Below are positions 1 to 64,000 of a stretch of DNA of 64,000 nt, in pieces. The stretch is from Aquabacterium sp. (GTDB lineage: Bacteria; Pseudomonadota; Gammaproteobacteria; Burkholderiales; Burkholderiaceae_C). The DNA lies in assembly GCF_048860245.1 (NCBI RefSeq), contig NZ_JBLIZW010000035.1, positions 5,882 through 69,881 on the forward strand, written 5' to 3'. The position numbers were made by a program, and so were the translations under genes. Each line of letters begins with the position of its first letter. Positions within the stretch are counted from its first letter, which is position 1. The notes under the pieces are model-generated. The model ran no database searches. It was not told the DNA's origin and saw only the letters and a list, made by a program, of their open reading frames with translations.

Positions 1-2712
1 GTGTCGGAGCGCACGGCCCGGCTGGAAGAAGCCAAGAGCGAATTGGAAGCGCGCACCGAAGCGTTGCGTCGCGCGCACGACGAGCTCAACGCGATTTTTG
101 AAGCGGCGACGGTGGGCATCGTGGTGGTGCACGAGCATCAGATCCTGCGGTGCAACCGCATGCTGGAGATGATCTTTGGCGTGCCGGTAGATGGCTTCGT
201 GGGGCAGACCACCCGTGTCTTGCATCATTCGGATCGGGACTATCAGGAAACGGTCCAGATGATCGATGCCACGATCAATCAGGGACAGGTTTACCGCAAC
301 GAGCAGCTGATGCAGCGCCGCGACGGTTCAACTTTCTGGGCGCGGATCAAGGCGTCACGGTTTGCGATCGGCGATGCCGACAACGCCATCATCTGCATCA
401 TCGAGGACGTGAGTGCAGAGCGTCGTGTGGCCCACGAGTTGCAGCAGGCCAAGGATCAGGCCGAGAGCGCCAACCGGGCCAAGAGTGCCTTCTTGGCGAA
501 CATGAGCCACGAAATCCGCACGCCCATGAACGCCATCATTGGCTTCACGCATTTGATGCAGCGTGATGAGCTCAACGCCAGGCAGTCTCAGCAGGTGGAA
601 AAGGTGCAGGCAGCGGCCACGCATTTGCTGTCCGTGATCAACGACATCCTCGATTTCTCGAAAATCGAAGCCGGCAAGATGGTGCTGGAAGAGACCGACT
701 TCGAGCTGGAAGCGGTGGTGTCGCATCTCTTCGCCATGACCAGCGACAAGGCCGAAGCCAAGGGGCTGGAGATGGTTGCCCGCATTGATCACTTGCCTGC
801 CGTGCTGCATGGCGATGGCGTGCGGCTGGGACAGGTGTTGCTCAACTATGTGAGCAATGCGGTGAAGTTCACGTCGAAGGGCAGCGTGGTGCTCACGGGC
901 GAGGTGGTGAAGCGCGATGGCGCTCAGGCGCGCATTCGCTTTGAAGTGACGGACACCGGTATTGGTTTGAGCGAGGCGCAGCAGCGCGGCTTGTTCTCAG
1001 CCTTCCAGCAGGCGGATGCCTCGACCACACGCAACTTTGGTGGCACGGGTTTGGGCTTGGCCATTTCTCGCAAGCTGGCCGAGTTGATGGGGGGGCAAGT
1101 CGGGGTGCGGAGTCAGCCGGGCCAGGGCAGCACCTTCTGGATTGAAGTGCCTTTGACGGTGGTGACGCCTGCTGTGCATGCCACCATTCATTTGCTGGCA
1201 GACAACCGGGTGCTGGTCGTGGACGACGCAGCGGTGTCGCGTCAATTGCTGGCCGGCATGGTGGAGCACTTGGGCGCCAAGGTCGATCAGGCATCCAGTG
1301 GTTTCCAGGCGCTGGAGGCGATCTATCACGCTGATGCCGAAGGCCAGCCGTACCGATTGGTGTTGACCGACTGGTTCATGGCCGGCATGACAGGGGCAGA
1401 GTTGCTGGCCAACATCCGTCGTTCCAAGCTGACGCAGCAGCCTGTGTGTTTGCTGGTGTCGGGGTCGTCTGGCAATACGGCTGAGAGCCACGAGGATTTG
1501 AGTCAGTTTGCGGGCTTCTTGCACAAGCCGGTGATGCCAACTTTGCTGGCATCGACGGTGGCGCAAGCTTTGAACCTCCGGATGGCTGGCACAACGACCG
1601 GTGCGCAGACGGAACACGCGCAGGCTCTGCCGAGGTTTGCGCCGGGCCACCATGTGCTGCTTGCCGAAGACAATGTGCTCAACCAGGAAGTGGCCATGGC
1701 GCTGCTGTCCAGCATGGGCCTGGATGTGACCGTGGCCGAGGATGGCGAGGAAGCCATCAATGCCTTTGAAGAGGGCAGCTTTGACCTGGTGCTGATGGAC
1801 ATTCAGATGCCGCGCATGGACGGCCTGGAAGCGACCCGTCGCTTGCGTGCCATGCCGCAAGGCAAGGTGGTGCCGGTGCTGGCCATGACGGCCAACGTCT
1901 TTGCCGAGGACCGGGCGCAAGCGCTGGCCGCCGGCATGAATGACATGATCATCAAGCCTGTGGAGCCCCATTTGATGGCGCGGGCCCTGATGACCTGGAT
2001 GCCGGTGCACAACCCCAACGCGCCAGCACGGACCCATGCCGGTGGGCGGCCGCAGGAGTTTTCGCGTGCGGGACAGGTGCTGGATGCCTTGACGCATCAG
2101 GTGGCGCTGGATCAGGCGCGGGGCCTCAGCGTGTGCCTGGGTGACCGGGACAAGCTGTGGCACTTCCTGCAGATGTTTGCCGACGACCATGCCGAAGACG
2201 TGCTGCTGGCGCGTCGTGAGTGGCAGGGCGGTGACATGGCGTCCGCACAGCGACGGATTCACACCTTGAAGGGACTGGCTGGTACGCTGGGCTGGATCGA
2301 TCTGCAAGGTGAGTCGCTGTCGCTGGAGCAAATGCTCAAGTCGGGCGCGTCAGCACCAGCCATCGACGCGGGGCTGAACGAGTTGGCGCAGCGCTTGGAT
2401 CGCATCGTCAGCGCCACACGTCAGGCTCGCAAGCTGTTTGTGCATCAGGATGCGCCTGCCGCCCCGGTCATTCAAGGGGATCTGGCCGAGCCGTTGCACA
2501 CCTTGCGACGTTTGCTGTTGGCAGACGACCTGGATTCGGTGGATGCGTATCGGCGCATTCAGCCCACCTTGATGGCGGTGCCCGGATTGGACACATCGGT
2601 GGTGCGCCAGCTCAGTACGGCCATTGAGGATTTCGCTTTCCCGGATGCCATCCGTGCCCTGGATCAGCTGACGTCGAGCGAGCCCTTGCTGGGCCTGCTG
2701 CGCGGGCATTGA
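1..2712 (+). CDS. Hybrid sensor histidine kinase/response regulator (PAS - HisKA - HATPase - REC - REC - Hpt); 5' end probably cut by the window
   Basis: ORF is open from base 1 and begins in a coiled-coil/PAS-like segment. H-box SHEIRTPMNAIIGF and G2 box GTGLGLAISRKL are present. Two receiver domains (VLVVDDAAV...LTDWFMAGMTG and VLLAEDNVLN...LMDIQMPRMDG). C-terminal Hpt motif HTLKGLAGTLG. Confidence 0.9.
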   Translation: MSERTARLEEAKSELEARTEALRRAHDELNAIFEAATVGIVVVHEHQILRCNRMLEMIFGVPVDGFVGQTTRVLHHSDRDYQETVQMIDATINQGQVYRNEQLMQRRDGSTFWARIKASRFAIGDADNAIICIIEDVSAERRVAHELQQAKDQAESANRAKSAFLANMSHEIRTPMNAIIGFTHLMQRDELNARQSQQVEKVQAAATHLLSVINDILDFSKIEAGKMVLEETDFELEAVVSHLFAMTSDKAEAKGLEMVARIDHLPAVLHGDGVRLGQVLLNYVSNAVKFTSKGSVVLTGEVVKRDGAQARIRFEVTDTGIGLSEAQQRGLFSAFQQADASTTRNFGGTGLGLAISRKLAELMGGQVGVRSQPGQGSTFWIEVPLTVVTPAVHATIHLLADNRVLVVDDAAVSRQLLAGMVEHLGAKVDQASSGFQALEAIYHADAEGQPYRLVLTDWFMAGMTGAELLANIRRSKLTQQPVCLLVSGSSGNTAESHEDLSQFAGFLHKPVMPTLLASTVAQALNLRMAGTTTGAQTEHAQALPRFAPGHHVLLAEDNVLNQEVAMALLSSMGLDVTVAEDGEEAINAFEEGSFDLVLMDIQMPRMDGLEATRRLRAMPQGKVVPVLAMTANVFAEDRAQALAAGMNDMIIKPVEPHLMARALMTWMPVHNPNAPARTHAGGRPQEFSRAGQVLDALTHQVALDQARGLSVCLGDRDKLWHFLQMFADDHAEDVLLARREWQGGDMASAQRRIHTLKGLAGTLGWIDLQGESLSLEQMLKSGASAPAIDAGLNELAQRLDRIVSATRQARKLFVHQDAPAAPVIQGDLAEPLHTLRRLLLADDLDSVDAYRRIQPTLMAVPGLDTSVVRQLSTAIEDFAFPDAIRALDQLTSSEPLLGLLRGH

Positions 2713-2725
2713 GGGGCAGCACAGC

Positions 2726-4135
2726 ATGGCACGTGCGACGCAACCCATGGTGTTTGTGGACCTGGAAACCACGGGGGCCACGGCGACAGTGGACCGCATC
2801 ACCGAGATCGGCATCGTGGAGGTGGATGAGGATGGCGAGGTTCACCAGTGGTCAACCTTGGTGAACCCACAGACGCCGATCCCGTCGTTCATTCAGGGGC
2901 TGACGGGGATCACCGACAGCATGGTGGCCGACGCCCCGCTGTTTGAATCCGTGGCCGACGAGGTCATGGCCCGTTTGCATGGGCGCTTGTTTGTGGCGCA
3001 CAACGCGCGTTTTGACTACGGCTTTCTGAAAAACGAATTCAAGCGCTTGGGGCTGACCTTCAAGGCGCCGGTGTTGTGCACGGTGAAGCTGTCGCGCAAA
3101 CTGTATCCCCAGCATGCCAAGCACAGCCTGGATGCCTTGATCGAGCGACACGACTTGCACATGCCGGCTCGCCATCGTGCCTTGGCAGACGCCGATGTGT
3201 TGCGGCAGTTCTGGCAGGTGCTGGCGCGAGACGTTGACGCCGATGTGCTGGACAAGGCCGTGTCCGAGCTGACCGGGCGCAGCAGTTGGCCCACGCACCT
3301 TGACCCCGCGCTGCTGGACGATTTGCCCGAGAAGCATGGCGTGTACCGGTTTTACGGCGACAACGATTTGCCGCTGTACATCGGCAAGGCCAACAACCTT
3401 CGGCAGCGCATCTTGTCGCACTTCAGTGCCGACCATCGACTTGCCAAGGAGATGAGCCTGTCTCAGCAGGTGCGCCGCATTGACTGGATTGAAACGCCGG
3501 GTGAAATGGGCGCCTTGCTGACCGAGGCCCAGTTGATCAAGCGCTGGCAGCCCATTCACAACCGGCGTTTGCGCCGCAGTGATGAACTGTGTACATGGCG
3601 CTTGGTGCCTTGCCAGCATGATGATGAAGAAGGGCTGCGCCCCGAGCTGGCATGGGCCCGAGATCTGGATTGGGGGAGGCAAGACGCGGTGTATGGCCTG
3701 TTTGGCAGCCAACGCGATGCGCTCAAAACCTTGCGTGAATTGGCCGAGGACGCCCAACTGTGTCTGGCCACCATGGGGTTGGAGAAGGTGCAGTCCGGAC
3801 GCCCGTGTTTTGGCTATCAGCTCAAGCGATGCGGCGGTGCGTGCGTGGGCGAGGAGTCACTGAGCGCACACACAGCGCGCCTGCAGCGTGTGCTGGCCGA
3901 CTGGCAGGTACAGGTTTGGCCGTACGGTGGCCCCGTTGCGGTGAAAGAAGGCGCTGCCTGGCATATTCTGGATGCGTGGTGTTATCTGGGCACGGCCCGT
4001 TGCGAGGCGGATGTGGACCACTTGCTGGCACAGGGTCGCCCAACCTTTGACAAGGACACGTACAAGATCCTTGTCAGTTGGCTGCCCAAAATGGTGGTGG
4101 AACCGCTGGCAACCCAGCGTGAGACCTTGAGCTGA
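2726..4135 (+). CDS. DnaQ-like 3'-5' exonuclease fused to a GIY-YIG (UvrC/Cho-like) nuclease
   Basis: N-terminal DEDDh exonuclease motifs (FVDLETTG, FVAHNARFDYGFL, HRALADA). Followed by GIY-YIG (GVYRFYG...LYIGKANNLRQRILSHF) and a Cys-rich UvrC-like stretch (CFGYQLKRCGGAC). Confidence 0.85.
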   Translation: MARATQPMVFVDLETTGATATVDRITEIGIVEVDEDGEVHQWSTLVNPQTPIPSFIQGLTGITDSMVADAPLFESVADEVMARLHGRLFVAHNARFDYGFLKNEFKRLGLTFKAPVLCTVKLSRKLYPQHAKHSLDALIERHDLHMPARHRALADADVLRQFWQVLARDVDADVLDKAVSELTGRSSWPTHLDPALLDDLPEKHGVYRFYGDNDLPLYIGKANNLRQRILSHFSADHRLAKEMSLSQQVRRIDWIETPGEMGALLTEAQLIKRWQPIHNRRLRRSDELCTWRLVPCQHDDEEGLRPELAWARDLDWGRQDAVYGLFGSQRDALKTLRELAEDAQLCLATMGLEKVQSGRPCFGYQLKRCGGACVGEESLSAHTARLQRVLADWQVQVWPYGGPVAVKEGAAWHILDAWCYLGTARCEADVDHLLAQGRPTFDKDTYKILVSWLPKMVVEPLATQRETLS

Positions 4136-4146
4136 GGAGACTCGAT

Positions 4147-4923
4147 ATGTGGCGTGGGTGGCTAGGCTTGTTGTGGGCGTTGATGCCCGTGCTCGTGATG
4201 GCACAAGGCAGCATGAGCCGCATTCCCACGCGCAGCGGTGTCACCACGGCAGTTTTCTGGGCGCCTGCTCAGGCTGCCACTCAAACCGTGGTGCTGTTTC
4301 CGGGTGGGGGCGGTGGTTTTGGTCAAGTGGTGGATGGCTGGCCCAGCAGCAACAACTTTTTGGTGCGAAGCGGACGCGGCTTTCTGGCCCAAGGCATGAA
4401 TGTGGCGATCTTTGGTCGAGCCAGTGATTTGCCCGCAGAGGGCTATCAGAGCGGCGACCGCATCACCGCGTCTCACATGGAAGATGTGTCGGCCGTGCTC
4501 GCGTGGGTCCGCGCCCGCAGCAGCGCGCCTGTTTGGCTGATCGGGACCAGCATGGGCACGATTTCGGCCACGGCATCGGCCATCCATCTTCAGGATCAGG
4601 TTGCCGGCTTGGTGTTGACGTCGAGCATCGTGAATGTGCGTCGTCCTGGCGCGGTGCCCGCGCAGGATTTGGCCAAGGTGCGCGTGCCGACCTTGGTGGT
4701 GCACCACCGGCATGACGCGTGCGCCATTTGCTATCCCACCGATGTGCCCTTGATCATGAACGGCTTGACCCAGGCACCGGTGCGGCAGCTGAAGTGGGTG
4801 GAAGGCGGCAGCGAGCCGTCAGGCAACCCCTGCGAGGCTTTGCACTATCACGGCTTCATCGGGGTGGAAGCATCGACCGTGGACCTGATGGCCAAGTGGA
4901 TTCGTCAGCCGACAGGCGATTGA
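4147..4923 (+). CDS. Secreted alpha/beta-fold hydrolase
   Basis: GAGGAG RBS lies just upstream. N-terminal signal peptide (LLWALMPVLVMAQG). Nucleophile elbow GTSMG. Confidence 0.75.
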   Translation: MWRGWLGLLWALMPVLVMAQGSMSRIPTRSGVTTAVFWAPAQAATQTVVLFPGGGGGFGQVVDGWPSSNNFLVRSGRGFLAQGMNVAIFGRASDLPAEGYQSGDRITASHMEDVSAVLAWVRARSSAPVWLIGTSMGTISATASAIHLQDQVAGLVLTSSIVNVRRPGAVPAQDLAKVRVPTLVVHHRHDACAICYPTDVPLIMNGLTQAPVRQLKWVEGGSEPSGNPCEALHYHGFIGVEASTVDLMAKWIRQPTGD

Positions 4924-4949
4924 CGGCGCGGCCCCTCCGCCACTCACCT

Positions 4950-5837
4950 TCAGGCTGACAGCAGGAATTGCCGCACACGTTGTGCGGTGTCGGCCGGGGT
5001 TTCTTGCATGAAACAGTGCGTGCCCACAACCTCTTCGGTACTGATGTGGCGATTGACTTTGCGCAGGCGTGCCGCGCCTTCCAGCACAAAGGGGAAGGTG
5101 TCGTTGCCGTGAATCAGGTGCGTGGGCGTGCTGATGCGGCCCAGGTGTCCCCAAAGCTGCTCTGGCGCCGAGCTGAAGATTTCTGCTTCACGAGAGGGGC
5201 GGCACTTGAGCTCCACCCCGCCATCGTCTGCCGGCTTGAGCGCATGTTGCACAAAGGCGTGCAAGGCCTCAGCCGTCCAGGTCTTGTAGACGCCCCGGGG
5301 GCGGAGTTGCTCAAAGGCCTCTTCGCGGCTGGCCCAGTGGTGGCGGCGCGCACGGGCACTGCGTGCCAGGGGGGACAAGCGGGCGGTGTTGGTCAGGGTG
5401 GCCAGGGTTACGCCCAGGATCATGGCTGGGGAAAACAGCACAGGGTCCAGCAGCACGGCACGCTTGAACTGACGAGCGTGTTGCCCCAGGACCAGACTGG
5501 TCAACACGCCACCAAAGCTGTGTCCCAACGCGTAGTGGTCAACCTTGGCAAAGGCCTTACCTTGCTGATGCAGGGCCTCCATGGCCAGATCGGCATTGCG
5601 GTTCCAGCCGACAAACGGCCCGCCGTGATCGCTGTCGCCATGGCCTTGTGCATCAAACAGCCACAGATCGAAGTCGCGGCTCAGGTGCTGCAGCATGGGC
5701 GTGTAGGTGCGACCGCAAAAACCATTGCCATGCATGAAGTGCAGCAAGGGCTTGCCGCTGGGCGGGGTGTGCCAGCCGCGCAAAGTAAAGCCTTCGCGCG
5801 CGGTGTGGGTCCACTGAATCAACTGCATGGTCAACAA
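4950..5837 (-). CDS. Alpha/beta-fold hydrolase
   Basis: HGNGF oxyanion-type motif and GHSFGG nucleophile elbow. Same strand as, and 44 nt downstream of, the lipid-modification operon. Confidence 0.8.
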   Translation of the reverse strand: MLTMQLIQWTHTAREGFTLRGWHTPPSGKPLLHFMHGNGFCGRTYTPMLQHLSRDFDLWLFDAQGHGDSDHGGPFVGWNRNADLAMEALHQQGKAFAKVDHYALGHSFGGVLTSLVLGQHARQFKRAVLLDPVLFSPAMILGVTLATLTNTARLSPLARSARARRHHWASREEAFEQLRPRGVYKTWTAEALHAFVQHALKPADDGGVELKCRPSREAEIFSSAPEQLWGHLGRISTPTHLIHGNDTFPFVLEGAARLRKVNRHISTEEVVGTHCFMQETPADTAQRVRQFLLSA

Positions 5838-5881
5838 GGCCTGTCAAACGGAGCCCAGATTGTGCCAATAAGTGAGACGCC

Positions 5882-6307
5882 TTACCGGGTGGCAGACAGT
5901 CTCCGAGTCAGCCAGCGGATGAAGGCGCCCAACACGGGCACTTTGCTGTAGAGCTCTTCGGCGGGGTCCCAGTAGTCTCGGTGCAAGGCCACGCGGCCCT
6001 GTGCATCAAACAGGATGCGGGTGGCGCCGTGGATCACGAGCGGTGCATTGGCGCGCTGGAGATGGAAGTTCCAGGTCAGCCAGGCTTCGTCGCCTTGGGT
6101 GTGTGCGCTCAGTACCTCAAAGCGGGGCTCGGTCACGGTGTCGAACATGTGCGCAAACACGCGGGTGATGTCGCGGTGCCCGTGCACATCGTTGAACGGG
6201 TCTTTGAAGCGCGCGTCGGCCGCATAGATGTCCGGGATCTGCGTCAGGCTGGCCGGGGTGATCGATGCGTAGAACTGCGCGAGACGGGCGGTGCGAGGAT
6301 CAGTCAT
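5882..6307 (-). CDS. SnoaL/NTF2-like family protein
   Basis: Trimmed to ATG at 6307 (MTDPRTARLAQFY...), 17 nt after the SDR stop. Size and composition are typical of NTF2-like proteins found in this conserved cluster. Confidence 0.65.
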   Translation of the reverse strand: MTDPRTARLAQFYASITPASLTQIPDIYAADARFKDPFNDVHGHRDITRVFAHMFDTVTEPRFEVLSAHTQGDEAWLTWNFHLQRANAPLVIHGATRILFDAQGRVALHRDYWDPAEELYSKVPVLGAFIRWLTRRLSATR

Positions 6308-6324
6308 CTGTGTGGCCGGGCGGC

Positions 6325-7098
6325 TCAAAGCCCCGTGAATTGGCGAACAAGCGGGAAGTACAGCCGGTCGGGCAGCAAGCGCATCAGTTTGAGCCACCAG
6401 GTGAAGCGCTTGGGAAAGTGGATCTCCAAATCGCCAGCCTCCCAACCTTTCAAGATGGCTTGTGCCGCATCTGCCGGGCGGATCAAGGCGGGCATCTTGA
6501 ACTGATTTTGCGCGGTGAGCGGTGTGGCCACAAAGCCAGGGTTGATGATGGAGACGCCGATGCCCTCGTTGTGCAAGTCGAGGTACAGGGTGTCGGCCAG
6601 ATGTTGCAGGGCGGCCTTGGTGGGGCCGTAGGCCAAGGACTGGGGCAGGCCTCGGTAGCCGGCCACGCTGGCGACCAGACTGAGGTGACCATGGCCTTGG
6701 CGCTGCAAGATGGGCAGGACCACGGAGAGCATGTTCAAGGCGCCGGTGACGTTGACATCCTGATGGCGCAGAGCTTCGGTGAGATCAAAGTTAGTGGCGC
6801 GCATGGCTTTGTAATGGCCTGCGCAGTACATGATCAGATCCATGCGCCCCGCAGTTTGCACGATGGTTTGAGCGGCGTGCGCCATGGCGGCTGCATCGGT
6901 CACGTCCAGCGGCAGGGCCGTGCTGCCAGGGTGCTGTGCAGCAAAGGCGTGCAGTGCGGTGGCTGACCTGGCCGAGACAAAGACCTTGGCGCCTTGCGCA
7001 TGCAGCGCGGCCGCCGTGGCTTCACCAATGCCACTGGATGCACCGATGAGCCAGATGACCTGGCCAGGCCACTGATGGATGCGAGGGTTCATGGACAT
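6325..7098 (-). CDS. Short-chain dehydrogenase/reductase (SDR)
   Basis: Trimmed to ATG at 7098 (MSMNPRI...). Rossmann motif GASSGIGEA. Downstream SDR catalytic-type region (SVAGYRGLPQSLAYGPTKAAL). Confidence 0.85.
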   Translation of the reverse strand: MSMNPRIHQWPGQVIWLIGASSGIGEATAAALHAQGAKVFVSARSATALHAFAAQHPGSTALPLDVTDAAAMAHAAQTIVQTAGRMDLIMYCAGHYKAMRATNFDLTEALRHQDVNVTGALNMLSVVLPILQRQGHGHLSLVASVAGYRGLPQSLAYGPTKAALQHLADTLYLDLHNEGIGVSIINPGFVATPLTAQNQFKMPALIRPADAAQAILKGWEAGDLEIHFPKRFTWWLKLMRLLPDRLYFPLVRQFTGL

Positions 7099-7114
7099 GA
7101 TGGGGCTCCAGACC

Positions 7115-7669
7115 TCAGAGCTTGGTGAACGACAGCGTGACTTCGCCGAGCTGAATGCCAAACTTGCTCATGACAGCCTTGTTCAGCATCGTGCGTTCGT
7201 CGATGAGGTACATCCAGTCCTCGAAGTTGACGTGCCAAACACGACCATCCACCGGGAGCGCCAGGGTGTAAGACCACTGCAAGGCGTTGCCCGCACTGTG
7301 CCCCTGCGCCGTCCCCACCACGTCGTCGGCTCGGCCCTCGTAGCGGCCACCGCCCAGATCAGTCAGTCGCCAGATGCGGCGTTGTGTGCTGCCATCGCTG
7401 TAGGTGAATCGCTCGTCCAGCGTGCCTTGCGTGCCGCTCCATTGGCATTGGATGTCCACCACAAAGCGTTTGACCACCTTGCCTTGGCGATCGGTGAAGA
7501 TGCCTTGTGCGCGGACGGGGCCATTGAAGTAAGTGCGCAGATCGAGCGTGGGCGTCTCGCTCGCGTAGTCCTGCACCTTGGGGCCCGCGCAGCCAGTGAG
7601 GCCGAGCAAGGCCAACACCATCAGCCAGGCATGCAGGTAGGGCTTCAGGGCGAATGTCAGTCGATTCAT
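7115..7669 (-). CDS. DUF3833-type lipoprotein (lipocalin-like)
   Basis: Trimmed to ATG at 7669, which overlaps the MFS stop (ATGA). Lipobox LLGLTGC follows a hydrophobic signal. Confidence 0.7.
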   Translation of the reverse strand: MNRLTFALKPYLHAWLMVLALLGLTGCAGPKVQDYASETPTLDLRTYFNGPVRAQGIFTDRQGKVVKRFVVDIQCQWSGTQGTLDERFTYSDGSTQRRIWRLTDLGGGRYEGRADDVVGTAQGHSAGNALQWSYTLALPVDGRVWHVNFEDWMYLIDERTMLNKAVMSKFGIQLGEVTLSFTKL

Positions 7670-8922
7670 GACAGTCCTTTCAGTACAGGGTGACGTCGCG
7701 CCCCGGCCCACAGCAAGGCCAGCGCCACGAGTTTGAACAGGCAGGGCAAGAGGCCATAGCTCAAGGCCAGCGCCAGTTGGTCGGTGTCGGTGCGGCGTGC
7801 GGTGACGTAGCCGCTCCACTCCAGCAGGGGCAATGCCAGGCCAGAGGCCAGTGCCAGGTTCAGTTTGTTGGCACTGGTCCACCAGCCAAAGAAGCTGCCT
7901 TCAGCCTGTTGCCCCAGGCCTGAGCGGTGAATGAGGTGGGTCAGCAACGCGCCCGGGACGGCCAGATCAGCGCCCAGCGCCAACCCGGTGAGTGCACACA
8001 CGATGGCAAATGCAGTTGTGTCGCCGGTGCTCAGCCAAGGCACCGCGCAGAAGGCCAGCACGCTGGTCGCCATGCCGAGCATCCAGACACGGGCCAGGCC
8101 CCAGCGACCAATCAGTCGCAGCCAGAGGGGCATCCCCAGGCCCGCCGCCACAAAGTAGATCAGCAGGAAGGCGGGCTCCCAGCTGGGGGCGTTCAGGGTG
8201 TCACGCACAAAGAAGGGCAGCAGCGTGGCGGGGATGGCACTGGCTGTGCCATTGAACAGGAAGACCACGAGCAGCGCATTGAACGCGGGGAGTTGCCACG
8301 GCCTGGGCAAGGGCGGGGCAGGCGGCAGGCTGTGCGTCGCGACCGGGCTTGCTGCATGCAGGTGGGCGGTGCGCTTCAGGCACAGCAAACCGATGCACAG
8401 CAGCAACATCAGCGTGATGCTGAGCGCGGCGTAGCCCAGCCACAGTGGAAGCAGGCTGGCGGCAATCACACCCAGCAACGCCGCACCTTCACGTGCAGAG
8501 ACCCATGCGGCTTGGGCCTGAGGGCTGCCCCCCCATCGAGCGGCCCAGGTCATGTGAACCATGGCAACGATGCTGAAGCCGATGTACGTGCACACCAGCA
8601 TGACCCCCAGCCAGAGCCACAACGCCGTAGAACCCATGTGCCACGGCATCCACAGTGCGGCAAATCCGATCCCTACGGCGATGGCGCCGACGACGGCGAC
8701 GCGCCAGGCCCGTAGGGTGGATTGGGCAAACAGGCGATCAACCCAGCGGCCGATGAAGGGGTCGAGTGAGGCGTCCAGCAAGCGGGTGAGCAGCAGGAGC
8801 AGGCCCAGTGAACTCAGCGCCAGTGCGTAGTGCTCTGCGTAATAGCGTGGCAGGGCCACGTACAGCGGCAAAGACAGAAAGGCCAGTGGCGCGCCCAGCA
8901 GTCCGTATTGCCACGTGCGCAT
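7666..8922 (-). CDS. MFS-type transporter
   Basis: 418 aa, very hydrophobic, with about 12 predicted helices. Located between the chalcone-isomerase-like and DUF3833 genes. Confidence 0.8.
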   Translation of the reverse strand: MRTWQYGLLGAPLAFLSLPLYVALPRYYAEHYALALSSLGLLLLLTRLLDASLDPFIGRWVDRLFAQSTLRAWRVAVVGAIAVGIGFAALWMPWHMGSTALWLWLGVMLVCTYIGFSIVAMVHMTWAARWGGSPQAQAAWVSAREGAALLGVIAASLLPLWLGYAALSITLMLLLCIGLLCLKRTAHLHAASPVATHSLPPAPPLPRPWQLPAFNALLVVFLFNGTASAIPATLLPFFVRDTLNAPSWEPAFLLIYFVAAGLGMPLWLRLIGRWGLARVWMLGMATSVLAFCAVPWLSTGDTTAFAIVCALTGLALGADLAVPGALLTHLIHRSGLGQQAEGSFFGWWTSANKLNLALASGLALPLLEWSGYVTARRTDTDQLALALSYGLLPCLFKLVALALLWAGARRHPVLKGLS

Positions 8923-8926
8923 GGTG

Positions 8927-9499
8927 TCAGTCCTGCAAGCCGAGCAGGCTCAGGCGCAGGCCGGGCGCGGACGTCTTGGGCGACAGCCAGATGCCAAAGA
9001 ACAGGCGGGCATAGTCCTTGTCCTGGATGGCTGCGGTCTCTTTGCCATTGAAGAAGAAGCGCACACCGCCCTTGCCATCGTGAACGCCGGTCAGCCGGTC
9101 GTTGGCCACGACACTGGGAAATGCCTGATTCATCAGCGCTTGCCAGGTTCGGGCTTGTGCCTCGCTGAAGTCGCCCACCCGACGCATTTCGGCAATGGAG
9201 CGCTCGGCAATGGCGGGGCCATCGAGCTTGCGCGCGTAGGCCAGCTCCAGCGCGAACGGCGACTGGTCGTAGCGATGGGGGTCGAAGCCGCTGGCCGTCC
9301 ACAGTCGGGCTTCGTACACCTGAAGGCCAAAGAAGCGCAGCGTGGCGCGGCCCAGCAGTTGACTCTTGGGGAGCACGGCGCTGGTTTCTGGTGGTGCGCT
9401 GGTGGTGGTCGCAGTCATGGCTTGGGTGTGGGTGAGCGTGAGGGCTGCCAATGTGCCGATGGCTTGGCGGCGAGAAAGGGGCGGGCGCGTGTGGCGCAT
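8927..9499 (-). CDS. Chalcone isomerase-like family protein, exported
   Basis: N-terminal Tat-like signal (SRRQAIGTLAALTL). The body resembles bacterial chalcone-isomerase-like proteins that co-occur with CFA-synthase clusters (assignment from memory of the family). Confidence 0.6.
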   Translation of the reverse strand: MRHTRPPLSRRQAIGTLAALTLTHTQAMTATTTSAPPETSAVLPKSQLLGRATLRFFGLQVYEARLWTASGFDPHRYDQSPFALELAYARKLDGPAIAERSIAEMRRVGDFSEAQARTWQALMNQAFPSVVANDRLTGVHDGKGGVRFFFNGKETAAIQDKDYARLFFGIWLSPKTSAPGLRLSLLGLQD

Positions 9500-9517
9500 G
9501 GCGTGTGCACTCCCTGT

Positions 9518-10789
9518 TCAGTCGGGGCGGCGCAGTGTGAACTGCATGACATCGGTGTTGCCGTGCTCGAAGGCTGCTTCGCAGTAGGCGAGGTAGAAGG
9601 TCCAGATGCGCACAAAGCGCGTGTCGAACCCGAGTCGGGCGACATCGTTTTCGCGCTGCAGGAAGGCGTCACGCCAGCGGCGCAGGGTTTCGGCATAGTC
9701 GTGGCCAAAGGCCAGACGCCGCTCGACGACCAAGCCAGCCTTCTGCGCCATGGCCTCAAAGCGGCTGGGACTGGGCAGCATCCCGCCCGGAAAGATGTAC
9801 TGTTGGATGAAATCGGTGGAGCGGCTGTAGCGGTCAAACAGGTCATCCCGAATGGTGATGGTCTGGACACAGGCCTTGCCACCGGGCTTCAGGCAGCGTT
9901 TGAGGGTGTCGAAGTAGCTGGGCCAGTAAGACTGCCCCACGGCTTCGAACATTTCGATGGAAACAATCGCGTCAAACGGTTCGTGCTCGTGTGCTGCGGC
10001 CAGGTCCCGATAGTCCTGGTAGCGCAAGTCGGCCAGATCGGCGCGGCCGGATTCGGCCATGCGTGTGCGAGCCCAAGCCAGTTGTTCACGCGACAGCGTG
10101 ACCCCCGTGACATGGGCCTGAAACTGCTTGGCGGCTGTTTCGGCAATGGCGCCCCAGCCGCAGCCAATCTCCAGCACGCGGGAGCCTTCTTGGACGCCAG
10201 CCTCGGTCAGGGCACGCATCATCTTGGCGACTTGTGCGGCCTGTAAGTCAGCGCTGGCGCGTTCGGCCCGGGGTCGGCCTTCGAACCAGGCGCTGGAGTA
10301 GTTCATCGACGGGTCCAGCCACAGGCGATAGAAGTCGTTGCCCAGGTCGTAGTGCGCGTGGATGTTCTTGGCGCTGCCTCGACGCGAGTTGCGATTCAAG
10401 GCGTGCTTGATGCGGTAGAGCAGGGCGCCCCACCACGAGCCATAGACGACTTGCTCCAGGTGCTCCCGGTTCATGATGAACAGCGACAGCAAATCGGTCA
10501 GATGAGGGGTGCTCCAGTCACCATCGATGTAGCTTTCGGCAAAGCCGATGTCGCCGGATTTGAGCGTGCGCTCAAACACCCGCCAGTTGTGCAGACGAAT
10601 CGTGCCCCGAGGCGCCGAGTCTTCCGCGTGTGCGGCATGGGGAAAGTGACTGACTTGACCGTCTGGCCACTGAATGGTCAGGCGTCCATGAGCGAGCTGA
10701 TCAAGCAGGCGAAACACAGTGCGAGCCGCAGCAGGCGCATCGGCAGGCAAGCTGGGCTTGACGGTGGCGGTGTGGGTGGCAGTGGTCAT
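9518..10789 (-). CDS. Cyclopropane-fatty-acyl-phospholipid synthase family SAM-dependent methyltransferase
   Basis: Trimmed to ATG at 10789, which overlaps the DUF1365 stop (ATGA). SAM-binding motif VLEIGCGWG. CMAS-family hallmarks (HYDLGNDFY, MFEAVG, QTITI). Confidence 0.85.
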   Translation of the reverse strand: MTTATHTATVKPSLPADAPAAARTVFRLLDQLAHGRLTIQWPDGQVSHFPHAAHAEDSAPRGTIRLHNWRVFERTLKSGDIGFAESYIDGDWSTPHLTDLLSLFIMNREHLEQVVYGSWWGALLYRIKHALNRNSRRGSAKNIHAHYDLGNDFYRLWLDPSMNYSSAWFEGRPRAERASADLQAAQVAKMMRALTEAGVQEGSRVLEIGCGWGAIAETAAKQFQAHVTGVTLSREQLAWARTRMAESGRADLADLRYQDYRDLAAAHEHEPFDAIVSIEMFEAVGQSYWPSYFDTLKRCLKPGGKACVQTITIRDDLFDRYSRSTDFIQQYIFPGGMLPSPSRFEAMAQKAGLVVERRLAFGHDYAETLRRWRDAFLQRENDVARLGFDTRFVRIWTFYLAYCEAAFEHGNTDVMQFTLRRPD

Positions 10790-11571
10790 CGTGTGATGAA
10801 GCGCTCGGGCGCATCGGGTTTGTGAAAGAAAGGGACCCGCTTGAACAGCAGTTGCAGGGCGTGCCAGTGAATGCGCACCACCACGCCGAGGGTCATGAAG
10901 GGATGTGTCAGGGACGTGCGCCACGCAGCGGCGCGGGTGTAGGGCTGAAGCTCGCCGCCGATGCTGGTTTGCACCAACGGACCGCCGGCATCGTGCAAAT
11001 CAATGCGGGCATGGATGCGCTGAGGTGTTCGGGTGAAGCAAAAGGTGTAGTGACCTGCCACCGAGTTGAACGGCGAGACGTGAAACACCTTGCTGGCTTG
11101 AATGGGGCGACCCCATGCGAGGTCCGGACCGGTCAGCAGATAGCAATGCCGCTCACCGAAGGTGTTGTTGACTTCGGCCACCACGGCGGCCAAGGTGCCG
11201 TCGCGGCGTTCGGCGATCCAGAAGCTCACCGGCTTGAAGGTGTGGCCCAGTACGCGTGGATAGGTCAGCAGCCAGATTTCGCCATCGGCATCGTCGATGC
11301 CTTCGTGATACAGCAGCTGCTCGATCCAGTGCAAGGCGTCAGATTCTTGATGGCCATGGTCCTGATCCCGAAAGGACATCAGCCCCCACTTTTTGCGAGG
11401 GATCGGCCAACCGTGTGCGCGACCCGCCCGCATGGGCAGAAGCACGAAATAGCTGCGGTGCCGAAACGCATGCCGAGCCGGACGCAGGCGCTGATGCCAG
11501 ACATGGCCCACGCCCAGCAGGGCTTGAGGTGGGGCTTCGCGGGTGATGGGGGTGACGTCCATGGTCGGCAT
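10786..11571 (-). CDS. DUF1365 family protein
   Basis: Contains the HVWHQRLRPARHAFRHRSYF motif typical of DUF1365. Start chosen at 11571 (alternative 11562), 12 nt after the upstream stop. Confidence 0.75.
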   Translation of the reverse strand: MPTMDVTPITREAPPQALLGVGHVWHQRLRPARHAFRHRSYFVLLPMRAGRAHGWPIPRKKWGLMSFRDQDHGHQESDALHWIEQLLYHEGIDDADGEIWLLTYPRVLGHTFKPVSFWIAERRDGTLAAVVAEVNNTFGERHCYLLTGPDLAWGRPIQASKVFHVSPFNSVAGHYTFCFTRTPQRIHARIDLHDAGGPLVQTSIGGELQPYTRAAAWRTSLTHPFMTLGVVVRIHWHALQLLFKRVPFFHKPDAPERFITR

Positions 11572-11582
11572 CCTGGGCGTGC

Positions 11583-12893
11583 TCAGGCGGCGTGGCGAAC
11601 CGAGGCCTGCAATGTGGCGTTCAGGTCTTGCGCTGCGCGCAGGCCGGCCTGGAAGCCATCTTCGTGGAAGCCGTAGCCACACCAGGCGCCGGCATACCAG
11701 GTGCGCTGCTGTCCTTGAATGGTGTGCAGCGTGCGTTGTGCGTCGATGGCGGCCTGATCGAAGACCGGGTGGTCGTACTCGATGGTTTGAATGACCTGAT
11801 CAGCGCGGGGTTCACGCAGGGGGTTGAGCGACACGATCACCGAGCGCTGCCATGGCAGGGGCTGAAGACGGTTGATGAGGTAGTGCAGGCACACGGGGGC
11901 ATCGTGGTTGCCTTGCGGCACCGCTCGCTCGTAGTTCCAGGCCGCCCAGGCCATGCGACGCTTGGGCAGCAGTGTTTCGTCGGTGTGCAGGACGGCGCGG
12001 TTTGGCTGGTAGCGGATCGCTCCCAGCAGGCGGGATTCTTGCGGGCTGGCCTGATGGCCCAGCAAGCGAAGGGCTTGGTCGCTGTGACAGGCCAGCACCA
12101 CGCCATCGAATCGCTCGTTGCCATGGGGGGTGTGCACGACGACCTCGTCAGACAGGCGCGTCAGCGACGTCACGGGGGTGTTCAGTCTTGCGTCCGGCAA
12201 GTGCTGAATCACCTTGCGGACATATTCCCGCGAGCCCCCCTTCACGGTGAACCACTGCGGACGATTGGCCACCTGCAGCAGGCCGTGGTTGTGACAGAAC
12301 CGAATCATGGTGGCCATCGGAAAGCGCAGCATTTGCTCGGTTGGGCACGACCAGATGCAAGCCACCATGGGCAGGAAATAGTCTTCCTTGAAGGCGTCAC
12401 CGAACGCATGCTGGTCCAGAAATTCGCCGATGGGCTGCCGCAGCGCCACGTCTTCACCACGTTGAGCCAGCGAGGTGGTCAAGCCGTTGAAGCGGACGAT
12501 GTCTTTCAACATTGACCAAAAACGAGGGCGCAGCAGGTTACGGCGCTGCGCAAACACGGTGTTGAGGGAGCTGCCACTCCACTCAAGGTGATCTTGCCCA
12601 CGGCCTTTGCGGGGGCTTTGCACCGAGAACGACATGTCCGACGGCGCGCACGCCACGTTCAGCGTCTCGAACAACTGGATCAGGCCGGGGTAGGTCCGCT
12701 CGTTGTAGACCAGAAAGCCGGTGTCCACACCGTGGGTGATGCCGTCCAGGGTCACATCCACGGTGTTGGCATGCCCCCCGAAGTGCGAGCCGGCCTCGAA
12801 CACCGTGACTTGGTGAGCACGGTCGGTCTGAGTGAGGTGCCAGGCGGCACTCAGACCGCTGATGCCTGATCCGATGACAGCAATGCGCGACAT
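11583..12893 (-). CDS. NAD(P)/FAD-dependent oxidoreductase (amine-oxidase/desaturase-like)
   Basis: N-terminal dinucleotide-binding motif MSRIAVIGSGISGLSAAW. First gene of the minus-strand operon. Confidence 0.85.
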   Translation of the reverse strand: MSRIAVIGSGISGLSAAWHLTQTDRAHQVTVFEAGSHFGGHANTVDVTLDGITHGVDTGFLVYNERTYPGLIQLFETLNVACAPSDMSFSVQSPRKGRGQDHLEWSGSSLNTVFAQRRNLLRPRFWSMLKDIVRFNGLTTSLAQRGEDVALRQPIGEFLDQHAFGDAFKEDYFLPMVACIWSCPTEQMLRFPMATMIRFCHNHGLLQVANRPQWFTVKGGSREYVRKVIQHLPDARLNTPVTSLTRLSDEVVVHTPHGNERFDGVVLACHSDQALRLLGHQASPQESRLLGAIRYQPNRAVLHTDETLLPKRRMAWAAWNYERAVPQGNHDAPVCLHYLINRLQPLPWQRSVIVSLNPLREPRADQVIQTIEYDHPVFDQAAIDAQRTLHTIQGQQRTWYAGAWCGYGFHEDGFQAGLRAAQDLNATLQASVRHAA

Positions 12894-12925
12894 GGTGAGT
12901 CCTTTGAACTTTTTGGTTCTCTGTG

Positions 12926-12958
12926 TGAACTGATTAGTTCAAATAATAACCAATTGGT
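12926..12958. promoter_or_regulatory. Two palindromes in an AT-rich divergent promoter region (candidate TetR operator)
   Basis: TGAACT-gatt-AGTTCA at 12926-12941. Perfect 10-bp palindrome ACCAATTGGT at 12949-12958. Both lie in the 112-bp spacer between the oxidoreductase start and the tetR start. Confidence 0.35.
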
Positions 12959-13005
12959 ATCAACTTTGCACGAGTGGGTATTTTATTTGGGCGAGGCCGC
13001 CTACA

Positions 13006-13626
13006 ATGCGAGGCATGGCGCGTCCTTCCTACAAAGAACAAATGCAGCGCTTCCGCGAGGAGGCCATCGTTGAGGCTGTCAATCGCTTGTTGGCCACCAA
13101 GGGCTATGACGCCATGACGGTCGATGAAGTCGCCGCCGAGGCGGGCATGGCCAAGGCCAGCGTGTACAAGCACTTTGCGTCGAAAGAAGACTTGGCGGCC
13201 GCTGCCATGGTGCGGGCGCTGGATCGGGCGTTGGCTTTTGTGGATGACCTGCGTGCGCAAGCCGACGTGCCGGCGCTGGATCAACTCAAGGCGATTGCCC
13301 GTTGGGCCATGCAGGCGCAACTGGCGGGCGAGATGCCGGCCCTGCCGTCCCAGAACTCGTCGCTGACGGCCACGCTGCAGGCCAATGACGACTACATGGA
13401 CCGCTTGATCGACCTCAGCAACAAGATCAGCATCTGGATCACGCAGGGGCAGACCCGTGGGCAACTCAACCCCGATTTGCCGCTGGAGATGATCATGTAC
13501 ATCCTCTTTGCACGGGCGTGCGATCCGGTGGTGGCCATGCTCAAAGCTTCGGGGCAGTACACCGACGACCAGATCCTGGACTGGGCCACCACCACGACCT
13601 TTGGCGGTCTGGCCCCCCAACGCTGA
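13006..13626 (+). CDS. TetR/AcrR family transcriptional regulator
   Basis: N-terminal HTH region (EAIVEAVNRLLATKGYDAMTVDEVAAEAGMAKASVYKHFASKEDL). Divergent from the lipid operon. Confidence 0.85.
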   Translation: MRGMARPSYKEQMQRFREEAIVEAVNRLLATKGYDAMTVDEVAAEAGMAKASVYKHFASKEDLAAAAMVRALDRALAFVDDLRAQADVPALDQLKAIARWAMQAQLAGEMPALPSQNSSLTATLQANDDYMDRLIDLSNKISIWITQGQTRGQLNPDLPLEMIMYILFARACDPVVAMLKASGQYTDDQILDWATTTTFGGLAPQR

Positions 13627-13662
13627 GCGCTACGCGCTACACTGAGGGCTCACTTGCCTGCC

Positions 13663-14016
13663 ATGTGTGCCATGACGGTTGTTCGCTTTGTGATGACTAT
13701 GCTGTTGGCGATGTTGCTGCCCATGGGCAGCGCATGGGCCAAGCATTGCCATGAGGCGGGGGCGCTTGTGACAGATGTGGTGGCCCACGCTGACACCCAC
13801 CGCGCGGAGGCTGCCTCCTCACGGCATGCGTGTCAGCATGCCGGGCACGGTCGCTGTCATGCCATGTCGGGTGCGTGCTGTGTGGCTTGTCCTGCGGCGG
13901 TGCCCACGCAGGTGCCGACCTTGACGGTGCGGTCACACGTGGTGTTTCCGCCTTTGTCGACCCCACCGCTGGCCTTCCTCACCGACGGACCGGATCGGCC
14001 CCCCAGAACTTGTTGA
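13663..14016 (+). CDS. Small secreted Cys/His/Met-rich protein (possible CopL/DUF2946-like metal-binding protein)
   Basis: Signal peptide (MTVVRFVMTMLLAMLLPMGSAWA). Mature part is rich in His/Cys (KHCHE, HADTH, HACQHAGHGRCHAMSGACCVAC). Located directly upstream of the copper genes. Start is ambiguous (13654 TTG, 13663 or 13672 ATG). Confidence 0.5.
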   Translation: MCAMTVVRFVMTMLLAMLLPMGSAWAKHCHEAGALVTDVVAHADTHRAEAASSRHACQHAGHGRCHAMSGACCVACPAAVPTQVPTLTVRSHVVFPPLSTPPLAFLTDGPDRPPRTC

Positions 14017-14116
14017 TGCCGCCTCCCTCAGCCAACTGAGGGACTTGGGCCCTGCGTCACGCGCAGGATCTGGCCGTGCACGTACCCGCGTGCTGGCCTT
14101 TGAACAAGTTTTCATC

Positions 14117-15535
14117 ATGCAAACATCCAAGTGGATGTCCGCACGGCCGCTCCTGCTGAGCCTGGCTGTGCTGACCCTGGCAGGCTGCGCCAGCCTGTCT
14201 GACGATGGCGGGACCGGGCCGGTCCGCCAATTGACCCAATCGCGATTGGGCACCACCGCCACGCCGCCACGCACCGAGGCCGACCGGCAAGCCAGTCAGG
14301 CACGTGTTGCCGAGTTGCTGCAACGGCCCCTGACGCCGGACAGTGCTGTCGAAATTGCCTTGTTGAACAACCGGCAACTGCAGGCCCGTTATGCCGCATT
14401 GGGCGTGGTCGAGGCCGACCGTGTTCGGGCCGGGCGCTTGGCCAACCCCACGTTCAGTTTCGGTCAGCGCCGGGGCGATGGCGAAACCGAGATCGACCGC
14501 AGCCTGATGTTCAATGTGCTGGGCTTGTTGACCGTGCCGTTGAATGAGCAGGCCGCCGCGCGCACGCTCGAGAGAGGCCAGTTGCAGCTGGCCGCCGACA
14601 CCGTGGATGCTGCGCACGAGGCACGACGCGCCTACATTGACGCGGTTGCCGCACAGCAACTGTGGGCGTACGCCCAGCAAGTGCAGGATGCGGCCGATGC
14701 GGCGGCCGAGCTGGCGCAGCGCATGCTGGCTGCCGGGCATTTCAACAAGCTCGACCAGATGCGAGAACAGGCGTTTGCCGCCGATGCGCGGCTGCAAGTG
14801 ACACGGGCTCAGCATGAGGTGACGGCATCGCGCGAGCGGCTCATTCGGGTGCTGGCGCTGGAGGCGGCACAAACCACATTCCAGCTGCCCGCTCGTTTGC
14901 CGGATCTGCCCGCACACGAGGCCCCGGCTCAGCAGGCCGAGCAACAGGCGCTGGACCAACGCCTGGATGTGCAGATGGCCAAACGCGCCGCCGAGGCCAC
15001 GGCCGCGGATCTGGGGTTGACACGCCGCACGCGCCTGATCAATGTGCTGCATGCGGGCTACCAGAACGCCAGCACCACGGGCGCCAGCTTGAGTCAGGGC
15101 TATGAAGTGGAGTTGGCGTTGCCGCTGTTCGACTTTGGCGAGGCCCGCGTGGCTCGTGCCGAAGCCCTGTACATGCAGTCGGTGCATCAGGCGGCGCAGG
15201 TGGCCATCCAGGCCCAGTCCGAAGTCCGTGAGGCGCACTCGGCTTACCGGGCCGCTTACGCCCAGGCCCGACATTACCAGGACGAGGTGGTGCCCCTGCG
15301 GCAGCGCATCTCGGACGAAATGCTCCTTCGCTACAACGGCATGTTCAACAGCGTGTTCGAGTTGCTGGCCGATGCGCGCGAACAGGTGCGCAGCGTGACG
15401 GGTGCGGTGCAGGCCTTGCGCCAGTTCTGGCTGGCCGAGTCGCAACTGCAAACCGCGGTCTATGGCCGAGGGGGCAGTCTGACCGGACTGGGTGAGGCCT
15501 CCACCACGGCCACCCCATCTGCCGCCACACATTGA
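14117..15535 (+). CDS. TolC/NodT-family outer-membrane efflux lipoprotein
   Basis: Trimmed to ATG at 14117. Lipobox LTLAGC. Two-repeat OMF-type alpha-helical sequence of about 470 aa. Confidence 0.85.
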   Translation: MQTSKWMSARPLLLSLAVLTLAGCASLSDDGGTGPVRQLTQSRLGTTATPPRTEADRQASQARVAELLQRPLTPDSAVEIALLNNRQLQARYAALGVVEADRVRAGRLANPTFSFGQRRGDGETEIDRSLMFNVLGLLTVPLNEQAAARTLERGQLQLAADTVDAAHEARRAYIDAVAAQQLWAYAQQVQDAADAAAELAQRMLAAGHFNKLDQMREQAFAADARLQVTRAQHEVTASRERLIRVLALEAAQTTFQLPARLPDLPAHEAPAQQAEQQALDQRLDVQMAKRAAEATAADLGLTRRTRLINVLHAGYQNASTTGASLSQGYEVELALPLFDFGEARVARAEALYMQSVHQAAQVAIQAQSEVREAHSAYRAAYAQARHYQDEVVPLRQRISDEMLLRYNGMFNSVFELLADAREQVRSVTGAVQALRQFWLAESQLQTAVYGRGGSLTGLGEASTTATPSAATH

Positions 15536-15547
15536 GGAGATCACCAT

Positions 15548-16915
15548 ATGAGCAACCGTCGAGGTTTTTTCAAGACCGCTGGTGCCTCCCTGCTGGGCGC
15601 AGCCACGGTCAGCCGCGTCAGTGCGGCATCCCTGCCTGAACTGGTATCGCAACCCTCACCCCTGACCGAGGTGCCCCCCCCGCCGCCCAACGGGCGACCG
15701 TTTCAACCCATGATCACCCTCAACGGCTGGTCGCTGCCCTGGCGCATGAAGGATGGCGTCAAGGAGTTCCATCTGGTGGCCGAGCCCGTGGTGCGTGAGA
15801 TCGCACCGGGCATGACGGCCCGGCTATGGGGTTACAACGGACAAAGCCCCGGCCCCACCATCCAGGCGGTAGAAGGCGACCGTGTACGCATCTACGTCAC
15901 CAACCGCTTGCCCGAACCCACCACGGTGCACTGGCACGGCATTTTGTTGCCTTCGGGCATGGATGGCGTGGCCGGCCTGACTCAGCCCCCCATCGGGCCC
16001 GGTAAGACCTGGGTGTACGAATTCGTGCTGCAGCGCTCGGGCACCTTCATGTACCACCCGCACGCCGACGAGATGGTGCAGATGGCAATGGGGCTGATGG
16101 GCATGTTCGTCGTGCACCCCAAGAACCCGGCGCAGCACCCAGTCGATCGGGACTTCGGCTTTTTGCTCAATGCCTACGACATTGACCCCGGTGCCATGAC
16201 CCCGCGCGTCAACACCATGCTCGACTTCAATCTGTGGACCTGGAACAGCCGTGCCTTTCCCGGCATCGACCCCCTGGTGGCCCGCACCGGAGACCGGGTG
16301 CGCATCCGTGTGGGCAACCTCACCATGACCAACCACCCCATTCACATGCATGGCCCGCACTTTGAAGTGACCGGCACCGACGGTGGCTGGGTCCCCCCCA
16401 CCGCACGCTGGCCCGAAGTCACCACCGACATTGGTGTGGGCCAAATGCGTGCCATCGAGTTTGATGCGGTGGCGGGCGACTGGTCGCTGCATTGCCACAA
16501 GTCGCACCACACCATGAACGCCATGGGGCATGGCGTGCCCAACATGATCGGGGTGGACCAGCGTGATGTGGCCCGCAAGATCACCCGTCTCATCCCCGAT
16601 TACATGGCCATGGGGCAACACGGCATGCACGAGATGGCCGAGATGGAGATGCCCTTGCCCGACAACACCCTGCCGATGATGACGGGGCAGGGGCCGTTCG
16701 GTGCCATTGGCATGGGCGGCATGTTCAGCGTGATCAAGGTGCGGGACCACCTTCGCAAGGGTGACTACCGCGACCCCGGTGACTACGCCCATCCGCCCGG
16801 CACGCTGGCGCGGGAGGTGCACGTCGACACCCCCGTGCCTGTGCGAGCCCCCTCCGCCCCAGCGTCATCAGAAACGCTGAACGTTCGCAAACCCCAAGGT
16901 CACGCCGGCCATTGA
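15548..16915 (+). CDS. Tat-exported multicopper oxidase (CopA/PcoA-like) with a Met-rich insert
   Basis: GGAGA RBS. Twin-arginine signal SNRRGFFKTAG. Copper-ligand motifs HWHG, YHPH, HPIHMHG, HCHKSHH. Met/His-rich stretch MAMGQHGMHEMAEMEMP. Confidence 0.9.
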   Translation: MSNRRGFFKTAGASLLGAATVSRVSAASLPELVSQPSPLTEVPPPPPNGRPFQPMITLNGWSLPWRMKDGVKEFHLVAEPVVREIAPGMTARLWGYNGQSPGPTIQAVEGDRVRIYVTNRLPEPTTVHWHGILLPSGMDGVAGLTQPPIGPGKTWVYEFVLQRSGTFMYHPHADEMVQMAMGLMGMFVVHPKNPAQHPVDRDFGFLLNAYDIDPGAMTPRVNTMLDFNLWTWNSRAFPGIDPLVARTGDRVRIRVGNLTMTNHPIHMHGPHFEVTGTDGGWVPPTARWPEVTTDIGVGQMRAIEFDAVAGDWSLHCHKSHHTMNAMGHGVPNMIGVDQRDVARKITRLIPDYMAMGQHGMHEMAEMEMPLPDNTLPMMTGQGPFGAIGMGGMFSVIKVRDHLRKGDYRDPGDYAHPPGTLAREVHVDTPVPVRAPSAPASSETLNVRKPQGHAGH

Positions 16916-16930
16916 TTTCAGGAGCACACC

Positions 16931-17269
16931 ATGATTCGAAACCTGTTGTGGCGCACGGTACTGGCAACCAGCGTCACGCTGGCGCACGCCCAAACGACCG
17001 AGCCCCCTCACGACCACGGCGCGGCGACGCACGACCATGCCGCGCATGAACTGGCCGATGGTGAAGTCCGCAAGATCGACCTGGCGCAAGGCAAGCTCAC
17101 GCTGCGTCATGGGCCCATTGCCAGCATCGACATGCCACCCATGACCATGGTCTACAAGGTGGCGCAACCCGTCTGGCTCAAGGGGTTGAAAGTGGGGGAC
17201 CGCATTCGCTTCCAGGCCGCGCAGATCAAGGGGGCTTATGTGGTGACCCAGATCGAGCCGGCACACTGA
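16931..17269 (+). CDS. CusF-like periplasmic copper-binding protein
   Basis: AGGAG RBS. Signal peptide, a His-rich N-terminus (HDHGAATHDHAAHE), and a CusF-type fold motif (GEVRKIDLAQGKLTLRHGPIASIDMPPMTMVYKV). Confidence 0.8.
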   Translation: MIRNLLWRTVLATSVTLAHAQTTEPPHDHGAATHDHAAHELADGEVRKIDLAQGKLTLRHGPIASIDMPPMTMVYKVAQPVWLKGLKVGDRIRFQAAQIKGAYVVTQIEPAH

Positions 17270-17301
17270 GTGCCGCGTCACGGCTCAGTGATCCCCCAAT
17301 G

Positions 17302-17328
17302 AAAAGAGGCTCCCGAAGGAGCCTCTTT
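17302..17328. terminator. Bidirectional rho-independent terminator hairpin
   Basis: AAAAGAGGCTCC-cgaa-GGAGCCTCTTT lies between the convergent cusF-like and thiolase genes. Confidence 0.6.
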
Positions 17329-17352
17329 GTCAGGGAGCGATCAGACCGGAGA

Positions 17353-18537
17353 TCAGACGCGCTCGATCACCAGGGCGATGCCTTGGCCGCCACCGATACA
17401 CATCGTGATCAGGGCGTAACGGCCGCCAGTGCGTTGCAGTTCATAGATGGCCTTGGTCACCAGGATGGCGCCCGTGCCACCCACGGGGTGACCCAGCGAG
17501 ATGCCCGAACCGTTGGGGTTGACCTTCTCGTTGTCCAGACCCAGTTCCTTGGCCACGGCACAAGCTTGAGCGGCGAAGGCTTCGTTGGCTTCGATCACGT
17601 CCATGTCGGCGACGGTCAGGCCTGCCTTGGCCAGCGCGTTGCGCGAAGCAGGCACCGGGCCAATGCCCATGTACTCAGGCTCGACGCCAGCGTGACCATA
17701 GGACACCAGGCGAGCCAGCGGCTTCAGGCCCAGTTCCTTGGCCTTTTCGGCCGAGGCCATCACCACGGCGCCAGCGCCGTCGTTCAGGGTCGAGGCGTTG
17801 CCGGCGGTCACGGTGCCGTCTTCCTTCTTGAAGGCGGGCTTCATCTTGGCCAGGGCTTCGACGTTGGTGTCGGCCTTCACGCCTTCATCGGTGTCGAACA
17901 GCACCACGCCCTTGCGGGTCTTGATCTCGACCGGAACGATCTGTTCCTTGAAGTAGCCAGCGGCAATCGCCTTGGCTGCACGTTGTTGCGACTGCACAGC
18001 GTAAGCATCTTGCTGCTCACGGGTGATTTCGTAGCGTGCAGCAACGTTTTCAGCGGTGATGCCCATGTGGATGTGCATGCGTGGGTCGTGCAGGGCGCCC
18101 AGCATGTAGTCCAGCATCTTCACGTCGCCCATGCGAGCGCCCCAGCGGTTGCTGGTGACCAGATAAGCGCCACGGCTCATCGACTCGGTACCGGCACCCA
18201 CGGCCACTTCGCAGTCACCCAGTTGAATGGATTGAGCGGCCGACACGATGGCTTGCAAGCCCGAACCGCACAGACGGTTCACGTTGAAAGCGGGCGCCTC
18301 TTGAGGCACGCCGGCGTTCAGGGCGGCCACGCGGCTGATGTAAGCGTCTTGTGGGACGGAGGGGATCACGTGACCCACCACGACGTGACCCACGTCCTTG
18401 GCTTGCACGCCAGCGCGTTCCAGCGCGGTCTTGATCACCAGCGCGCCCAGATCTGCGGGCGGCACGTCCTTGAGCGCGCCACCGAATGCGCCGATGGCGG
18501 TACGGGCTGCGCCCACGAAGACGACTTCACGAGTCAT
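17353..18537 (-). CDS. Acetyl-CoA C-acetyltransferase (thiolase II)
   Basis: 394 aa. Thiolase signatures are present (NRLCGSGLQAI active-site Cys region, C-terminal GGGQGIALVIE). Confidence 0.9.
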   Translation of the reverse strand: MTREVVFVGAARTAIGAFGGALKDVPPADLGALVIKTALERAGVQAKDVGHVVVGHVIPSVPQDAYISRVAALNAGVPQEAPAFNVNRLCGSGLQAIVSAAQSIQLGDCEVAVGAGTESMSRGAYLVTSNRWGARMGDVKMLDYMLGALHDPRMHIHMGITAENVAARYEITREQQDAYAVQSQQRAAKAIAAGYFKEQIVPVEIKTRKGVVLFDTDEGVKADTNVEALAKMKPAFKKEDGTVTAGNASTLNDGAGAVVMASAEKAKELGLKPLARLVSYGHAGVEPEYMGIGPVPASRNALAKAGLTVADMDVIEANEAFAAQACAVAKELGLDNEKVNPNGSGISLGHPVGGTGAILVTKAIYELQRTGGRYALITMCIGGGQGIALVIERV

Positions 18538-18559
18538 GTTGTTTCCTTCAAGGAGAGTG

Positions 18560-18585
18560 AAAAAACCCGTCAGGATCTGGCGGGT
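18560..18585 (-). terminator. Candidate terminator after eda
   Basis: On the minus strand: ACCCGCCAGATCCTGACGGGTTTTTT. A 7-bp stem (one G:U) is followed by a T-run, 55 nt downstream of the eda stop. Confidence 0.5.
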
Positions 18586-18639
18586 GCAATTGTCAGATTA
18601 TCGCCCGAATGAGGGGTGTTTTGGTGCAGTGCAGCAGTC

Positions 18640-19293
18640 TCAGCATTGCATGGGCTGCATCAAGGTGGACGCCGCCTGCGCCAGCGCCGTGATGTGGTCC
18701 CATTGCCCCGCTTTGACCGCGGCAGAAGGGGCCAGCCACGAGCCGCCGACACAGGCCACATTGGGCAGGTCGAGGTAGGTGCGGGCGTTGTCGGGCGAGA
18801 TGCCGCCGGTGGGGCAAAACAGCGCGTCAGGGAAGGGGCTGTGGAAGGCCTTGAGCATGCCCACGCCGCCGGCTTGTTGCGCAGGGAAAAACTTGAAGCA
18901 GCGCAAGCCGGCATCCATGGCCGTCATCAATTCCGATGCGGTGGCCACGCCCGGCAACAAGGGCATGGGGCTACCGCTGCGCAGGGCGCTCAGCAGCCGT
19001 GGCGTGAGCCCCGGCGACACCCCGAAGTGTGCCCCGGCGTGATGGGCGGCTTCCCATTGCTCGGGGGTGGTGATCGTGCCGGCCAGGATCACCGCCTGCG
19101 GCACTTCGGCCGCCAGCGCGCGGATCACGTCCATGGCCACAGGGGTTCGCAGGGTCACTTCCAGGGTGTTCACGCCGCCGGCCAGCAACGCGCGCGCCAG
19201 TGGCACCGCGTCGTCCACCCGGTCAATCACCAGCACCGGGATCACCGGGCCCAAGGTCATGGCCTGTTCCAGGCTCAGTAACGGACGTGTCAT
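18640..19293 (-). CDS. eda: 2-keto-3-deoxy-6-phosphogluconate (KDPG) aldolase
   Basis: 217 aa. Typical Eda N-terminus ([36 protein letters not shown]). The start overlaps the edd stop (ATGA at 19290-19293). Confidence 0.9.
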
Positions 19294-21149
19294 CGCGACT
19301 CCAGCGGGTTCCAGTCAAAACTCACGGCGCCTTGCTCTGCGCCACTCACCATGTGCCGCAGGCCACCAAACAACTCACGGCCCATGCCCACGGTGTTGGC
19401 ACGCAGGTCTGCGGTATCCACCTGGCGTGCGTCCCATTCGGCAGCAGGCACCAGGGCTTGCAAGGTGCCACGATCGGCATCCAGGCGGATCACATCGCCT
19501 TCACGCACCTTGCCGAGCGGGCCGCCTGCGAGCACTTCCGGGGTGACGTGGATGGCAGCCGGAACCTTGCCCGACGCGCCCGACATGCGGCCATCGGTCA
19601 CCAGTGCCACCTTGAAGCCTTGGTCTTGCAGGTTGGTCAGGGCCGGGGTGAGCGCGTGCAACTCCGGCATGCCGTTGGCGCGGGGGCCTTGAAAGCGCAC
19701 CACGGCCACAAAGTCACGCTGCAGCGCACCGCTTTGATAGGCCGCTTGTAGTTCGTGCTGGTCGTTGAAGAGCAAGGCAGGTGCCTCGACCACGCGGTGC
19801 GCAGGCTTGACGGCGGACACCTTGATCACGGCGCGTCCCAGATTGCCTTGCAAGACTTTCAGCCCACCGTCAGGCGAAAACGGCGTGGCCACGGTGGTGA
19901 GCACGGCCGGGTCGCCGCTGTGTTCGGGCGTGTCTTCCCACACCAGGGCGCCGTTACGCAAGACCGGGCGCTGGGTGTAGTGCCACAAGCCCTGCGGGCC
20001 GGCCACGGTCTGCACATCGCCATGCACCAGTCCGGCTTGCAGCAACGCACGAATCAGGAAGCCCATGCCCCCTGCAGCATGAAACGCGTTCACATCGGCG
20101 CTGCCGTTGGGGTAGACCTTGGCCAGCAAAGGCACCACGGCCGACAAGGCATCAAAGTCGTCCCAGTTGATGACGATGCCCGCCGCACGTGCCATGGCCA
20201 CCAGATGCAGGGTGTGGTTGGTGGAGCCACCGGTTGCCAGCAAGCCCACGATGCCGTTGACGATGGCGCGCTCGTCGATCACATGCCCGACAGGTGTGTA
20301 GTGCGCTTGGCCGTGAGTGAGTGCGAGCACGCGGCGGGCGGCCTCGCGGGTCAAGGCCTCACGCAAAGGTGTGCCCGGTGGCACAAAAGCGCTGCCAGGC
20401 AGATGCAGCCCCATGATTTCCATGAGCATCTGGTTGCTGTTGGCCGTGCCATAGAAGGTGCAGGTGCCTGCGCCGTGATAGGCCTGTTCTTCGGCTTCCA
20501 GCAAGGCATCCGCGCCGATCTCGCCTGCGGCGTAGCGCTGTCGCACGCGTGCTTTGTCGTCGTTGCTCAGGCCGGACCCCATGGGCCCCGCCGGCACAAA
20601 GATGGTGGGCAGGTGCCCGAAGGACAAGGCCCCGATCAGCAGTCCCGGCACGATCTTGTCGCACACGCCCAGACACAGGGCGGCGTCAAACACGTTGTGT
20701 GACAGCGCGATGGCGGTGCTCATGGCGATCACGTCACGCGAGAACAGCGACAACTCCATGCCCGGCTGACCTTGCGTCACCCCGTCGCACATGGCGGGCA
20801 CGCCCCCGGCGAACTGCGCGGTGCCGCCGGCTGCGCGCGCACTGGCTTTGATCCATTCGGGGTAGGCATGCAAGGGCTGGTGGGCCGACAGCATGTCGTT
20901 GTAAGCCGAGACGATGCCAATGTGTGGCGCGCGCTGTTCGCGCAACCAGATCTTGTCGCCGGATGGCGCTGCGGCGTAGGCGTGGGCCAGGTTCGTGCAG
21001 CCCAGCGCTGCACGCTGCACCGTTTGGCTTGCGGCCGACTGGATGCGCTGCAAATAGGCCTGACGGGTGTCCGCACTGCGGGCGCGAATGCGGTCCGTGA
21101 CCTCGCGCACCGTGTCATGAAGAGAGGGAGGCTGTGCAGTCAAAGGCAT
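19290..21149 (-). CDS. edd: Phosphogluconate dehydratase
   Basis: 619 aa in the IlvD/Edd family. The N-terminus aligns with the Edd pattern ([20 protein letters not shown]). Followed by eda. Confidence 0.92.
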
Positions 21150-21168
21150 GGCTCATTATGATGGGACG

Positions 21169-21912
21169 ATGCATGCACTGTCTTCCCCCACCGTGATGCC
21201 AGATGGCTTGTTGCAAGGGCTGCACACCGCGCCCGATGCGGCCACGTTGGCATACCAATTGGCGCAGGTCGTGGCAGGCCAGTTGCGTCAGGCTGTGGCG
21301 CGGCGCGGTCAGGCGCTGTTGGTGGTGTCAGGAGGCAGTACGCCGGTGCCGTTTTTTGAGGCTTTGTCGACCTGTGAGCTGCCGTGGTCTCGGGTGGTGG
21401 TCACCCTGGCCGATGAACGCTGGCTGCCCGACACCCACCCTGACAGCAACGCTCGTTTGGTGCGCGCCCATTTGCTGCAGGGCGCGGCGGCCGAGGCAAG
21501 GTTCGTCCCCTTGTTCAACGGGGCGCCCCATCCGGCACAGGGGCTGCCTGCCTTGGAGGCAGAGCTGGTGCGCTTGCCGTGGCCTGCCGATGTGGTGATT
21601 CTGGGCATGGGGGCAGACGGCCACACAGCCTCCCTGTTTCCGCATGCGCCAGAACTGTCCGAGGCCTTGTCGCCCGAGGGGGCGGGGCGGTGTGTGGCGG
21701 TGTCGGCACCGCAGGCGCCCAATGTGCCCGTGCCCCGCGTGAGCCTCAACGCCCGTACCTTGCTGGACACGCGGCAGCTGATGTTGCACCTCACCGGTGA
21801 GGCCAAGCTGACGTTGTTGCGGCAAGCCGCCGCGTCATGCGACAGGCAAGCCTGCCCGATCGCCTTGGCCGTGTGTCAGTCCACCGTGCCGTGCGCGGTG
21901 TTTCACACATAA
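21169..21912 (+). CDS. pgl: 6-phosphogluconolactonase
   Basis: LLVVSGGSTP and TLADERW motifs. The start is uncertain (ATG at 21148, 21169 or 21196). Divergent from edd. Confidence 0.8.
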   Translation: MHALSSPTVMPDGLLQGLHTAPDAATLAYQLAQVVAGQLRQAVARRGQALLVVSGGSTPVPFFEALSTCELPWSRVVVTLADERWLPDTHPDSNARLVRAHLLQGAAAEARFVPLFNGAPHPAQGLPALEAELVRLPWPADVVILGMGADGHTASLFPHAPELSEALSPEGAGRCVAVSAPQAPNVPVPRVSLNARTLLDTRQLMLHLTGEAKLTLLRQAAASCDRQACPIALAVCQSTVPCAVFHT

Positions 21913-21950
21913 AAAAACCGCACCCAGCTTGTGACCGGGTGCGGTTGAAA
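21911..21950. terminator. Bidirectional rho-independent terminator
   Basis: AAAAAAACCGCACCC-(11 nt)-GGGTGCGGTTGAAAA lies between the convergent pgl and desaturase genes. Confidence 0.65.
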
Positions 21951-21963
21951 AGCAGGGCCAGAG

Positions 21964-23079
21964 TTACTTGGCCATGCGAGCCTTCATGGGGCGGGCCGGT
22001 GAACTCGGGAACGAGTGACGCACGATGCGCCAGATCACCTGACCAAATTGCTTGAACATGGAACCCGTGTTGTAGTGCTGGCCATAGCGTTGGCAAATGT
22101 CGCGCACCACTGGCGCCATTTCGACGTAACGGTTGGCGGGGATGTCGGGGAAGAGATGGTGCTCAATCTGGTGACTGAGGTTGCCGGTCATGAAGTGCGT
22201 CAGGAAGCCGCCCGTCAGGTTGGATGAGCCACGCACCTGGCGCACATACCAGGCCGCGCGGTTGTCGTTCTTCAGCACGCTCTTGGGGAAGGTTTCCACA
22301 TCGGTGGTGAAGTGACCGCAGAAGATGACGGTGTACGTCCACAGACTGCGCATCACGTTGGCGAAGGCATTGCCCGCCAGCACCACGAAGAAGCCGGGGC
22401 CAGCCAACAGAGGCCAGATCAGGTAGTCACGAATCATCAGGCCACGCACCTTGACCAAGGTGGGGTGGGCCAGCTTGTACATCTGCTTGTTGCTCACGCG
22501 ACCTTGGAACCAACGACCCAGGCGCAGGTCCTGAATGGCCACGCCCCACTGGAACAGCAGCGCAAAGATGATGGCGTAAATGGGTTGACCCAAGCGGGCA
22601 GGGTGCCACTTTTGCTCAGGAAACAGGCGCAGCACGCCGTAGCCCAAGTCCTCGTCCATGCCGTGGATGTTGGTGTAGGTGTGGTGACGGAAGTTGTGCG
22701 TCTTGCGCCAGTTGTCCGACGTGCCGGCGATGTCCCACTCAAAGCGCTTGCCGTTGAGGTAAGGGTCGCCCATCCAGTCAAACTGACCGTGGATGACGTT
22801 GTGGCCCAACTCCATGTTGTCGATGATTTTCGACAGACCCAGCGTGAAGGCGCCGATGGCTGCGATCGGGAACACCCAGCCTTCCGGCAGAAACCACGCC
22901 ACCATCAACATCAGTCGCCCAATGGCTTCGGTGTAGCGCACAGCCTTGTAGACGTTGCGAATGTAGCGGGCATCGCGTTCACCCAGATCGGCGACCACAC
23001 GGGCACGCAGGGCGTCGATCTCGGCGCCGAAGCTTTCGACTTCTTCGGGGCTCAGATTGCGGCTCAGAGATTTGCTCAT
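21964..23079 (-). CDS. Membrane fatty-acid (acyl-CoA/acyl-lipid) desaturase, DesB-like
   Basis: Three His boxes (HNVIHGQFDW, HNFRHHTYTN, HQIEHHLFP). ATG at 23079 is preferred over the TTG at 23103 used by the ORF track. Confidence 0.85.
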   Translation of the reverse strand: MSKSLSRNLSPEEVESFGAEIDALRARVVADLGERDARYIRNVYKAVRYTEAIGRLMLMVAWFLPEGWVFPIAAIGAFTLGLSKIIDNMELGHNVIHGQFDWMGDPYLNGKRFEWDIAGTSDNWRKTHNFRHHTYTNIHGMDEDLGYGVLRLFPEQKWHPARLGQPIYAIIFALLFQWGVAIQDLRLGRWFQGRVSNKQMYKLAHPTLVKVRGLMIRDYLIWPLLAGPGFFVVLAGNAFANVMRSLWTYTVIFCGHFTTDVETFPKSVLKNDNRAAWYVRQVRGSSNLTGGFLTHFMTGNLSHQIEHHLFPDIPANRYVEMAPVVRDICQRYGQHYNTGSMFKQFGQVIWRIVRHSFPSSPARPMKARMAK

Positions 23080-23092
23080 GGTGGTTGGATGC

Positions 23093-24199
23093 TCAGAGGT
23101 CAAGGGTCAGATCCGTGCGGGCCGTGCACATGCACAGGCGCACATCGATGCCAGGCTCGCCACTTTGCTGGCCAGACTGCATGTCCAAGGTGGTGCCGGC
23201 CGTGCGGGTGCACGAGCAGGTGTGACACACGCCCATGCGGCAACCGGAGCGGGGCTTGAAGCCTTGGGCCTCCAGCGCATCCAGCAGCGACAGCGTGGTG
23301 GGCACTTCCAGGTCCTTGCCACTGCGTGCCAGGTGCCCCCAGACCGTGGCGGTGGCGGCGGCTTCAACCTTGGCCAAGGTGGGTGGGGTAAAGCCTTCGG
23401 ACTTGAAACTGCGCATCTGGCCCGCACTCAGGTCACGAGCGGCTTCGACGAAGCCAGCCGGGCCACAGGCGTAGACATCGCGGGCGCGCAGATCGGGCAC
23501 GATGTGTTGCAACTGCGCCAGGCTGATGAAACCTTGCGCTTCACCGGCTTGCAGTGTCGTTTCATGTGTCAGCACAGGCTGAAACTGGAAGCGTTCGAAT
23601 TGCTGAGCCAAGCCGCGCAGTTCATCCACAAAACACAGTTCGGCACGTGTCTTGGCCCAGTAAATCAGGGTGACGGGTGCGGTGAATCCGGCGTCGCGTT
23701 GGGCGCGGATCAGGCTCATCATGGGCGTGATGCCGCTGCCTGCAGCGAGCAGCAGCCAAGACCCCTGAGGTTGTGCGGGTAGGGTCATGTCCCCGAAAGC
23801 CTCACCCAACTCCAGCACGTCACCCACTTGAATGTGTTGACACAGGTGGGTGCTCATCACGCCACCTTCGGTCAGTTTGACGGTGATCGACAGACGACCA
23901 TCGGCGCGGGGCGCATCACTCAGGCTGTAGCTACGGGTGGTGCGGCGGCCATTGATTTCGGCGGTCACGTTGATGTGCTGACCGGCTTGAAACCCTCCGC
24001 AATTGGCATTGGGCGCCAAGACCAGCGTCACCGTGTCGGCCGCCTCTTGCTTGCGAGCGACCACACGCGCCAGCGCACGCTCCCACGACCAGGCAGGATT
24101 GATTTTGCTAGCCCAGAAGTCAAACACGGCCGGGTTGATCAGCGGCGTCAGCAGGCGACGCAAGGCACTGGGCTCAACAGCTGTGCGGGGAAGAGACAT
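23093..24199 (-). CDS. Ferredoxin-NAD(P) reductase with C-terminal 2Fe-2S domain (DesC-like desaturase electron donor)
   Basis: FAD-binding RSYSLS motif and an NAD-binding GSGITP-type motif. C-terminal plant-type ferredoxin cysteines (CRMGVCHTCSC...C). ATG at 24199 is preferred over the TTG at 24217. Confidence 0.85.
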   Translation of the reverse strand: MSLPRTAVEPSALRRLLTPLINPAVFDFWASKINPAWSWERALARVVARKQEAADTVTLVLAPNANCGGFQAGQHINVTAEINGRRTTRSYSLSDAPRADGRLSITVKLTEGGVMSTHLCQHIQVGDVLELGEAFGDMTLPAQPQGSWLLLAAGSGITPMMSLIRAQRDAGFTAPVTLIYWAKTRAELCFVDELRGLAQQFERFQFQPVLTHETTLQAGEAQGFISLAQLQHIVPDLRARDVYACGPAGFVEAARDLSAGQMRSFKSEGFTPPTLAKVEAAATATVWGHLARSGKDLEVPTTLSLLDALEAQGFKPRSGCRMGVCHTCSCTRTAGTTLDMQSGQQSGEPGIDVRLCMCTARTDLTLDL

Positions 24200-24324
24200 T
24201 GATGCGGACAAGGACAAGGCTCCATTGGCAGGATGTGCACAGTATACGGATCCGTGAACATTTGTCTATACACTTGTGCATTAATTGCGCAGCGATATGA
24301 TGTCGGCAACACGGATATCCGAAC

Positions 24325-25005
24325 ATGAGCAGCATCCTGACGACGCCATCTGACAGCAGCGTGACCAAACCCACGGTTCCGGGCACGCCTGGCCGCAAAG
24401 CAGTCATTTCCCGAGAGGACATCATTGCGGCAGCGCTCAAGCTGGTGGGGCCCAATCGGAGCGTGTCGACACTGAGCCTGCGTGAGGTGGCACGTGCGGC
24501 AGGCATTGCCCCCAACAGCTTTTACCGGCAGTTCCGGGACATGGATGAGTTAGCCGTGGCGCTCATTGAGCGCGCGGGGGAATCCTTGCGGCAAATCATT
24601 GGTGCAGCGCGTCAGCGCGCCAGTGCGGACCGCAGCGTGGTGCGCAGTTCGGTCGAGGCGTTCATGGACCAGTTGCGCAGCGACGACAAACTGCTGCACA
24701 TCCTGTTGCGTGAGGGAACGGTGGGCTCGGATGCCTTCAAGCGTGCGGTCGATCGCCAGTTGAACTTTTTTGAAGAAGAGTTGCGCCTGGATCTGATCCG
24801 CTTGGGTGAAGCCAACAAGACCGGCCTGTGTGAGCCGGGTCTGACCGCCAAGGCCATCACGCGTCTGGTGTTTGCCATGGGCTCGACGGCGATGGATCTG
24901 CCCGAAGAGCAACTCCCTGAGTTCACCGAGCAACTGGCGTTCATGGTCCGAATGATCGTGACAGGCACCCAAACCTTGGCCGAAAAAGGCAAACCTGCGC
25001 GCTGA
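24325..25005 (+). CDS. TetR family regulator, divergent from the desaturase operon (DesT-like by context)
   Basis: HTH region (IIAAALKLVGPNRSVSTLSLREVARAAGIAPNSFYRQFRDMDEL). The position mirrors P. aeruginosa desT-desCB. Confidence 0.8.
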   Translation: MSSILTTPSDSSVTKPTVPGTPGRKAVISREDIIAAALKLVGPNRSVSTLSLREVARAAGIAPNSFYRQFRDMDELAVALIERAGESLRQIIGAARQRASADRSVVRSSVEAFMDQLRSDDKLLHILLREGTVGSDAFKRAVDRQLNFFEEELRLDLIRLGEANKTGLCEPGLTAKAITRLVFAMGSTAMDLPEEQLPEFTEQLAFMVRMIVTGTQTLAEKGKPAR

Positions 25006-25050
25006 TGTGGTGGAATGTGGGCTGAGTGTAAAAAACTGCAAAGAACAGCC

Positions 25051-25623
25051 ATGCATCGCGCGATTGTTTGTTGCCTCTTCGGGGTTGGGACGGCATCTGT
25101 GGTGTCTGCGGCGCCGTACCGCTGCACCGTGAACGGGCAGGTCTATTACTCTGACCGTCCGTGCGCGGGGCAAACCCAGTTGCAGGCCTTGGGTCCTGTC
25201 AGAACGTACCCGCAGCCGACCCCCTATCGCCCCGAGTTGCCCAAAGCCCAGGATCATCTGAAGTACCTGAGTTCGGGGTGTGCGTCGATCAATGAAGCCA
25301 TTCGCACAGGGCCTTCGCGCGGTGTGCATCGAGATGTGATGCAGGGCTTGCACGAAGAGTATCGGCAAAAGTGTTCTGCTGAAGACCGCGAGGCCCGGAC
25401 GCGAGTGCGTCAGGATCAGATGAGAGCGGAGGAGACGCAGCAGGCGCAACGAGAACTGAGCCGGAAAGAGCAACAGCAAGCGCATATTCGCTCCGACCGT
25501 TGCGACGGCATGCGTGACGTCATCGCGCTCAAGCGCAAACGCGAGGCTGAATTGAACGCCAAGGAAATCGAAGCCTTGCGTTCACTTGAGCGCACTTACA
25601 ACGACGTTTGCATCAGCCGCTGA
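25051..25623 (+). CDS. DUF4124 domain-containing exported protein
   Basis: Signal peptide (CCLFGVGTASVVSA) followed by the DUF4124 motif YRCTVNGQVYYSDRPC. The C-terminal part is charged and coiled-coil-like. Confidence 0.7.
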   Translation: MHRAIVCCLFGVGTASVVSAAPYRCTVNGQVYYSDRPCAGQTQLQALGPVRTYPQPTPYRPELPKAQDHLKYLSSGCASINEAIRTGPSRGVHRDVMQGLHEEYRQKCSAEDREARTRVRQDQMRAEETQQAQRELSRKEQQQAHIRSDRCDGMRDVIALKRKREAELNAKEIEALRSLERTYNDVCISR

Positions 25624-25632
25624 GTCCATGCC

Positions 25633-26067
25633 TCATCGGTTGATGGTGCGCTCCATGGCCTGATCGCGCATCGACGGCTGGCCATCGTTCTTGGGAATGA
25701 GCAGGTCTCGGGCATGCGGGATCTTGCTGCTGCTGGCGTTCACCGCAGGGCTGGCTTGTCCCGGCACCACGGTTACCGAACCGCCGCTCACTGTTTGCTC
25801 GCTGCTGCCTTTGGGGCATTCGCCGTCGGTGTAAATCACGCTGTCGCCCTGTTTGCACTTGCGCACCCCCGCAGGCGCTTTGGGCGTGGCTGACGAGGTC
25901 GAGTTTGTGGTGGGGCCAGCAACGGGTTTGGGGTCGTTGTCAAACTCAATGGTGGGCCGGGTGGCACGCTGCGGGTGCAGAAAGTCCTGCACCACCTGAG
26001 CGTCTTTGGCCTTCCATGCCAAGCTGGCCAGAACAAGGGTCAAGACGCCTCCCGCGATTTTTTTCAT
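25633..26067 (-). CDS. DUF4124 domain-containing exported protein
   Basis: Signal peptide (MKKIAGGVLTLVLASLAWKA). Motif KCKQGDSVIYTDGECP. Confidence 0.7.
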   Translation of the reverse strand: MKKIAGGVLTLVLASLAWKAKDAQVVQDFLHPQRATRPTIEFDNDPKPVAGPTTNSTSSATPKAPAGVRKCKQGDSVIYTDGECPKGSSEQTVSGGSVTVVPGQASPAVNASSSKIPHARDLLIPKNDGQPSMRDQAMERTINR

Positions 26068-26103
26068 GCGCTGCTCTCCTGATGTGATGTTTCTTGGGGC
26101 GGC

Positions 26104-26754
26104 TCAGGCCTGCGCCAGTTCGCGCAGTGCCCGCTCGTACACCTCCACGGCTTGTCCGCCCGAGATCAATTGTCGGTCGTTGAGGATGACGGCTGGCACT
26201 GAGTGGATCCCGCGCGAGGTGTAGTAGGTCTCGGCCTCCCGCACTTCATCCACAAATTCGTCGCCAGCCAGAATGGCCTGGGCGTGCGCCACGTCCAGCC
26301 CAGCCAATTGAACGGCCTGCAGCAGCGTGTCGGTTTGATCCATGGCTTGTTGGTCGCGGTGACAGGCCACCAGCAGCGCCATCTTCAGGGCAATCTGCTG
26401 GGCGGGGTATTCCACACCGGCCCAATGCAGCAGGCGGTGGGCGTTGAAGGTGTTGTAGATCCGGCCGCGTCCGTCCGGGTTGAACACAAAGCCCACGGCT
26501 TCGCCGCGCTGGCGGATCATGTCGCGGATCTGGGCTTGCTGTTCGGGTGTGCTGCCGTACTTGTCGGTCAGGTGCTCGGTGATGTCCTGCCCACCGGGCG
26601 CCATCCGTGGGTTGAGCTCAAACGGCTGGCAGCGCAGGTACACCGTGACCTCGTCCTTCACGCGGTCAATGGCCTGCAGCAGGGCCGTCAAACCAATGGC
26701 GCACCAAGGGCAGGAAACGTCCGAGACAAAATCAATCTTGAGGGTAGTCGGCAT
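26104..26754 (-). CDS. DsbA/FrnE-family thiol oxidoreductase
   Basis: DFVSDVSCPWCAIG thioredoxin-like CxxC motif. 216 aa. Confidence 0.85.
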   Translation of the reverse strand: MPTTLKIDFVSDVSCPWCAIGLTALLQAIDRVKDEVTVYLRCQPFELNPRMAPGGQDITEHLTDKYGSTPEQQAQIRDMIRQRGEAVGFVFNPDGRGRIYNTFNAHRLLHWAGVEYPAQQIALKMALLVACHRDQQAMDQTDTLLQAVQLAGLDVAHAQAILAGDEFVDEVREAETYYTSRGIHSVPAVILNDRQLISGGQAVEVYERALRELAQA

Positions 26755-26788
26755 GGCGGGGCAGCAAAAGAATCAACCGCCATCCTAA

Positions 26789-27382
26789 TCAAGCTTGCAT
26801 GTCCCGCCAGGTGATGCGGCCATGCCCGGCCTCGCTCAAGCGGGCCTGCAGGGCTGCAGCATCGGCTTCAGCGACCTGGAACGTGAAGGTCACGTTGGCG
26901 TCGTGGGTGACGGCGCCCAGGGTGGCGCCCGCCAAGTCCAGTTCACGGCGGACCATGCCTTCTTGTGCATAGGGCGCGTCGCAGATCAGGGTGACGTGCC
27001 GCACGATGGGCACCTTGGTGGCCAGCAGCAGGGCTTGTGCCACGCTGTCGGTGTAGGCGCGAACCAGGCCGCCAGCCCCCAGTTTGACGCCACCGTAGTA
27101 GCGCACCACCGTGGCCAGCACGCCCTCCAGATCCTGGTGGCGCAGCACGTCCAGCATGGGGCGCCCGGCCGTGCCGCTGGGTTCACCATCGTCCACGGCG
27201 GCCGATTGACCGCCCGCCAGCAGCGCCCAGCACACATGGGCGGCGCCGGGATGGGTGGCGCGCAGTTCGGCCACGATGTGTTGGGCCCGTTCCCGGTCAG
27301 CGACCGGTTGCACGCAGCCAATGAAGCGGCTTTTCTTGATCAGCAACTCGCTGTGAGCGGCGTCGGCAAGGGTTTGCGGCAT
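26789..27382 (-). CDS. yigZ: YigZ/IMPACT family protein (UPF0029)
   Basis: IKKSRFIG motif near the N-terminus and GGVKLGAGGLVRAY motif. 197 aa. Confidence 0.8.
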   Translation of the reverse strand: MPQTLADAAHSELLIKKSRFIGCVQPVADRERAQHIVAELRATHPGAAHVCWALLAGGQSAAVDDGEPSGTAGRPMLDVLRHQDLEGVLATVVRYYGGVKLGAGGLVRAYTDSVAQALLLATKVPIVRHVTLICDAPYAQEGMVRRELDLAGATLGAVTHDANVTFTFQVAEADAAALQARLSEAGHGRITWRDMQA

Positions 27383-27391
27383 CCGTTGGGC

Positions 27392-27670
27392 TCAGGCCAG
27401 GGTGCGAGGCGGGTTGCCCGATTCGGGTGGGCCGCCACGGTGAGACTTGGTCCAGCTGTAGTCGGCGGGGAGTTCGTCGCTGACGCCGGGCTTGCTGACG
27501 CAGTCACCCAGTTCCGTGTTGATGACCACGTGCTGGTGGGCGGCCTGACCATTGGCGTCCTTGGCCTTGCGTTGGGTTTCGGCAAAGGCCATCGCGGCCA
27601 GCAATTCGCTGTCGTTGAATTGCCGGACGGATGGCTGGCCTTGCGTCAACCAGTAAACCACGATGCTCAT
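27392..27670 (-). CDS. Hypothetical small protein (92 aa)
   Basis: ORF sits with 9-nt gaps between leuA and yigZ on the same strand. I recognise no family. Confidence 0.5.
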   Translation of the reverse strand: MSIVVYWLTQGQPSVRQFNDSELLAAMAFAETQRKAKDANGQAAHQHVVINTELGDCVSKPGVSDELPADYSWTKSHRGGPPESGNPPRTLA

Positions 27671-27679
27671 GGTGCGGGG

Positions 27680-29383
27680 TCAGGCGGCTTGGGCCTGATC
27701 GGTTTGACCCGCTTTCACGCCCAAGCGGTTGAGGGCACTCACGGTGGCCTTCAGGGCGGCCGTCACGATGTTGCCATCCAAGCCTACCCCGAAACGCTCG
27801 GTGCGGCTGTGAACGTCGGCCACTTCCACGAAGGCGCAGGCCTGGGCATGGCTGCCGGCGGTGCCTTCGCCCACCGAGCGCTCTTCGTAGCTGCGCACTT
27901 GCACGTCGATGCCCAAGCGGCGCATGGCGTTGATGGCCGCATCGATCGGGCCATTGCCTTCACCGTGAAGGCGGTGGCGCACACCGTGTACATCCAGGTC
28001 CAGCTCAATCGCTTGCTGTGAGCCGTGCTCCGACAAGCGGTGATTGACGTAGGCGATGGGCGTGCGGGCGTCGATGTAGGTCTGAGAGAACAAGTCCCAG
28101 ATGGTCTTGGCATCGATTTCGGTGCCGACCGCGTCGGCATGGCGTTGGACCACACCCGAGAACTCGACCTGCATGCGGCGGGGCATGACGATCTGGTGCT
28201 CGGATTCGAGCAAGTACGCTACGCCACCCTTGCCGGACTGGCTGTTGATGCGAATGATCGAATCGTAGGTGCGGCCCACGTCGGCGGGGTCGATGGGGAG
28301 GTAGGGCACTGTCCAGGTCTCTTCCACCTTTTGAGTGGCAAACCCCTTCTTGATGGCGTCCTGGTGGGAGCCGGAGAAGGCCGTGAACACGAGGTCCCCC
28401 ACATAAGGATGGCGTGGATGGACCGGGAGCTGGGTGCAGTATTCGTAGGTGCGGGCGATGTCGTTGATCGACGAGAAGTCGAGCTCCGGATCCACGCCTT
28501 GGGTGTAGAGGTTCAATGCCACCGTCACCAAGTCGACGTTGCCGGTGCGCTCGCCATTGCCAAAAAGACAGCCTTCCACGCGGTCTGCGCCAGCGAGGAG
28601 ACCCAATTCCGCAGCGGCCACGGCCGTGCCGCGGTCGTTGTGCGGGTGCAAGCTCAAGATGACGCTGTCGCGGCGGGCGAGGTGGCGGTGCATCCACTCG
28701 ATCTGGTCGGCGTACACATTGGGGGTGGCCACTTCCACTGTGGCGGGGAGGTTGAGGATGACTTTGCGCTCGGGCGTGGCGCCCCAGGCGGCGGTCACCG
28801 CATCACAGATGTCGCGGGCGAAATCGAGGTCGGTGGACGAGAAATGCTCGGGGCTGTACTCAAGCATGATCTGCGTCTCGGGCATGTCGGCGGCGAGTTG
28901 CTTGATCAATTCGACGGCATCCACGGCCATCTTGGTGACTTCTTCGCGGTTCATGCCGAACACGACTTCGCGGAAGTGGTCGTTGGTGGCGGTGTAGAAG
29001 TGCACGATGGCCGAACGTGCGCCTTTGAGGGACTCGAAGGTGCGGCGGATCAAATGCTCACGTGCCTGAACGAGCACTTCGATGTGCACGCCTTCGGGGA
29101 TGTGGTTTTCGTCGATGAGCTTGCGCACGAAATCGAACTCGGTCTGCGAGGCCGAAGGGAAGCCCACTTCGATCTCCTTGAAGCCGATGTCGCACAAGGT
29201 CTTGAACATGCGCATCTTCTTGTCGACGCTCATGGGTTCGAACAGCGCCTGGTTGCCGTCGCGCAGGTCCGTGCTCATCCAGATGGGGGCTTTGTCAATG
29301 GTCTTGCTGGGCCATTGGCGATCCTGGATGCGAACGGGCTGGAAAGCTTGGTACTTGGGGGTGGGCTGTTTCAACATGATCAA
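27680..29383 (-). CDS. leuA: 2-isopropylmalate synthase (long LeuA type)
   Basis: 567 aa. WMSTDLRDGNQA, HPHNDRGTAVA and the C-terminal LeuA dimerisation/regulatory domain are present. Confidence 0.92.
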   Translation of the reverse strand: MIMLKQPTPKYQAFQPVRIQDRQWPSKTIDKAPIWMSTDLRDGNQALFEPMSVDKKMRMFKTLCDIGFKEIEVGFPSASQTEFDFVRKLIDENHIPEGVHIEVLVQAREHLIRRTFESLKGARSAIVHFYTATNDHFREVVFGMNREEVTKMAVDAVELIKQLAADMPETQIMLEYSPEHFSSTDLDFARDICDAVTAAWGATPERKVILNLPATVEVATPNVYADQIEWMHRHLARRDSVILSLHPHNDRGTAVAAAELGLLAGADRVEGCLFGNGERTGNVDLVTVALNLYTQGVDPELDFSSINDIARTYEYCTQLPVHPRHPYVGDLVFTAFSGSHQDAIKKGFATQKVEETWTVPYLPIDPADVGRTYDSIIRINSQSGKGGVAYLLESEHQIVMPRRMQVEFSGVVQRHADAVGTEIDAKTIWDLFSQTYIDARTPIAYVNHRLSEHGSQQAIELDLDVHGVRHRLHGEGNGPIDAAINAMRRLGIDVQVRSYEERSVGEGTAGSHAQACAFVEVADVHSRTERFGVGLDGNIVTAALKATVSALNRLGVKAGQTDQAQAA

Positions 29384-29541
29384 CTCGCGCAGACAAGGTG
29401 TCTCGATGGGTGAAATCTTATGCTGATTGGTGAGGCATTTGATTGCGTTCTTTGCTTTGTATGAGTTTGTTTGTGCAATTAAATTGCTTAAATGTGAGTG
29501 TGTTTGGCAAAATATGCCTCATTGCTTGAATGAGGTGCATC

Positions 29542-30003
29542 ATGCAGCTTGATCGGTATGACAAAGAGATCCTGATTTGCTTGCAGCAAGACGGGCGGCT
29601 GACCAACCAGGAACTGGCCGATCGCATTGGCTTGTCGCCGTCACCGTGTCTGCGCCGAGTGCGGGCACTGGAAGAGGCGGGCCTGATCACGGGCTACCGT
29701 GCCCTGGTGGATGCTCGCAAGTTGGGCCTGACCTTGATGGCCTTGCTGCACATTTCCATGGACAAGCACACCCCGGAGCGGTTTGAGAACTTCGAGCGGG
29801 AAGTCGCCGCCATTCCCGAGGTAATGGAGTGCCTGTTGATCACCGGGCAGTCGGCGGATTACCAACTGAAAGTGGTGGTGCGGGACATGGACGCTTACCA
29901 GGATCTGCTTTTGAACCGTGTGACACGCATTGAAGGGGTGACCGGCGTTCATTCCAGCTTCGTTTTACGCAGAGTGGTCAACAACACGGCAGTCCCCGTT
30001 TAA
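29542..30003 (+). CDS. Lrp/AsnC family transcriptional regulator
   Basis: MQLDRYDKEILICLQQDGRLTNQELADRIGLSPSPCLRRVRALEEAG is a typical Lrp HTH. An RAM domain follows. Divergent from leuA. Confidence 0.88.
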   Translation: MQLDRYDKEILICLQQDGRLTNQELADRIGLSPSPCLRRVRALEEAGLITGYRALVDARKLGLTLMALLHISMDKHTPERFENFEREVAAIPEVMECLLITGQSADYQLKVVVRDMDAYQDLLLNRVTRIEGVTGVHSSFVLRRVVNNTAVPV

Positions 30004-30106
30004 GGGGGTTCACGAGCTTTGAGGCGCATCAAATCCGAGCGGACACTAACCCTTTTCCATTCCTGTACTTGAAACTAGAATAGAAATTAGTCAGCCGTTT
30101 AACAAT

Positions 30107-30565
30107 ATGTCGGTTCCCCTTCACGCGATTGCTTACGTGAGTTCTGCGACCCATCTGCTTGACAGCGGAGAGCTGGAGCAACTGTTGGTGGATGCGCGTG
30201 AGTTCAATGTGACGCAGGGGGTGACCGGTGTGCTCCTCTATGTCGATGGCTGCTTCATGCAGTGCATTGAGGGGCCGATGGAGGGGGTCGCCAGGGTCTA
30301 CCAACGGATCAAGGAGGCGAGCCGCCATCGCGGCCTGATCGAGTTGCTGAATCAGCCGGTCAAGCGTCGCGCATTTCCTGATTGGCACATGGGCTGTGGA
30401 AGCAATGCGCAGTCCGAGATGATCAACGACGCCACGGAGTCGTGGGAACGCATGTTGTCATCCGCCCGGGAGGTGGATGAATCGGTGCCAAGCCTTTTAT
30501 TGCTGCGCGCATTCTGGAAAGAGAGCCGAGCTGCTCGCACCAAGCGTGTCATGGCGAAGGCCTGA
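30107..30565 (+). CDS. Short BLUF-domain blue-light FAD photoreceptor
   Basis: YVSSA...FNVTQGVTGVLLYVDGCFMQCIEGP...RHRGLIELL...F.DWHM matches the BLUF fold signature (Tyr, Gln, Trp/Met positions). 152 aa with a short C-terminal extension. Confidence 0.85.
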   Translation: MSVPLHAIAYVSSATHLLDSGELEQLLVDAREFNVTQGVTGVLLYVDGCFMQCIEGPMEGVARVYQRIKEASRHRGLIELLNQPVKRRAFPDWHMGCGSNAQSEMINDATESWERMLSSAREVDESVPSLLLLRAFWKESRAARTKRVMAKA

Positions 30566-30679
30566 TGCGCCCATTCGGGTAATCGCCATCCCTTCCTTGA
30601 AGGTGTTGTCGCGGTTTCGACCCCGCCGCGCGCTACAGTGCTGCACAAATTCGAATATCTGCCGGGTGAGGTTTCCCGG

Positions 30680-31384
30680 ATGTCGTGGAGCGTGGGCATG
30701 CATATCACCCGTAGAACAGTTTTGTCGCTGACCGCAACGCAGCTTGCTCTGCTGAATGCGGGTTGTGCGACGGGCCCCGCCCCGGTCACGCGCCATTACA
30801 CCGAGAAGGTGTCCATGCTGCTGATTTCGCAGGATCACAAACAACTGGTGATCCTGGGGGATAACCACCACTATGTGTTTGATTGCCCGCCCGATGTGGC
30901 CATGCTGCCCAAGTCGCCTTTGCGTGCGAAGGTCAGCGCGGCGTTTTCGCCCTTCAAGGTGGACATCGAAGGCGTGATCACCGGCATGTACATGCTGCAC
31001 CTGCCCGACAACCTCACGCCGGTGGAAGTCGATCAAGCCCACGAGTTGGGCTTCACGCAAGACGAGCAGGGTCACTGGTTCTTGGGTAACAAGCTGACGG
31101 GCAAGCGCTATGTGCAGGGCAACACCCTGCGGGCGTGGCGCGATCATGAAAAACTCAACCGCACTTATGAAGTGTCGGTCGAGGCGGTCGAGACGCCCAT
31201 TCAGCATGCGGCCGAGGAAATGTCCACACCGGTCTATCTGACATCACATGGGGTGCTGCTGATTTATCTGGCGCCTCTGGCACCATTGCTCATTCCCATG
31301 ATGTTCATGTCTTACGAAAAGCGTCCCCAGTTGCCGAGCGCTGCGTCGGCGGAGTCGACGCCTGCGAGCGCGGTTGCCCCATGA
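30680..31384 (+). CDS. Hypothetical lipoprotein with C-terminal membrane anchor
   Basis: Tat-like/lipobox N-terminus (MHITRRTVLSLTATQLALLNAGC). C-terminal hydrophobic helix (GVLLIYLAPLAPLLIPMMFM). The stop overlaps the lrgA-like start (ATGA). Start could be 30638 GTG, 30680 or 30698 ATG. Confidence 0.55.
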   Translation: MSWSVGMHITRRTVLSLTATQLALLNAGCATGPAPVTRHYTEKVSMLLISQDHKQLVILGDNHHYVFDCPPDVAMLPKSPLRAKVSAAFSPFKVDIEGVITGMYMLHLPDNLTPVEVDQAHELGFTQDEQGHWFLGNKLTGKRYVQGNTLRAWRDHEKLNRTYEVSVEAVETPIQHAAEEMSTPVYLTSHGVLLIYLAPLAPLLIPMMFMSYEKRPQLPSAASAESTPASAVAP

Positions 31385-31740
31385 TTCAAGGTATGGCCAT
31401 GCTGGTGGCCGGTCAGTTGCTGGGTGAGGCAGTGGTCAGTGTGACAGGTCTGCCCATTCCGGGATCGGTGGCGGGCATGGTGCTGGTGTTGCTGGCGCTG
31501 TTGTACAAAAAGGGCCATTTGCCGGAGTTGCGACGGGCGGGTTCCACCATGTTGTTGCTGGTGCCCTTGCTGCTGGTGCCCGTCAGTGTCGGGATCATGG
31601 AGCAGGCAGACTTGCTGGCTGCCAACTGGTGGCCCTTGACTGCCGCCTTGTTGGTCAGCATCGTGGCCGGGATGGTCGCCACGGGTTGGACGATCCGTGT
31701 CCTGCGGCGTCTGGATGGTCAGGCAGGTGACGATGTCTGA
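31381..31740 (+). CDS. CidA/LrgA family (holin-like) membrane protein
   Basis: 119 aa with four hydrophobic helices. The LLGEAVV...GLPIPGSVAGMVL motif is typical of LrgA. Confidence 0.8.
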   Translation: MIQGMAMLVAGQLLGEAVVSVTGLPIPGSVAGMVLVLLALLYKKGHLPELRRAGSTMLLLVPLLLVPVSVGIMEQADLLAANWWPLTAALLVSIVAGMVATGWTIRVLRRLDGQAGDDV

Positions 31741-32455
31741 GGTGCTGATGCATGCCGCGCAGGTGGTGACGCATCACCATCTGTTTCCGCTGTTTCTGAC
31801 CCTGTCGGCTTACGCCGCCGCGACCTGGTTGTTCAAAAAGGCCGGTCAGTCGCCGTTTGTCCACCCGCTCGTGTTGTCGGTGGCGATGGTGATCGTGGCG
31901 CTGAAAGCCCTGGGGATGTCGTACCAGCATTACTTCCAGGCCACGCAGTTTTTGCACTGGATGCTGGGCCTGGCCATTGTGGCCTTGGCGATTCCGCTGT
32001 ATGCCGAGTTGCAGCATGTGGGCGCACGCTGGAAAAGCACCCTGGCCGCCATTGTGGTGGGCAGCGTCGTGGGGGTGGGCACGGCCATGCTGACCGCTTG
32101 GTGGCTGGGTGGCAGCCATGAGCTGGTGCTGGCGCTGGCCACCAAGTCGGTGACCACGGCGCTGGCCACGGTGGTGGCGCAACAGGTGGGCGCCAATGTG
32201 GCCTTGGCCGCCACCATCGTGCTGGTGACGGGGCTGCTGGGCGCGGTGATCGGTCCCTGGCTGCTTGCACGCATTTTGCCCAACGACGATGCCGCCCTGG
32301 GCACGGCACTGGGTACCTGCGCCCATGCCATCGGCACGTCGCGCGCCCTGCAGTTGGGTGAGCGCTGCGGTGCCTTTTCAGCGCTGGCCATGGGACTCAA
32401 TGGCTTGTTGACGGCCGCATTGCTGCCCATCTTGCTGAAATGGTGGGGTGCTTGA
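31733..32455 (+). CDS. LrgB family membrane protein
   Basis: About 240 aa and hydrophobic. Trimmed to ATG at 31733, overlapping the lrgA-like stop by 8 nt. SVTTALA motif typical of LrgB. Confidence 0.8.
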   Translation: MSEVLMHAAQVVTHHHLFPLFLTLSAYAAATWLFKKAGQSPFVHPLVLSVAMVIVALKALGMSYQHYFQATQFLHWMLGLAIVALAIPLYAELQHVGARWKSTLAAIVVGSVVGVGTAMLTAWWLGGSHELVLALATKSVTTALATVVAQQVGANVALAATIVLVTGLLGAVIGPWLLARILPNDDAALGTALGTCAHAIGTSRALQLGERCGAFSALAMGLNGLLTAALLPILLKWWGA

Positions 32456-32554
32456 GCGTTGAAGGTGCCCATGCACCACGATGGTGGCCCGTAACTTGCT
32501 GGTGTCACACACAGTCCGCACAATGTTTGCGGAGATGTCTTGCTGGAGATCTGT

Positions 32555-35500
32555 GTGTCCATCCACGTTGCCCTCAATCACGTCACGCATTACAAGTACG
32601 ACCGCCCGGTCAACCTGTCGCCACAGGTGATTCGTCTGCGGCCCGCGCCGCATTGCCGCACGCGGATCTTGTCGTACGCCCTCAAGGTCGAGCCTGCGCA
32701 GCACTTCATCAACTGGCAGCAGGATCCCTTCTCGAATCACCTGGCGCGCCTGGTGTTTCCCGAGAAAACGACCGAATTCAAGATCACGGTCGATGTGGTC
32801 GCCGAGATGGCGGTCTACAACCCCTTCGACTTCTTTCTGGAGCCGCACGCCGAGACCTTCCCGTTTACCTACGACGAAGCCTCGCTGCATGACCTCCAGC
32901 CCTACCTGGCCAAGGTCGAGCCGACGCCCGCCTTCCAGGCCTTTCTGAACACGATTGACCGCAGCGAAGTCCGCACGATCGACTTCCTCGTTCAACTCAA
33001 CCAGCGCCTGCAAAACGACATTTCGTACACCATCCGCATGGAGCCAGGGGTGCAGACGCCGGAGGAGACGCTGACGCTGAAGTCGGGTTCGTGCCGCGAC
33101 ACGGGCTGGCTGCTGGTGCAGACCTTGCGGCACATGGGCTTGGCGGCCCGCTTTGTGTCGGGCTACCTGATTCAGCTGAAAGCCGATGTGGCCGCGCTGG
33201 ATGGCCCGTCGGGCACAGAGGTTGACTTCACCGACCTGCACGCCTGGTGCGAGGTTTTCCTGCCAGGTGCGGGCTGGATTGGCCTGGACCCCACCTCGGG
33301 CTTGCTGGCAGGCGAAGGGCACATCCCTGTGGCCTGTACGCCAGAACCCACCGGTGCAGCCCCTGTGACCGGCGCCGTGGACGAGTGCGAGTGCGAGTTC
33401 GAGCACCACATGGCGGTGACCCGCATTTACGAGTCGCCCCGTGTGACCAAGCCGTACACCGATGACCAGTGGCAGGCCATTGATGCCTTGGGTGCCACGG
33501 TGGACCAGCACTTGGCTCAATCGGATGTGCGCCTGACCATGGGTGGCGAGCCGACCTTTGTGTCGGTGGACGACCGCGATGGTGCGGAGTGGAACACCGA
33601 CGCGCTGGGCCCCACCAAGCGCGGGCTTGCCACCAAATTGGTGCATAAGCTGCGCGCCCGGTATGGTGACGGTGGTTTCCTGCACTTTGGCCAAGGCAAG
33701 TGGTATCCGGGCGAGCAGTTGCCCCGCTGGGCGCTGTCGATTTTCTGGCGTGAAGACGGCCAGCCTTGCTGGCACGACCCGAGCCTGTTTGCCGACGAGC
33801 AAACCTGTGAGCGCTACACCAGCGAAGACGCCAAGCGCTTCATGGACACGCTGGCCACCAAGTTGGGCCTGTCCACGCAGTTCATCACCCCAGGCTACGA
33901 GGACACCTGGTACTACTTGTGGCGCGAGCGCCGTCTGCCCGTGAACGTGGACCCGCTGGATGCGCGTCTGGATGACGAGCTGGAGCGTGTCCGACTGCGT
34001 CGCGTGTTTGACCAAGGGCTGGACCACACGGTGGGCTATGTGCTGCCAATCAAACCCAATGAGCAGGTGCCGCTGGGTGGGCCACGCTGGTCGACCGGCC
34101 CCTGGTTCTTCCGGGACGAGCGCATGTACCTGATCCCGGGCGATTCGCCCATGGGTTATCGCCTGCCGCTGGACTCGCTGCCTTGGGTGTCCAAGGGCGA
34201 GTACCCCTATCTGCATGAGCACGATCCGTTTGCGCCCAAGTCAGCCTTGCCTGATGCCTCGGCGCTGCGCGCGCAGTACGGGCAGCATCAGGTGGGTGGC
34301 GGTTTTGCGCAAGGTGGCGCTGTGTCCATCCAGGGGCAGGGCGTGACGGGTTTGGGTGGTGGTGCACTCAACGGTGAGTGGGGCGCGCTGGGTGCCAATC
34401 CGGCGTCGACGGGGCCAGGGGCCTCGACCAGCGCGTTGGTCGACCCGATGCGGGCACCGTCTCGCTTTGAGTCGGCGCACTGGATCACCCGCACCGCGCT
34501 GTGCGTGGAAGTGCGCAACCCGGATCGCGCCAGCGGCCCCAAGGTCGAGACCGAAGGGCAGGGCGGTGGTGTGCTGTATGTGTTCATGCCGCCCCTGGCC
34601 AGCCTGGATCACTATCTGGAGTTGCTGGCTGCGGTCGAGGCCACGGCCGTTGAGACTGGCTTGAAGCTGGTGCTGGAAGGCTACCCGCCGCCACGCGATG
34701 CACGCTTGAAGGTGCTGCAGGTGACACCCGATCCCGGTGTCATCGAGGTCAACATCCATCCGGCGTCCAGCTGGGCCCAGTTGGTGGATCACACCGAGTT
34801 TCTGTACCAGGCGGCGCACGAAACCCGCTTGTCGACCGAGAAGTTCATGGTCGACGGTCGTCACACCGGCACCGGCGGCGGCAACCACTTCGTGCTGGGT
34901 GGGGCCACACCGTCGGACAGCCCCTTCCTGCGTCGCCCGGATCTCATTCCCAGCCTGCTGACTTTCTGGCATAACCACCCGTCGTTGTCGTACCTGTTCT
35001 CGGGCCTGTTCATCGGCCCGACCAGCCAGGCGCCGCGCATTGACGAGGCCCGCCAGGATCAGGTGTACGAAACCGAGATCGGGTTGAGCGAGATCGAGCG
35101 GCAGTTGGCCATTTGGGGGCAGTGCCCGCCCTGGCTGATCGACCGCACCTTGCGCAACTTGCTGATTGATGCGACGGGCAACACGCACCGCAGCGAGTTC
35201 TGCATCGATAAGCTGTATTCGCCAGACGGCCCGACCGGACGTTTGGGCTTGCTGGAGCTGCGTGCCTTCGAGATGCCGCCCCATGCCCAGATGAGTCTGG
35301 TGCAGCAACTGCTGTTGCGTGCGCTGGTGGCCTGGTTCTGGAAAGAGCCGTACAAGGGCCATGGCGCACAGCGCCTGACGCGGTGGGGCACAGGTCTGCA
35401 TGACCGCTTCATGCTGCCGAGCTTTGTTCATCAGGACTTTGAAGACGTGCTGGCCGAGCTGGGCATGGCGGGCTACCACTTTGAGTCCAGCTGGTTTGCG

Positions 35501-36070
35501 CCGCACTTCGAGTTCCGCTTCCCCTACATCGGCGAAATCGCTTCGTCAGGCGTACGCCTGACCCTGCGCAGTGCCCTGGAGCCCTGGCATGTGATGGGTG
35601 AAGAAGGTGCTGTGGGTGGCACGGTGCGCTATGTGGACTCGTCGCTGGAGCGTCTGGAAGTCAAGGCCACGGGCTTGAACGGCAACCGACACGTCATCAC
35701 GGTTAACGGGCAGATTTTGCCCATGCACCCCACGGGGCGTGTGGGCGAGTTCGTGGCCGGCGTGCGCTCCCGCGCACGGCAGCCGCCGTCCTGTCTGCAC
35801 CCCACCATTGGTGTGGATGCGCCGCTCACGTTTGACGTGGTGGACAGCTGGCTCAAGCGCTCGGTGGGCGGGTGCCAGTACCATGTGGCACACCCTGGTG
35901 GCCGCAATTACGACACCTTCCCCATCAACTCGTACGAGGCTGAAAGCCGTCGTCTGGCGCGCTTCTTCCGCATGGGCCACACGCCGGGCACCATGCAGAT
36001 CAAGCCTTTGCCTGCGGGCATCGAGCATCCGCTGACGCTGGATTTGCGGACCACGCGACAGGCGTCTTGA
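32555..36070 (+). CDS. Large transglutaminase-family protein with C-terminal DUF2126-type (predicted amidoligase) region
   Basis: GTG at 32555 follows GGAGA. Bact_transglu_N-like start (HVALNHVTHYKYDRPV). Transglutaminase-core Cys/His/Asp (SGSCRDTGW, DLHAWCEVF, GLDPTSG). A long conserved C-terminal extension follows. Confidence 0.85.
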   Translation: MSIHVALNHVTHYKYDRPVNLSPQVIRLRPAPHCRTRILSYALKVEPAQHFINWQQDPFSNHLARLVFPEKTTEFKITVDVVAEMAVYNPFDFFLEPHAETFPFTYDEASLHDLQPYLAKVEPTPAFQAFLNTIDRSEVRTIDFLVQLNQRLQNDISYTIRMEPGVQTPEETLTLKSGSCRDTGWLLVQTLRHMGLAARFVSGYLIQLKADVAALDGPSGTEVDFTDLHAWCEVFLPGAGWIGLDPTSGLLAGEGHIPVACTPEPTGAAPVTGAVDECECEFEHHMAVTRIYESPRVTKPYTDDQWQAIDALGATVDQHLAQSDVRLTMGGEPTFVSVDDRDGAEWNTDALGPTKRGLATKLVHKLRARYGDGGFLHFGQGKWYPGEQLPRWALSIFWREDGQPCWHDPSLFADEQTCERYTSEDAKRFMDTLATKLGLSTQFITPGYEDTWYYLWRERRLPVNVDPLDARLDDELERVRLRRVFDQGLDHTVGYVLPIKPNEQVPLGGPRWSTGPWFFRDERMYLIPGDSPMGYRLPLDSLPWVSKGEYPYLHEHDPFAPKSALPDASALRAQYGQHQVGGGFAQGGAVSIQGQGVTGLGGGALNGEWGALGANPASTGPGASTSALVDPMRAPSRFESAHWITRTALCVEVRNPDRASGPKVETEGQGGGVLYVFMPPLASLDHYLELLAAVEATAVETGLKLVLEGYPPPRDARLKVLQVTPDPGVIEVNIHPASSWAQLVDHTEFLYQAAHETRLSTEKFMVDGRHTGTGGGNHFVLGGATPSDSPFLRRPDLIPSLLTFWHNHPSLSYLFSGLFIGPTSQAPRIDEARQDQVYETEIGLSEIERQLAIWGQCPPWLIDRTLRNLLIDATGNTHRSEFCIDKLYSPDGPTGRLGLLELRAFEMPPHAQMSLVQQLLLRALVAWFWKEPYKGHGAQRLTRWGTGLHDRFMLPSFVHQDFEDVLAELGMAGYHFESSWFAPHFEFRFPYIGEIASSGVRLTLRSALEPWHVMGEEGAVGGTVRYVDSSLERLEVKATGLNGNRHVITVNGQILPMHPTGRVGEFVAGVRSRARQPPSCLHPTIGVDAPLTFDVVDSWLKRSVGGCQYHVAHPGGRNYDTFPINSYEAESRRLARFFRMGHTPGTMQIKPLPAGIEHPLTLDLRTTRQAS

Positions 36071-36082
36071 TCACGCCCAAGC

Positions 36083-36111
36083 AAAAAGGGGAGCATCCGC
36101 TCCCCTTTTTT
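36083..36111. terminator. Bidirectional rho-independent terminator
   Basis: AAAAAGGGGAGC-atcc-GCTCCCCTTTTTT lies between the convergent transglutaminase-DUF2126 and MCP genes. Confidence 0.7.
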
Positions 36112-36142
36112 ATGCCCCGGTCTGGCGTCGTTTGTTCGCAGG

Positions 36143-37705
36143 TCAATGTGTGCGGAACACTGAAACCAGTTCGTTCAAGGTTTGGGCCTGATGCTTCAGG
36201 CTCTCTGACGCAGCCGCAGACTCTTCCACCAGCGCGGCATTCTGTTGTGTGACCTGATCCAGTTGCATGACGGCGTCGCTGACTTGGTCGATGCCGGTGG
36301 ATTGTTCGTTCGATGCCGAGGCGATTTCGTTGATCAGTCCCGTGACGCGCTGAACCTGCTGCACGATGCCCTGCATGTGCTGGCCGGCTTCGCTGACCAG
36401 CGATTCGCCGGCGGCCACCTTCTCAACGCTCTCGTTGATCAGTGTCTTGATTTCGCGCGCGGCATTGGCGCTGCGCTGTGCCAAGGCGCGGACTTCACCG
36501 GCCACCACCGCGAAGCCACGACCTTGTTCACCTGCACGGGCGGCCTCCACCGCGGCATTGAGCGCCAAGATGTTGGTCTGGAAGGCGATGCCATCGATCA
36601 CGCTGATGATGTCGGCAATCCGGTGGCTGGAATGGGTGATGTCACCCATGGTCTGCACCACGCGGTTCACCACGTCGCCACCGACGGCCGCTGCCGACGA
36701 CGCTTCGGCCGCGATGCGCGCTGCCTGATGGGCTGTGTCGGCGTTGTTGCGCACGGTGGAGTTCAGCTCCTCCATGGCCGCAGCGGTTTCTTCGAGGTTG
36801 GAGGCTTGCTCTTCGGTGCGCTGAGACAGATCAGCGTTGCCCATGGCAATCTCGGTCGCACCTGTCGAAATCGACTCGCTGCTTTGGCGTACCCGCGTGA
36901 CCATGTTGACCAGGCTGTCGTTCATGTGTCGCAGCGCAGTCAGGACTTGCGCGGTTTCGTCGCGGCCCTGATCGTGGATGACCGACGTCAGGTCGCCGGA
37001 CGCCACAGTCTCGGCAACCTGAACGGCCTCATTGAGTGGGCGAACGATGGAGCGCGTGATGACCACACCAATCAGCACCGTCAAGGCCACCGTGATGGCC
37101 CCTGCCACGATCATGGCCACCGACACTTGCGTGTAGGACGATTTGCTGGAGTCGCTCACCTTGCCGGCGAGGACTTCGTTGTACTTCCACAGGGCTTCCA
37201 CCGCTTCACTGGCCGTCTGGAATGCGGGGCCACCGCGCTTGATCACCACATCACGGTATTGCTCAAACAAGACGGGATCGGTGTTCGATTTTTTTGCCAG
37301 TTCCGACGCTTCTGTGGAGATGGCGGCATAGGCTTGCGTGGCCTTGTCCACCGCCTCCAGGAGTTGTCGATCAGTGTCGTCCGCGGTCAAAGACTTGTAG
37401 CGCTCCACGGCGGCGCGCATGTCCGCCTCGTGTTGTTGCACGATGGCGTAGTCCTTGATGCGGTCGTCATGATTGGCTTGCAGCAGGGCGCGCAGCTCAT
37501 AGCGACGACTGTCTCCCAGGTGCGCGCGGAATTTGTAGATTTCCGTGAGCGAGGGAACAATGTTGTCCGAAAAGGCAACCGTGTTGTCGTTCAGGACACC
37601 AGCCTGATGCTTGCCGAAGATCTGACTCCCCAGGAACAAACAGAGAATGACGCCAAAGCCCAGCGCCAGTCGTTGGCCGATCTTGAGGTTGCCCAAAAAT
37701 TGCAT
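36143..37705 (-). CDS. Methyl-accepting chemotaxis protein
   Basis: Trimmed to ATG at 37705 ([23 protein letters not shown]1). Periplasmic four-helix-type sensor, HAMP, and a highly conserved signalling hairpin ([37 protein letters not shown]). Confidence 0.9.
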
Positions 37706-37879
37706 GGTGTCGCCCTGAACAGTGGCTTGGATGAACGAGTCGTGAAATCGCGTGTGCGCCACAATCTGTGCTGTCAGCCTGCACTTCGTGTACTTTTGTG
37801 AAGCGGCTCGCTTGTTATCGGTTCAAAGTCTGAAAAACTTGAACACTTGTTCAGCAATTACCCTAAATTTGTCCACACC

Positions 37880-40465
37880 ATGTCCGCCAATCAGCTTCCG
37901 CTCGACGATGCGCCTGCCGCTGCCCTGGTCAGCGTCGAGCGCATGTTGTCGCAGGCGCACTTGATCGACGGCGGGCATTACGACGAGTTGTGCGAGCCGG
38001 ATGGCGAGGTGCGTCCTTCCTGGCGAGATTTCTGGTCGCATCTGGGGGCACCTCTTCAAGACCTGTCCCGACGCCAGCATCTGTTGACGCAGCAAATTCA
38101 GGAAGACGGGGTCACGTACAACGTCTACAACGCTTCGGGCGGCCCCAGCCGGCCCTGGTCGCTGGAAGTGTTGCCCATGATCGTGTCGGCGTCGGATTGG
38201 CAGGCGCTGGAGCGCGGGGTGATGCAGCGTGCCACCTTGCTGGAGCGCGTCCTGCATGACGTGTATGGCGAGCAGCGGGTGCTGCATGAAGCCTTGTTGC
38301 CAGCAGCACTCGTGCAAGGGCACCCTGGCTACATTCGTGGTTTGCAAGGGGTGCGCCCGATAGGGGGCGTGTACCTGCACATGCTTGCGTTTGATCTGGT
38401 GCGTGGGCCGGACGGTGCTTGGTGGGTGGCGGCACAGCGTACCCAGGCTCCTTCCGGATTGGGATACGTCATGCAGAACCGGCTGATCGTGTCTCGCCTG
38501 TTCCCCGATGCCTATCGGGCCATGAATGTCCAGCACTTGGCCAGCAGCTATCGGCAGTTGGTCGACACCATGGCTGCCTTGGCGGCACAGTGCGCGGGTG
38601 GCGAGCCCCCCCGGCTGGCGCTCTGGACGCCAGGTCCCTACAACGAGACCTACTTCGAGCAAGCCTACCTGGCGCGGTATCTCGGGTTGCCGTTGGTGGA
38701 GGGGGGCGATCTCATCGTTCGTGACGAGCATCTGTTCCTCAAAACCGTTCAGGGTCTGGAGCCCATTCACGGCTTGTTGCGTCGCCTGGATGACGACTAC
38801 TGTGACCCGCTGGAGCTGCGGGTGGACTCGACCCTGGGGGTGCCGGGACTGATGCAAGTCGTGCGCGCTGGCAATGTGGTGCTGGCGAATGCGCTGGGCA
38901 CGGGTTTTCTGGAGTCGCCGGCCGTCCATGGCTTCTTGCCCGCGCTGTCTGAGTCGATGCTGGGTGAACCCTTGCAATTGCCTTCTGCGCCGACCTGGTG
39001 GTGTGGCGAGGCAGCGGCCTGGGAGGCCGTCAAGCCGACCTTGGCACAGCAATTGGTGCGCCCCACGTATCCATGTCGACCGGGGCCGGAGTGCGAGACT
39101 TTGTACGGCCCCACGCTTTCTGCCCCTGGCCTCAAGACCCTGGAGGCGCGCATCAGCCAGAACCCGTCGGCGTTCACGGCACAGAACTATGTGCCCTACG
39201 CTCAGACGCCCGTGTGGACCGACGATCAGCTGCAGATGCGCGGTGCATCGCTGCGTGTGTACGCCTTGTCGGACGGTCATGGTGGATGGCGCGTGGTGCC
39301 GGGCGGCATGACCCGCATTGCCACCCGAGATGCTGGTCCGGTGTCCATGCAACTTGGCGGCAGCTCGCTGGACACGTGGGTCTTGACCGAGGGGGCGGTG
39401 GACGCCTTCTCGATGTTGCCCCAGTCGGTTCGGCTGGAAGAGTTGGCGCAGCGGCAGCGGCCCGTATCCAGTCGCACGGCAGAAAATCTTTTCTGGATGG
39501 GACGCTACACCGAGCGATGCGAGCAGCAGCTGCGCCTGGCGCAGGCCTTGATCAACCTGCGCGCCATCGATGACGAGCCGGACGAGGCCGTCTTGCGTGC
39601 CTTGTCCGCGTTGGGCATCACCAACGGCTTGGTGCCGCCGGGCACCCCTGGCCTGGATCGATCCGGTCGCGTGTTCGAGCGCGTGGCGCTGGAGGCCCTC
39701 ACCGATGCAGATGCCAAGCAAGGGGCCTTCAGTCTGGCATTCAATCTCTCGGCCTTGTCCCGCTCGGCCGAAGCGCTTCGGGAAAGACTGCTGCCATCCC
39801 AAACCCGGCTGATGCGCACCATGGTGGCCGATTTTCAGTCTCTGGCTTCAGAGGCTGAGCAAGAGGATGCCGTGCCCATCAGTGCGCGTTCGGGTGAAGT
39901 CATGGCCGCGTTGGACCATCTGGCCATTCAGTTGTCCGCCGTTACGGGGGCACAGACCGACCGCATGACCCGCGATGCGGGCTGGCGCCTGATGTCGGTG
40001 GGGCGCATGGTGGAGCGGCTGGTGGGGTACGCCAGCTTCTTGCGTGCCTTCTGGCGGGAGGGCGCGTTCCAGCATCCCCAGGGTTTTGATGTGGTGCTGG
40101 ACCTGTTTGACAGCACGATCACCTTCCGTGCGCGCTTTCAGCGGCGGCTGGAAGTGCCTGCCATGCTGGCGCTGCTGGTGCTCGATGAGACCAACCCCCG
40201 CTCCCTGGCTTGTGTGGTCCGACGTATGCGGACCGAACTGGGCAAACTGCCGGCGAGGACCGGTGCGCAGGACGATCTGCAAGCGTGGCTGCCATACGAG
40301 GGTCTGGGCGTCACCCTCGAAGAACTCTGCCATCCGGAAACCGGGCGCAAGGCGGTTCAGTCCTTGCTTGATCGCTTGGTGGAAGCAGGGTGGAAGCTGT
40401 CTGACGAGATCGGACGTCAATACTTTGCTCATGCTGAACCCAACGACTCGATGGTGAGTACATGA
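37880..40465 (+). CDS. Fusion protein: circularly permuted type-2 ATP-grasp domain + alpha-E domain
   Basis: The N-terminal about 480 aa are colinear with the 477-aa ATP-grasp protein at 41520 (LANALGTGFLESP vs LANAFGTGIADDK; GGMTRIA vs GGLTRVA; DTWVLTEG vs DTWVLED). The C-terminal half starts SRTAENLFWMGRYTERCEQ, matching the alpha-E protein at 42956. Confidence 0.85.
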   Translation: MSANQLPLDDAPAAALVSVERMLSQAHLIDGGHYDELCEPDGEVRPSWRDFWSHLGAPLQDLSRRQHLLTQQIQEDGVTYNVYNASGGPSRPWSLEVLPMIVSASDWQALERGVMQRATLLERVLHDVYGEQRVLHEALLPAALVQGHPGYIRGLQGVRPIGGVYLHMLAFDLVRGPDGAWWVAAQRTQAPSGLGYVMQNRLIVSRLFPDAYRAMNVQHLASSYRQLVDTMAALAAQCAGGEPPRLALWTPGPYNETYFEQAYLARYLGLPLVEGGDLIVRDEHLFLKTVQGLEPIHGLLRRLDDDYCDPLELRVDSTLGVPGLMQVVRAGNVVLANALGTGFLESPAVHGFLPALSESMLGEPLQLPSAPTWWCGEAAAWEAVKPTLAQQLVRPTYPCRPGPECETLYGPTLSAPGLKTLEARISQNPSAFTAQNYVPYAQTPVWTDDQLQMRGASLRVYALSDGHGGWRVVPGGMTRIATRDAGPVSMQLGGSSLDTWVLTEGAVDAFSMLPQSVRLEELAQRQRPVSSRTAENLFWMGRYTERCEQQLRLAQALINLRAIDDEPDEAVLRALSALGITNGLVPPGTPGLDRSGRVFERVALEALTDADAKQGAFSLAFNLSALSRSAEALRERLLPSQTRLMRTMVADFQSLASEAEQEDAVPISARSGEVMAALDHLAIQLSAVTGAQTDRMTRDAGWRLMSVGRMVERLVGYASFLRAFWREGAFQHPQGFDVVLDLFDSTITFRARFQRRLEVPAMLALLVLDETNPRSLACVVRRMRTELGKLPARTGAQDDLQAWLPYEGLGVTLEELCHPETGRKAVQSLLDRLVEAGWKLSDEIGRQYFAHAEPNDSMVST

Positions 40466-41421
40466 GTGAGCGAGAAGTGGCTTGGGCCCGACTCTCGGTC
40501 GAGCACGAAACACATTACAGCTATAGCTGGGCGGTGGAGCAGGCGCAACACATTGCCTGCCTGCGCCCTTTGTCGGATGAAGGGCAGACGCTGCTGCGGT
40601 TTGACATGTCTGTGCAGCCGCCGCCCGCACAGCACAGCACCCGGCGTGACACGCATGGCAACAGCAGCGCCTATTTCTCCATCCATGCAGCGCATGCCGA
40701 TTTGAATGTTCGTGCACGCAGCGAAGTCAGGGTGCTGCATCGCTATGCCGACCTCGATCCTGCCCGTGGGGCGACCTGTGGTGAGGTGAGGGAGCGCTTG
40801 GCCTACCGTGCGCATGCACCGTATGAAGAAGCCTGCGAGTACCTGTATCCCTCGCCGTTCGTGCCCAGGCATGCCGAGCTGGCCGCCTATGCCGCAGAGT
40901 CTTTGCAAGACGATCGTCCCTTGGCGGAGGCAGCCATCGAGTTGATGCAGCGCATCCACCGGGACTTCAAATACGCCCCGGCATCGACGGACATTTCCAC
41001 CCCCATCTCTGAGGTGTTTGCCAAGCGGCAGGGGGTTTGTCAGGACTTCGCCCACCTGATGTTGGGCTGTCTGCGTGCGTGGGGCGTGGCTGCACGGTAC
41101 GTCAGCGGCTATTTGCTGACGCAACCTCCCCCTGGCCAGGCGCCTTTGGTGGGCGCGGATGCCTCGCACGCGTGGTTGAGCGTGTGGGTCCCCGGACTGG
41201 GGCTGCCGCATGCACAAGATTGGCTCGATCTGGACCCCACCAACGATTGCGTGCCCGCCTTGCACCATGTCAGGGTGGCGCATGGACGCGATTTTGGGGA
41301 TGTCACGCCCCTGCGTGGTGTGATCCGCGGGGGCGGGCAGCACACCCTCTTGGTGCGTGTGACCACCCGCCTGTTGGAAGAGCACGATACACGCGCGATT
41401 AAATGCACCACAATGGTGTGA
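40462..41421 (+). CDS. Transglutaminase-family protein (Bact_transglu_N + transglutaminase core)
   Basis: The start overlaps the upstream stop (ATGA). Catalytic-type Cys/His/Asp contexts GVCQDFAHL, SHAWLSVW, DLDPTN. Confidence 0.85.
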   Translation: MSEREVAWARLSVEHETHYSYSWAVEQAQHIACLRPLSDEGQTLLRFDMSVQPPPAQHSTRRDTHGNSSAYFSIHAAHADLNVRARSEVRVLHRYADLDPARGATCGEVRERLAYRAHAPYEEACEYLYPSPFVPRHAELAAYAAESLQDDRPLAEAAIELMQRIHRDFKYAPASTDISTPISEVFAKRQGVCQDFAHLMLGCLRAWGVAARYVSGYLLTQPPPGQAPLVGADASHAWLSVWVPGLGLPHAQDWLDLDPTNDCVPALHHVRVAHGRDFGDVTPLRGVIRGGGQHTLLVRVTTRLLEEHDTRAIKCTTMV

Positions 41422-41519
41422 GTGCATGTCGTAGGTCAAGAAGCCGACACATCGCCTTGGCACACTCTGTGCATTGAATAGAGCACAGAGGGTTAAGAGA
41501 GCCCCGATGGGACCAAGCG

Positions 41520-42953
41520 ATGCGATTCTTTGACGAAATGCATGTGAGCAGCGCCCAAGTGCGCGACCACTACAAGGTGTACGACAAGTGGCTGGGCCGT
41601 CAGCCCCGGGAGCTCATGAGTTCCCGTCGGGAAGAGGCTGAGATGATCTTCCGTCGCGTGGGGATCACCTTTGCGGTGTACGGCGACAAGGACGAGGATG
41701 GTTCGGGCACCGAGCGCCTCATTCCCTTCGACCTGATTCCCCGCATCATCCCCGCCGCCGAGTGGAAGGAAATGGAGAAGGGGCTCAAGCAGCGCGTCAC
41801 GGCCCTCAACCGCTTCCTCGACGACATCTACCACGATCAGGAAATCCTGAAGGCGGGTGTCATTCCGGCTGAGCCCGTGCTCAACAACGCCCAGTTCCGC
41901 AAGGAGATGATGGGTTTGAACGTGCCGGGCGGCATCTACTCCATCATCTCGGGCATCGACATCGTTCGCGCCTGCAACCCGGATGGCAGCGGCACCTACT
42001 ACGTGCTGGAAGACAACCTGCGTGTGCCATCGGGCGTGAGCTACATGCTCGAAAACCGCAAGATGATGATGCGGCTCTTCCCCGAGCTGTTTGCCGAGCA
42101 CCGTGTGGCCCCCGTGGCGCACTACCCCGACTTGCTGCTCGACACCTTGCGCAGCATGGCGCCGGGTGGCGTGAACGAGCCCACCGCCGTGGTGCTGACG
42201 CCGGGCATGTACAACTCGGCCTACTTCGAGCATGCGTTCCTGGCCCAGCAGATGGGTGTGGAGCTGGTAGAAGGCAAGGACCTGTTCGTCAAGGATGACT
42301 TCGTCTACATGCGGACCACCCGTGGCCCTCAGCGTGTGGACGTCATCTACCGCCGCGTGGACGACGACTTCATGGACCCCGAGGTCTTCCGCAAGGATTC
42401 GACACTGGGTGTGGCCGGCTTGCTGCGCGCCTACCGTGCCGGCAACGTCACGCTGGCCAACGCATTCGGCACCGGGATTGCCGACGACAAGTCGATCTAC
42501 CCCTACGTGCCCAAAATGATCGAGTTCTACCTGGGCGAAAAGCCCATCCTGCAGAACGTGCCCACGCACATCTGCCGCGAACCCGATGCCCTCAAGTACA
42601 CCCTCGACAACCTGGCCGATCTCGTGGTCAAGGAAGTGCACGGGGCAGGGGGCTATGGCATGTTGGTCGGCCCCGCGGCCACCAAGGCCGAGATCGAAGA
42701 GTTCCGAAAGGTCCTGATCGCCAACCCGACCAACTACATCGCGCAGCCCACGCTGTCGCTGTCGATCTGCCCGACGTTTGTGGAATCCGGCATTGCCCCA
42801 CGCCACATTGATTTGCGGCCGTTTGTGCTGTCGGGCAAAGAGGTGCAGATGGTGCCGGGTGGCTTGACCCGCGTGGCACTCAAGGAAGGCTCTCTCGTGG
42901 TCAACAGTTCGCAAGGGGGCGGCACCAAGGACACCTGGGTTCTGGAGGACTGA
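41520..42953 (+). CDS. Circularly permuted type-2 ATP-grasp protein
   Basis: 477 aa, typical of the DUF404/DUF407-type family (YYVLEDNLRVPSGVSYMLENR, VDVIYRRVDDDFMDP, GGLTRVALKEGSLVVNSSQGGGTKDTWVL). Confidence 0.85.
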   Translation: MRFFDEMHVSSAQVRDHYKVYDKWLGRQPRELMSSRREEAEMIFRRVGITFAVYGDKDEDGSGTERLIPFDLIPRIIPAAEWKEMEKGLKQRVTALNRFLDDIYHDQEILKAGVIPAEPVLNNAQFRKEMMGLNVPGGIYSIISGIDIVRACNPDGSGTYYVLEDNLRVPSGVSYMLENRKMMMRLFPELFAEHRVAPVAHYPDLLLDTLRSMAPGGVNEPTAVVLTPGMYNSAYFEHAFLAQQMGVELVEGKDLFVKDDFVYMRTTRGPQRVDVIYRRVDDDFMDPEVFRKDSTLGVAGLLRAYRAGNVTLANAFGTGIADDKSIYPYVPKMIEFYLGEKPILQNVPTHICREPDALKYTLDNLADLVVKEVHGAGGYGMLVGPAATKAEIEEFRKVLIANPTNYIAQPTLSLSICPTFVESGIAPRHIDLRPFVLSGKEVQMVPGGLTRVALKEGSLVVNSSQGGGTKDTWVLED

Positions 42954-42955
42954 TC

Positions 42956-44014
42956 ATGCTGAACGAACGCATTGAAGAGCACCTGCCATCCCACCTCATC
43001 GAGACTGAATCTGGGGCATTGCGTGTGAGCAATGCTTCGTATCTGGAGACCAAGCCCATGCTGTCGCGTACCGCCGACCACCTGTTTTGGATGGCCCGCT
43101 ACATGGAGCGTGCCGAGAACACGGCCCGCCTGATCGATGTGAACTATCAGACCTCCCTGCTACCGCAGTCCAGTGAGACGGCCACGCAAGGGTGGAAGGG
43201 CTTGTTGAGCATCAGCGAACTGATGCCCGACTACACCCAGCGGTTTGAGACGGTCAACGCGCGTGACGTGATGGCCTTCATGGTGACGGATGCCAACAAC
43301 CCATCTAGCATCTATTGCTGCTTGCGTGCGGCACGTGAGAACGCGCGTGCCGTGCGTGGCGCGCTGACCACCGAAGTGTGGGAAACCATGAACCAGACCT
43401 GGCTGGAGTTCAACCGGCTGGTCAAGTCCGGCTTGCTGGCGAAGGACCCGGGCGAGTTGTTTGAGTGGGTGAAGTTCCGTTCGCACCTGTCTCGCGGGGT
43501 GACCTTGGGCACCATGCTGCAGGACGAAGCCTTCCACTTCCAGCGCATTGGCACCTTCCTGGAACGCGCCGACAACACCGCACGTTTGCTGGATGTGAAG
43601 TTCCACGCTCGCAACACCGAGTTCTTCGGGTCAGGCATTGGCAACGAAGGCAAGGAAGTGGACTTCTACCACTGGTCGGCCGTGTTGCGCAGCGTGTCGG
43701 CATTTGAGGTCTACCGCAAGGTGTACCGCGATGTGATCCGTCCGGAAAAGGTGGCCGAGTTGTTGATGCTCCGCGCCGAAATGCCTCGCTCACTGGTGCA
43801 TTGCATGGACGAAGTCGTGCGTAACTTGCGCGCCGTGGGCAACGACCACAGCCAGGAAACGATCCGTCGTGCTGGACGCCTGCGTGCCGACTTGCAGTTT
43901 GGGCGCATTGATGAAATTCTGGCGACCGGCCTGCACGCCTACCTGACCCAGTTCCTGGATCGTGTGGGAGACCTGGGCTACGGCATCAGCCGTGACTTCC
44001 TGATGCCATCTTGA
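42956..44014 (+). CDS. Alpha-E domain protein
   Basis: The start is 2 nt after the ATP-grasp stop. LSRTADHLFWMARYMERAENTARL and a second repeat, FHFQRIGTFLERADNTARLLD, are typical of the alpha-E family. Confidence 0.85.
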   Translation: MLNERIEEHLPSHLIETESGALRVSNASYLETKPMLSRTADHLFWMARYMERAENTARLIDVNYQTSLLPQSSETATQGWKGLLSISELMPDYTQRFETVNARDVMAFMVTDANNPSSIYCCLRAARENARAVRGALTTEVWETMNQTWLEFNRLVKSGLLAKDPGELFEWVKFRSHLSRGVTLGTMLQDEAFHFQRIGTFLERADNTARLLDVKFHARNTEFFGSGIGNEGKEVDFYHWSAVLRSVSAFEVYRKVYRDVIRPEKVAELLMLRAEMPRSLVHCMDEVVRNLRAVGNDHSQETIRRAGRLRADLQFGRIDEILATGLHAYLTQFLDRVGDLGYGISRDFLMPS

Positions 44015-44030
44015 GCATCCGGCACCCATG

Positions 44031-44062
44031 AAAAAAGCCGACCTGGTGAGGTCGGCTTTTTG
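44031..44062. terminator. Bidirectional rho-independent terminator
   Basis: AAAAAAGCCGACC-tggtga-GGTCGGCTTTTTG lies between the convergent alpha-E and yggX genes. Confidence 0.7.
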
Positions 44063-44080
44063 TTTGGCTGAACGCCAGAT

Positions 44081-44353
44081 TCAGGCGGAAGGCGGGACGT
44101 AGCCTGCGACCTGTTCGGCACCACCGCCGAAGAAGAATTGCTCCATCTGGCGGGCGAGGTACTGGCGTGCGCGTGCATCGGCCAGGTTCAAGCGGTTTTC
44201 ATTGACCAGCATGGTCTGGTGCTTGAGCCACATCTGCCAAGCTTCCTTGCTGATCTCGTTGTAAATGCGCTTGCCCAGTTCACCAGGATAGGGAGCGAAA
44301 TCCAAGCCATCACCTTCCTTGTTGAGGTGCTTGCAGAAAATGGTACGTGCCAT
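44081..44353 (-). CDS. yggX: Oxidative-damage protection / Fe(2+)-trafficking protein YggX
   Basis: Trimmed to ATG at 44353. [52 protein letters not shown] is a clear YggX signature. Confidence 0.88.
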
Positions 44354-44387
44354 GGTGTCGATCAGTGCAATGAATGCAGTGGAAAGA

Positions 44388-45773
44388 TTATTTGAGGTGC
44401 TTGACCAGCACTTGTGAGCGCCGGTCCCATTTGTAGTTGCGCTTGCGCGCTTCTGGCAGCCAGTTCGGGTCAACCGGTGCGAAACCACGCTTGATAAACC
44501 AGTGCATGGTACGCGTTGTCAATACAAACAGTGTGGATAGGCCCATTGCCCGTGCACGCTGTTCGATGCGTTTCAGAATGCGTTCGCCGTCTCCTTGTCC
44601 CTGCACGCTGGGCGAGATGGTCAGCGCGGCCATCTCGGCTGTGCTGGCTTCAGGGAAGGGGTACAGCGCGGCACATCCGAAGATCACGCCGTCGTGCTCA
44701 ATGACGGTGTACTGCGCCACATCGCGCTCGATTTCGGTCCGGCTCCGCTTGACCAGCGTGCCATCTTGCTCGAAAGGCTCGATCAATTGCAGGATGCCCC
44801 CAACGTCATCAGGGGTGGCCTCACGCAGGCTTTCCAGCTTTTCGTCCACGATCATGGTGCCCACGCCGTCATGGGTGAACACCTCCATCAGCAGGGCGCC
44901 ATCGACCGAGAACGGCAGGATGTGAACGCGCTCAACCCCCCCTTCACAGGCCTTGACCGCGTGTTGCAGGTAAAACGCCGTGTCGGTAGGCTGCTGCGGG
45001 CTGGGCAGGGCGGCCAGCAGCTTGCGGGCATCGGCCAGCGCCAGTTCCTGGTCGATTTCGGCATCGGTGTCGTGCTGGGCGGCGCCGGCCAATTCTTGCG
45101 CGCGAGACGGGTCCTGCACGATGGCCTGCAGCACGCCACGCACCTCGGTCACGAAGATCAGCTTGTCAGCCTGCAGGGCGATGGCCGCGCTGGTGGCCAC
45201 GTCTTCCATGGTCAGGTTGAAAGCCTCGCCGGTGTGCGAAAAGCCAAAGGGCGAGAGCATGACCAGCGCACCAGTATCAATGGCGCGACGGATGGCCACG
45301 GCGTCAATCTTGCGGACCAGGCCGGTGTGCATGAAGTCCACGCCGTCAACGATGCCCACGGGGCGCGCGGTCACGAAGTTGCCGGCGATGACACTGATCG
45401 AGGCACCCGCCATGGGGGTGTTGGGCAAACCCAGCGAGAACGCCGCCTCGATTTCGTACCGCAACTGACCTGCGGCCTCCTGGGCGCAATCAAGCGCCAC
45501 CGGATCGGTGATGCGCATGCCATGGCTGAAACGTGAGGCCTGCCCCTTGAGCCGCAATTGCTCTTCCAGCTGAGGACGGAAACCGTGGGCCAGGACAATC
45601 TTGATGCCCATGGCCTGCATCAGCGCCAGGTCCTGAACGAAGTTTTCCAGCTTGCCGGCAGCGATCAATTCCCCAGACAGACCCACGACAAAGGTCTTGC
45701 CCCGGTGGGCGTGGATGTGGGGTGCCACGGAACGAAACCAAGGCACGAATGTATGAGGAAAGACCAGGTCCAT
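44388..45773 (-). CDS. argA: Amino-acid N-acetyltransferase (N-acetylglutamate synthase)
   Basis: 461 aa with an amino-acid-kinase fold plus a C-terminal [26 protein letters not shown] is a typical ArgA N-terminus. Confidence 0.9.
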
Positions 45774-45800
45774 GGATGCACAAACGGTGAATTCAGCCGC

Positions 45801-46946
45801 TTATGTTACGGGGTTTGGAAGACAGGTCGGCACCAGCACTTCAATACGGTCTCTGCCAGACGTCTTGGCACGGTACAGCGCCTGGTCTGCGCGCTCGATG
45901 GCCTGCTCGTAAGGCTCGCCGGGCAAAGCGCAAGAGACCCCGGCCGAGCAGGTGATGCGCACATCCGGATAGGTCGGCAACAAGGAGGCTGCGCGCAGGC
46001 GTTGATACATGCGCTCCAGGGCGATCAAGGCCTGTTCGGGCTTGGTGTCGGGGTACATCAGCAGAAATTCTTCGCCGCCCCATCGGGCCAGAACATCAAA
46101 CTGCCGCAGGGTTTGCGAGGCCAGCTCCGCAAAATTGCGCAGCACCTCGTCACCGGCATGGTGACCATATTCGTCATTGATGCGCTTGAAATGATCCAGA
46201 TCGAGCATGACCAAGGTGGTCGTCTGGCGAAGCCGATCTTTACGGATCCATTCGTTGTGCAGCAATTCCTGCATCCGCCGCCGATTGATGAGGCCGGTGA
46301 GCGAGTCGTGTGCCGCAATCACCTGCACCTCATCCAGCACGGAGCTGAGTGATTCGCGCTCACTGGTCAGCTTGAGCCGGAGTTCGCTGACGCGCTGGGC
46401 GACCCACGATGACGACGCGATGATCACGCAGGCAAAGGCCCATTGCGCCATGTCTGCCACGACATCCATTTGCTGGGGGTGAATCAGCCAGTCCAGCGTC
46501 ACCGCCAAAGCCAGGGCCGACACGCTCACGTGGCTGACCAGACGCAGAGCACGTGGTGTCAGGGTGAATTGCCCTGGCAGCAGCACGACGGGCAGCACGG
46601 CGAGCACGACGCTGCGTAGCCGGATGTCGACCGTCAGGTACGCAATGCACGCAGCGAAAATGCAATACAGCAACTGAGCCAGAAACATGTCCGGATCTCG
46701 GAGATGTATGGACAGGCCGCTGCGGAGCATGCCGTAAAAGAAAACGGCACCGAACAGCAGGCAGGCCTCCAGCCAGTGCCCCAAGCCCGGCCAGGCGTGA
46801 TCCGAGTGGACGGCCACGATCGTCAGGCAGGTATGAAACAAGTAGAGCAAGCTGACCACCAGGGTCAGCCCAATTGCTTTGTGGCGGCTGGTATCCGGCC
46901 CCAAGAAAAGGGCGGTCAACCGATGCTTGAGCGATGCTCTGTTCAA
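45801..46946 (-). CDS. Membrane-anchored GGDEF diguanylate cyclase
   Basis: N-terminal multi-pass hydrophobic region. C-terminal GGDEF domain (RWGGEEFLLMY, with RINDEYGHHAGD). Apparent TTG start, so start confidence is lower. Confidence 0.8.
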   Translation of the reverse strand: MNRASLKHRLTALFLGPDTSRHKAIGLTLVVSLLYLFHTCLTIVAVHSDHAWPGLGHWLEACLLFGAVFFYGMLRSGLSIHLRDPDMFLAQLLYCIFAACIAYLTVDIRLRSVVLAVLPVVLLPGQFTLTPRALRLVSHVSVSALALAVTLDWLIHPQQMDVVADMAQWAFACVIIASSSWVAQRVSELRLKLTSERESLSSVLDEVQVIAAHDSLTGLINRRRMQELLHNEWIRKDRLRQTTTLVMLDLDHFKRINDEYGHHAGDEVLRNFAELASQTLRQFDVLARWGGEEFLLMYPDTKPEQALIALERMYQRLRAASLLPTYPDVRITCSAGVSCALPGEPYEQAIERADQALYRAKTSGRDRIEVLVPTCLPNPVT

Positions 46947-47030
46947 GCTGGAATCTCACTCACGGCGCCTAGCGTCGTGTATTGCTGTTTTAGGGCATCG
47001 TACACCTTACGCCGTGGCAAAAGAATGGGC

Positions 47031-48518
47031 TTAAGTCGCTGTTGGCAGCCTTCTGTGTGCCCAGGGGCGCGCTTGCTCCAAATGGCTGGCCAGTTGTAGC
47101 AAAGTTGCCTCACCGTTAAGCCCTGCGACAAACTGCACACCCAGTGGCATGCCGTCGGGCGTCCAGTACAGCGGCACCGACATGGCCGGGCGACCCGTCA
47201 GGTTGGCCAGTTGGGTATAGGGCGTCCAACCCAGATTCTGCAGAATGGTCTGTTTGAACGACGCGCTTTGACTCAAGGGGCCGGCGAGCCCCAGCCTGGC
47301 CACCACGTCTCCCGCCATTTCCAGTGCCTTGGGGGTTTGCATGCTGCCGATCGGCACGGCCGGGCCATTCAGGGTGGGGGACAGCCACAGATCGTGCTGA
47401 CTGTGGAACATTGCCAAACGCTTGATGTGATCGTTCCACCGGGCCTCGCAGGCCATGAGCTCCACGCCCGAGATACTCCGACCCACTGCGGCCATGAGTC
47501 GCGTATCGGGTTCGAAGTCGGCTAAGCTCGCGCCGGTAGCCTTGCAAATGGCGTCCACAAAGTACGCTTGAGAGCAGAACCATGCTTTCAGAAAGTCTTC
47601 GGCCAGTTGCACACCATCGAACGGCGTGTCCACGGGCGTCACGATGTGTCCCATGTCGGTCAGCAGTTTGGCTGCATCTTCGACGGCCGCGACGGCCTGC
47701 GGGTCAACCGGGTTACCCAAAGGAGATTGCGTGGTGAAGCCAATGCGCAGACGTTTGGGGGCCTGATGGATGACCTGAGCGTAGGGAACACTGGGGGCCG
47801 GCATGTAGTACGGCGCATGGGGCTCTGGCCCTTGCAGCACATCCAGCATGGCGGCGGTATCTCGCACGGTTCGGGAGACGATGCCTTGTTGTGCCGCCCC
47901 GTTCAGGCCTTCAGCCATCAGCGGGCCAATCGAAATGCGCCCGCGGCCGACTTTCAGCCCAAACAGGCCACACGCTGCAGCGGGGATGCGAATCGACCCC
48001 CCACCATCATTGGCGCCGGCCATGGGGACAATGCCTGCCGCCACCGCTGCTGCCGAGCCGCCTGAGGAGCCGCCGGGCGTTCGTTGTGGGTTCCAGGGGT
48101 TGCGTGCCGGCCCGAACGCCAAGGGCTCGGTCACATTCTTGGCGCCGAACTCAGGCGTGTTGGTCTTGCCGAAAATCACCAAACCCGCATGCTTCCAGCG
48201 GCGCACCACGTCGCTGTCTTCCTGGACCACGACTTTGGACATGACCCGGTTGCCCATGGACGAGGGCAGTCCCGCCATGTCCTGAAACAGGTCTTTGACC
48301 AGAAAAGGGACCCCGGCGAAGGGGGCATCGGGCGAAAAAATGGCCCGCGCCTGACGACGCGCCTGTTCGTCCAGACGCATGACAATGGCGTTGAGTTTGC
48401 GGGTGTCGTCGGCTCGCTTGATGGCCGCTTCCAGCAGTTCGCTGGGGTGCACTTCGCCTCGGCGGACCAAGTCCGCCAGGCCGGTTGCGTCGTAGCGTGC
48501 GTATTCGTCGAAGTTCAT
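47031..48518 (-). CDS. Amidase (amidase-signature family)
   Basis: Trimmed to ATG at 48518 (MNFDEYARYDATGL). GGSSGGSAAAVAAG signature. Confidence 0.88.
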   Translation of the reverse strand: MNFDEYARYDATGLADLVRRGEVHPSELLEAAIKRADDTRKLNAIVMRLDEQARRQARAIFSPDAPFAGVPFLVKDLFQDMAGLPSSMGNRVMSKVVVQEDSDVVRRWKHAGLVIFGKTNTPEFGAKNVTEPLAFGPARNPWNPQRTPGGSSGGSAAAVAAGIVPMAGANDGGGSIRIPAAACGLFGLKVGRGRISIGPLMAEGLNGAAQQGIVSRTVRDTAAMLDVLQGPEPHAPYYMPAPSVPYAQVIHQAPKRLRIGFTTQSPLGNPVDPQAVAAVEDAAKLLTDMGHIVTPVDTPFDGVQLAEDFLKAWFCSQAYFVDAICKATGASLADFEPDTRLMAAVGRSISGVELMACEARWNDHIKRLAMFHSQHDLWLSPTLNGPAVPIGSMQTPKALEMAGDVVARLGLAGPLSQSASFKQTILQNLGWTPYTQLANLTGRPAMSVPLYWTPDGMPLGVQFVAGLNGEATLLQLASHLEQARPWAHRRLPTAT

Positions 48519-48567
48519 AGCGGGATAATGCGCACTTTCGCCCTTTTTAGCCCTCCTGTCTAACCCC

Positions 48568-51500
48568 GTGTCTGCACCTGTCATCACCTTTCCGGAATCC
48601 CTACCCGTCAGTGGCAAGCGTCACGAGATTGAGGCGGCCTTGCGTGAGCACCAGGTCATCATTGTGTGCGGTGAAACGGGCTCGGGCAAGACCACACAGT
48701 TGCCCAAGATTGCGTTGGCCATGGGGCGGGGTGGCTGGGGGCAGCCGCGTGATCCGAAGGCGCCGCGCCATTTGCGCCCCAAGCTGATCGGGCACACGCA
48801 GCCTCGACGGATTGCGGCGTCCAGCGTTGCCAAGCGCATTGCCGAAGAGCTGAACTCGCCGCTGGGCGAGGTGGTGGGCTACAAGGTTCGATTCCAGGAC
48901 CGGTTGCAGCCGGGCGCCAGCGTCAAGCTGATGACCGACGGTATCTTGCTGGCCGAAACCCAGGGCGATCCGGACCTGCTGGCCTACGACACACTCATCA
49001 TTGACGAGGCGCACGAACGCAGCCTGAACATTGACTTCCTGCTGGGTTACTTGCGTCAGTTGCTGCCGCGTCGGCCTGATCTGAAGATCATCGTCACCTC
49101 GGCCACGATTGATGCCGACCGGTTTGCCAAGCACTTTGAATCGGCCAAGGGGCCAGCGCCGGTCATCATGGTGTCGGGTCGCCTGTTCCCGGTTGAGCAG
49201 CGCTACCGTCCTTTTGAGGAGAGCCGTGAATACGGTTTGAACGAGGCCATCACTGACGGGGTGGATGAACTGTGGCGCGAGGCGGGTTCGGGCGGGCAGG
49301 GCGACATCCTGGTCTTCTTGCCGGGCGAGCGCGAGATCCGCGAGGCGGCCGACCACCTGCGCAAACACCTGGCGCACGATCGCACCGTGGCCGAAGTGCT
49401 GCCCCTGTTTGCCCGCCTGAGCCAGCAAGAGCAGGACCGGGTGTTCCAGACCGGCGGCCCCAAGCGCATCGTGCTGGCCACCAACGTGGCCGAGACCTCG
49501 CTGACGGTGCCGGGCATCCGCTACGTGATCGACGCCGGCCAGGCGCGGGTCAAGCGCTACAGCTTCCGCAACAAGGTGGAGCAACTGCAGGTCGAGCCGA
49601 TCAGCCAGGCCGCAGCCAACCAGCGTGCGGGTCGATGTGGCCGGGTGGCCAACGGCATCTGCATCCGTCTGTACGACGAGAAGGACTTCAACGCCCGCCC
49701 GCGCTTCACGGATCCCGAAATCTTGCGCAGCTCGCTGGCTGGGGTGATCCTGCGGATGAAGTCGCTGCACCTGGGGCACGTGGAAGATTTCCCGTTCATT
49801 GAGCCACCTTTGCGCAAGGCGATTGCCGACGGCTATCAGCTGCTCAACGAACTGGGCGCGGTCGACGACAACAACGAGATCACCAAGCTGGGTGCCGACC
49901 TGGCGCGTCTGCCGCTCGACCCGCGTGTGGGCCGCATGATTCTGGAGGCCAAGGACCGCGAGGCCTTGTCTGAGGTGCTGATCATCGCCGCCAGCCTGAG
50001 CGTGCAAGATGTGCGCGACCGGCCCATCGAGCAGCAACAGCAGGCCGACCAGAAGCACAAGCAGTTTGATGACGAGCGATCCGAGTTCATGGGCACGCTC
50101 AAGCTGTGGAAGTGGCTGGATGAATCGCGTGGGGGACATGGTCACCACGAGCCCGGTCAGCCCGAAAAGCACAAGCTCAGTCACCGCAAATACGAAGCCC
50201 TGCTGCGAGACAACTTCATCAACCCGCGCCGCGTGCGCGAGTGGAAAGACGTTTACTCGCAATTGCACACCGTGGTGGCCGAGCACAACTGGCGTCTGAA
50301 CACGGCGCCTGCTACCTACGAGCAAGTGCACTTGTCTTTGCTGTCGGGCTTGCTGGGCAACATCGGCTGCAAGAGCGATGACGACGAGTGGTACCTCGGT
50401 GCCCGGGGCATCAAGTTCTGGAAGCACCCTGGGGCCAACCTGAGCAAGAAGCCGGGGCGCTGGATTCTGGCTGCTGAACTGGTCGAAACCACCAAGCTCT
50501 ACGGCCGGGGCATTGCCAACATCGACCAACCCTGGTTGGTGCAGATGGGTGGCCATTTGCTCAAAAAGCAGTTGCTCGAACCGCATTGGGAAAAGAAGGC
50601 GGGCGAGGTCGTGGCGCTGGAGCGCGCAACCTTGTACGGCCTGGTGGTCTACAACAACAAGCGCGTCAACTTTGGTCTGGTCAACGTGCGCGAGGCGCGC
50701 GAGATTTTCATCCGCGAAGCCTTGGTCGCTCAGGAATGGGAAACGCGTTTGCCTTTCCTGGCACACAACCGCAAGCTCATCAGCCAGGTCGAGCAACTCG
50801 AGCACAAGTCGCGCCGGCAAGACGTGCTGGTGGACGAGCACCTGATCTACGCCTTCTACGACGCCCAGATCCCGCCCGATGTGATGAGCGGCCACAGCTT
50901 CGAGCGCTGGTACAAACAGGCCAGCCGCGAGAACCCCAAGCTGCTCTACCTCAGCCGTGAAGAGTTGATGCGCCACGAGGCGGCCGGCATCACCAGTGCC
51001 GCCTTCCCGAAATACGTACGCATGGGCGGCGTGGACTGTGCGGCCACCTACCTGCACGAACCCGGCGATGCCCGCGACGGCGTGACCGTGACCGTGCCCA
51101 TCTACGCGCTCAATCAGGTCAGCGAAGAGCGCGGCGAGTGGCTGGTGCCTGGCATGTTGAAAGACAAGGTGTTGGCGCTGGTCAAGAGCCTGCATCAAAA
51201 GCCGCGTGCCCGACTGGTGCCGCTGCCCGACTATGCCGAGGCCTTTGTGCAAGCGGTGGACTTCGGGCAGGGCAGTTTGATGGACGCCTTGCTCAAGGCC
51301 GTGCGCGACAAGACCCAGCTGGATGTGAAGCGCAACGACTTCAAGCTCGACATGCTGTCGCCCCACTTGTTCATGAACTACCGCGTGGTGGATGAGCATG
51401 GGCGCCAACTCGGCATGGGACGCAATCTGGCGGCCTTGAAGGCCGATTTGGGCTCTTTGGCGCGCGGCGCTTTCCAGGCCTTGGCATCGCTCAAAGCCCA

Positions 51501-52518
51501 AGCCGTGGCGCAGCCTGTGAAGGACGGTGGCGCCCATAGCCAAGTCAGCCAGGGCGCATCAGGCGCGTCTGCGTCCGCCAATGCCGGTACGAGTGCAGGC
51601 AAGAGCGAAGGCAAGCCCGGATCAGGGCCGCAGCGTGTGCAGGGGCAGTCGCCCAAGCCGCCAGCGGCCACGCAAACCTTCACCGACTGGACCTTTGGTG
51701 AACTGCCTGAGCTGATGGAGATTCAGCGTGGCGGTCATACCCTCATTGGCTTTCCTGCCTTGATCGACAAGGGGCAGCACGTCGAGATCGACATCTTTGA
51801 TGAACCCGATGTGGCCGCCGCCAAGCACCGGTCGGGCTTGCGTCGACTGGTGGCGCTGCAAATCAAAGAGCCATTGAAGTATCTGGAAAAGAACATTCCG
51901 GACCTGCAAAAGATGGCCATGGCTTACATGAGCCTGGGCACCGCCGACGAACTGCGCGACCAGATCATTGCCGTGGCCATGGACCGCGCTTACCTGGCGG
52001 ATCCCTTGCCCACCGATGCCGCCAGCTTCAAGGCGCGGGTGGAAGAAGGGCGCACGCGCCTGAACCTGATCGCTCAGGAAGTGGCTCGTTTGGCGGGCAC
52101 CATTCTGGTTGAATACGCAGCTGCCACCCGCAAGCTCAAAGATGCCAAGCCACCCAAGGATGTGGCCGATGACATCGCCGGGCAACTGCAGCGCCTGATG
52201 CCCAAGCGCTTTGTGGCGCAGACGCCTTACGTGCAACTGCAACACTTCCCGCGCTATCTGAAGGCGATCACCTTGCGTTTGGACAAACTCAAGGGCGATC
52301 CTGCGCGCGATGCCCAGCGCATGACCGAGCTGCGTCCGCTGGACCAGCGCTACACCCGTCGTCTGGCAGAACTCAAAGGCGTACTGGATGCCCGCACAGA
52401 CGAGTTCCGATGGCTGCTGGAAGAGCTGCGTGTGAGCCTGTTTGCACAAGAGTTGCGCACGCCGCAGCCGGTCAGCATCAAGCGACTGGAAAAAGCCTGG
52501 TCGCAGATTTCGGCTTGA
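48568..52518 (+). CDS. hrpA: ATP-dependent RNA helicase HrpA
   Basis: 1316 aa. DEAH-box helicase motifs (GETGSGKTTQLPK, DEAHERS, SATID, TNVAETSLT, QRAGRCGR) and a long HrpA-type C-terminal region. GTG start. Confidence 0.92.
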   Translation: MSAPVITFPESLPVSGKRHEIEAALREHQVIIVCGETGSGKTTQLPKIALAMGRGGWGQPRDPKAPRHLRPKLIGHTQPRRIAASSVAKRIAEELNSPLGEVVGYKVRFQDRLQPGASVKLMTDGILLAETQGDPDLLAYDTLIIDEAHERSLNIDFLLGYLRQLLPRRPDLKIIVTSATIDADRFAKHFESAKGPAPVIMVSGRLFPVEQRYRPFEESREYGLNEAITDGVDELWREAGSGGQGDILVFLPGEREIREAADHLRKHLAHDRTVAEVLPLFARLSQQEQDRVFQTGGPKRIVLATNVAETSLTVPGIRYVIDAGQARVKRYSFRNKVEQLQVEPISQAAANQRAGRCGRVANGICIRLYDEKDFNARPRFTDPEILRSSLAGVILRMKSLHLGHVEDFPFIEPPLRKAIADGYQLLNELGAVDDNNEITKLGADLARLPLDPRVGRMILEAKDREALSEVLIIAASLSVQDVRDRPIEQQQQADQKHKQFDDERSEFMGTLKLWKWLDESRGGHGHHEPGQPEKHKLSHRKYEALLRDNFINPRRVREWKDVYSQLHTVVAEHNWRLNTAPATYEQVHLSLLSGLLGNIGCKSDDDEWYLGARGIKFWKHPGANLSKKPGRWILAAELVETTKLYGRGIANIDQPWLVQMGGHLLKKQLLEPHWEKKAGEVVALERATLYGLVVYNNKRVNFGLVNVREAREIFIREALVAQEWETRLPFLAHNRKLISQVEQLEHKSRRQDVLVDEHLIYAFYDAQIPPDVMSGHSFERWYKQASRENPKLLYLSREELMRHEAAGITSAAFPKYVRMGGVDCAATYLHEPGDARDGVTVTVPIYALNQVSEERGEWLVPGMLKDKVLALVKSLHQKPRARLVPLPDYAEAFVQAVDFGQGSLMDALLKAVRDKTQLDVKRNDFKLDMLSPHLFMNYRVVDEHGRQLGMGRNLAALKADLGSLARGAFQALASLKAQAVAQPVKDGGAHSQVSQGASGASASANAGTSAGKSEGKPGSGPQRVQGQSPKPPAATQTFTDWTFGELPELMEIQRGGHTLIGFPALIDKGQHVEIDIFDEPDVAAAKHRSGLRRLVALQIKEPLKYLEKNIPDLQKMAMAYMSLGTADELRDQIIAVAMDRAYLADPLPTDAASFKARVEEGRTRLNLIAQEVARLAGTILVEYAAATRKLKDAKPPKDVADDIAGQLQRLMPKRFVAQTPYVQLQHFPRYLKAITLRLDKLKGDPARDAQRMTELRPLDQRYTRRLAELKGVLDARTDEFRWLLEELRVSLFAQELRTPQPVSIKRLEKAWSQISA

Positions 52519-52534
52519 GTGCGCGTGGCTGAAA

Positions 52535-53134
52535 TCAGGGCTGCAGGGCTGTGCTGATCTGGCCGGCCAGTTGGGTGGTCAGACGGGTCAGCGCGCTCGC
52601 GTAGGCCTGGGCGGTGCCGTCAGGCAGGGGCTCGGTCACGGTGAGGCGGGTCAGCCGAATGGGCGTGGTTTGACGGGGGCTGCTCAACCACCACACCACC
52701 GATGCCTGAACTTGGCCGATGTCGCGGCGCGCATCCAGCGCATCAAACCTGACATGAAGGGTCGGGGTGGTGGGGGCGCTCACATCGCAGGGTGCTGCGC
52801 AGACGGCCCTGTGTTTGGACAAAGCTTGGGTCAACTGCCTTGTCAGTCCAATCTCCAGACGTTCTGCCCAGCGGGCATCAGGCCATTCAGCCAGTGTGGC
52901 CGCGCCATCGCGGTAGCGAACTCGGCTGCTTTGCAGGTATTCGGGGATGTCCACGCGTGCAACGACCCATTGCGGCTCGATGGTCATCACCGTGCTGGCG
53001 CGGAGGTCGTCAGGTGAGGGCGGCAGTGACAGCAGCGATAAACCGGGCGTACTCTGGTGTGCACAAGCACTCAGCAGCATCAGGCCGCTCAAGAATGTGA
53101 TGGCGCCCAAACCGGGCCCTATCCGTCGACTCAT
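52535..53134 (-). CDS. ABC-transport auxiliary lipoprotein (PqiC/DUF330-like)
   Basis: Lipobox LLSAC. The start overlaps the MCE-protein stop (ATGA). Last gene of the Mla-like operon. Confidence 0.7.
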   Translation of the reverse strand: MSRRIGPGLGAITFLSGLMLLSACAHQSTPGLSLLSLPPSPDDLRASTVMTIEPQWVVARVDIPEYLQSSRVRYRDGAATLAEWPDARWAERLEIGLTRQLTQALSKHRAVCAAPCDVSAPTTPTLHVRFDALDARRDIGQVQASVVWWLSSPRQTTPIRLTRLTVTEPLPDGTAQAYASALTRLTTQLAGQISTALQP

Positions 53135-54105
53135 GGGCGTGTCCTTCCGAAAAGCAGGCTGCTGGGATCTTCGTCCAGTTGGTCGGCAAAAGATCGCATG
53201 GTGCGGGCCGCCTGTGACAAATCTTGTGCGGCACTGTTCAGGTCGGTACGCAAGGCGGAGCCTGGGGCGCTGAACTCGGCCAGGTTGTGCATGGCGCGTT
53301 GCGCTTCTTCCGCAGCTTGGCGAGAAGCCGTCAAGGTCTGGCGCAAACCTGGCTGCGTGTCTTGCAAGGTCTGTTTGGAGACTTCGCTGAGTTGTTGAAT
53401 GGAGGCGAGCGTCAGATTGGCTTGCGTCTGCACCTGTGCCAAGGCCGTTTCGGCTGCCTGCAGGGTCTGGCGGGCTTGCTCGCCGGTGGTGCGCAACTGC
53501 TTGCTGCTGCTTTGAATGGCCGTCTGGCTGACTTTCAGCGTCTGATCCAAGGTCGCCATGGTTTGCCGCAATTCCGCAACCAGATCTCCCAGCGGCAGGC
53601 TTTGAACCTGGTTGAGCAGGGCGTCCAGCTTGTCCTGAACCGTTGGGATCTCGGGCAGCGGTGCTTTGTCGCCAGCCACGAGCACGCCAGGTGTTTCGGG
53701 TCTGAAATCCAGTTCGACGGCCGTTTGTCCGGTGACGATGCTTTGCAGAATCAGGCGTGCACGCAATCCTTTGGATACCAGTTCAGGCAGGTCCACGGCT
53801 TGTGCTGCTTCTCCGGCGCGGCCCAGTTGCAAGGTGTCGGTGCTCAAGGTCAGTCGGACCGGGATGCGTGTGATCAAGGTGCGGGGATCCACCTCGACGC
53901 CAATGTGCGTGACTTCGCCCATCTTGACGCCCCGGAAGGTGACCGGCGCGCCGATGTACAGCCCTTTGACACTGCCACCGAAATACACCATGGCCTGGTG
54001 GCGCTGGGTGAACAGGCTGGACTTGTTCAGCGTCAGAATGCCGCCCACGATCAGTGCCAGCGTCAGCAACAAAAACGACCCAACCCAAAAAGCATGTCGT
54101 TTCAT
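53131..54105 (-). CDS. MlaD/MCE-domain protein with extended C-terminal helical region
   Basis: N-terminal TM helix, an MCE domain (GLYIGAPVTFRGVKMGEVTHIGV), then about 150 aa of Gln/Thr/Ala-rich helical repeats. Confidence 0.8.
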   Translation of the reverse strand: MKRHAFWVGSFLLLTLALIVGGILTLNKSSLFTQRHQAMVYFGGSVKGLYIGAPVTFRGVKMGEVTHIGVEVDPRTLITRIPVRLTLSTDTLQLGRAGEAAQAVDLPELVSKGLRARLILQSIVTGQTAVELDFRPETPGVLVAGDKAPLPEIPTVQDKLDALLNQVQSLPLGDLVAELRQTMATLDQTLKVSQTAIQSSSKQLRTTGEQARQTLQAAETALAQVQTQANLTLASIQQLSEVSKQTLQDTQPGLRQTLTASRQAAEEAQRAMHNLAEFSAPGSALRTDLNSAAQDLSQAARTMRSFADQLDEDPSSLLFGRTRP

Positions 54106-54854
54106 GGCGTCTTGATCTCCTCACGGTGCATGAAGGCGCGAACGGTAGGGTGGTTGCTCTCGTCTCTCATCTTGACAGGGGATCCGTGTGCAATGGGTTG
54201 CTTGCTGTCTGCGTCGAGAAAAATCCCGTCGTCAGCCAAAGCATAGATGCTGGGCAGCTCGTGCGTGACGATGACGATGCCTGCGCCCGTTTTGTCGCGA
54301 ATATCCAGGATCAGTCGATCCAGCTTGTGCGAGCTGATGGGGTCGAGCCCTGCCGAAGGCTCATCCAGAAACAGCATGTGGGGGCGCGCCACGATGGCGC
54401 GGGCCAGTCCCACTCGCTTTTTCATGCCACCGCTGAGGTCCGCAGGCATCCGATCACAGGCTTCCGACATGCCCACCCACGCCAGCACCTCCATCGCGCG
54501 GGCGCGTTGCTCGGCAGGTGAAAGCTGTTGCTGGACTTGCAGGGGCAGCAACACGTTGTCCAGAACCGTCATCGAGGACCAGAGTGCGGCACTCTGAAAC
54601 AGCACGCCAATGTCCGAACGAAGTTGTTTGCGCATGGCATCGTTGCTGCGCCAATAGTCCTGTTCGCCATACATGACCTGCCCGCTGGCGGGCTCCAGCA
54701 AGCCGATCAGGCATTTCATCAAGGTGCTTTTGCCGCAGCCACTGCCACCCATGACGGCCAGAATCTGTCCCGACGCCAGTTCCAGATGGATGTGTTCCTG
54801 CACAAGGGTGTGGCCGTACTGAAGCCGCAGGTCATGGACGCGGAGCAGTGCCAT
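54102..54854 (-). CDS. ABC transporter ATP-binding protein (MlaF-like)
   Basis: Trimmed to ATG at 54854. Walker A GGSGCGKST, signature LSGGMKKR, Walker B LFLDEP. Confidence 0.88.
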   Translation of the reverse strand: MALLRVHDLRLQYGHTLVQEHIHLELASGQILAVMGGSGCGKSTLMKCLIGLLEPASGQVMYGEQDYWRSNDAMRKQLRSDIGVLFQSAALWSSMTVLDNVLLPLQVQQQLSPAEQRARAMEVLAWVGMSEACDRMPADLSGGMKKRVGLARAIVARPHMLFLDEPSAGLDPISSHKLDRLILDIRDKTGAGIVIVTHELPSIYALADDGIFLDADSKQPIAHGSPVKMRDESNHPTVRAFMHREEIKTP

Positions 54855-54855
54855 G

Positions 54856-55611
54856 TCAGATCCCCAGTGCGTCGGCACACACGGCAAACACCGCATCCAC
54901 GGCAATGACGCCCACAATGCCTGTGACCACGGCACGTGTGGTGGCGCGACCCACGCCTTCGGCGTTGCGCGCAGAGGTCAGGCCATGGTGACAAGCCGCC
55001 AGGGATACCAAGGCCCCAAACGCCATGCTCTTGAAAAAGCCCAAGCCCAAGTGGGCGGCAGTCAGTGCGTTCATGCTTCGGTCGAAATAGGCCGCAGGCG
55101 CCAGGTCAAGCAGGGAAGCACTGACGGCGTAACCACCCAGCAAGCCTCCTAAGCATGCAAACAGATAGAGCAGCGGCAGCAACACGAGCAGGGCAAACGC
55201 CCGCGGCAGCACCAGAAAATCCACCGCGTCCAAGCCCAGCACCTCAAGGGCATCCACTTCTTCGTTGGCCTGCATGGAGGCCAACTCTGCGGCGTAGGCC
55301 GCCCCTGTTCGGCCGCACATGACCACCGCAGTGATGACGGCGGCCATTTCTCGGGAAATCGCAATGGCCACCAGATCGGCCACAAAAATGCCCGCACCAA
55401 ACTTGGTCAGTTGCACGGCGCCGACAAACGCGATGATGGCGCCAACCAACACATTGACCACCAGGACGATGGGCAAGGCTCGTGCGCTGGCGTCGGCCAG
55501 CAGTCGTGCAAGATCTTGTGGGCGGAAGCGCCAACCGCCGCGCAGGCCTCTGCCCACGGCGAGTACGGTATCGCCGAGCAAGGCAACGGAGCGTTGAAAT
55601 GCCATGACCAT
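54856..55611 (-). CDS. MlaE-family ABC transporter permease
   Basis: Hydrophobic, about 250 aa, MlaE-like (REMAAVITAVVMCGRTGAAYAAEL). The start is uncertain (55605-55662). Confidence 0.8.
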   Translation of the reverse strand: MVMAFQRSVALLGDTVLAVGRGLRGGWRFRPQDLARLLADASARALPIVLVVNVLVGAIIAFVGAVQLTKFGAGIFVADLVAIAISREMAAVITAVVMCGRTGAAYAAELASMQANEEVDALEVLGLDAVDFLVLPRAFALLVLLPLLYLFACLGGLLGGYAVSASLLDLAPAAYFDRSMNALTAAHLGLGFFKSMAFGALVSLAACHHGLTSARNAEGVGRATTRAVVTGIVGVIAVDAVFAVCADALGI

Positions 55612-55718
55612 GTGAGCGTTATAGCGTGCCCGCATGAGTGCGAAAAGAACACACCAACACAATTGTGAGACGGGTAGTGCACGGAAGATGAAAATCAGGC
55701 TACAATAGCTTTCTCAGT

Positions 55719-55795
55719 CGGGGCGTAGCGCAGCCTGGTAGCGCATCTGCTTTGGGAGCAGAGGGTCGTGAGTTCGAATCCCACCGCCCCGACCA
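55719..55795 (+). tRNA. tRNA-Pro (anticodon UGG)
   Basis: Hand-folded cloverleaf. Acceptor CGGGGCG/CGCCCCG, D-arm GCGC/GCGC, anticodon arm TCTGC-TTTGGGA-GCAGA, T-loop TTCGAAT, encoded CCA. One A:C mismatch in the T-stem. Confidence 0.85.
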
Positions 55796-55803
55796 CTTCT
55801 TCA

Positions 55804-55832
55804 ACGGGCCAACATCGCAAGGTGTTGGCCCG
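55804..55832 (+). terminator. Hairpin downstream of tRNA-Pro
   Basis: ACGGGCCAACA-tcgcaagg-TGTTGGCCCGT is followed by TTCTATTT. Confidence 0.5.
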
Positions 55833-56001
55833 TTTCTATTTCCGGTCGGCGGGCGCGTGCGTCAAGGACGCAGGCCTCAGACCCTGACTCAACTTATCCC
55901 CGTTTTCTGTGGATAAGTGTGTTGGCAATATCGGGGCAAAGTGTGATGAATGAGGCATTCCCCTAGGGGTGAACTTAACTTGCCTCAAAAATAAGCACGC
56001 A

Positions 56002-56286
56002 TCACAAACTTGGTTTGGGTTGAGATGCATCGACTGCTTTATTGACGCATGCCTGGCAAATGCAGGCTTGGCCCTTCTGACTCGGCGGGACGAGCGCGAG
56101 CAGAGATTGTGGGAAATGAACGGGGCGACACCAGCACGGCTGCGACAGATCACCACAGCTTGCCGGGGTGCAAGCGTTGGGGCCACCGCAGATCGGACAG
56201 ACCTGGTTGGGTAAAGCTTGGGGTAAGTTCAAAATGGGATAGTGAGGCTCAATGAGGTGCCCATTGAAGCACGCCCGCGACGGCAA
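56002..56286 (-). CDS. Cysteine-rich CWC-family small protein
   Basis: CPICGGPNAC...CWC...CICQAC cysteine pattern. There is no in-frame ATG. Candidate TTG starts lie at 56286 or 56232, so the N-terminus is uncertain. Confidence 0.45.
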   Translation of the reverse strand: MPSRACFNGHLIEPHYPILNLPQALPNQVCPICGGPNACTPASCGDLSQPCWCRPVHFPQSLLALVPPSQKGQACICQACVNKAVDASQPKPSL

Positions 56287-56458
56287 TCATGATCATGCCC
56301 GTCAGCACCACCAGCCACAGTGAACCACCTTTGCTCTTTCGGCGAGACTTGCGGCGAGTCTGGTGCGTCATCAGTCGAGAATCGTACGAATTGGTCGAAT
56401 GGAACCCCGACGACTCGTCATATTTCTGCTGCCACCATTGCTGATCTTTGTTGTGCAT
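56249..56458 (-). CDS. Hypothetical tail-anchored small membrane protein (69 aa)
   Basis: ATG at 56458 is preceded by a strong GGGGAGA RBS. Basic stretch RRKSRRKSK, then a single C-terminal TM (LWLVVLTGMIMIAVAGVL). Confidence 0.5.
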   Translation of the reverse strand: MHNKDQQWWQQKYDESSGFHSTNSYDSRLMTHQTRRKSRRKSKGGSLWLVVLTGMIMIAVAGVLQWAPH

Positions 56459-56534
56459 GGCTGATCTCCCCAAAACGACCTGCACCGATCAGTTTGCGCT
56501 TTCTGTGACAAATTGTGTATCCCAGGCTTGCGGG

Positions 56535-57428
56535 TTATGTTCCCATCCGCGGCCAGGTTTGGGTGGTCCCTAGCTGCCTCTGCATGAATGGGATGAGGGC
56601 CCTCGCGACCGACATCGGGTCATCGGCAAACGGAAAGTGGCCGCTTTGAGGCAAGGTCACGATCTCGGCGCCGGGGAAGGTCTCGCGCTGCTGCTTGGCA
56701 TGCGACACGGAAATGTAAGGGTCCGCTTCTCCCCAAATGACCAGTGCGCGAAAGTCGTGGGGCTTCAGCATGCGGCTGAGCAGTTCGCCCTTTTCCTGCA
56801 GATCGCTGGTCGCACGATACAAACGCAAAATCGCCCGACGGGTGCCTGCGTCCATCTCCTCATACATGCGATCCAGGAATTCGTCGGGCAATCCTCTCGG
56901 GTTGCCAATCCGCATGACCGCCTTGAACCCGATTCGATTGGTCAGCGCCATCTGCAGTTCACCCAATAGTGGTGTTCGCCAGATGCGTGCCATGAAGTGC
57001 CATCGGTAGTTCTTCAGCACACCGGTATTGATCAAGGTGATGCTGCCGACGCTCAACGGGTTCATCGCAGCCCACATCAGTCCCCATGGGCCACCAAAGT
57101 CGTGCAGCACCAGATGTGCTTTCAGCACGCCCAGTTGGCGGAGCGCTTCACCCAGAAATGTTGCGCCTCCCTCGACCGAGTAAGGGTACTCGTCTGGCTT
57201 ATCGGCTTGTCCGAACCCAGGCATGTCCATCGCAATGACCCGACCCAAGGGCGCGGTCTGCTCCATCAGATAGCGCCAATCAGCGCATGAGCCCGGGTTG
57301 CCATGCACAAACACCACGGCCTCCGTGGCTTTGAGGTCGGCTCCCCCCTGCAGTACGCGGGTTTGAATGCCGCAAGCACTCAAGTGGCTCTGCTGCAAAG
57401 GCCAGCTGATCTGGGATGGAATAGGCAT
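56535..57428 (-). CDS. Alpha/beta-fold hydrolase (haloalkane-dehalogenase/epoxide-hydrolase-like)
   Basis: VFVHGNPGS and HDFGGPWG nucleophile-elbow region. The C-terminal HFPFADDP supplies the catalytic His context. Confidence 0.8.
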   Translation of the reverse strand: MPIPSQISWPLQQSHLSACGIQTRVLQGGADLKATEAVVFVHGNPGSCADWRYLMEQTAPLGRVIAMDMPGFGQADKPDEYPYSVEGGATFLGEALRQLGVLKAHLVLHDFGGPWGLMWAAMNPLSVGSITLINTGVLKNYRWHFMARIWRTPLLGELQMALTNRIGFKAVMRIGNPRGLPDEFLDRMYEEMDAGTRRAILRLYRATSDLQEKGELLSRMLKPHDFRALVIWGEADPYISVSHAKQQRETFPGAEIVTLPQSGHFPFADDPMSVARALIPFMQRQLGTTQTWPRMGT

Positions 57429-57544
57429 GTCGCAGTTCCACTTTGATGGCACGTTTAAAACGCATCATCATGAAACGGTGTCCTGCAGTGCCCGGGGGAG
57501 GACTTGCCCGCAGTTGGCGCATCATCCCCCTTAGATGAGGCGTC

Positions 57545-57754
57545 TCAGGCGGTCACGTTGTAGCCTTCGTCGGCAATGGCCGCTGCAACGGCTTCACGCG
57601 ACAGCGTGGAGGTCACCGTGACTTGCTTACCAGGCAAGTCAACGGCGACGGCCGCATCGGCATCTTGTGTTTGAATGGCCTGTGTCACTGCCTTCACGCA
57701 GTGTTGGCAGCTCATGCCCTCAACGGTCAATTGAAAAGTGCTGGCGGTACTCAT
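57545..57754 (-). CDS. copZ: Heavy-metal-associated copper chaperone CopZ
   Basis: 69 aa with the GMSCQHCVKAV MxCxxC motif. Divergent from copA. Confidence 0.85.
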   Translation of the reverse strand: MSTASTFQLTVEGMSCQHCVKAVTQAIQTQDADAAVAVDLPGKQVTVTSTLSREAVAAAIADEGYNVTA

Positions 57755-57856
57755 GGCGGTTCCAATGTCTCTGTCGGCAATAGGATGTCAACCGCTCATG
57801 CAAGCGCGGTCGAGGGATACTCCGGGATGTATTGTGAAACGATTTGAGCAGTCAGC

Positions 57857-60205
57857 ATGACGTTGAATGAGCAAACCATGAATCAAGCCGTGGCGTCAGG
57901 CTCCATTGAGTTGTCGGTACGTGGCATGACCTGTGCGGCGTGTGTCGCACGCGTGGAGCGGGCCTTGAAGAAAGTGCCTGGGGTCGATGAGGCGCAGGTC
58001 AATTTCGCCACAGAAGTCGCCACGGTCCGTCCCGCCACCGATGCCAGTGCCCCGGATGCGGACTCACTGACTGAAGCACTCATCGCCGCAGTGGCCAAGG
58101 CCGGGTACGTCGCGCACCACCAGGCGCCCGATGCGCCCCTTGACGATGCGCCCGTGTCTTGGTGGGCTGTGTGGGGGGCAGTGTGTGCGGGGCTGTTGGC
58201 CAGCCTGCCGTTGGTCCTGCCCATGCTGTGGGGTGCGCACCATTTTTGGCCCGCATGGGTTCAGTTCATGCTGGCGACCCCCGTGCAATTCATTCTGGGC
58301 GCTCGCTTTTACAAAGCGGCTTGGTCAGCCTTGAAAGATCGCAGCGGCAACATGGACCAGCTGGTTGCGCTGGGCACCACGGCTGCATGGGGGCTTTCGT
58401 GCTGGCTTTGGTGGTCTCAGTCAGGTCATGCGCATGGCGGGCATGCTGAGCCAGATCTCTATTTCGAGTCCTCTGCCGTGGTCATCACGCTCGTGCTGCT
58501 GGGCAAGGCCTTGGAGGCCCGGGCCAAGCGTCAAACCACGGCCGCGATCCGAGCGTTGCAGGCATTGCGTCCCGGAACCGTCCGTCGCGTGGGGCCAGAT
58601 GGCGCGGTGGATGTGCCGTTGCACCAGGTGGTTGTGGGGGACGAGCTCATCGTCAAAGCAGGTGAGCGGATTCCGGTGGATGGCACCTTGACGGTGGGAT
58701 CCAGCCATGTCGACGAGTCCATGCTGACGGGCGAACCCCTGCCGGTCAGCAAGGCGGTCGGCGACCAACTGACCGGCGGCAGCATGAACGTCGACGGGCT
58801 GATCCGCCTGCGTGTGACGGCCGTGGGCGGCCAAACGATGTTGGCGCACATCATCCGCAGCGTGGTGGATGCGCAAGCCAGCAAGGCCCCGATTCAACGT
58901 GTGGTGGACAAGGTGTCCGCCGTGTTTGTACCGACCGTCTTGCTGGTGGCCTTGTTGACCGGCGCTGGGTGGCTGATGGCGGGCGAGTCGATGGATGTCG
59001 CGCTGATGCGTGCCGTGGCTGTCCTGGTGATTGCCTGTCCCTGCGCGCTGGGGTTGGCCACGCCCGCAGCGATCATGGCAGGCACCGGTGCAGCGGCTCG
59101 GCAGGGCATTCTGATCAAGGATCCGGAGGCGCTGGAGACCGCGCACCGAGTGCAAGTCGTGGCATTTGACAAAACCGGAACATTGACCCGGGGTGCGCCG
59201 CGGGTCTTGGCTTTCGAAGCCTGGGCAGATAGCGGTGCAGCATGGCCTCAGCCTTTGCATCTGGCGGCAGCTTTGCAGTCGGGGAGCGAGCACCCCCTGG
59301 CCAAGGCAGTCGTGGCGCATGCGCTCGAAAGCGGGCAGGGGCCTGCCGATGTGGTGCGTGTCCAGAGCCTGACCGTGGTGGCAGGCAAAGGCGTTGAGGG
59401 CGTTGTGGTTTGCTTGGCCGCCGGCGAGCAGGCTCCGGACGCACAGCGTTGGGCATTTGGCAGTGCGCGATGGGTCAGGGAGTTGGGGGCACAAAGCGAC
59501 GACGTCTCGGCATTTGAGCACAAGTGGTCTGACGAGCAAGGGGCAACCGTTTCTGTTTTGCTGCGACAGCAGCCGAGCGATGTCTGGGTGCCCGTGGCAG
59601 GGTTTGCTTTCGGTGACGAGCTGAAGCCAGGCGCTGCCGAGGCCGTGGCGCAGTTGCACCGGATGGGTGTGCAAACGGCGCTGATCTCTGGCGATGGGGC
59701 TCGATCGGTCGAGATGATGGCGGCCAGATTAGGCATTCAACACATTTGGTCGGAGGTTCTTCCCTCAGACAAAGCCCGCTGTGTTCAGCAACTGCGAGCT
59801 GCCCAATCGACCGCACCCAAGGTGGTGGCCATGGTGGGGGATGGCATCAACGATGCTCCGGCGCTGGCTGCTGCCGACATCGGGATGGCGATGGCCAATG
59901 CCGGGGGCGGGACGGACGTTGCCATGCAGGCTGCAGGTGTTACTTTGATGCGTGGTGACCCATTGCTGGTGCCGGCAGCCATCGATGTGTCCCGCAGGAC
60001 GGCCACCAAAATCCGTCAGAACCTTCTCTGGGCCTTTGGTTACAACGTCGTGGGGATTCCGTTGGCGGCGTTTGGTGGCTTGAATCCGATGCTGGCCGGT
60101 GCCGCCATGGCCCTCAGTAGTGTCAGTGTGGTCACCAATGCGTTGCTGTTGTCTCGCTGGCGTCCGACTCGAATGGGGGCAGGGGTGGGTGTCTCGCCTA
60201 AGTGA
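57857..60205 (+). CDS. copA: Copper-translocating P1B-type ATPase
   Basis: N-terminal [19 protein letters not shown] motif ([11 protein letters not shown]), phosphorylation site DKTGTLT, and hinge [10 protein letters not shown]. Confidence 0.92.
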
Positions 60206-60261
60206 CAAGGGCTTGCACTGGCGAGTGAACCTTGATGCATGGCGTAAACTTCAGTTACCAA

Positions 60262-60338
60262 CTGCCAGTAGCTCAGCTGGATAGAGCACCCGCCTTCTAA
60301 GCGGGCGGTCGGGGGTTCGACTCCCTCCTGGCAGGCCA
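60262..60338 (+). tRNA. tRNA-Arg (anticodon UCU)
   Basis: Hand-folded. Acceptor CTGCCAG/CTGGCAG, D-arm GCTC/GAGC, anticodon arm CCCGC-CTTCTAA-GCGGG, T-arm GGGGG-TTCGACT-CCCTC, encoded CCA. Confidence 0.85.
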
Positions 60339-60373
60339 GCGGCACTCAAACCACCACAGGGCTCGCCTTCTAC

Positions 60374-61024
60374 ATGTTTGGTTCCATCAAGCGTTTGATC
60401 GGTGCGGGCGCACAGTCCAATAAAGCTGCCCATGTTTTGGCCAATTGGGCCAAAGCTGAAGGGCATGCTTTCAAGCACGTGAAGCATGCGGGTGGCAAAG
60501 GCTACGCTGTCGAATCTGCAGCAGGTTGGCGCGTGGAGTGGGGCACCTCCCAACGCCCCTACATCGTTGGCAGTGAACTGCGCTTTCGCTGTGAAACCGG
60601 TGTGGAGCCGGATGTTCAGATGGTGTTGCTGACAAAGGTTCTGGCGCAGACGCTGGAATCGGATGTATTCAGCCGCTACACCAATGCCATGCAGACACAG
60701 GTCGACACGTCCTTGCCAGACGAGATGCGCTGGCTGGCCATCCACCCCAAGGTCAGTGTGGCGGAATCAGCCACACTCAACCGCCGATTTACTTTGCTTT
60801 GCAATGCAGGTGAACAGGCCAAGAAATGGTTTGATGCTTCGTTGATTGAGGCGTTCGACCGTGCCGCCGACTGTTGGTGGAGCGATGCGCTGGTGCTGGT
60901 GATCACCCTGAATCGGGGGATGCTCACCGCCCGGATGTCCGGACAGCCTCTGGAAGTTGCCCAGCTGAAATTGGTTGGAGAGTTGTTTTCATGCTTGGCC
61001 GACAGACTGCGTGCCGCAGCGTGA
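60374..61024 (+). CDS. Hypothetical protein (216 aa)
   Basis: Clean ATG ORF, 35 nt after tRNA-Arg and 51 nt before the FimV-like gene. No motifs recognised. Confidence 0.55.
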   Translation: MFGSIKRLIGAGAQSNKAAHVLANWAKAEGHAFKHVKHAGGKGYAVESAAGWRVEWGTSQRPYIVGSELRFRCETGVEPDVQMVLLTKVLAQTLESDVFSRYTNAMQTQVDTSLPDEMRWLAIHPKVSVAESATLNRRFTLLCNAGEQAKKWFDASLIEAFDRAADCWWSDALVLVITLNRGMLTARMSGQPLEVAQLKLVGELFSCLADRLRAAA

Positions 61025-61075
61025 AATATGCAGCTTCATGCTAGAGTGAAAACTTAGGCCTTGTGATGCACCGAT

Positions 61076-63232
61076 ATGAATAAGATCAAGCGGGTATCGG
61101 CCGTAGTTCTTGCTGGAACCACATTCGCTCTGACGCCCGGGGCGTCTCACGGCTTGGGCTTCGGACGCCCGAGTAGCCATGCCATTTTGGGAGAGCCCCT
61201 GCGGGTCAAGGTGCCCCTGCGTCTTGAATCTGGCGAAGACGTGGATGACAGCTGCGTCTGGGCAGAGGTGCTGTTCGGTGAGGACAAGCTGCCTGCGGCA
61301 GACGTGTTGGTCATTGTTCAATCGACCTCGGGCGGTGAGCGTGTTCTCAAGGTCACCACCGGTCGTGTCGTGAACGAGCCCGTGGTGACGGTGACGCTGA
61401 CTGCAGGGTGCCAGGGCAAGATTTCTCGTAAGTTTGTGGCGTTTGCGGATCCTCCTGGCATGAGTGCGGCGGGGATGGCGGATGCGCCAGAAGCCTCGCA
61501 AGACACTGGGCGAGATGCTGCGCCTGCTTCGGCTGTGACCGCGCCGGCGGCGCCCGTCGTGCGGCCTTCGCGTCCGAAGTCTTTACCCAAAAAGACGGTC
61601 AAGCCAGCAGCGACATCCGGCGCTGCTTCATCCGCTGCGACACCGGACATGCCCGACGCGGCCAGTGTGGCTGCCGCCGCGGCATCGGTGCCGAATGCCC
61701 CCGTCGAGTCACCTCTTGCCAAGGCGCGCCGCTCGCTGGTCTTGAATCCGGCGCCCAAAGTTCCCAAGGTCAAGTCGGGACGATTGGTGCTGGATCCGGT
61801 CGAGGCAGACGCGACCAACGTGCCAGGCTTGCGCATGGTGCCGGGCATGGATGCGCCGCCCAAGGAAGACGATAAATCTCCCGATTTGCTGGCCCGACGT
61901 GCTGCCGCCGCGGCGCTCTGGCAAGCCCTGAGCGCATCAACGGAAGAGTTGGCGCGTAATCGCAAGCATCTGGAAGAGTTGGAGCAGCGCTTGGCCCAGC
62001 TCCAAAAGGATGGGGACACGGCGCGCGCCACCGTGGCGGCCTTGGAGGCTCGCGTCAACAAGCCCGATTCTGGCGGTGAGCGTCTGTGGATTTTGGGGCT
62101 GGGAGCCCTCAGCTTGTTGACCATGGGCTTGGCGGGTTACATGTGGAACCAGCTGCGTCGTCGTCAACGGTTGGATGAGGCTTGGTGGCAGCAGCAGGCT
62201 GCCTCTGTGCCCGCGGCTGACCTGGAACCTGTCGGTGCACTGGCCTCACGCGAAGAGGCTGTCCGCGAACCGCTTGCCTCGGCCGTTGCCGAAGTGCCGC
62301 GTGCAGTCGAAAAGGCGCAGCCTGTTTCAGCGCCCGTTGCGCGAGTGCCCATGGCATCGGTGGTGGCGAGCCACGATACGCGTTCGGTGGCTGCTGAGCC
62401 GGCACCCCCGGCGCAGAAGCCTGTGGAGCCAGCCCCGGCTACGGTGTCGAATGGTCGGCCGACTCGCCGCTTTGAGCAAGAGTCCTTGCGTGCCGTGTCG
62501 GTAGAAGAGCTGATCGACCTGGAGCAGCAGGCAGAATTCTTCATCGTGCTGGGGCAGGATGACGCGGCAGTGGACTTGCTGGAGTCGCATGTTCAGAGCG
62601 CAAGTGGCGCAAGCCCGCTTCCGTTCCTCAAATTGCTGGAGATCTATCGCCGCCTTGGGCGCCGAGAAGATTACGAGCGCGTTCAGTCAGACTTCAACCA
62701 GCGCTTCAATGCCTACGCTCCCGCGTGGGAGGCCGACCTCCAGCACGGTCATACCCTGGATGACTACCCTGGCGTTCTGGAGCGCTTGCAGGCTTTGTGG
62801 GCGACGCCCGCGCAAGCCATGGAAGTGCTTGAGAAATCGCTGACGCGGCCCGATAGTGGCGCTGAGACGTTTGAGTTGCCCGCGTATCGCGAGTTGCTGT
62901 TCCTCTACGCCATTGCTAGGGACTTGTCTGAGCGTGACACCGAGTCGCGCAGCCGAGTGGACCTGATTCTGCCCGTGACGGGTCAGGGTGGGGCGATGTT
63001 GTCCACAATCCCGCTGCCTGTCCCGGTGCCTCCGCAGGCTGACATGGAGCCGTTGATGGCAACGCGCCCGGTCAAGGCCATGCCAGAAGTCAAGCCAAGT
63101 TTGAGTCTGGATCTTCAACTCGATGATCTGGAAATCATCGAGCCGCGGAAAATGGGCTCTGCGCCTGAGCCAGGTTCGATTGACTTTGAGCACATCGACC
63201 TGCCAGACGTGCAGGCCCCGCCAAAGCCGTAA
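61076..63232 (+). CDS. FimV-like protein (FimV N-terminal domain, Ala/Pro-rich linker, coiled coil, TM, C-terminal TPR-like region)
   Basis: Signal peptide, then GLGFGRPSSHAILGEPLRVKVPL...VNEPVVTVTL...RKFVAFADPP, resembling the FimV N-domain pattern. TM LWILGLGALSLLTMGLAGYMW. C-terminal FFIVLGQDDAAVDLLESHV motif. Confidence 0.65.
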   Translation: MNKIKRVSAVVLAGTTFALTPGASHGLGFGRPSSHAILGEPLRVKVPLRLESGEDVDDSCVWAEVLFGEDKLPAADVLVIVQSTSGGERVLKVTTGRVVNEPVVTVTLTAGCQGKISRKFVAFADPPGMSAAGMADAPEASQDTGRDAAPASAVTAPAAPVVRPSRPKSLPKKTVKPAATSGAASSAATPDMPDAASVAAAAASVPNAPVESPLAKARRSLVLNPAPKVPKVKSGRLVLDPVEADATNVPGLRMVPGMDAPPKEDDKSPDLLARRAAAAALWQALSASTEELARNRKHLEELEQRLAQLQKDGDTARATVAALEARVNKPDSGGERLWILGLGALSLLTMGLAGYMWNQLRRRQRLDEAWWQQQAASVPAADLEPVGALASREEAVREPLASAVAEVPRAVEKAQPVSAPVARVPMASVVASHDTRSVAAEPAPPAQKPVEPAPATVSNGRPTRRFEQESLRAVSVEELIDLEQQAEFFIVLGQDDAAVDLLESHVQSASGASPLPFLKLLEIYRRLGRREDYERVQSDFNQRFNAYAPAWEADLQHGHTLDDYPGVLERLQALWATPAQAMEVLEKSLTRPDSGAETFELPAYRELLFLYAIARDLSERDTESRSRVDLILPVTGQGGAMLSTIPLPVPVPPQADMEPLMATRPVKAMPEVKPSLSLDLQLDDLEIIEPRKMGSAPEPGSIDFEHIDLPDVQAPPKP

Positions 63233-63235
63233 AAC

Positions 63236-64000
63236 TCAAAGCCCGTGATCGCTGCCCATGGGGGCCTGCGTGCCGGGGCCTGAGATGGCTTGCAGGATCA
63301 TGGCTTTGGTCAATCGATCCGAGATCAGCTCTGCGAACGCCAACACAAACTGACGCAGGTAAGCGCCGCGCTTGAAAGCGATGCGGGCCAGGTTGGCACC
63401 AAACAGGTGGCCCACGGGGCGCCAGATCAATTCGGCTCCCGGCGTGTTCATCGTGGGGTCGTCTTTCACCGCCATTTCGGCAACCAAACCGATGCCCAAC
63501 CCCAGCCGGGTGTAGGTCTTGATCACGTCCGCGTCGATGGCCTCCAGCACGACATTCGGATGCATGCCGCGGTGGGCAAAGGCCATGTCAATGCGTTTGC
63601 GTCCCGTGAACGACGGGTGGTAAGAGATCAAGGGCTCTGCCGCCAGGTGCTCCAGCGTGATGCGTGGAACGCTGGCAAGCGGGTGCGTCGCGGGCATCAC
63701 GGCGACGTGTTGCCACTCGTAGCACGGCAGGGTAACCAAATCGGCAAAATCGCTGAGCGACTCTGTGGCCAGTCCAATGTCGGCGACCTCGTCCAAAACC
63801 ATTTGAGCCACCTGCTCGGGCGTACCCTGATGCAGGCTGACGGCAACCTTCGGGTACTTCTTGCGCAAGGCTGCAACGGGTTCGGGCAGAACGTAGCGGG
63901 CTTGGGTGTGGGTGGTGGCAATCGACAGGGTGCCGGCATCCTGCTTGGCGTATTCGTCGCCAATGCGCTTGAGATTGCCCAACTCCCGAAGGATCACGTC
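63236..64000 (-). CDS. cysB: LysR-family regulator, CysB/Cbl-like (C-terminal part; N-terminus lies beyond the window)
   Basis: TLSIATTHTQARYVLPEPVAALRKKYPKVAVSLHQGTPEQVAQMVLDEVADIGLATE is typical of the CysB effector domain. The reading frame runs off the window end. Confidence 0.8.
   Translation of the reverse strand, partial: DVILRELGNLKRIGDEYAKQDAGTLSIATTHTQARYVLPEPVAALRKKYPKVAVSLHQGTPEQVAQMVLDEVADIGLATESLSDFADLVTLPCYEWQHVAVMPATHPLASVPRITLEHLAAEPLISYHPSFTGRKRIDMAFAHRGMHPNVVLEAIDADVIKTYTRLGLGIGLVAEMAVKDDPTMNTPGAELIWRPVGHLFGANLARIAFKRGAYLRQFVLAFAELISDRLTKAMILQAISGPGTQAPMGSDHGL

Follow-up and report, generated by a model that had tools for sequence, protein, structure and literature searches.

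Here we report an analysis of five plus-strand genes (i-v) at positions 32555-44014 of a 64,000-nucleotide stretch of an Aquabacterium sp. genome (the window), which on balance probably encode a cytoplasmic system built of two modules, ancient paralogues of each other, that belongs to a nitrogen-starvation regulon of the sigma-54/NtrC type. Module A would consist of gene i (a transglutaminase with a glutamine synthetase (GS)/GCS2-type ligase), gene ii (ATP-grasp and alpha-E) and gene iii (a transglutaminase), and module B of gene iv (ATP-grasp) and gene v (alpha-E); in the Aquabacterium lineage module B would have lost its own transglutaminase and would work without the Anbu peptidase. This reading draws on the domain content, intact catalytic residues, DUF2126 ligase fold, module linkage and sigma-54 motifs established here, and on the NtrC/sigma-54 dependence, induction by nitrogen limitation and release of phosphate from ATP by an ATP-grasp protein that have been established for orthologous clusters.

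The first-pass annotation had described the five genes from the DNA letters, and open reading frames, translations and Pfam searches bore out its coordinates, lengths, domains and catalytic motifs; every domain it had named was recovered by Pfam/HMM search (E-values summarised as 0 to 1e-99, individual values below). Gene i (32555-36070, 1171 aa, confirmed ORF with a GTG start) is followed by a bidirectional intrinsic terminator at 36083..36112, a GGGGAGC-AUCC-GCUCCCC hairpin with a U-run (dG -20 kcal/mol, z = -5.3 by folding), which separates it from a convergent minus-strand gene for a 539-aa methyl-accepting chemotaxis protein (36143-37762; Pfam MCPsignal, HAMP and 4HB_MCP_1). Then come gene ii (37880-40465, 861 aa), gene iii (40462-41421, 319 aa), gene iv (41520-42953, 477 aa) and gene v (42956-44014, 352 aa), the last starting 2 nt past gene iv. 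A second bidirectional terminator at 44032..44061 (dG -21.3 kcal/mol, z = -6.1 by folding) closes the gene iv-v unit and is shared with a convergent Iron_traffic (yggX-like) gene on the minus strand (44081-44353). Because the chemoreceptor gene and a strong terminator stand between gene i and genes ii-v, the block is not one operon and comprises at least two or three transcription units. Neither the chemoreceptor gene nor the two terminators had been mentioned in the first-pass annotation. The chemoreceptor gene lies outside the system and is lineage-specific cargo in a variable slot, which in relatives holds an RND pump (Aquabacterium olei, L001), a PAS histidine kinase (L002) or nothing (L003), and which is empty in most of the 80 loci compared.

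The product of gene i is 100% identical to the NCBI Aquabacterium protein P0391 and matches Bact_transglu_N (1.3e-27), Transglut_core (9.4e-16) and DUF2126 (E=0). Its catalytic core, Cys180/His229/Asp245, follows the transglutaminase N-domain, and a variable Gly/Ala-rich linker is encoded at about 34286-34435. In the AF2 model of DUF2126 (pLDDT 85.3), this region has a GCS2/glutamine-synthetase ligase fold, that of a GS/GCS2-type carboxylate-amine ligase: the best Foldseek matches were YbdK/GCS2 (probability 0.99), glutamine synthetases, the gamma-glutamylmethylamide synthetase GmaS and Dop (7OYH), and a 1-naphthylamine GS-like enzyme was also among them. The modelled fold agrees with the prediction of PMC2588565, which presented the proteins of the Rv2566 family as fusions of a transglutaminase with a carboxylate-amine ligase.

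Gene ii encodes a fusion of a circularly permuted ATP-grasp ligase (CP_ATPgrasp_2, 8.8e-138) and an alpha-E domain (2.7e-53) that retains both ER motifs; it is 100% identical to protein P0001 and has roughly 8000 relatives of the same architecture. No promoter was found for it, nor any sigma-54 motif upstream of it in the window. Its stop overlaps the start of gene iii in an ATGA, as the first reading had claimed, and through this overlap gene iii is, judging from the sequence, translationally coupled to gene ii. Gene iii has the transglutaminase fold (Bact_transglu_N 2.2e-22, Transglut_core 1.3e-18; PDB relatives 6G49 and 3ISR). Far from being degenerate, the catalytic Cys/His/Asp residues of both transglutaminases are intact in the translations and at least 97% conserved, among 81 relatives for gene i and among 73 for Cys193/His236/Asp258 of gene iii.

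Gene iv, a stand-alone circularly permuted ATP-grasp ligase (CP_ATPgrasp_2, 9.5e-167), is about 72% identical to the structural-genomics entry PDB 3N6X from Methylobacillus, which the ATP-grasp part of gene ii also matches (1e-80); the two ATP-grasp parts share 32% identity. Glutathionylspermidine synthetase (Gss) family membership by sequence was considered and rejected, the profile and sequence searches matching 3N6X only. Gene iv is strikingly constrained: across the window gene and 36 relatives (37 sequences), 151 of its 477 positions show at least 97% conservation, and the signature residues of both ATP-grasp and alpha-E reach the same level across dozens of species. Gene v (Alpha-E, 1.3e-99) carries the ER motifs E51-R52 and E203-R204 and has another possible start, M35 at 43058, giving the 318 aa annotated by NCBI in relatives; residues 1-35 are disordered in its AF2 model (pLDDT 81.9). 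Sequence searches returned no PDB match for gene v, and Foldseek returned none below E = 0.3 for the model, by which alpha-E, helical throughout, is an orphan fold to which no solved structure is related. Since ATP-grasp and alpha-E are fused in gene ii and its relatives and only 2 nt apart in genes iv and v, they probably act as one unit.

To place the locus in context, we compared 84 loci from several phyla, 67 of them informative for the split ATP-grasp/alpha-E pair. The triplet of DUF2126, fusion and transglutaminase genes is almost invariant and tightly clustered in 60/70 loci. The split pair lies within 10 kb of it in 44/67, and this linkage is seen in Proteobacteria, Acidobacteria, Verrucomicrobia and Desulfobacterota. 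Modules of the two kinds are thus commonly linked, and the first-pass view that both architectures in one block are remarkable does not stand: co-location is the common state. Near-universal, with vertical conservation across phyla, this bacterial gene cluster is widespread and has long been known; the window locus is one ordinary Aquabacterium copy of it. As had been claimed, Anbu is missing from the window, where a domain search found no proteasome- or Anbu-type domain in any predicted gene; it is also absent from all 84 neighbourhoods. No transglutaminase gene belonging to the split module follows it in the window.

Two sigma-54 -24/-12 promoter-like elements are predicted on the plus strand, each with one mismatch to the scored consensus TGGCAC-N5-TTGC: TGGCCCGTAACTTGC (32485..32499), 55 nt before the start of gene i, and TGGCACACTCTGTGC (41458..41472), 47 nt before the ATG of gene iv. 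Upstream of the DUF2126 gene, sites at corresponding positions are predicted in 37/81 loci (0.6 expected), and upstream of gene iv in 14/41 loci with at most one mismatch (0.3 expected) or 24/41 with at most two (2.4 expected), whereas the region upstream of the fusion gene, taken as an internal control, has the motif in 1/81. The gene iv element keeps its position in L001, L002 and L003; in the gene i region the motif alone is conserved and its flanking sequence is not. Candidate NtrC-type palindrome-like sites, scored against TGCACC-N5-GGTGCA and with two mismatches each, were found at 32472..32488 (TGCACCACGATGGTGGC, plus strand), abutting or overlapping the -24 element of gene i and also found in A. 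olei, and at 41404..41420 (TGCACCACAATGGTGTG, plus strand), where the site overlaps the stop codon of gene iii and precedes the other -24 element by 38 nt. The former placement, overlapping a -24 element, is odd for an activator site. Such sites with at most two mismatches are modestly enriched, with 12/80 upstream regions containing one where about 2.5 would be expected. The Burkholderia locus L016 has a predicted sigma-54 site and a one-mismatch NtrC site before its first gene, and in Bradyrhizobium a predicted RpoN site, TGGCCCGGCCCTTGC, precedes a CP_ATPgrasp gene. Because a recognisable sigma-54 motif is missing from most loci outside the Proteobacteria, regulation by sigma-54 may be lineage-specific.

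Published data on orthologous clusters point to the same regulation. In Burkholderia cenocepacia, like the window of the order Burkholderiales, BCAM1233-1236 encode an ATP-grasp protein, an alpha-E protein, a transglutaminase and a large transglutaminase, with values of -6.0 to -9.4 in an ntrC-mutant table and with dependence on sigma-54 too (PMC5491218). This cluster, I35_5080-5083 of strain H111, is NtrC- and sigma-54-dependent under nitrogen limitation. In H111, as in L016, the DUF2126 gene comes after the split pair and the transglutaminase that belongs to that pair, whereas in the window the pair follows the triplet, has no transglutaminase of its own and a chemoreceptor gene is inserted; the equivalence is drawn from published annotations and from L016 rather than from direct alignment to H111 sequences. 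The Anbu operon of Pseudomonas putida (PP_2688-2685) and Yersinia bercovieri begins with two genes of the type of genes iv and v. Nitrogen limitation induces PP_2686-2688 11-37-fold (PMC7801951, PMC8050072), and the Y. bercovieri ATP-grasp orthologue has ATPase activity, releasing phosphate from ATP (PMC6376114). In contrast to that operon, the window has neither a transglutaminase nor an Anbu Ntn-hydrolase after alpha-E, and its pair is attached to the DUF2126 triplet. The first-pass description of a computationally defined, functionally uncharacterised amidoligase/transglutaminase system holds in the literature: PMC5666114 and PMC6376114 both name Iyer et al. 2009 as the source for the ATP-grasp/alpha-E/transglutaminase/Anbu operon. 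Its statement that no substrate or product had been established agrees with full-text searches of the literature to mid-2026, which found none reported for any member. The accompanying claim of no phenotype was incomplete, nitrogen regulation and Rv2569c claims having been published; a nitrogen-linked loss-of-function phenotype was found in that literature for no member.

In Mycobacterium tuberculosis, we take Rv2566-Rv2567-Rv2569c to correspond to genes i, ii and iii and Rv2411c-Rv2409c to the split module, Rv2569c being matched to gene iii by locus and domain description alone. The two modules are at separate loci there, unlike in the window, and since actinobacteria are not known to have sigma-54, their regulation in M. 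tuberculosis differs. Rv2566 is the founding example of the transglutaminase/carboxylate-amine ligase fusion family; Rv2567 and Rv2411c, both uncharacterised and with an ATP-binding domain, have been listed as candidates, and neither made GABA-trehalose, which excludes that one reaction only. Rv2569c is claimed to be a cell-wall serine protease with a virulence phenotype, and its claimed protease activity is insensitive to the cysteine-protease inhibitors E-64 and NEM, which, provided that Rv2569c is the source of the activity, is at odds with a Cys-His-Asp mechanism.

A pupylation-like function is rather unlikely in our estimate: the ligases would add an amino acid or short peptide to proteins in nitrogen starvation, for instance by a gamma-glutamyl or isopeptide linkage, the transglutaminase-fold enzymes would take this tag off or trim it, and elsewhere Anbu would degrade the marked proteins and recycle their amino acids. 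The pupylation-proteasome system supports nitrogen recycling in mycobacteria, which counts for this reading. PafA/Dop with the proteasome resembles the window in its GS/GCS2-type ligase fold and in combining a ligase with a bond-cleaving enzyme, and a proteasome-like protease is part of operons related to the window's. DUF2126 shares the PafA/Dop fold (Dop 7OYH in Foldseek; PMC2588565), the split module is followed in other genomes by Anbu in a nitrogen-induced operon, and transglutaminase-fold enzymes act mostly on proteins or peptides (6G49, 3ISR and PNGase matches). However, the gaps inside the cluster, of only 2-100 nt, hold no small tag gene, and no Pup-like ORF was found in PMC2588565 either. 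The window has no Pup-like tag gene, AAA unfoldase, proteasome or Anbu, the absence of Anbu extending to every neighbourhood compared, and bond cleavage would fall to a transglutaminase-fold enzyme rather than to a Dop paralogue. Anbu itself showed no peptidase activity, and co-expressed Anbu-operon proteins formed no stable complexes (PMC6376114).

The missing tag gene suits another reading, which we hold to be doubtful as well, namely scavenging of small-molecule nitrogen in the manner of PuuA/PuuD, GmaS or glutathionylspermidine synthetase/amidase: ATP would be spent on coupling an amine or amide metabolite with a carboxylate, and thiol amidohydrolases would then process and release it, freeing assimilable nitrogen. 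Scavenging and catabolic genes are typical of NtrC regulons, small molecules are the substrates of the proteins closest to DUF2126 in structure (YbdK, glutamine synthetase, GmaS and the 1-naphthylamine GS-like enzyme), the depositors of 3N6X named it a putative glutathionylspermidine synthase, and the extreme conservation of gene iv suits an invariant, universal substrate. Escherichia coli Gss works in a manner similar to the system proposed here, pairing an ATP-grasp-type ligase with a papain-like cysteine amidase so that the same amide bond is made and broken. Yet the thiol enzyme of the window has a transglutaminase fold rather than the CHAP domain of Gss, Gss has no counterpart of alpha-E or DUF2126, and neither sequence nor profile search ties the ATP-grasp proteins to characterised Gss structures. 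No transporter or oxidoreductase gene is consistently linked in the neighbourhoods examined, and three large multi-domain proteins with an orphan helical partner exceed the needs of known gamma-glutamyl pathways.

It is highly improbable that the cluster makes a non-ribosomal peptide-like metabolite or cofactor independently of nitrogen status, with the transglutaminase-fold proteins as maturation peptidases or transferases. Many peptide metabolites are built by ATP-grasp and GS-type ligases, and this was among the original proposals as cited in PMC5666114, but making nitrogen-rich peptides specifically in nitrogen starvation would be counter-intuitive, secondary-metabolite clusters are patchy rather than near-universal and vertical, and no exporter or precursor gene is linked. 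That genes i and iii encode stand-alone secreted or cell-wall proteases, as claimed for Rv2569c, their clustering with ligases being incidental, is the least credible reading and can practically be set aside: neither has a visible signal peptide, the ATGA coupling and near-invariant triplet favour a joint intracellular function, the inhibitor-insensitive activity may not come from the conserved Cys-His-Asp site, and Aquabacterium-type relatives are, by their source names, environmental bacteria.

For the preferred reading, a nitrogen-responsive cytoplasmic system of two modules, we infer the chemistry, order of steps, substrate class and physiological role as follows. Each ATP-grasp/alpha-E unit and, separately, DUF2126 would convert a carboxylate into an acyl-phosphate, and the activated carboxylate would react with an amine to form an amide, gamma-glutamyl or isopeptide bond. 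Next, such bonds would be hydrolysed or transferred by the transglutaminase-fold proteins with their Cys-His-Asp triad, by way of a thioester intermediate. Overall, the system would use ATP to process amide-linked nitrogen from peptides, proteins or a small amine during shortage of fixed nitrogen.

All five plus-strand genes placed in this region by the first-pass annotation are present in the ORF listing and translation, and every domain assigned to them was recovered in Pfam searches with overwhelming scores. Gene i (32555-36070, plus strand) starts with GTG and encodes a 1171-aa protein with matches to Bact_transglu_N (1.3e-27), Transglut_core (9.4e-16), and DUF2126 (E = 0). Gene ii (37880-40465, plus strand; 861 aa) combines the CP_ATPgrasp_2 and Alpha-E domains, and gene iii (40462-41421, plus strand; 319 aa), which overlaps the gene ii stop codon in an ATGA sequence, encodes a transglutaminase with Bact_transglu_N and Transglut_core domains. 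These three genes, or the triplet, form module A. Module B is a split pair, in which the stand-alone ATP-grasp gene iv (41520-42953, plus strand; 477 aa; CP_ATPgrasp_2, 9.5e-167) is followed after 2 nt by the alpha-E gene v (42956-44014, plus strand; 352 aa; Alpha-E, 1.3e-99). The start codons of genes i and ii are fixed because both products are 100% identical and equal in length to deposited Aquabacterium proteins. The start of gene v is ambiguous between the full-length form and M35: residues 1-34 (42956-43057) are weakly conserved and modeled as disordered, NCBI starts the relatives of this protein at the equivalent of M35, giving 318-320 aa, and A. olei retains the N-terminal extension MLNERIE.HLPSHL in frame. 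None of the five proteins is covered by an NCBIfam model.

Residue conservation was assessed by aligning the window proteins with their homologs from 83 related loci. Both catalytic Cys/His/Asp triads, C180/H229/D245 in gene i (81 sequences) and C193/H236/D258 in gene iii (73 sequences), are intact and at least 97% conserved. Gene iv is strongly constrained, with 151 of its 477 positions at least 97% conserved (37 sequences), and the fusion protein changes faster than gene v, their nearest relatives being 66-72% and 87-91% identical, respectively.

The genes were previously presented as a single 11.5-kb block; their adjacency stands, but the block contains at least two transcription units, since a minus-strand chemoreceptor gene and terminators interrupt and close it, and probably three (gene i, genes ii-iii, and genes iv-v). 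The triplet retains its order and strand in the window, with the 1.6-kb methyl-accepting chemotaxis gene (36143-37762, minus strand; 539 aa; identified by Pfam) and a terminator inserted between genes i and ii. The chemoreceptor gene converges on gene i at this bidirectional terminator (36083-36112, both strands; dG -20 kcal/mol, z -5.3), and a second terminator (44032-44061) closes the gene iv-v unit; both strong hairpins were missed by the terminator pattern of the sigma-70 scan and were confirmed by folding. The same promoter scan found no sigma-70 promoters in the region. Apart from the chemoreceptor insertion, the gaps inside the cluster do not exceed 100 nt, and none of these intergenic gaps contains a gene for a Pup-like small tag beside a ligase. 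In the Aquabacterium clade, the content of the junction between the DUF2126 and fusion genes varies: this slot is occupied by the chemoreceptor gene in the window, by an RND efflux pump in A. olei (L001, 5524-9781), and by a PAS histidine kinase in a JGI metagenome contig (L002, 7993-9912), and is empty in Methylibium (L003) and most other genera.

Further upstream, between leuA and lrgAB, the interval 29530-31384 encodes an Lrp/AsnC regulator, a BLUF blue-light sensor protein, and a 248-aa protein without a Pfam match. A 7.5-kb stretch around these genes is missing at the syntenic position of A. olei, where TetR/desaturase genes directly precede the DUF2126 gene. The copper-handling genes at 14045-16915 and 57857-60205, encoding an outer-membrane efflux protein, a multicopper oxidase, and a heavy-metal P-type ATPase, are unrelated to the cluster. 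The lowest G+C content of the window (0.58-0.60) is found at 55000-56500, where the only ORFs are short and have atypical codon-position GC.

The closest relatives of the locus belong to Aquabacterium, Rubrivivax, and Methylibium, and the loci of A. olei, the JGI metagenome contig, and Methylibium rhizosphaerae all have the order DUF2126, fusion, transglutaminase, ATP-grasp, alpha-E. A scan with a diverse DUF2126 alignment, limited to one genome per species, yielded 80 further loci from Burkholderiales, Pseudomonas, Marinobacter, Serratia, Alphaproteobacteria, Desulfobacterota, Acidobacteria, Verrucomicrobia, and Planctomycetes, and the linkage of genes was determined by scoring their six-frame stop-to-stop ORFs with the window proteins. 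A tight triplet is seen in 60 of the 70 loci with enough flanking sequence; the remaining cases are insertions as in the window, ORF-boundary artifacts of the stop-to-stop calls, or a locus with no detected transglutaminase ORF (L081). The co-occurrence of both architectures, singled out by the first-pass annotation as the special feature of this locus, proved to be common when the proposed neighborhood comparison was made, as the split pair lies within 10 kb of the triplet in 44 of 67 informative loci. Of these loci, 17 (Acidobacteria, Verrucomicrobia, Desulforhopalus, and Marinobacter among them) have the pair immediately upstream in the same orientation, and 19 (Comamonadaceae) have it upstream but divergently oriented. 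In two loci it lies downstream on the other strand, and in six, all from the window's own clade, downstream on the same strand; in 23 loci, mainly from Pseudomonas and Paraburkholderia, it is missing from the flanks. Since the same linkage recurs across loci of several phyla, co-location of the modules is the usual condition, and the lineage-specific features are only the gene order, the inserted chemoreceptor gene, and a lost third transglutaminase.

This third, short transglutaminase gene directly follows the split alpha-E gene in Methylibium (L003, 16019-16813; 264 aa) and at two other loci (L007, 3784-4698; L016 from Burkholderia, 7919-9904), and has been lost from the window and the Aquabacterium loci. 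Downstream of gene v there is only the terminator and then a convergent yggX-like gene. The loss suggests that gene iii or gene i supplies this activity to both modules. Clustering of 2354 unassigned neighbor ORFs from 84 loci revealed no additional conserved partner, whether Anbu, a transporter, or a small tag gene, and the clusters obtained reflect lineage-specific synteny only (e.g., ComEC and RidA-like genes). A recent duplication of one module into the other was rejected: the ATP-grasp paralogs are 32% identical, the transglutaminases 25%, and the alpha-E domains share almost nothing beyond the ER motif, and the paralogs of the two modules are, judging by this divergence, ancient.

The C-terminal region of gene i was modeled with AlphaFold2 (residues 276-1171, 896 residues; pLDDT 85.3, pTM 0.86). 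The best PDB matches of the model in Foldseek are E. coli YbdK (1R8G; probability 0.99, E 2e-3), followed by its Salmonella homolog (1TT4), both of them GCS2 carboxylate-amine ligases (probabilities 0.98-0.99); the E-values are weak, since the alignments cover only part of the 896-residue model. Further matches include many glutamine synthetases, gamma-glutamylmethylamide synthetase (GmaS), the depupylase Dop, and gamma-glutamylcysteine synthetase. The DUF2126 region is thus modeled as a carboxylate-amine ligase of the GS/GCS2 fold, and this predicted fold independently supports a 2008 proposal that the Rv2566 family consists of a transglutaminase-fold domain fused to a GS/GCS2-superfamily ligase (PMC2588565). 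A Gly/Ala/Gln-rich low-complexity linker within this region (34286-34435; gene i residues about 578-627; pLDDT 27-43) corresponds to the gap between two matched stretches in nearly all family members, and is a variable insert within the family.

Gene iv shares about 72% identity with 3N6X, a structural-genomics entry from Methylobacillus that is annotated as a putative glutathionylspermidine synthase. In searches of all PDB sequences with phmmer and with a 14-sequence profile, 3N6X was the only structure reached by the gene iv ATP-grasp domain, and no characterized synthetase domain of glutathionylspermidine synthetase/amidase (Gss) was retrieved. On this ground a relationship to Gss was rejected, and the name given to 3N6X is no evidence of function. 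The model of gene v is all-helical (pLDDT 81.9) and has no structural neighbor in the PDB (best E 0.33, TM below 0.3); a sequence search against the PDB also gave no match, and alpha-E remains an orphan fold with no solved relative, so that the model offered no clue to function. The domain bears two copies of a W..R..ER motif (E51-R52 and E203-R204 in gene v, with equivalents in the fusion), which suggests an internal repeat. ATP-grasp and alpha-E are joined in gene ii as a Rosetta-stone fusion.

Candidate regulatory elements were identified upstream of both modules. A sigma-54-like element, TGGCCCGTAACTTGC, is located at 32485-32499, 55 nt before the gene i start, and another, TGGCACACTCTGTGC, at 41458-41472, 47 nt before the gene iv start; each has one mismatch to TGGCAC-N5-TTGC and retains the GG-N10-GC form, and both occur at the same positions in three close relatives (L001-L003). 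The background rate of sites with at most one mismatch is 4.8e-5 per nt. Of 81 loci, 37 carry such a site in the 150 nt before the DUF2126 gene (0.6 expected), and 14 of 41 have one ahead of the stand-alone ATP-grasp gene (0.3 expected; 24 of 41 with at most two mismatches, 2.4 expected). This is an enrichment in relatives of about 50-fold over background, although the counts are not independent events, because related species have inherited sites from common ancestors. The region upstream of the fusion gene, used as an internal control, carries a site in 1 of 81 loci; a weaker site, TGGTA-N6-CTTGC, precedes the fusion gene in L001 and L002, and none does so in the window. The motif recurs in separate genera with differing spacer sequences, and in site-anchored alignments only TGGC-N7-cTTGCt is conserved, not the flanks. 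The window also has two predicted NtrC-like palindromes (32472-32488 and 41404-41420), each with two mismatches, and the enrichment of such sites across loci is modest (12 of 80 loci, 2.5 expected, and 4 of 41, 1.3 expected). A perfect 8-bp inverted repeat, CTCTGTGC / GCACAGAG (41464-41491), overlaps the -12 element of the predicted gene iv promoter; the hairpin is stable (dG -18.9 kcal/mol, z -4.2, with the surrounding 46 nt folded), yet it was rejected as a part of the system, not being conserved in L001-L003.

The conserved predicted sigma-54 promoters of both modules are in line with published NtrC dependence. In nitrogen-limited B. cenocepacia, the orthologous cluster ranks with the genes that rely most strongly on NtrC and sigma-54 (table values -6.0 to -9.4; PMC5491218); the Burkholderia locus L016 has the same gene order as that cluster (ATP-grasp, alpha-E, transglutaminase, large transglutaminase), and its first gene is preceded by a sigma-54 site and a one-mismatch NtrC site. 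Nitrogen limitation raises the expression of P. putida PP_2686-2688 by 11-37-fold, and these genes have been assigned to NtrBC (PMC7801951); PP_2685 (Anbu) and PP_2688 (circularly permuted ATP-grasp) are 16- to 22-fold up on nitrate versus ammonium (PMC8050072). A CP_ATPgrasp gene is also listed in a Bradyrhizobium RpoN study with the predicted site TGGCCCGGCCCTTGC. The lrgA/lrgB (cidAB-like) pair at 31381-32455 ends 100 nt upstream of gene i; a B. cenocepacia cidAB pair, at a different locus there, is reported to be sigma-54- and NtrC-dependent, and this may be a coincidence.

Biochemical data are available for the operon of the proteasome-like Ntn-hydrolase Anbu, in which, as in genes iv and v, a circularly permuted ATP-grasp gene is immediately followed by an alpha-E gene. 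In contrast to that operon, the window has no transglutaminase gene after alpha-E and no Anbu gene; the absence of the peptidase, remarked on in the first-pass annotation, was confirmed, as no predicted gene of the 64-kb window has a proteasome-family Pfam match. The role of the Anbu operon was left unconfirmed in the structural papers (PMC5666114, PMC6376114), and much of this earlier biochemistry used recombinant, E. coli-expressed proteins. The Y. bercovieri ATP-grasp protein released phosphate from ATP, the operon proteins formed no stable complexes, and Anbu had no detectable peptidase activity (PMC6376114). In M. tuberculosis, Rv2411c and Rv2567 were tried as GABA-trehalose synthetases, both with negative results (2026 preprint). 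Serine-protease inhibitors abolished an activity claimed for Rv2569c, and E-64 and N-ethylmaleimide had no effect on it; this inhibitor profile does not fit easily with the conserved Cys-His-Asp site and is uninformative about the conserved cluster. Full-text literature searches up to mid-2026 found no substrate or product of the cluster, and its earlier description as a computationally defined, functionally uncharacterized system is essentially right.

The best-supported reading is of a cytoplasmic system, induced by nitrogen starvation, that makes and breaks amide bonds and consists of two old paralogous modules. The ligases would join a carboxylate to an amine by acyl-phosphate chemistry, the transglutaminase-fold proteins would hydrolyze or transfer bonds through a thioester, and the system may help to recover nitrogen. 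Two views of the substrate appear to be about equally probable. A protein or peptide target, tagged and recycled in a pupylation-like manner, is favored by the link to Anbu in other genomes and by the usual substrates of transglutaminase-fold enzymes. A small amine or amide, processed in a gamma-glutamylation- or Gss-like pathway, is favored by the extreme degree to which gene iv is conserved, the kind of genes that make up the NtrC regulon, the closest structural matches of DUF2126, and the lack of a tag gene. The ATP-grasp domain showed no detectable sequence homology to characterized Gss synthetase domains among PDB sequences, and the cluster differs from the pupylation system in lacking a small Pup-like tag gene by the ligase, as has been reported for the Rv2566-type family (PMC2588565). 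A more specific proposal, which we regard as unlikely, is that the combined cluster is the proteobacterial counterpart of pupylation, a protein-marking machine controlled by sigma-54 and NtrC and induced by nitrogen starvation. Here, cellular proteins would receive an amino-acid or peptide tag from the GS-type and ATP-grasp ligases, and alpha-E would serve as an adaptor or acceptor. The transglutaminase-fold enzymes would trim the mark or take it off and so feed the recycling of amino acids, in other lineages via Anbu. An anti-phage defense system was rejected, as none of the five proteins matches a PADLOC model at E <= 0.01.

The locus itself is a routine copy of a known, computationally described, and very widespread cluster, to which it adds nothing unusual. 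The cluster is among the most widespread bacterial "known unknowns": the DUF2126 family includes more than 3000 clusters at 50% identity, the fusion protein has roughly 8000 or more relatives, and members are present in M. tuberculosis, Pseudomonas, and Burkholderia. The question of its function is sharpened by the linkage of the modules across phyla, the conserved sigma-54 motifs, the predicted GS/GCS2 fold of DUF2126, and an alpha-E domain without a solved relative. What the analysis adds is this regulatory and comparative context, from which nitrogen-limited cultures emerge as the condition where the genes should be on and under which to look.
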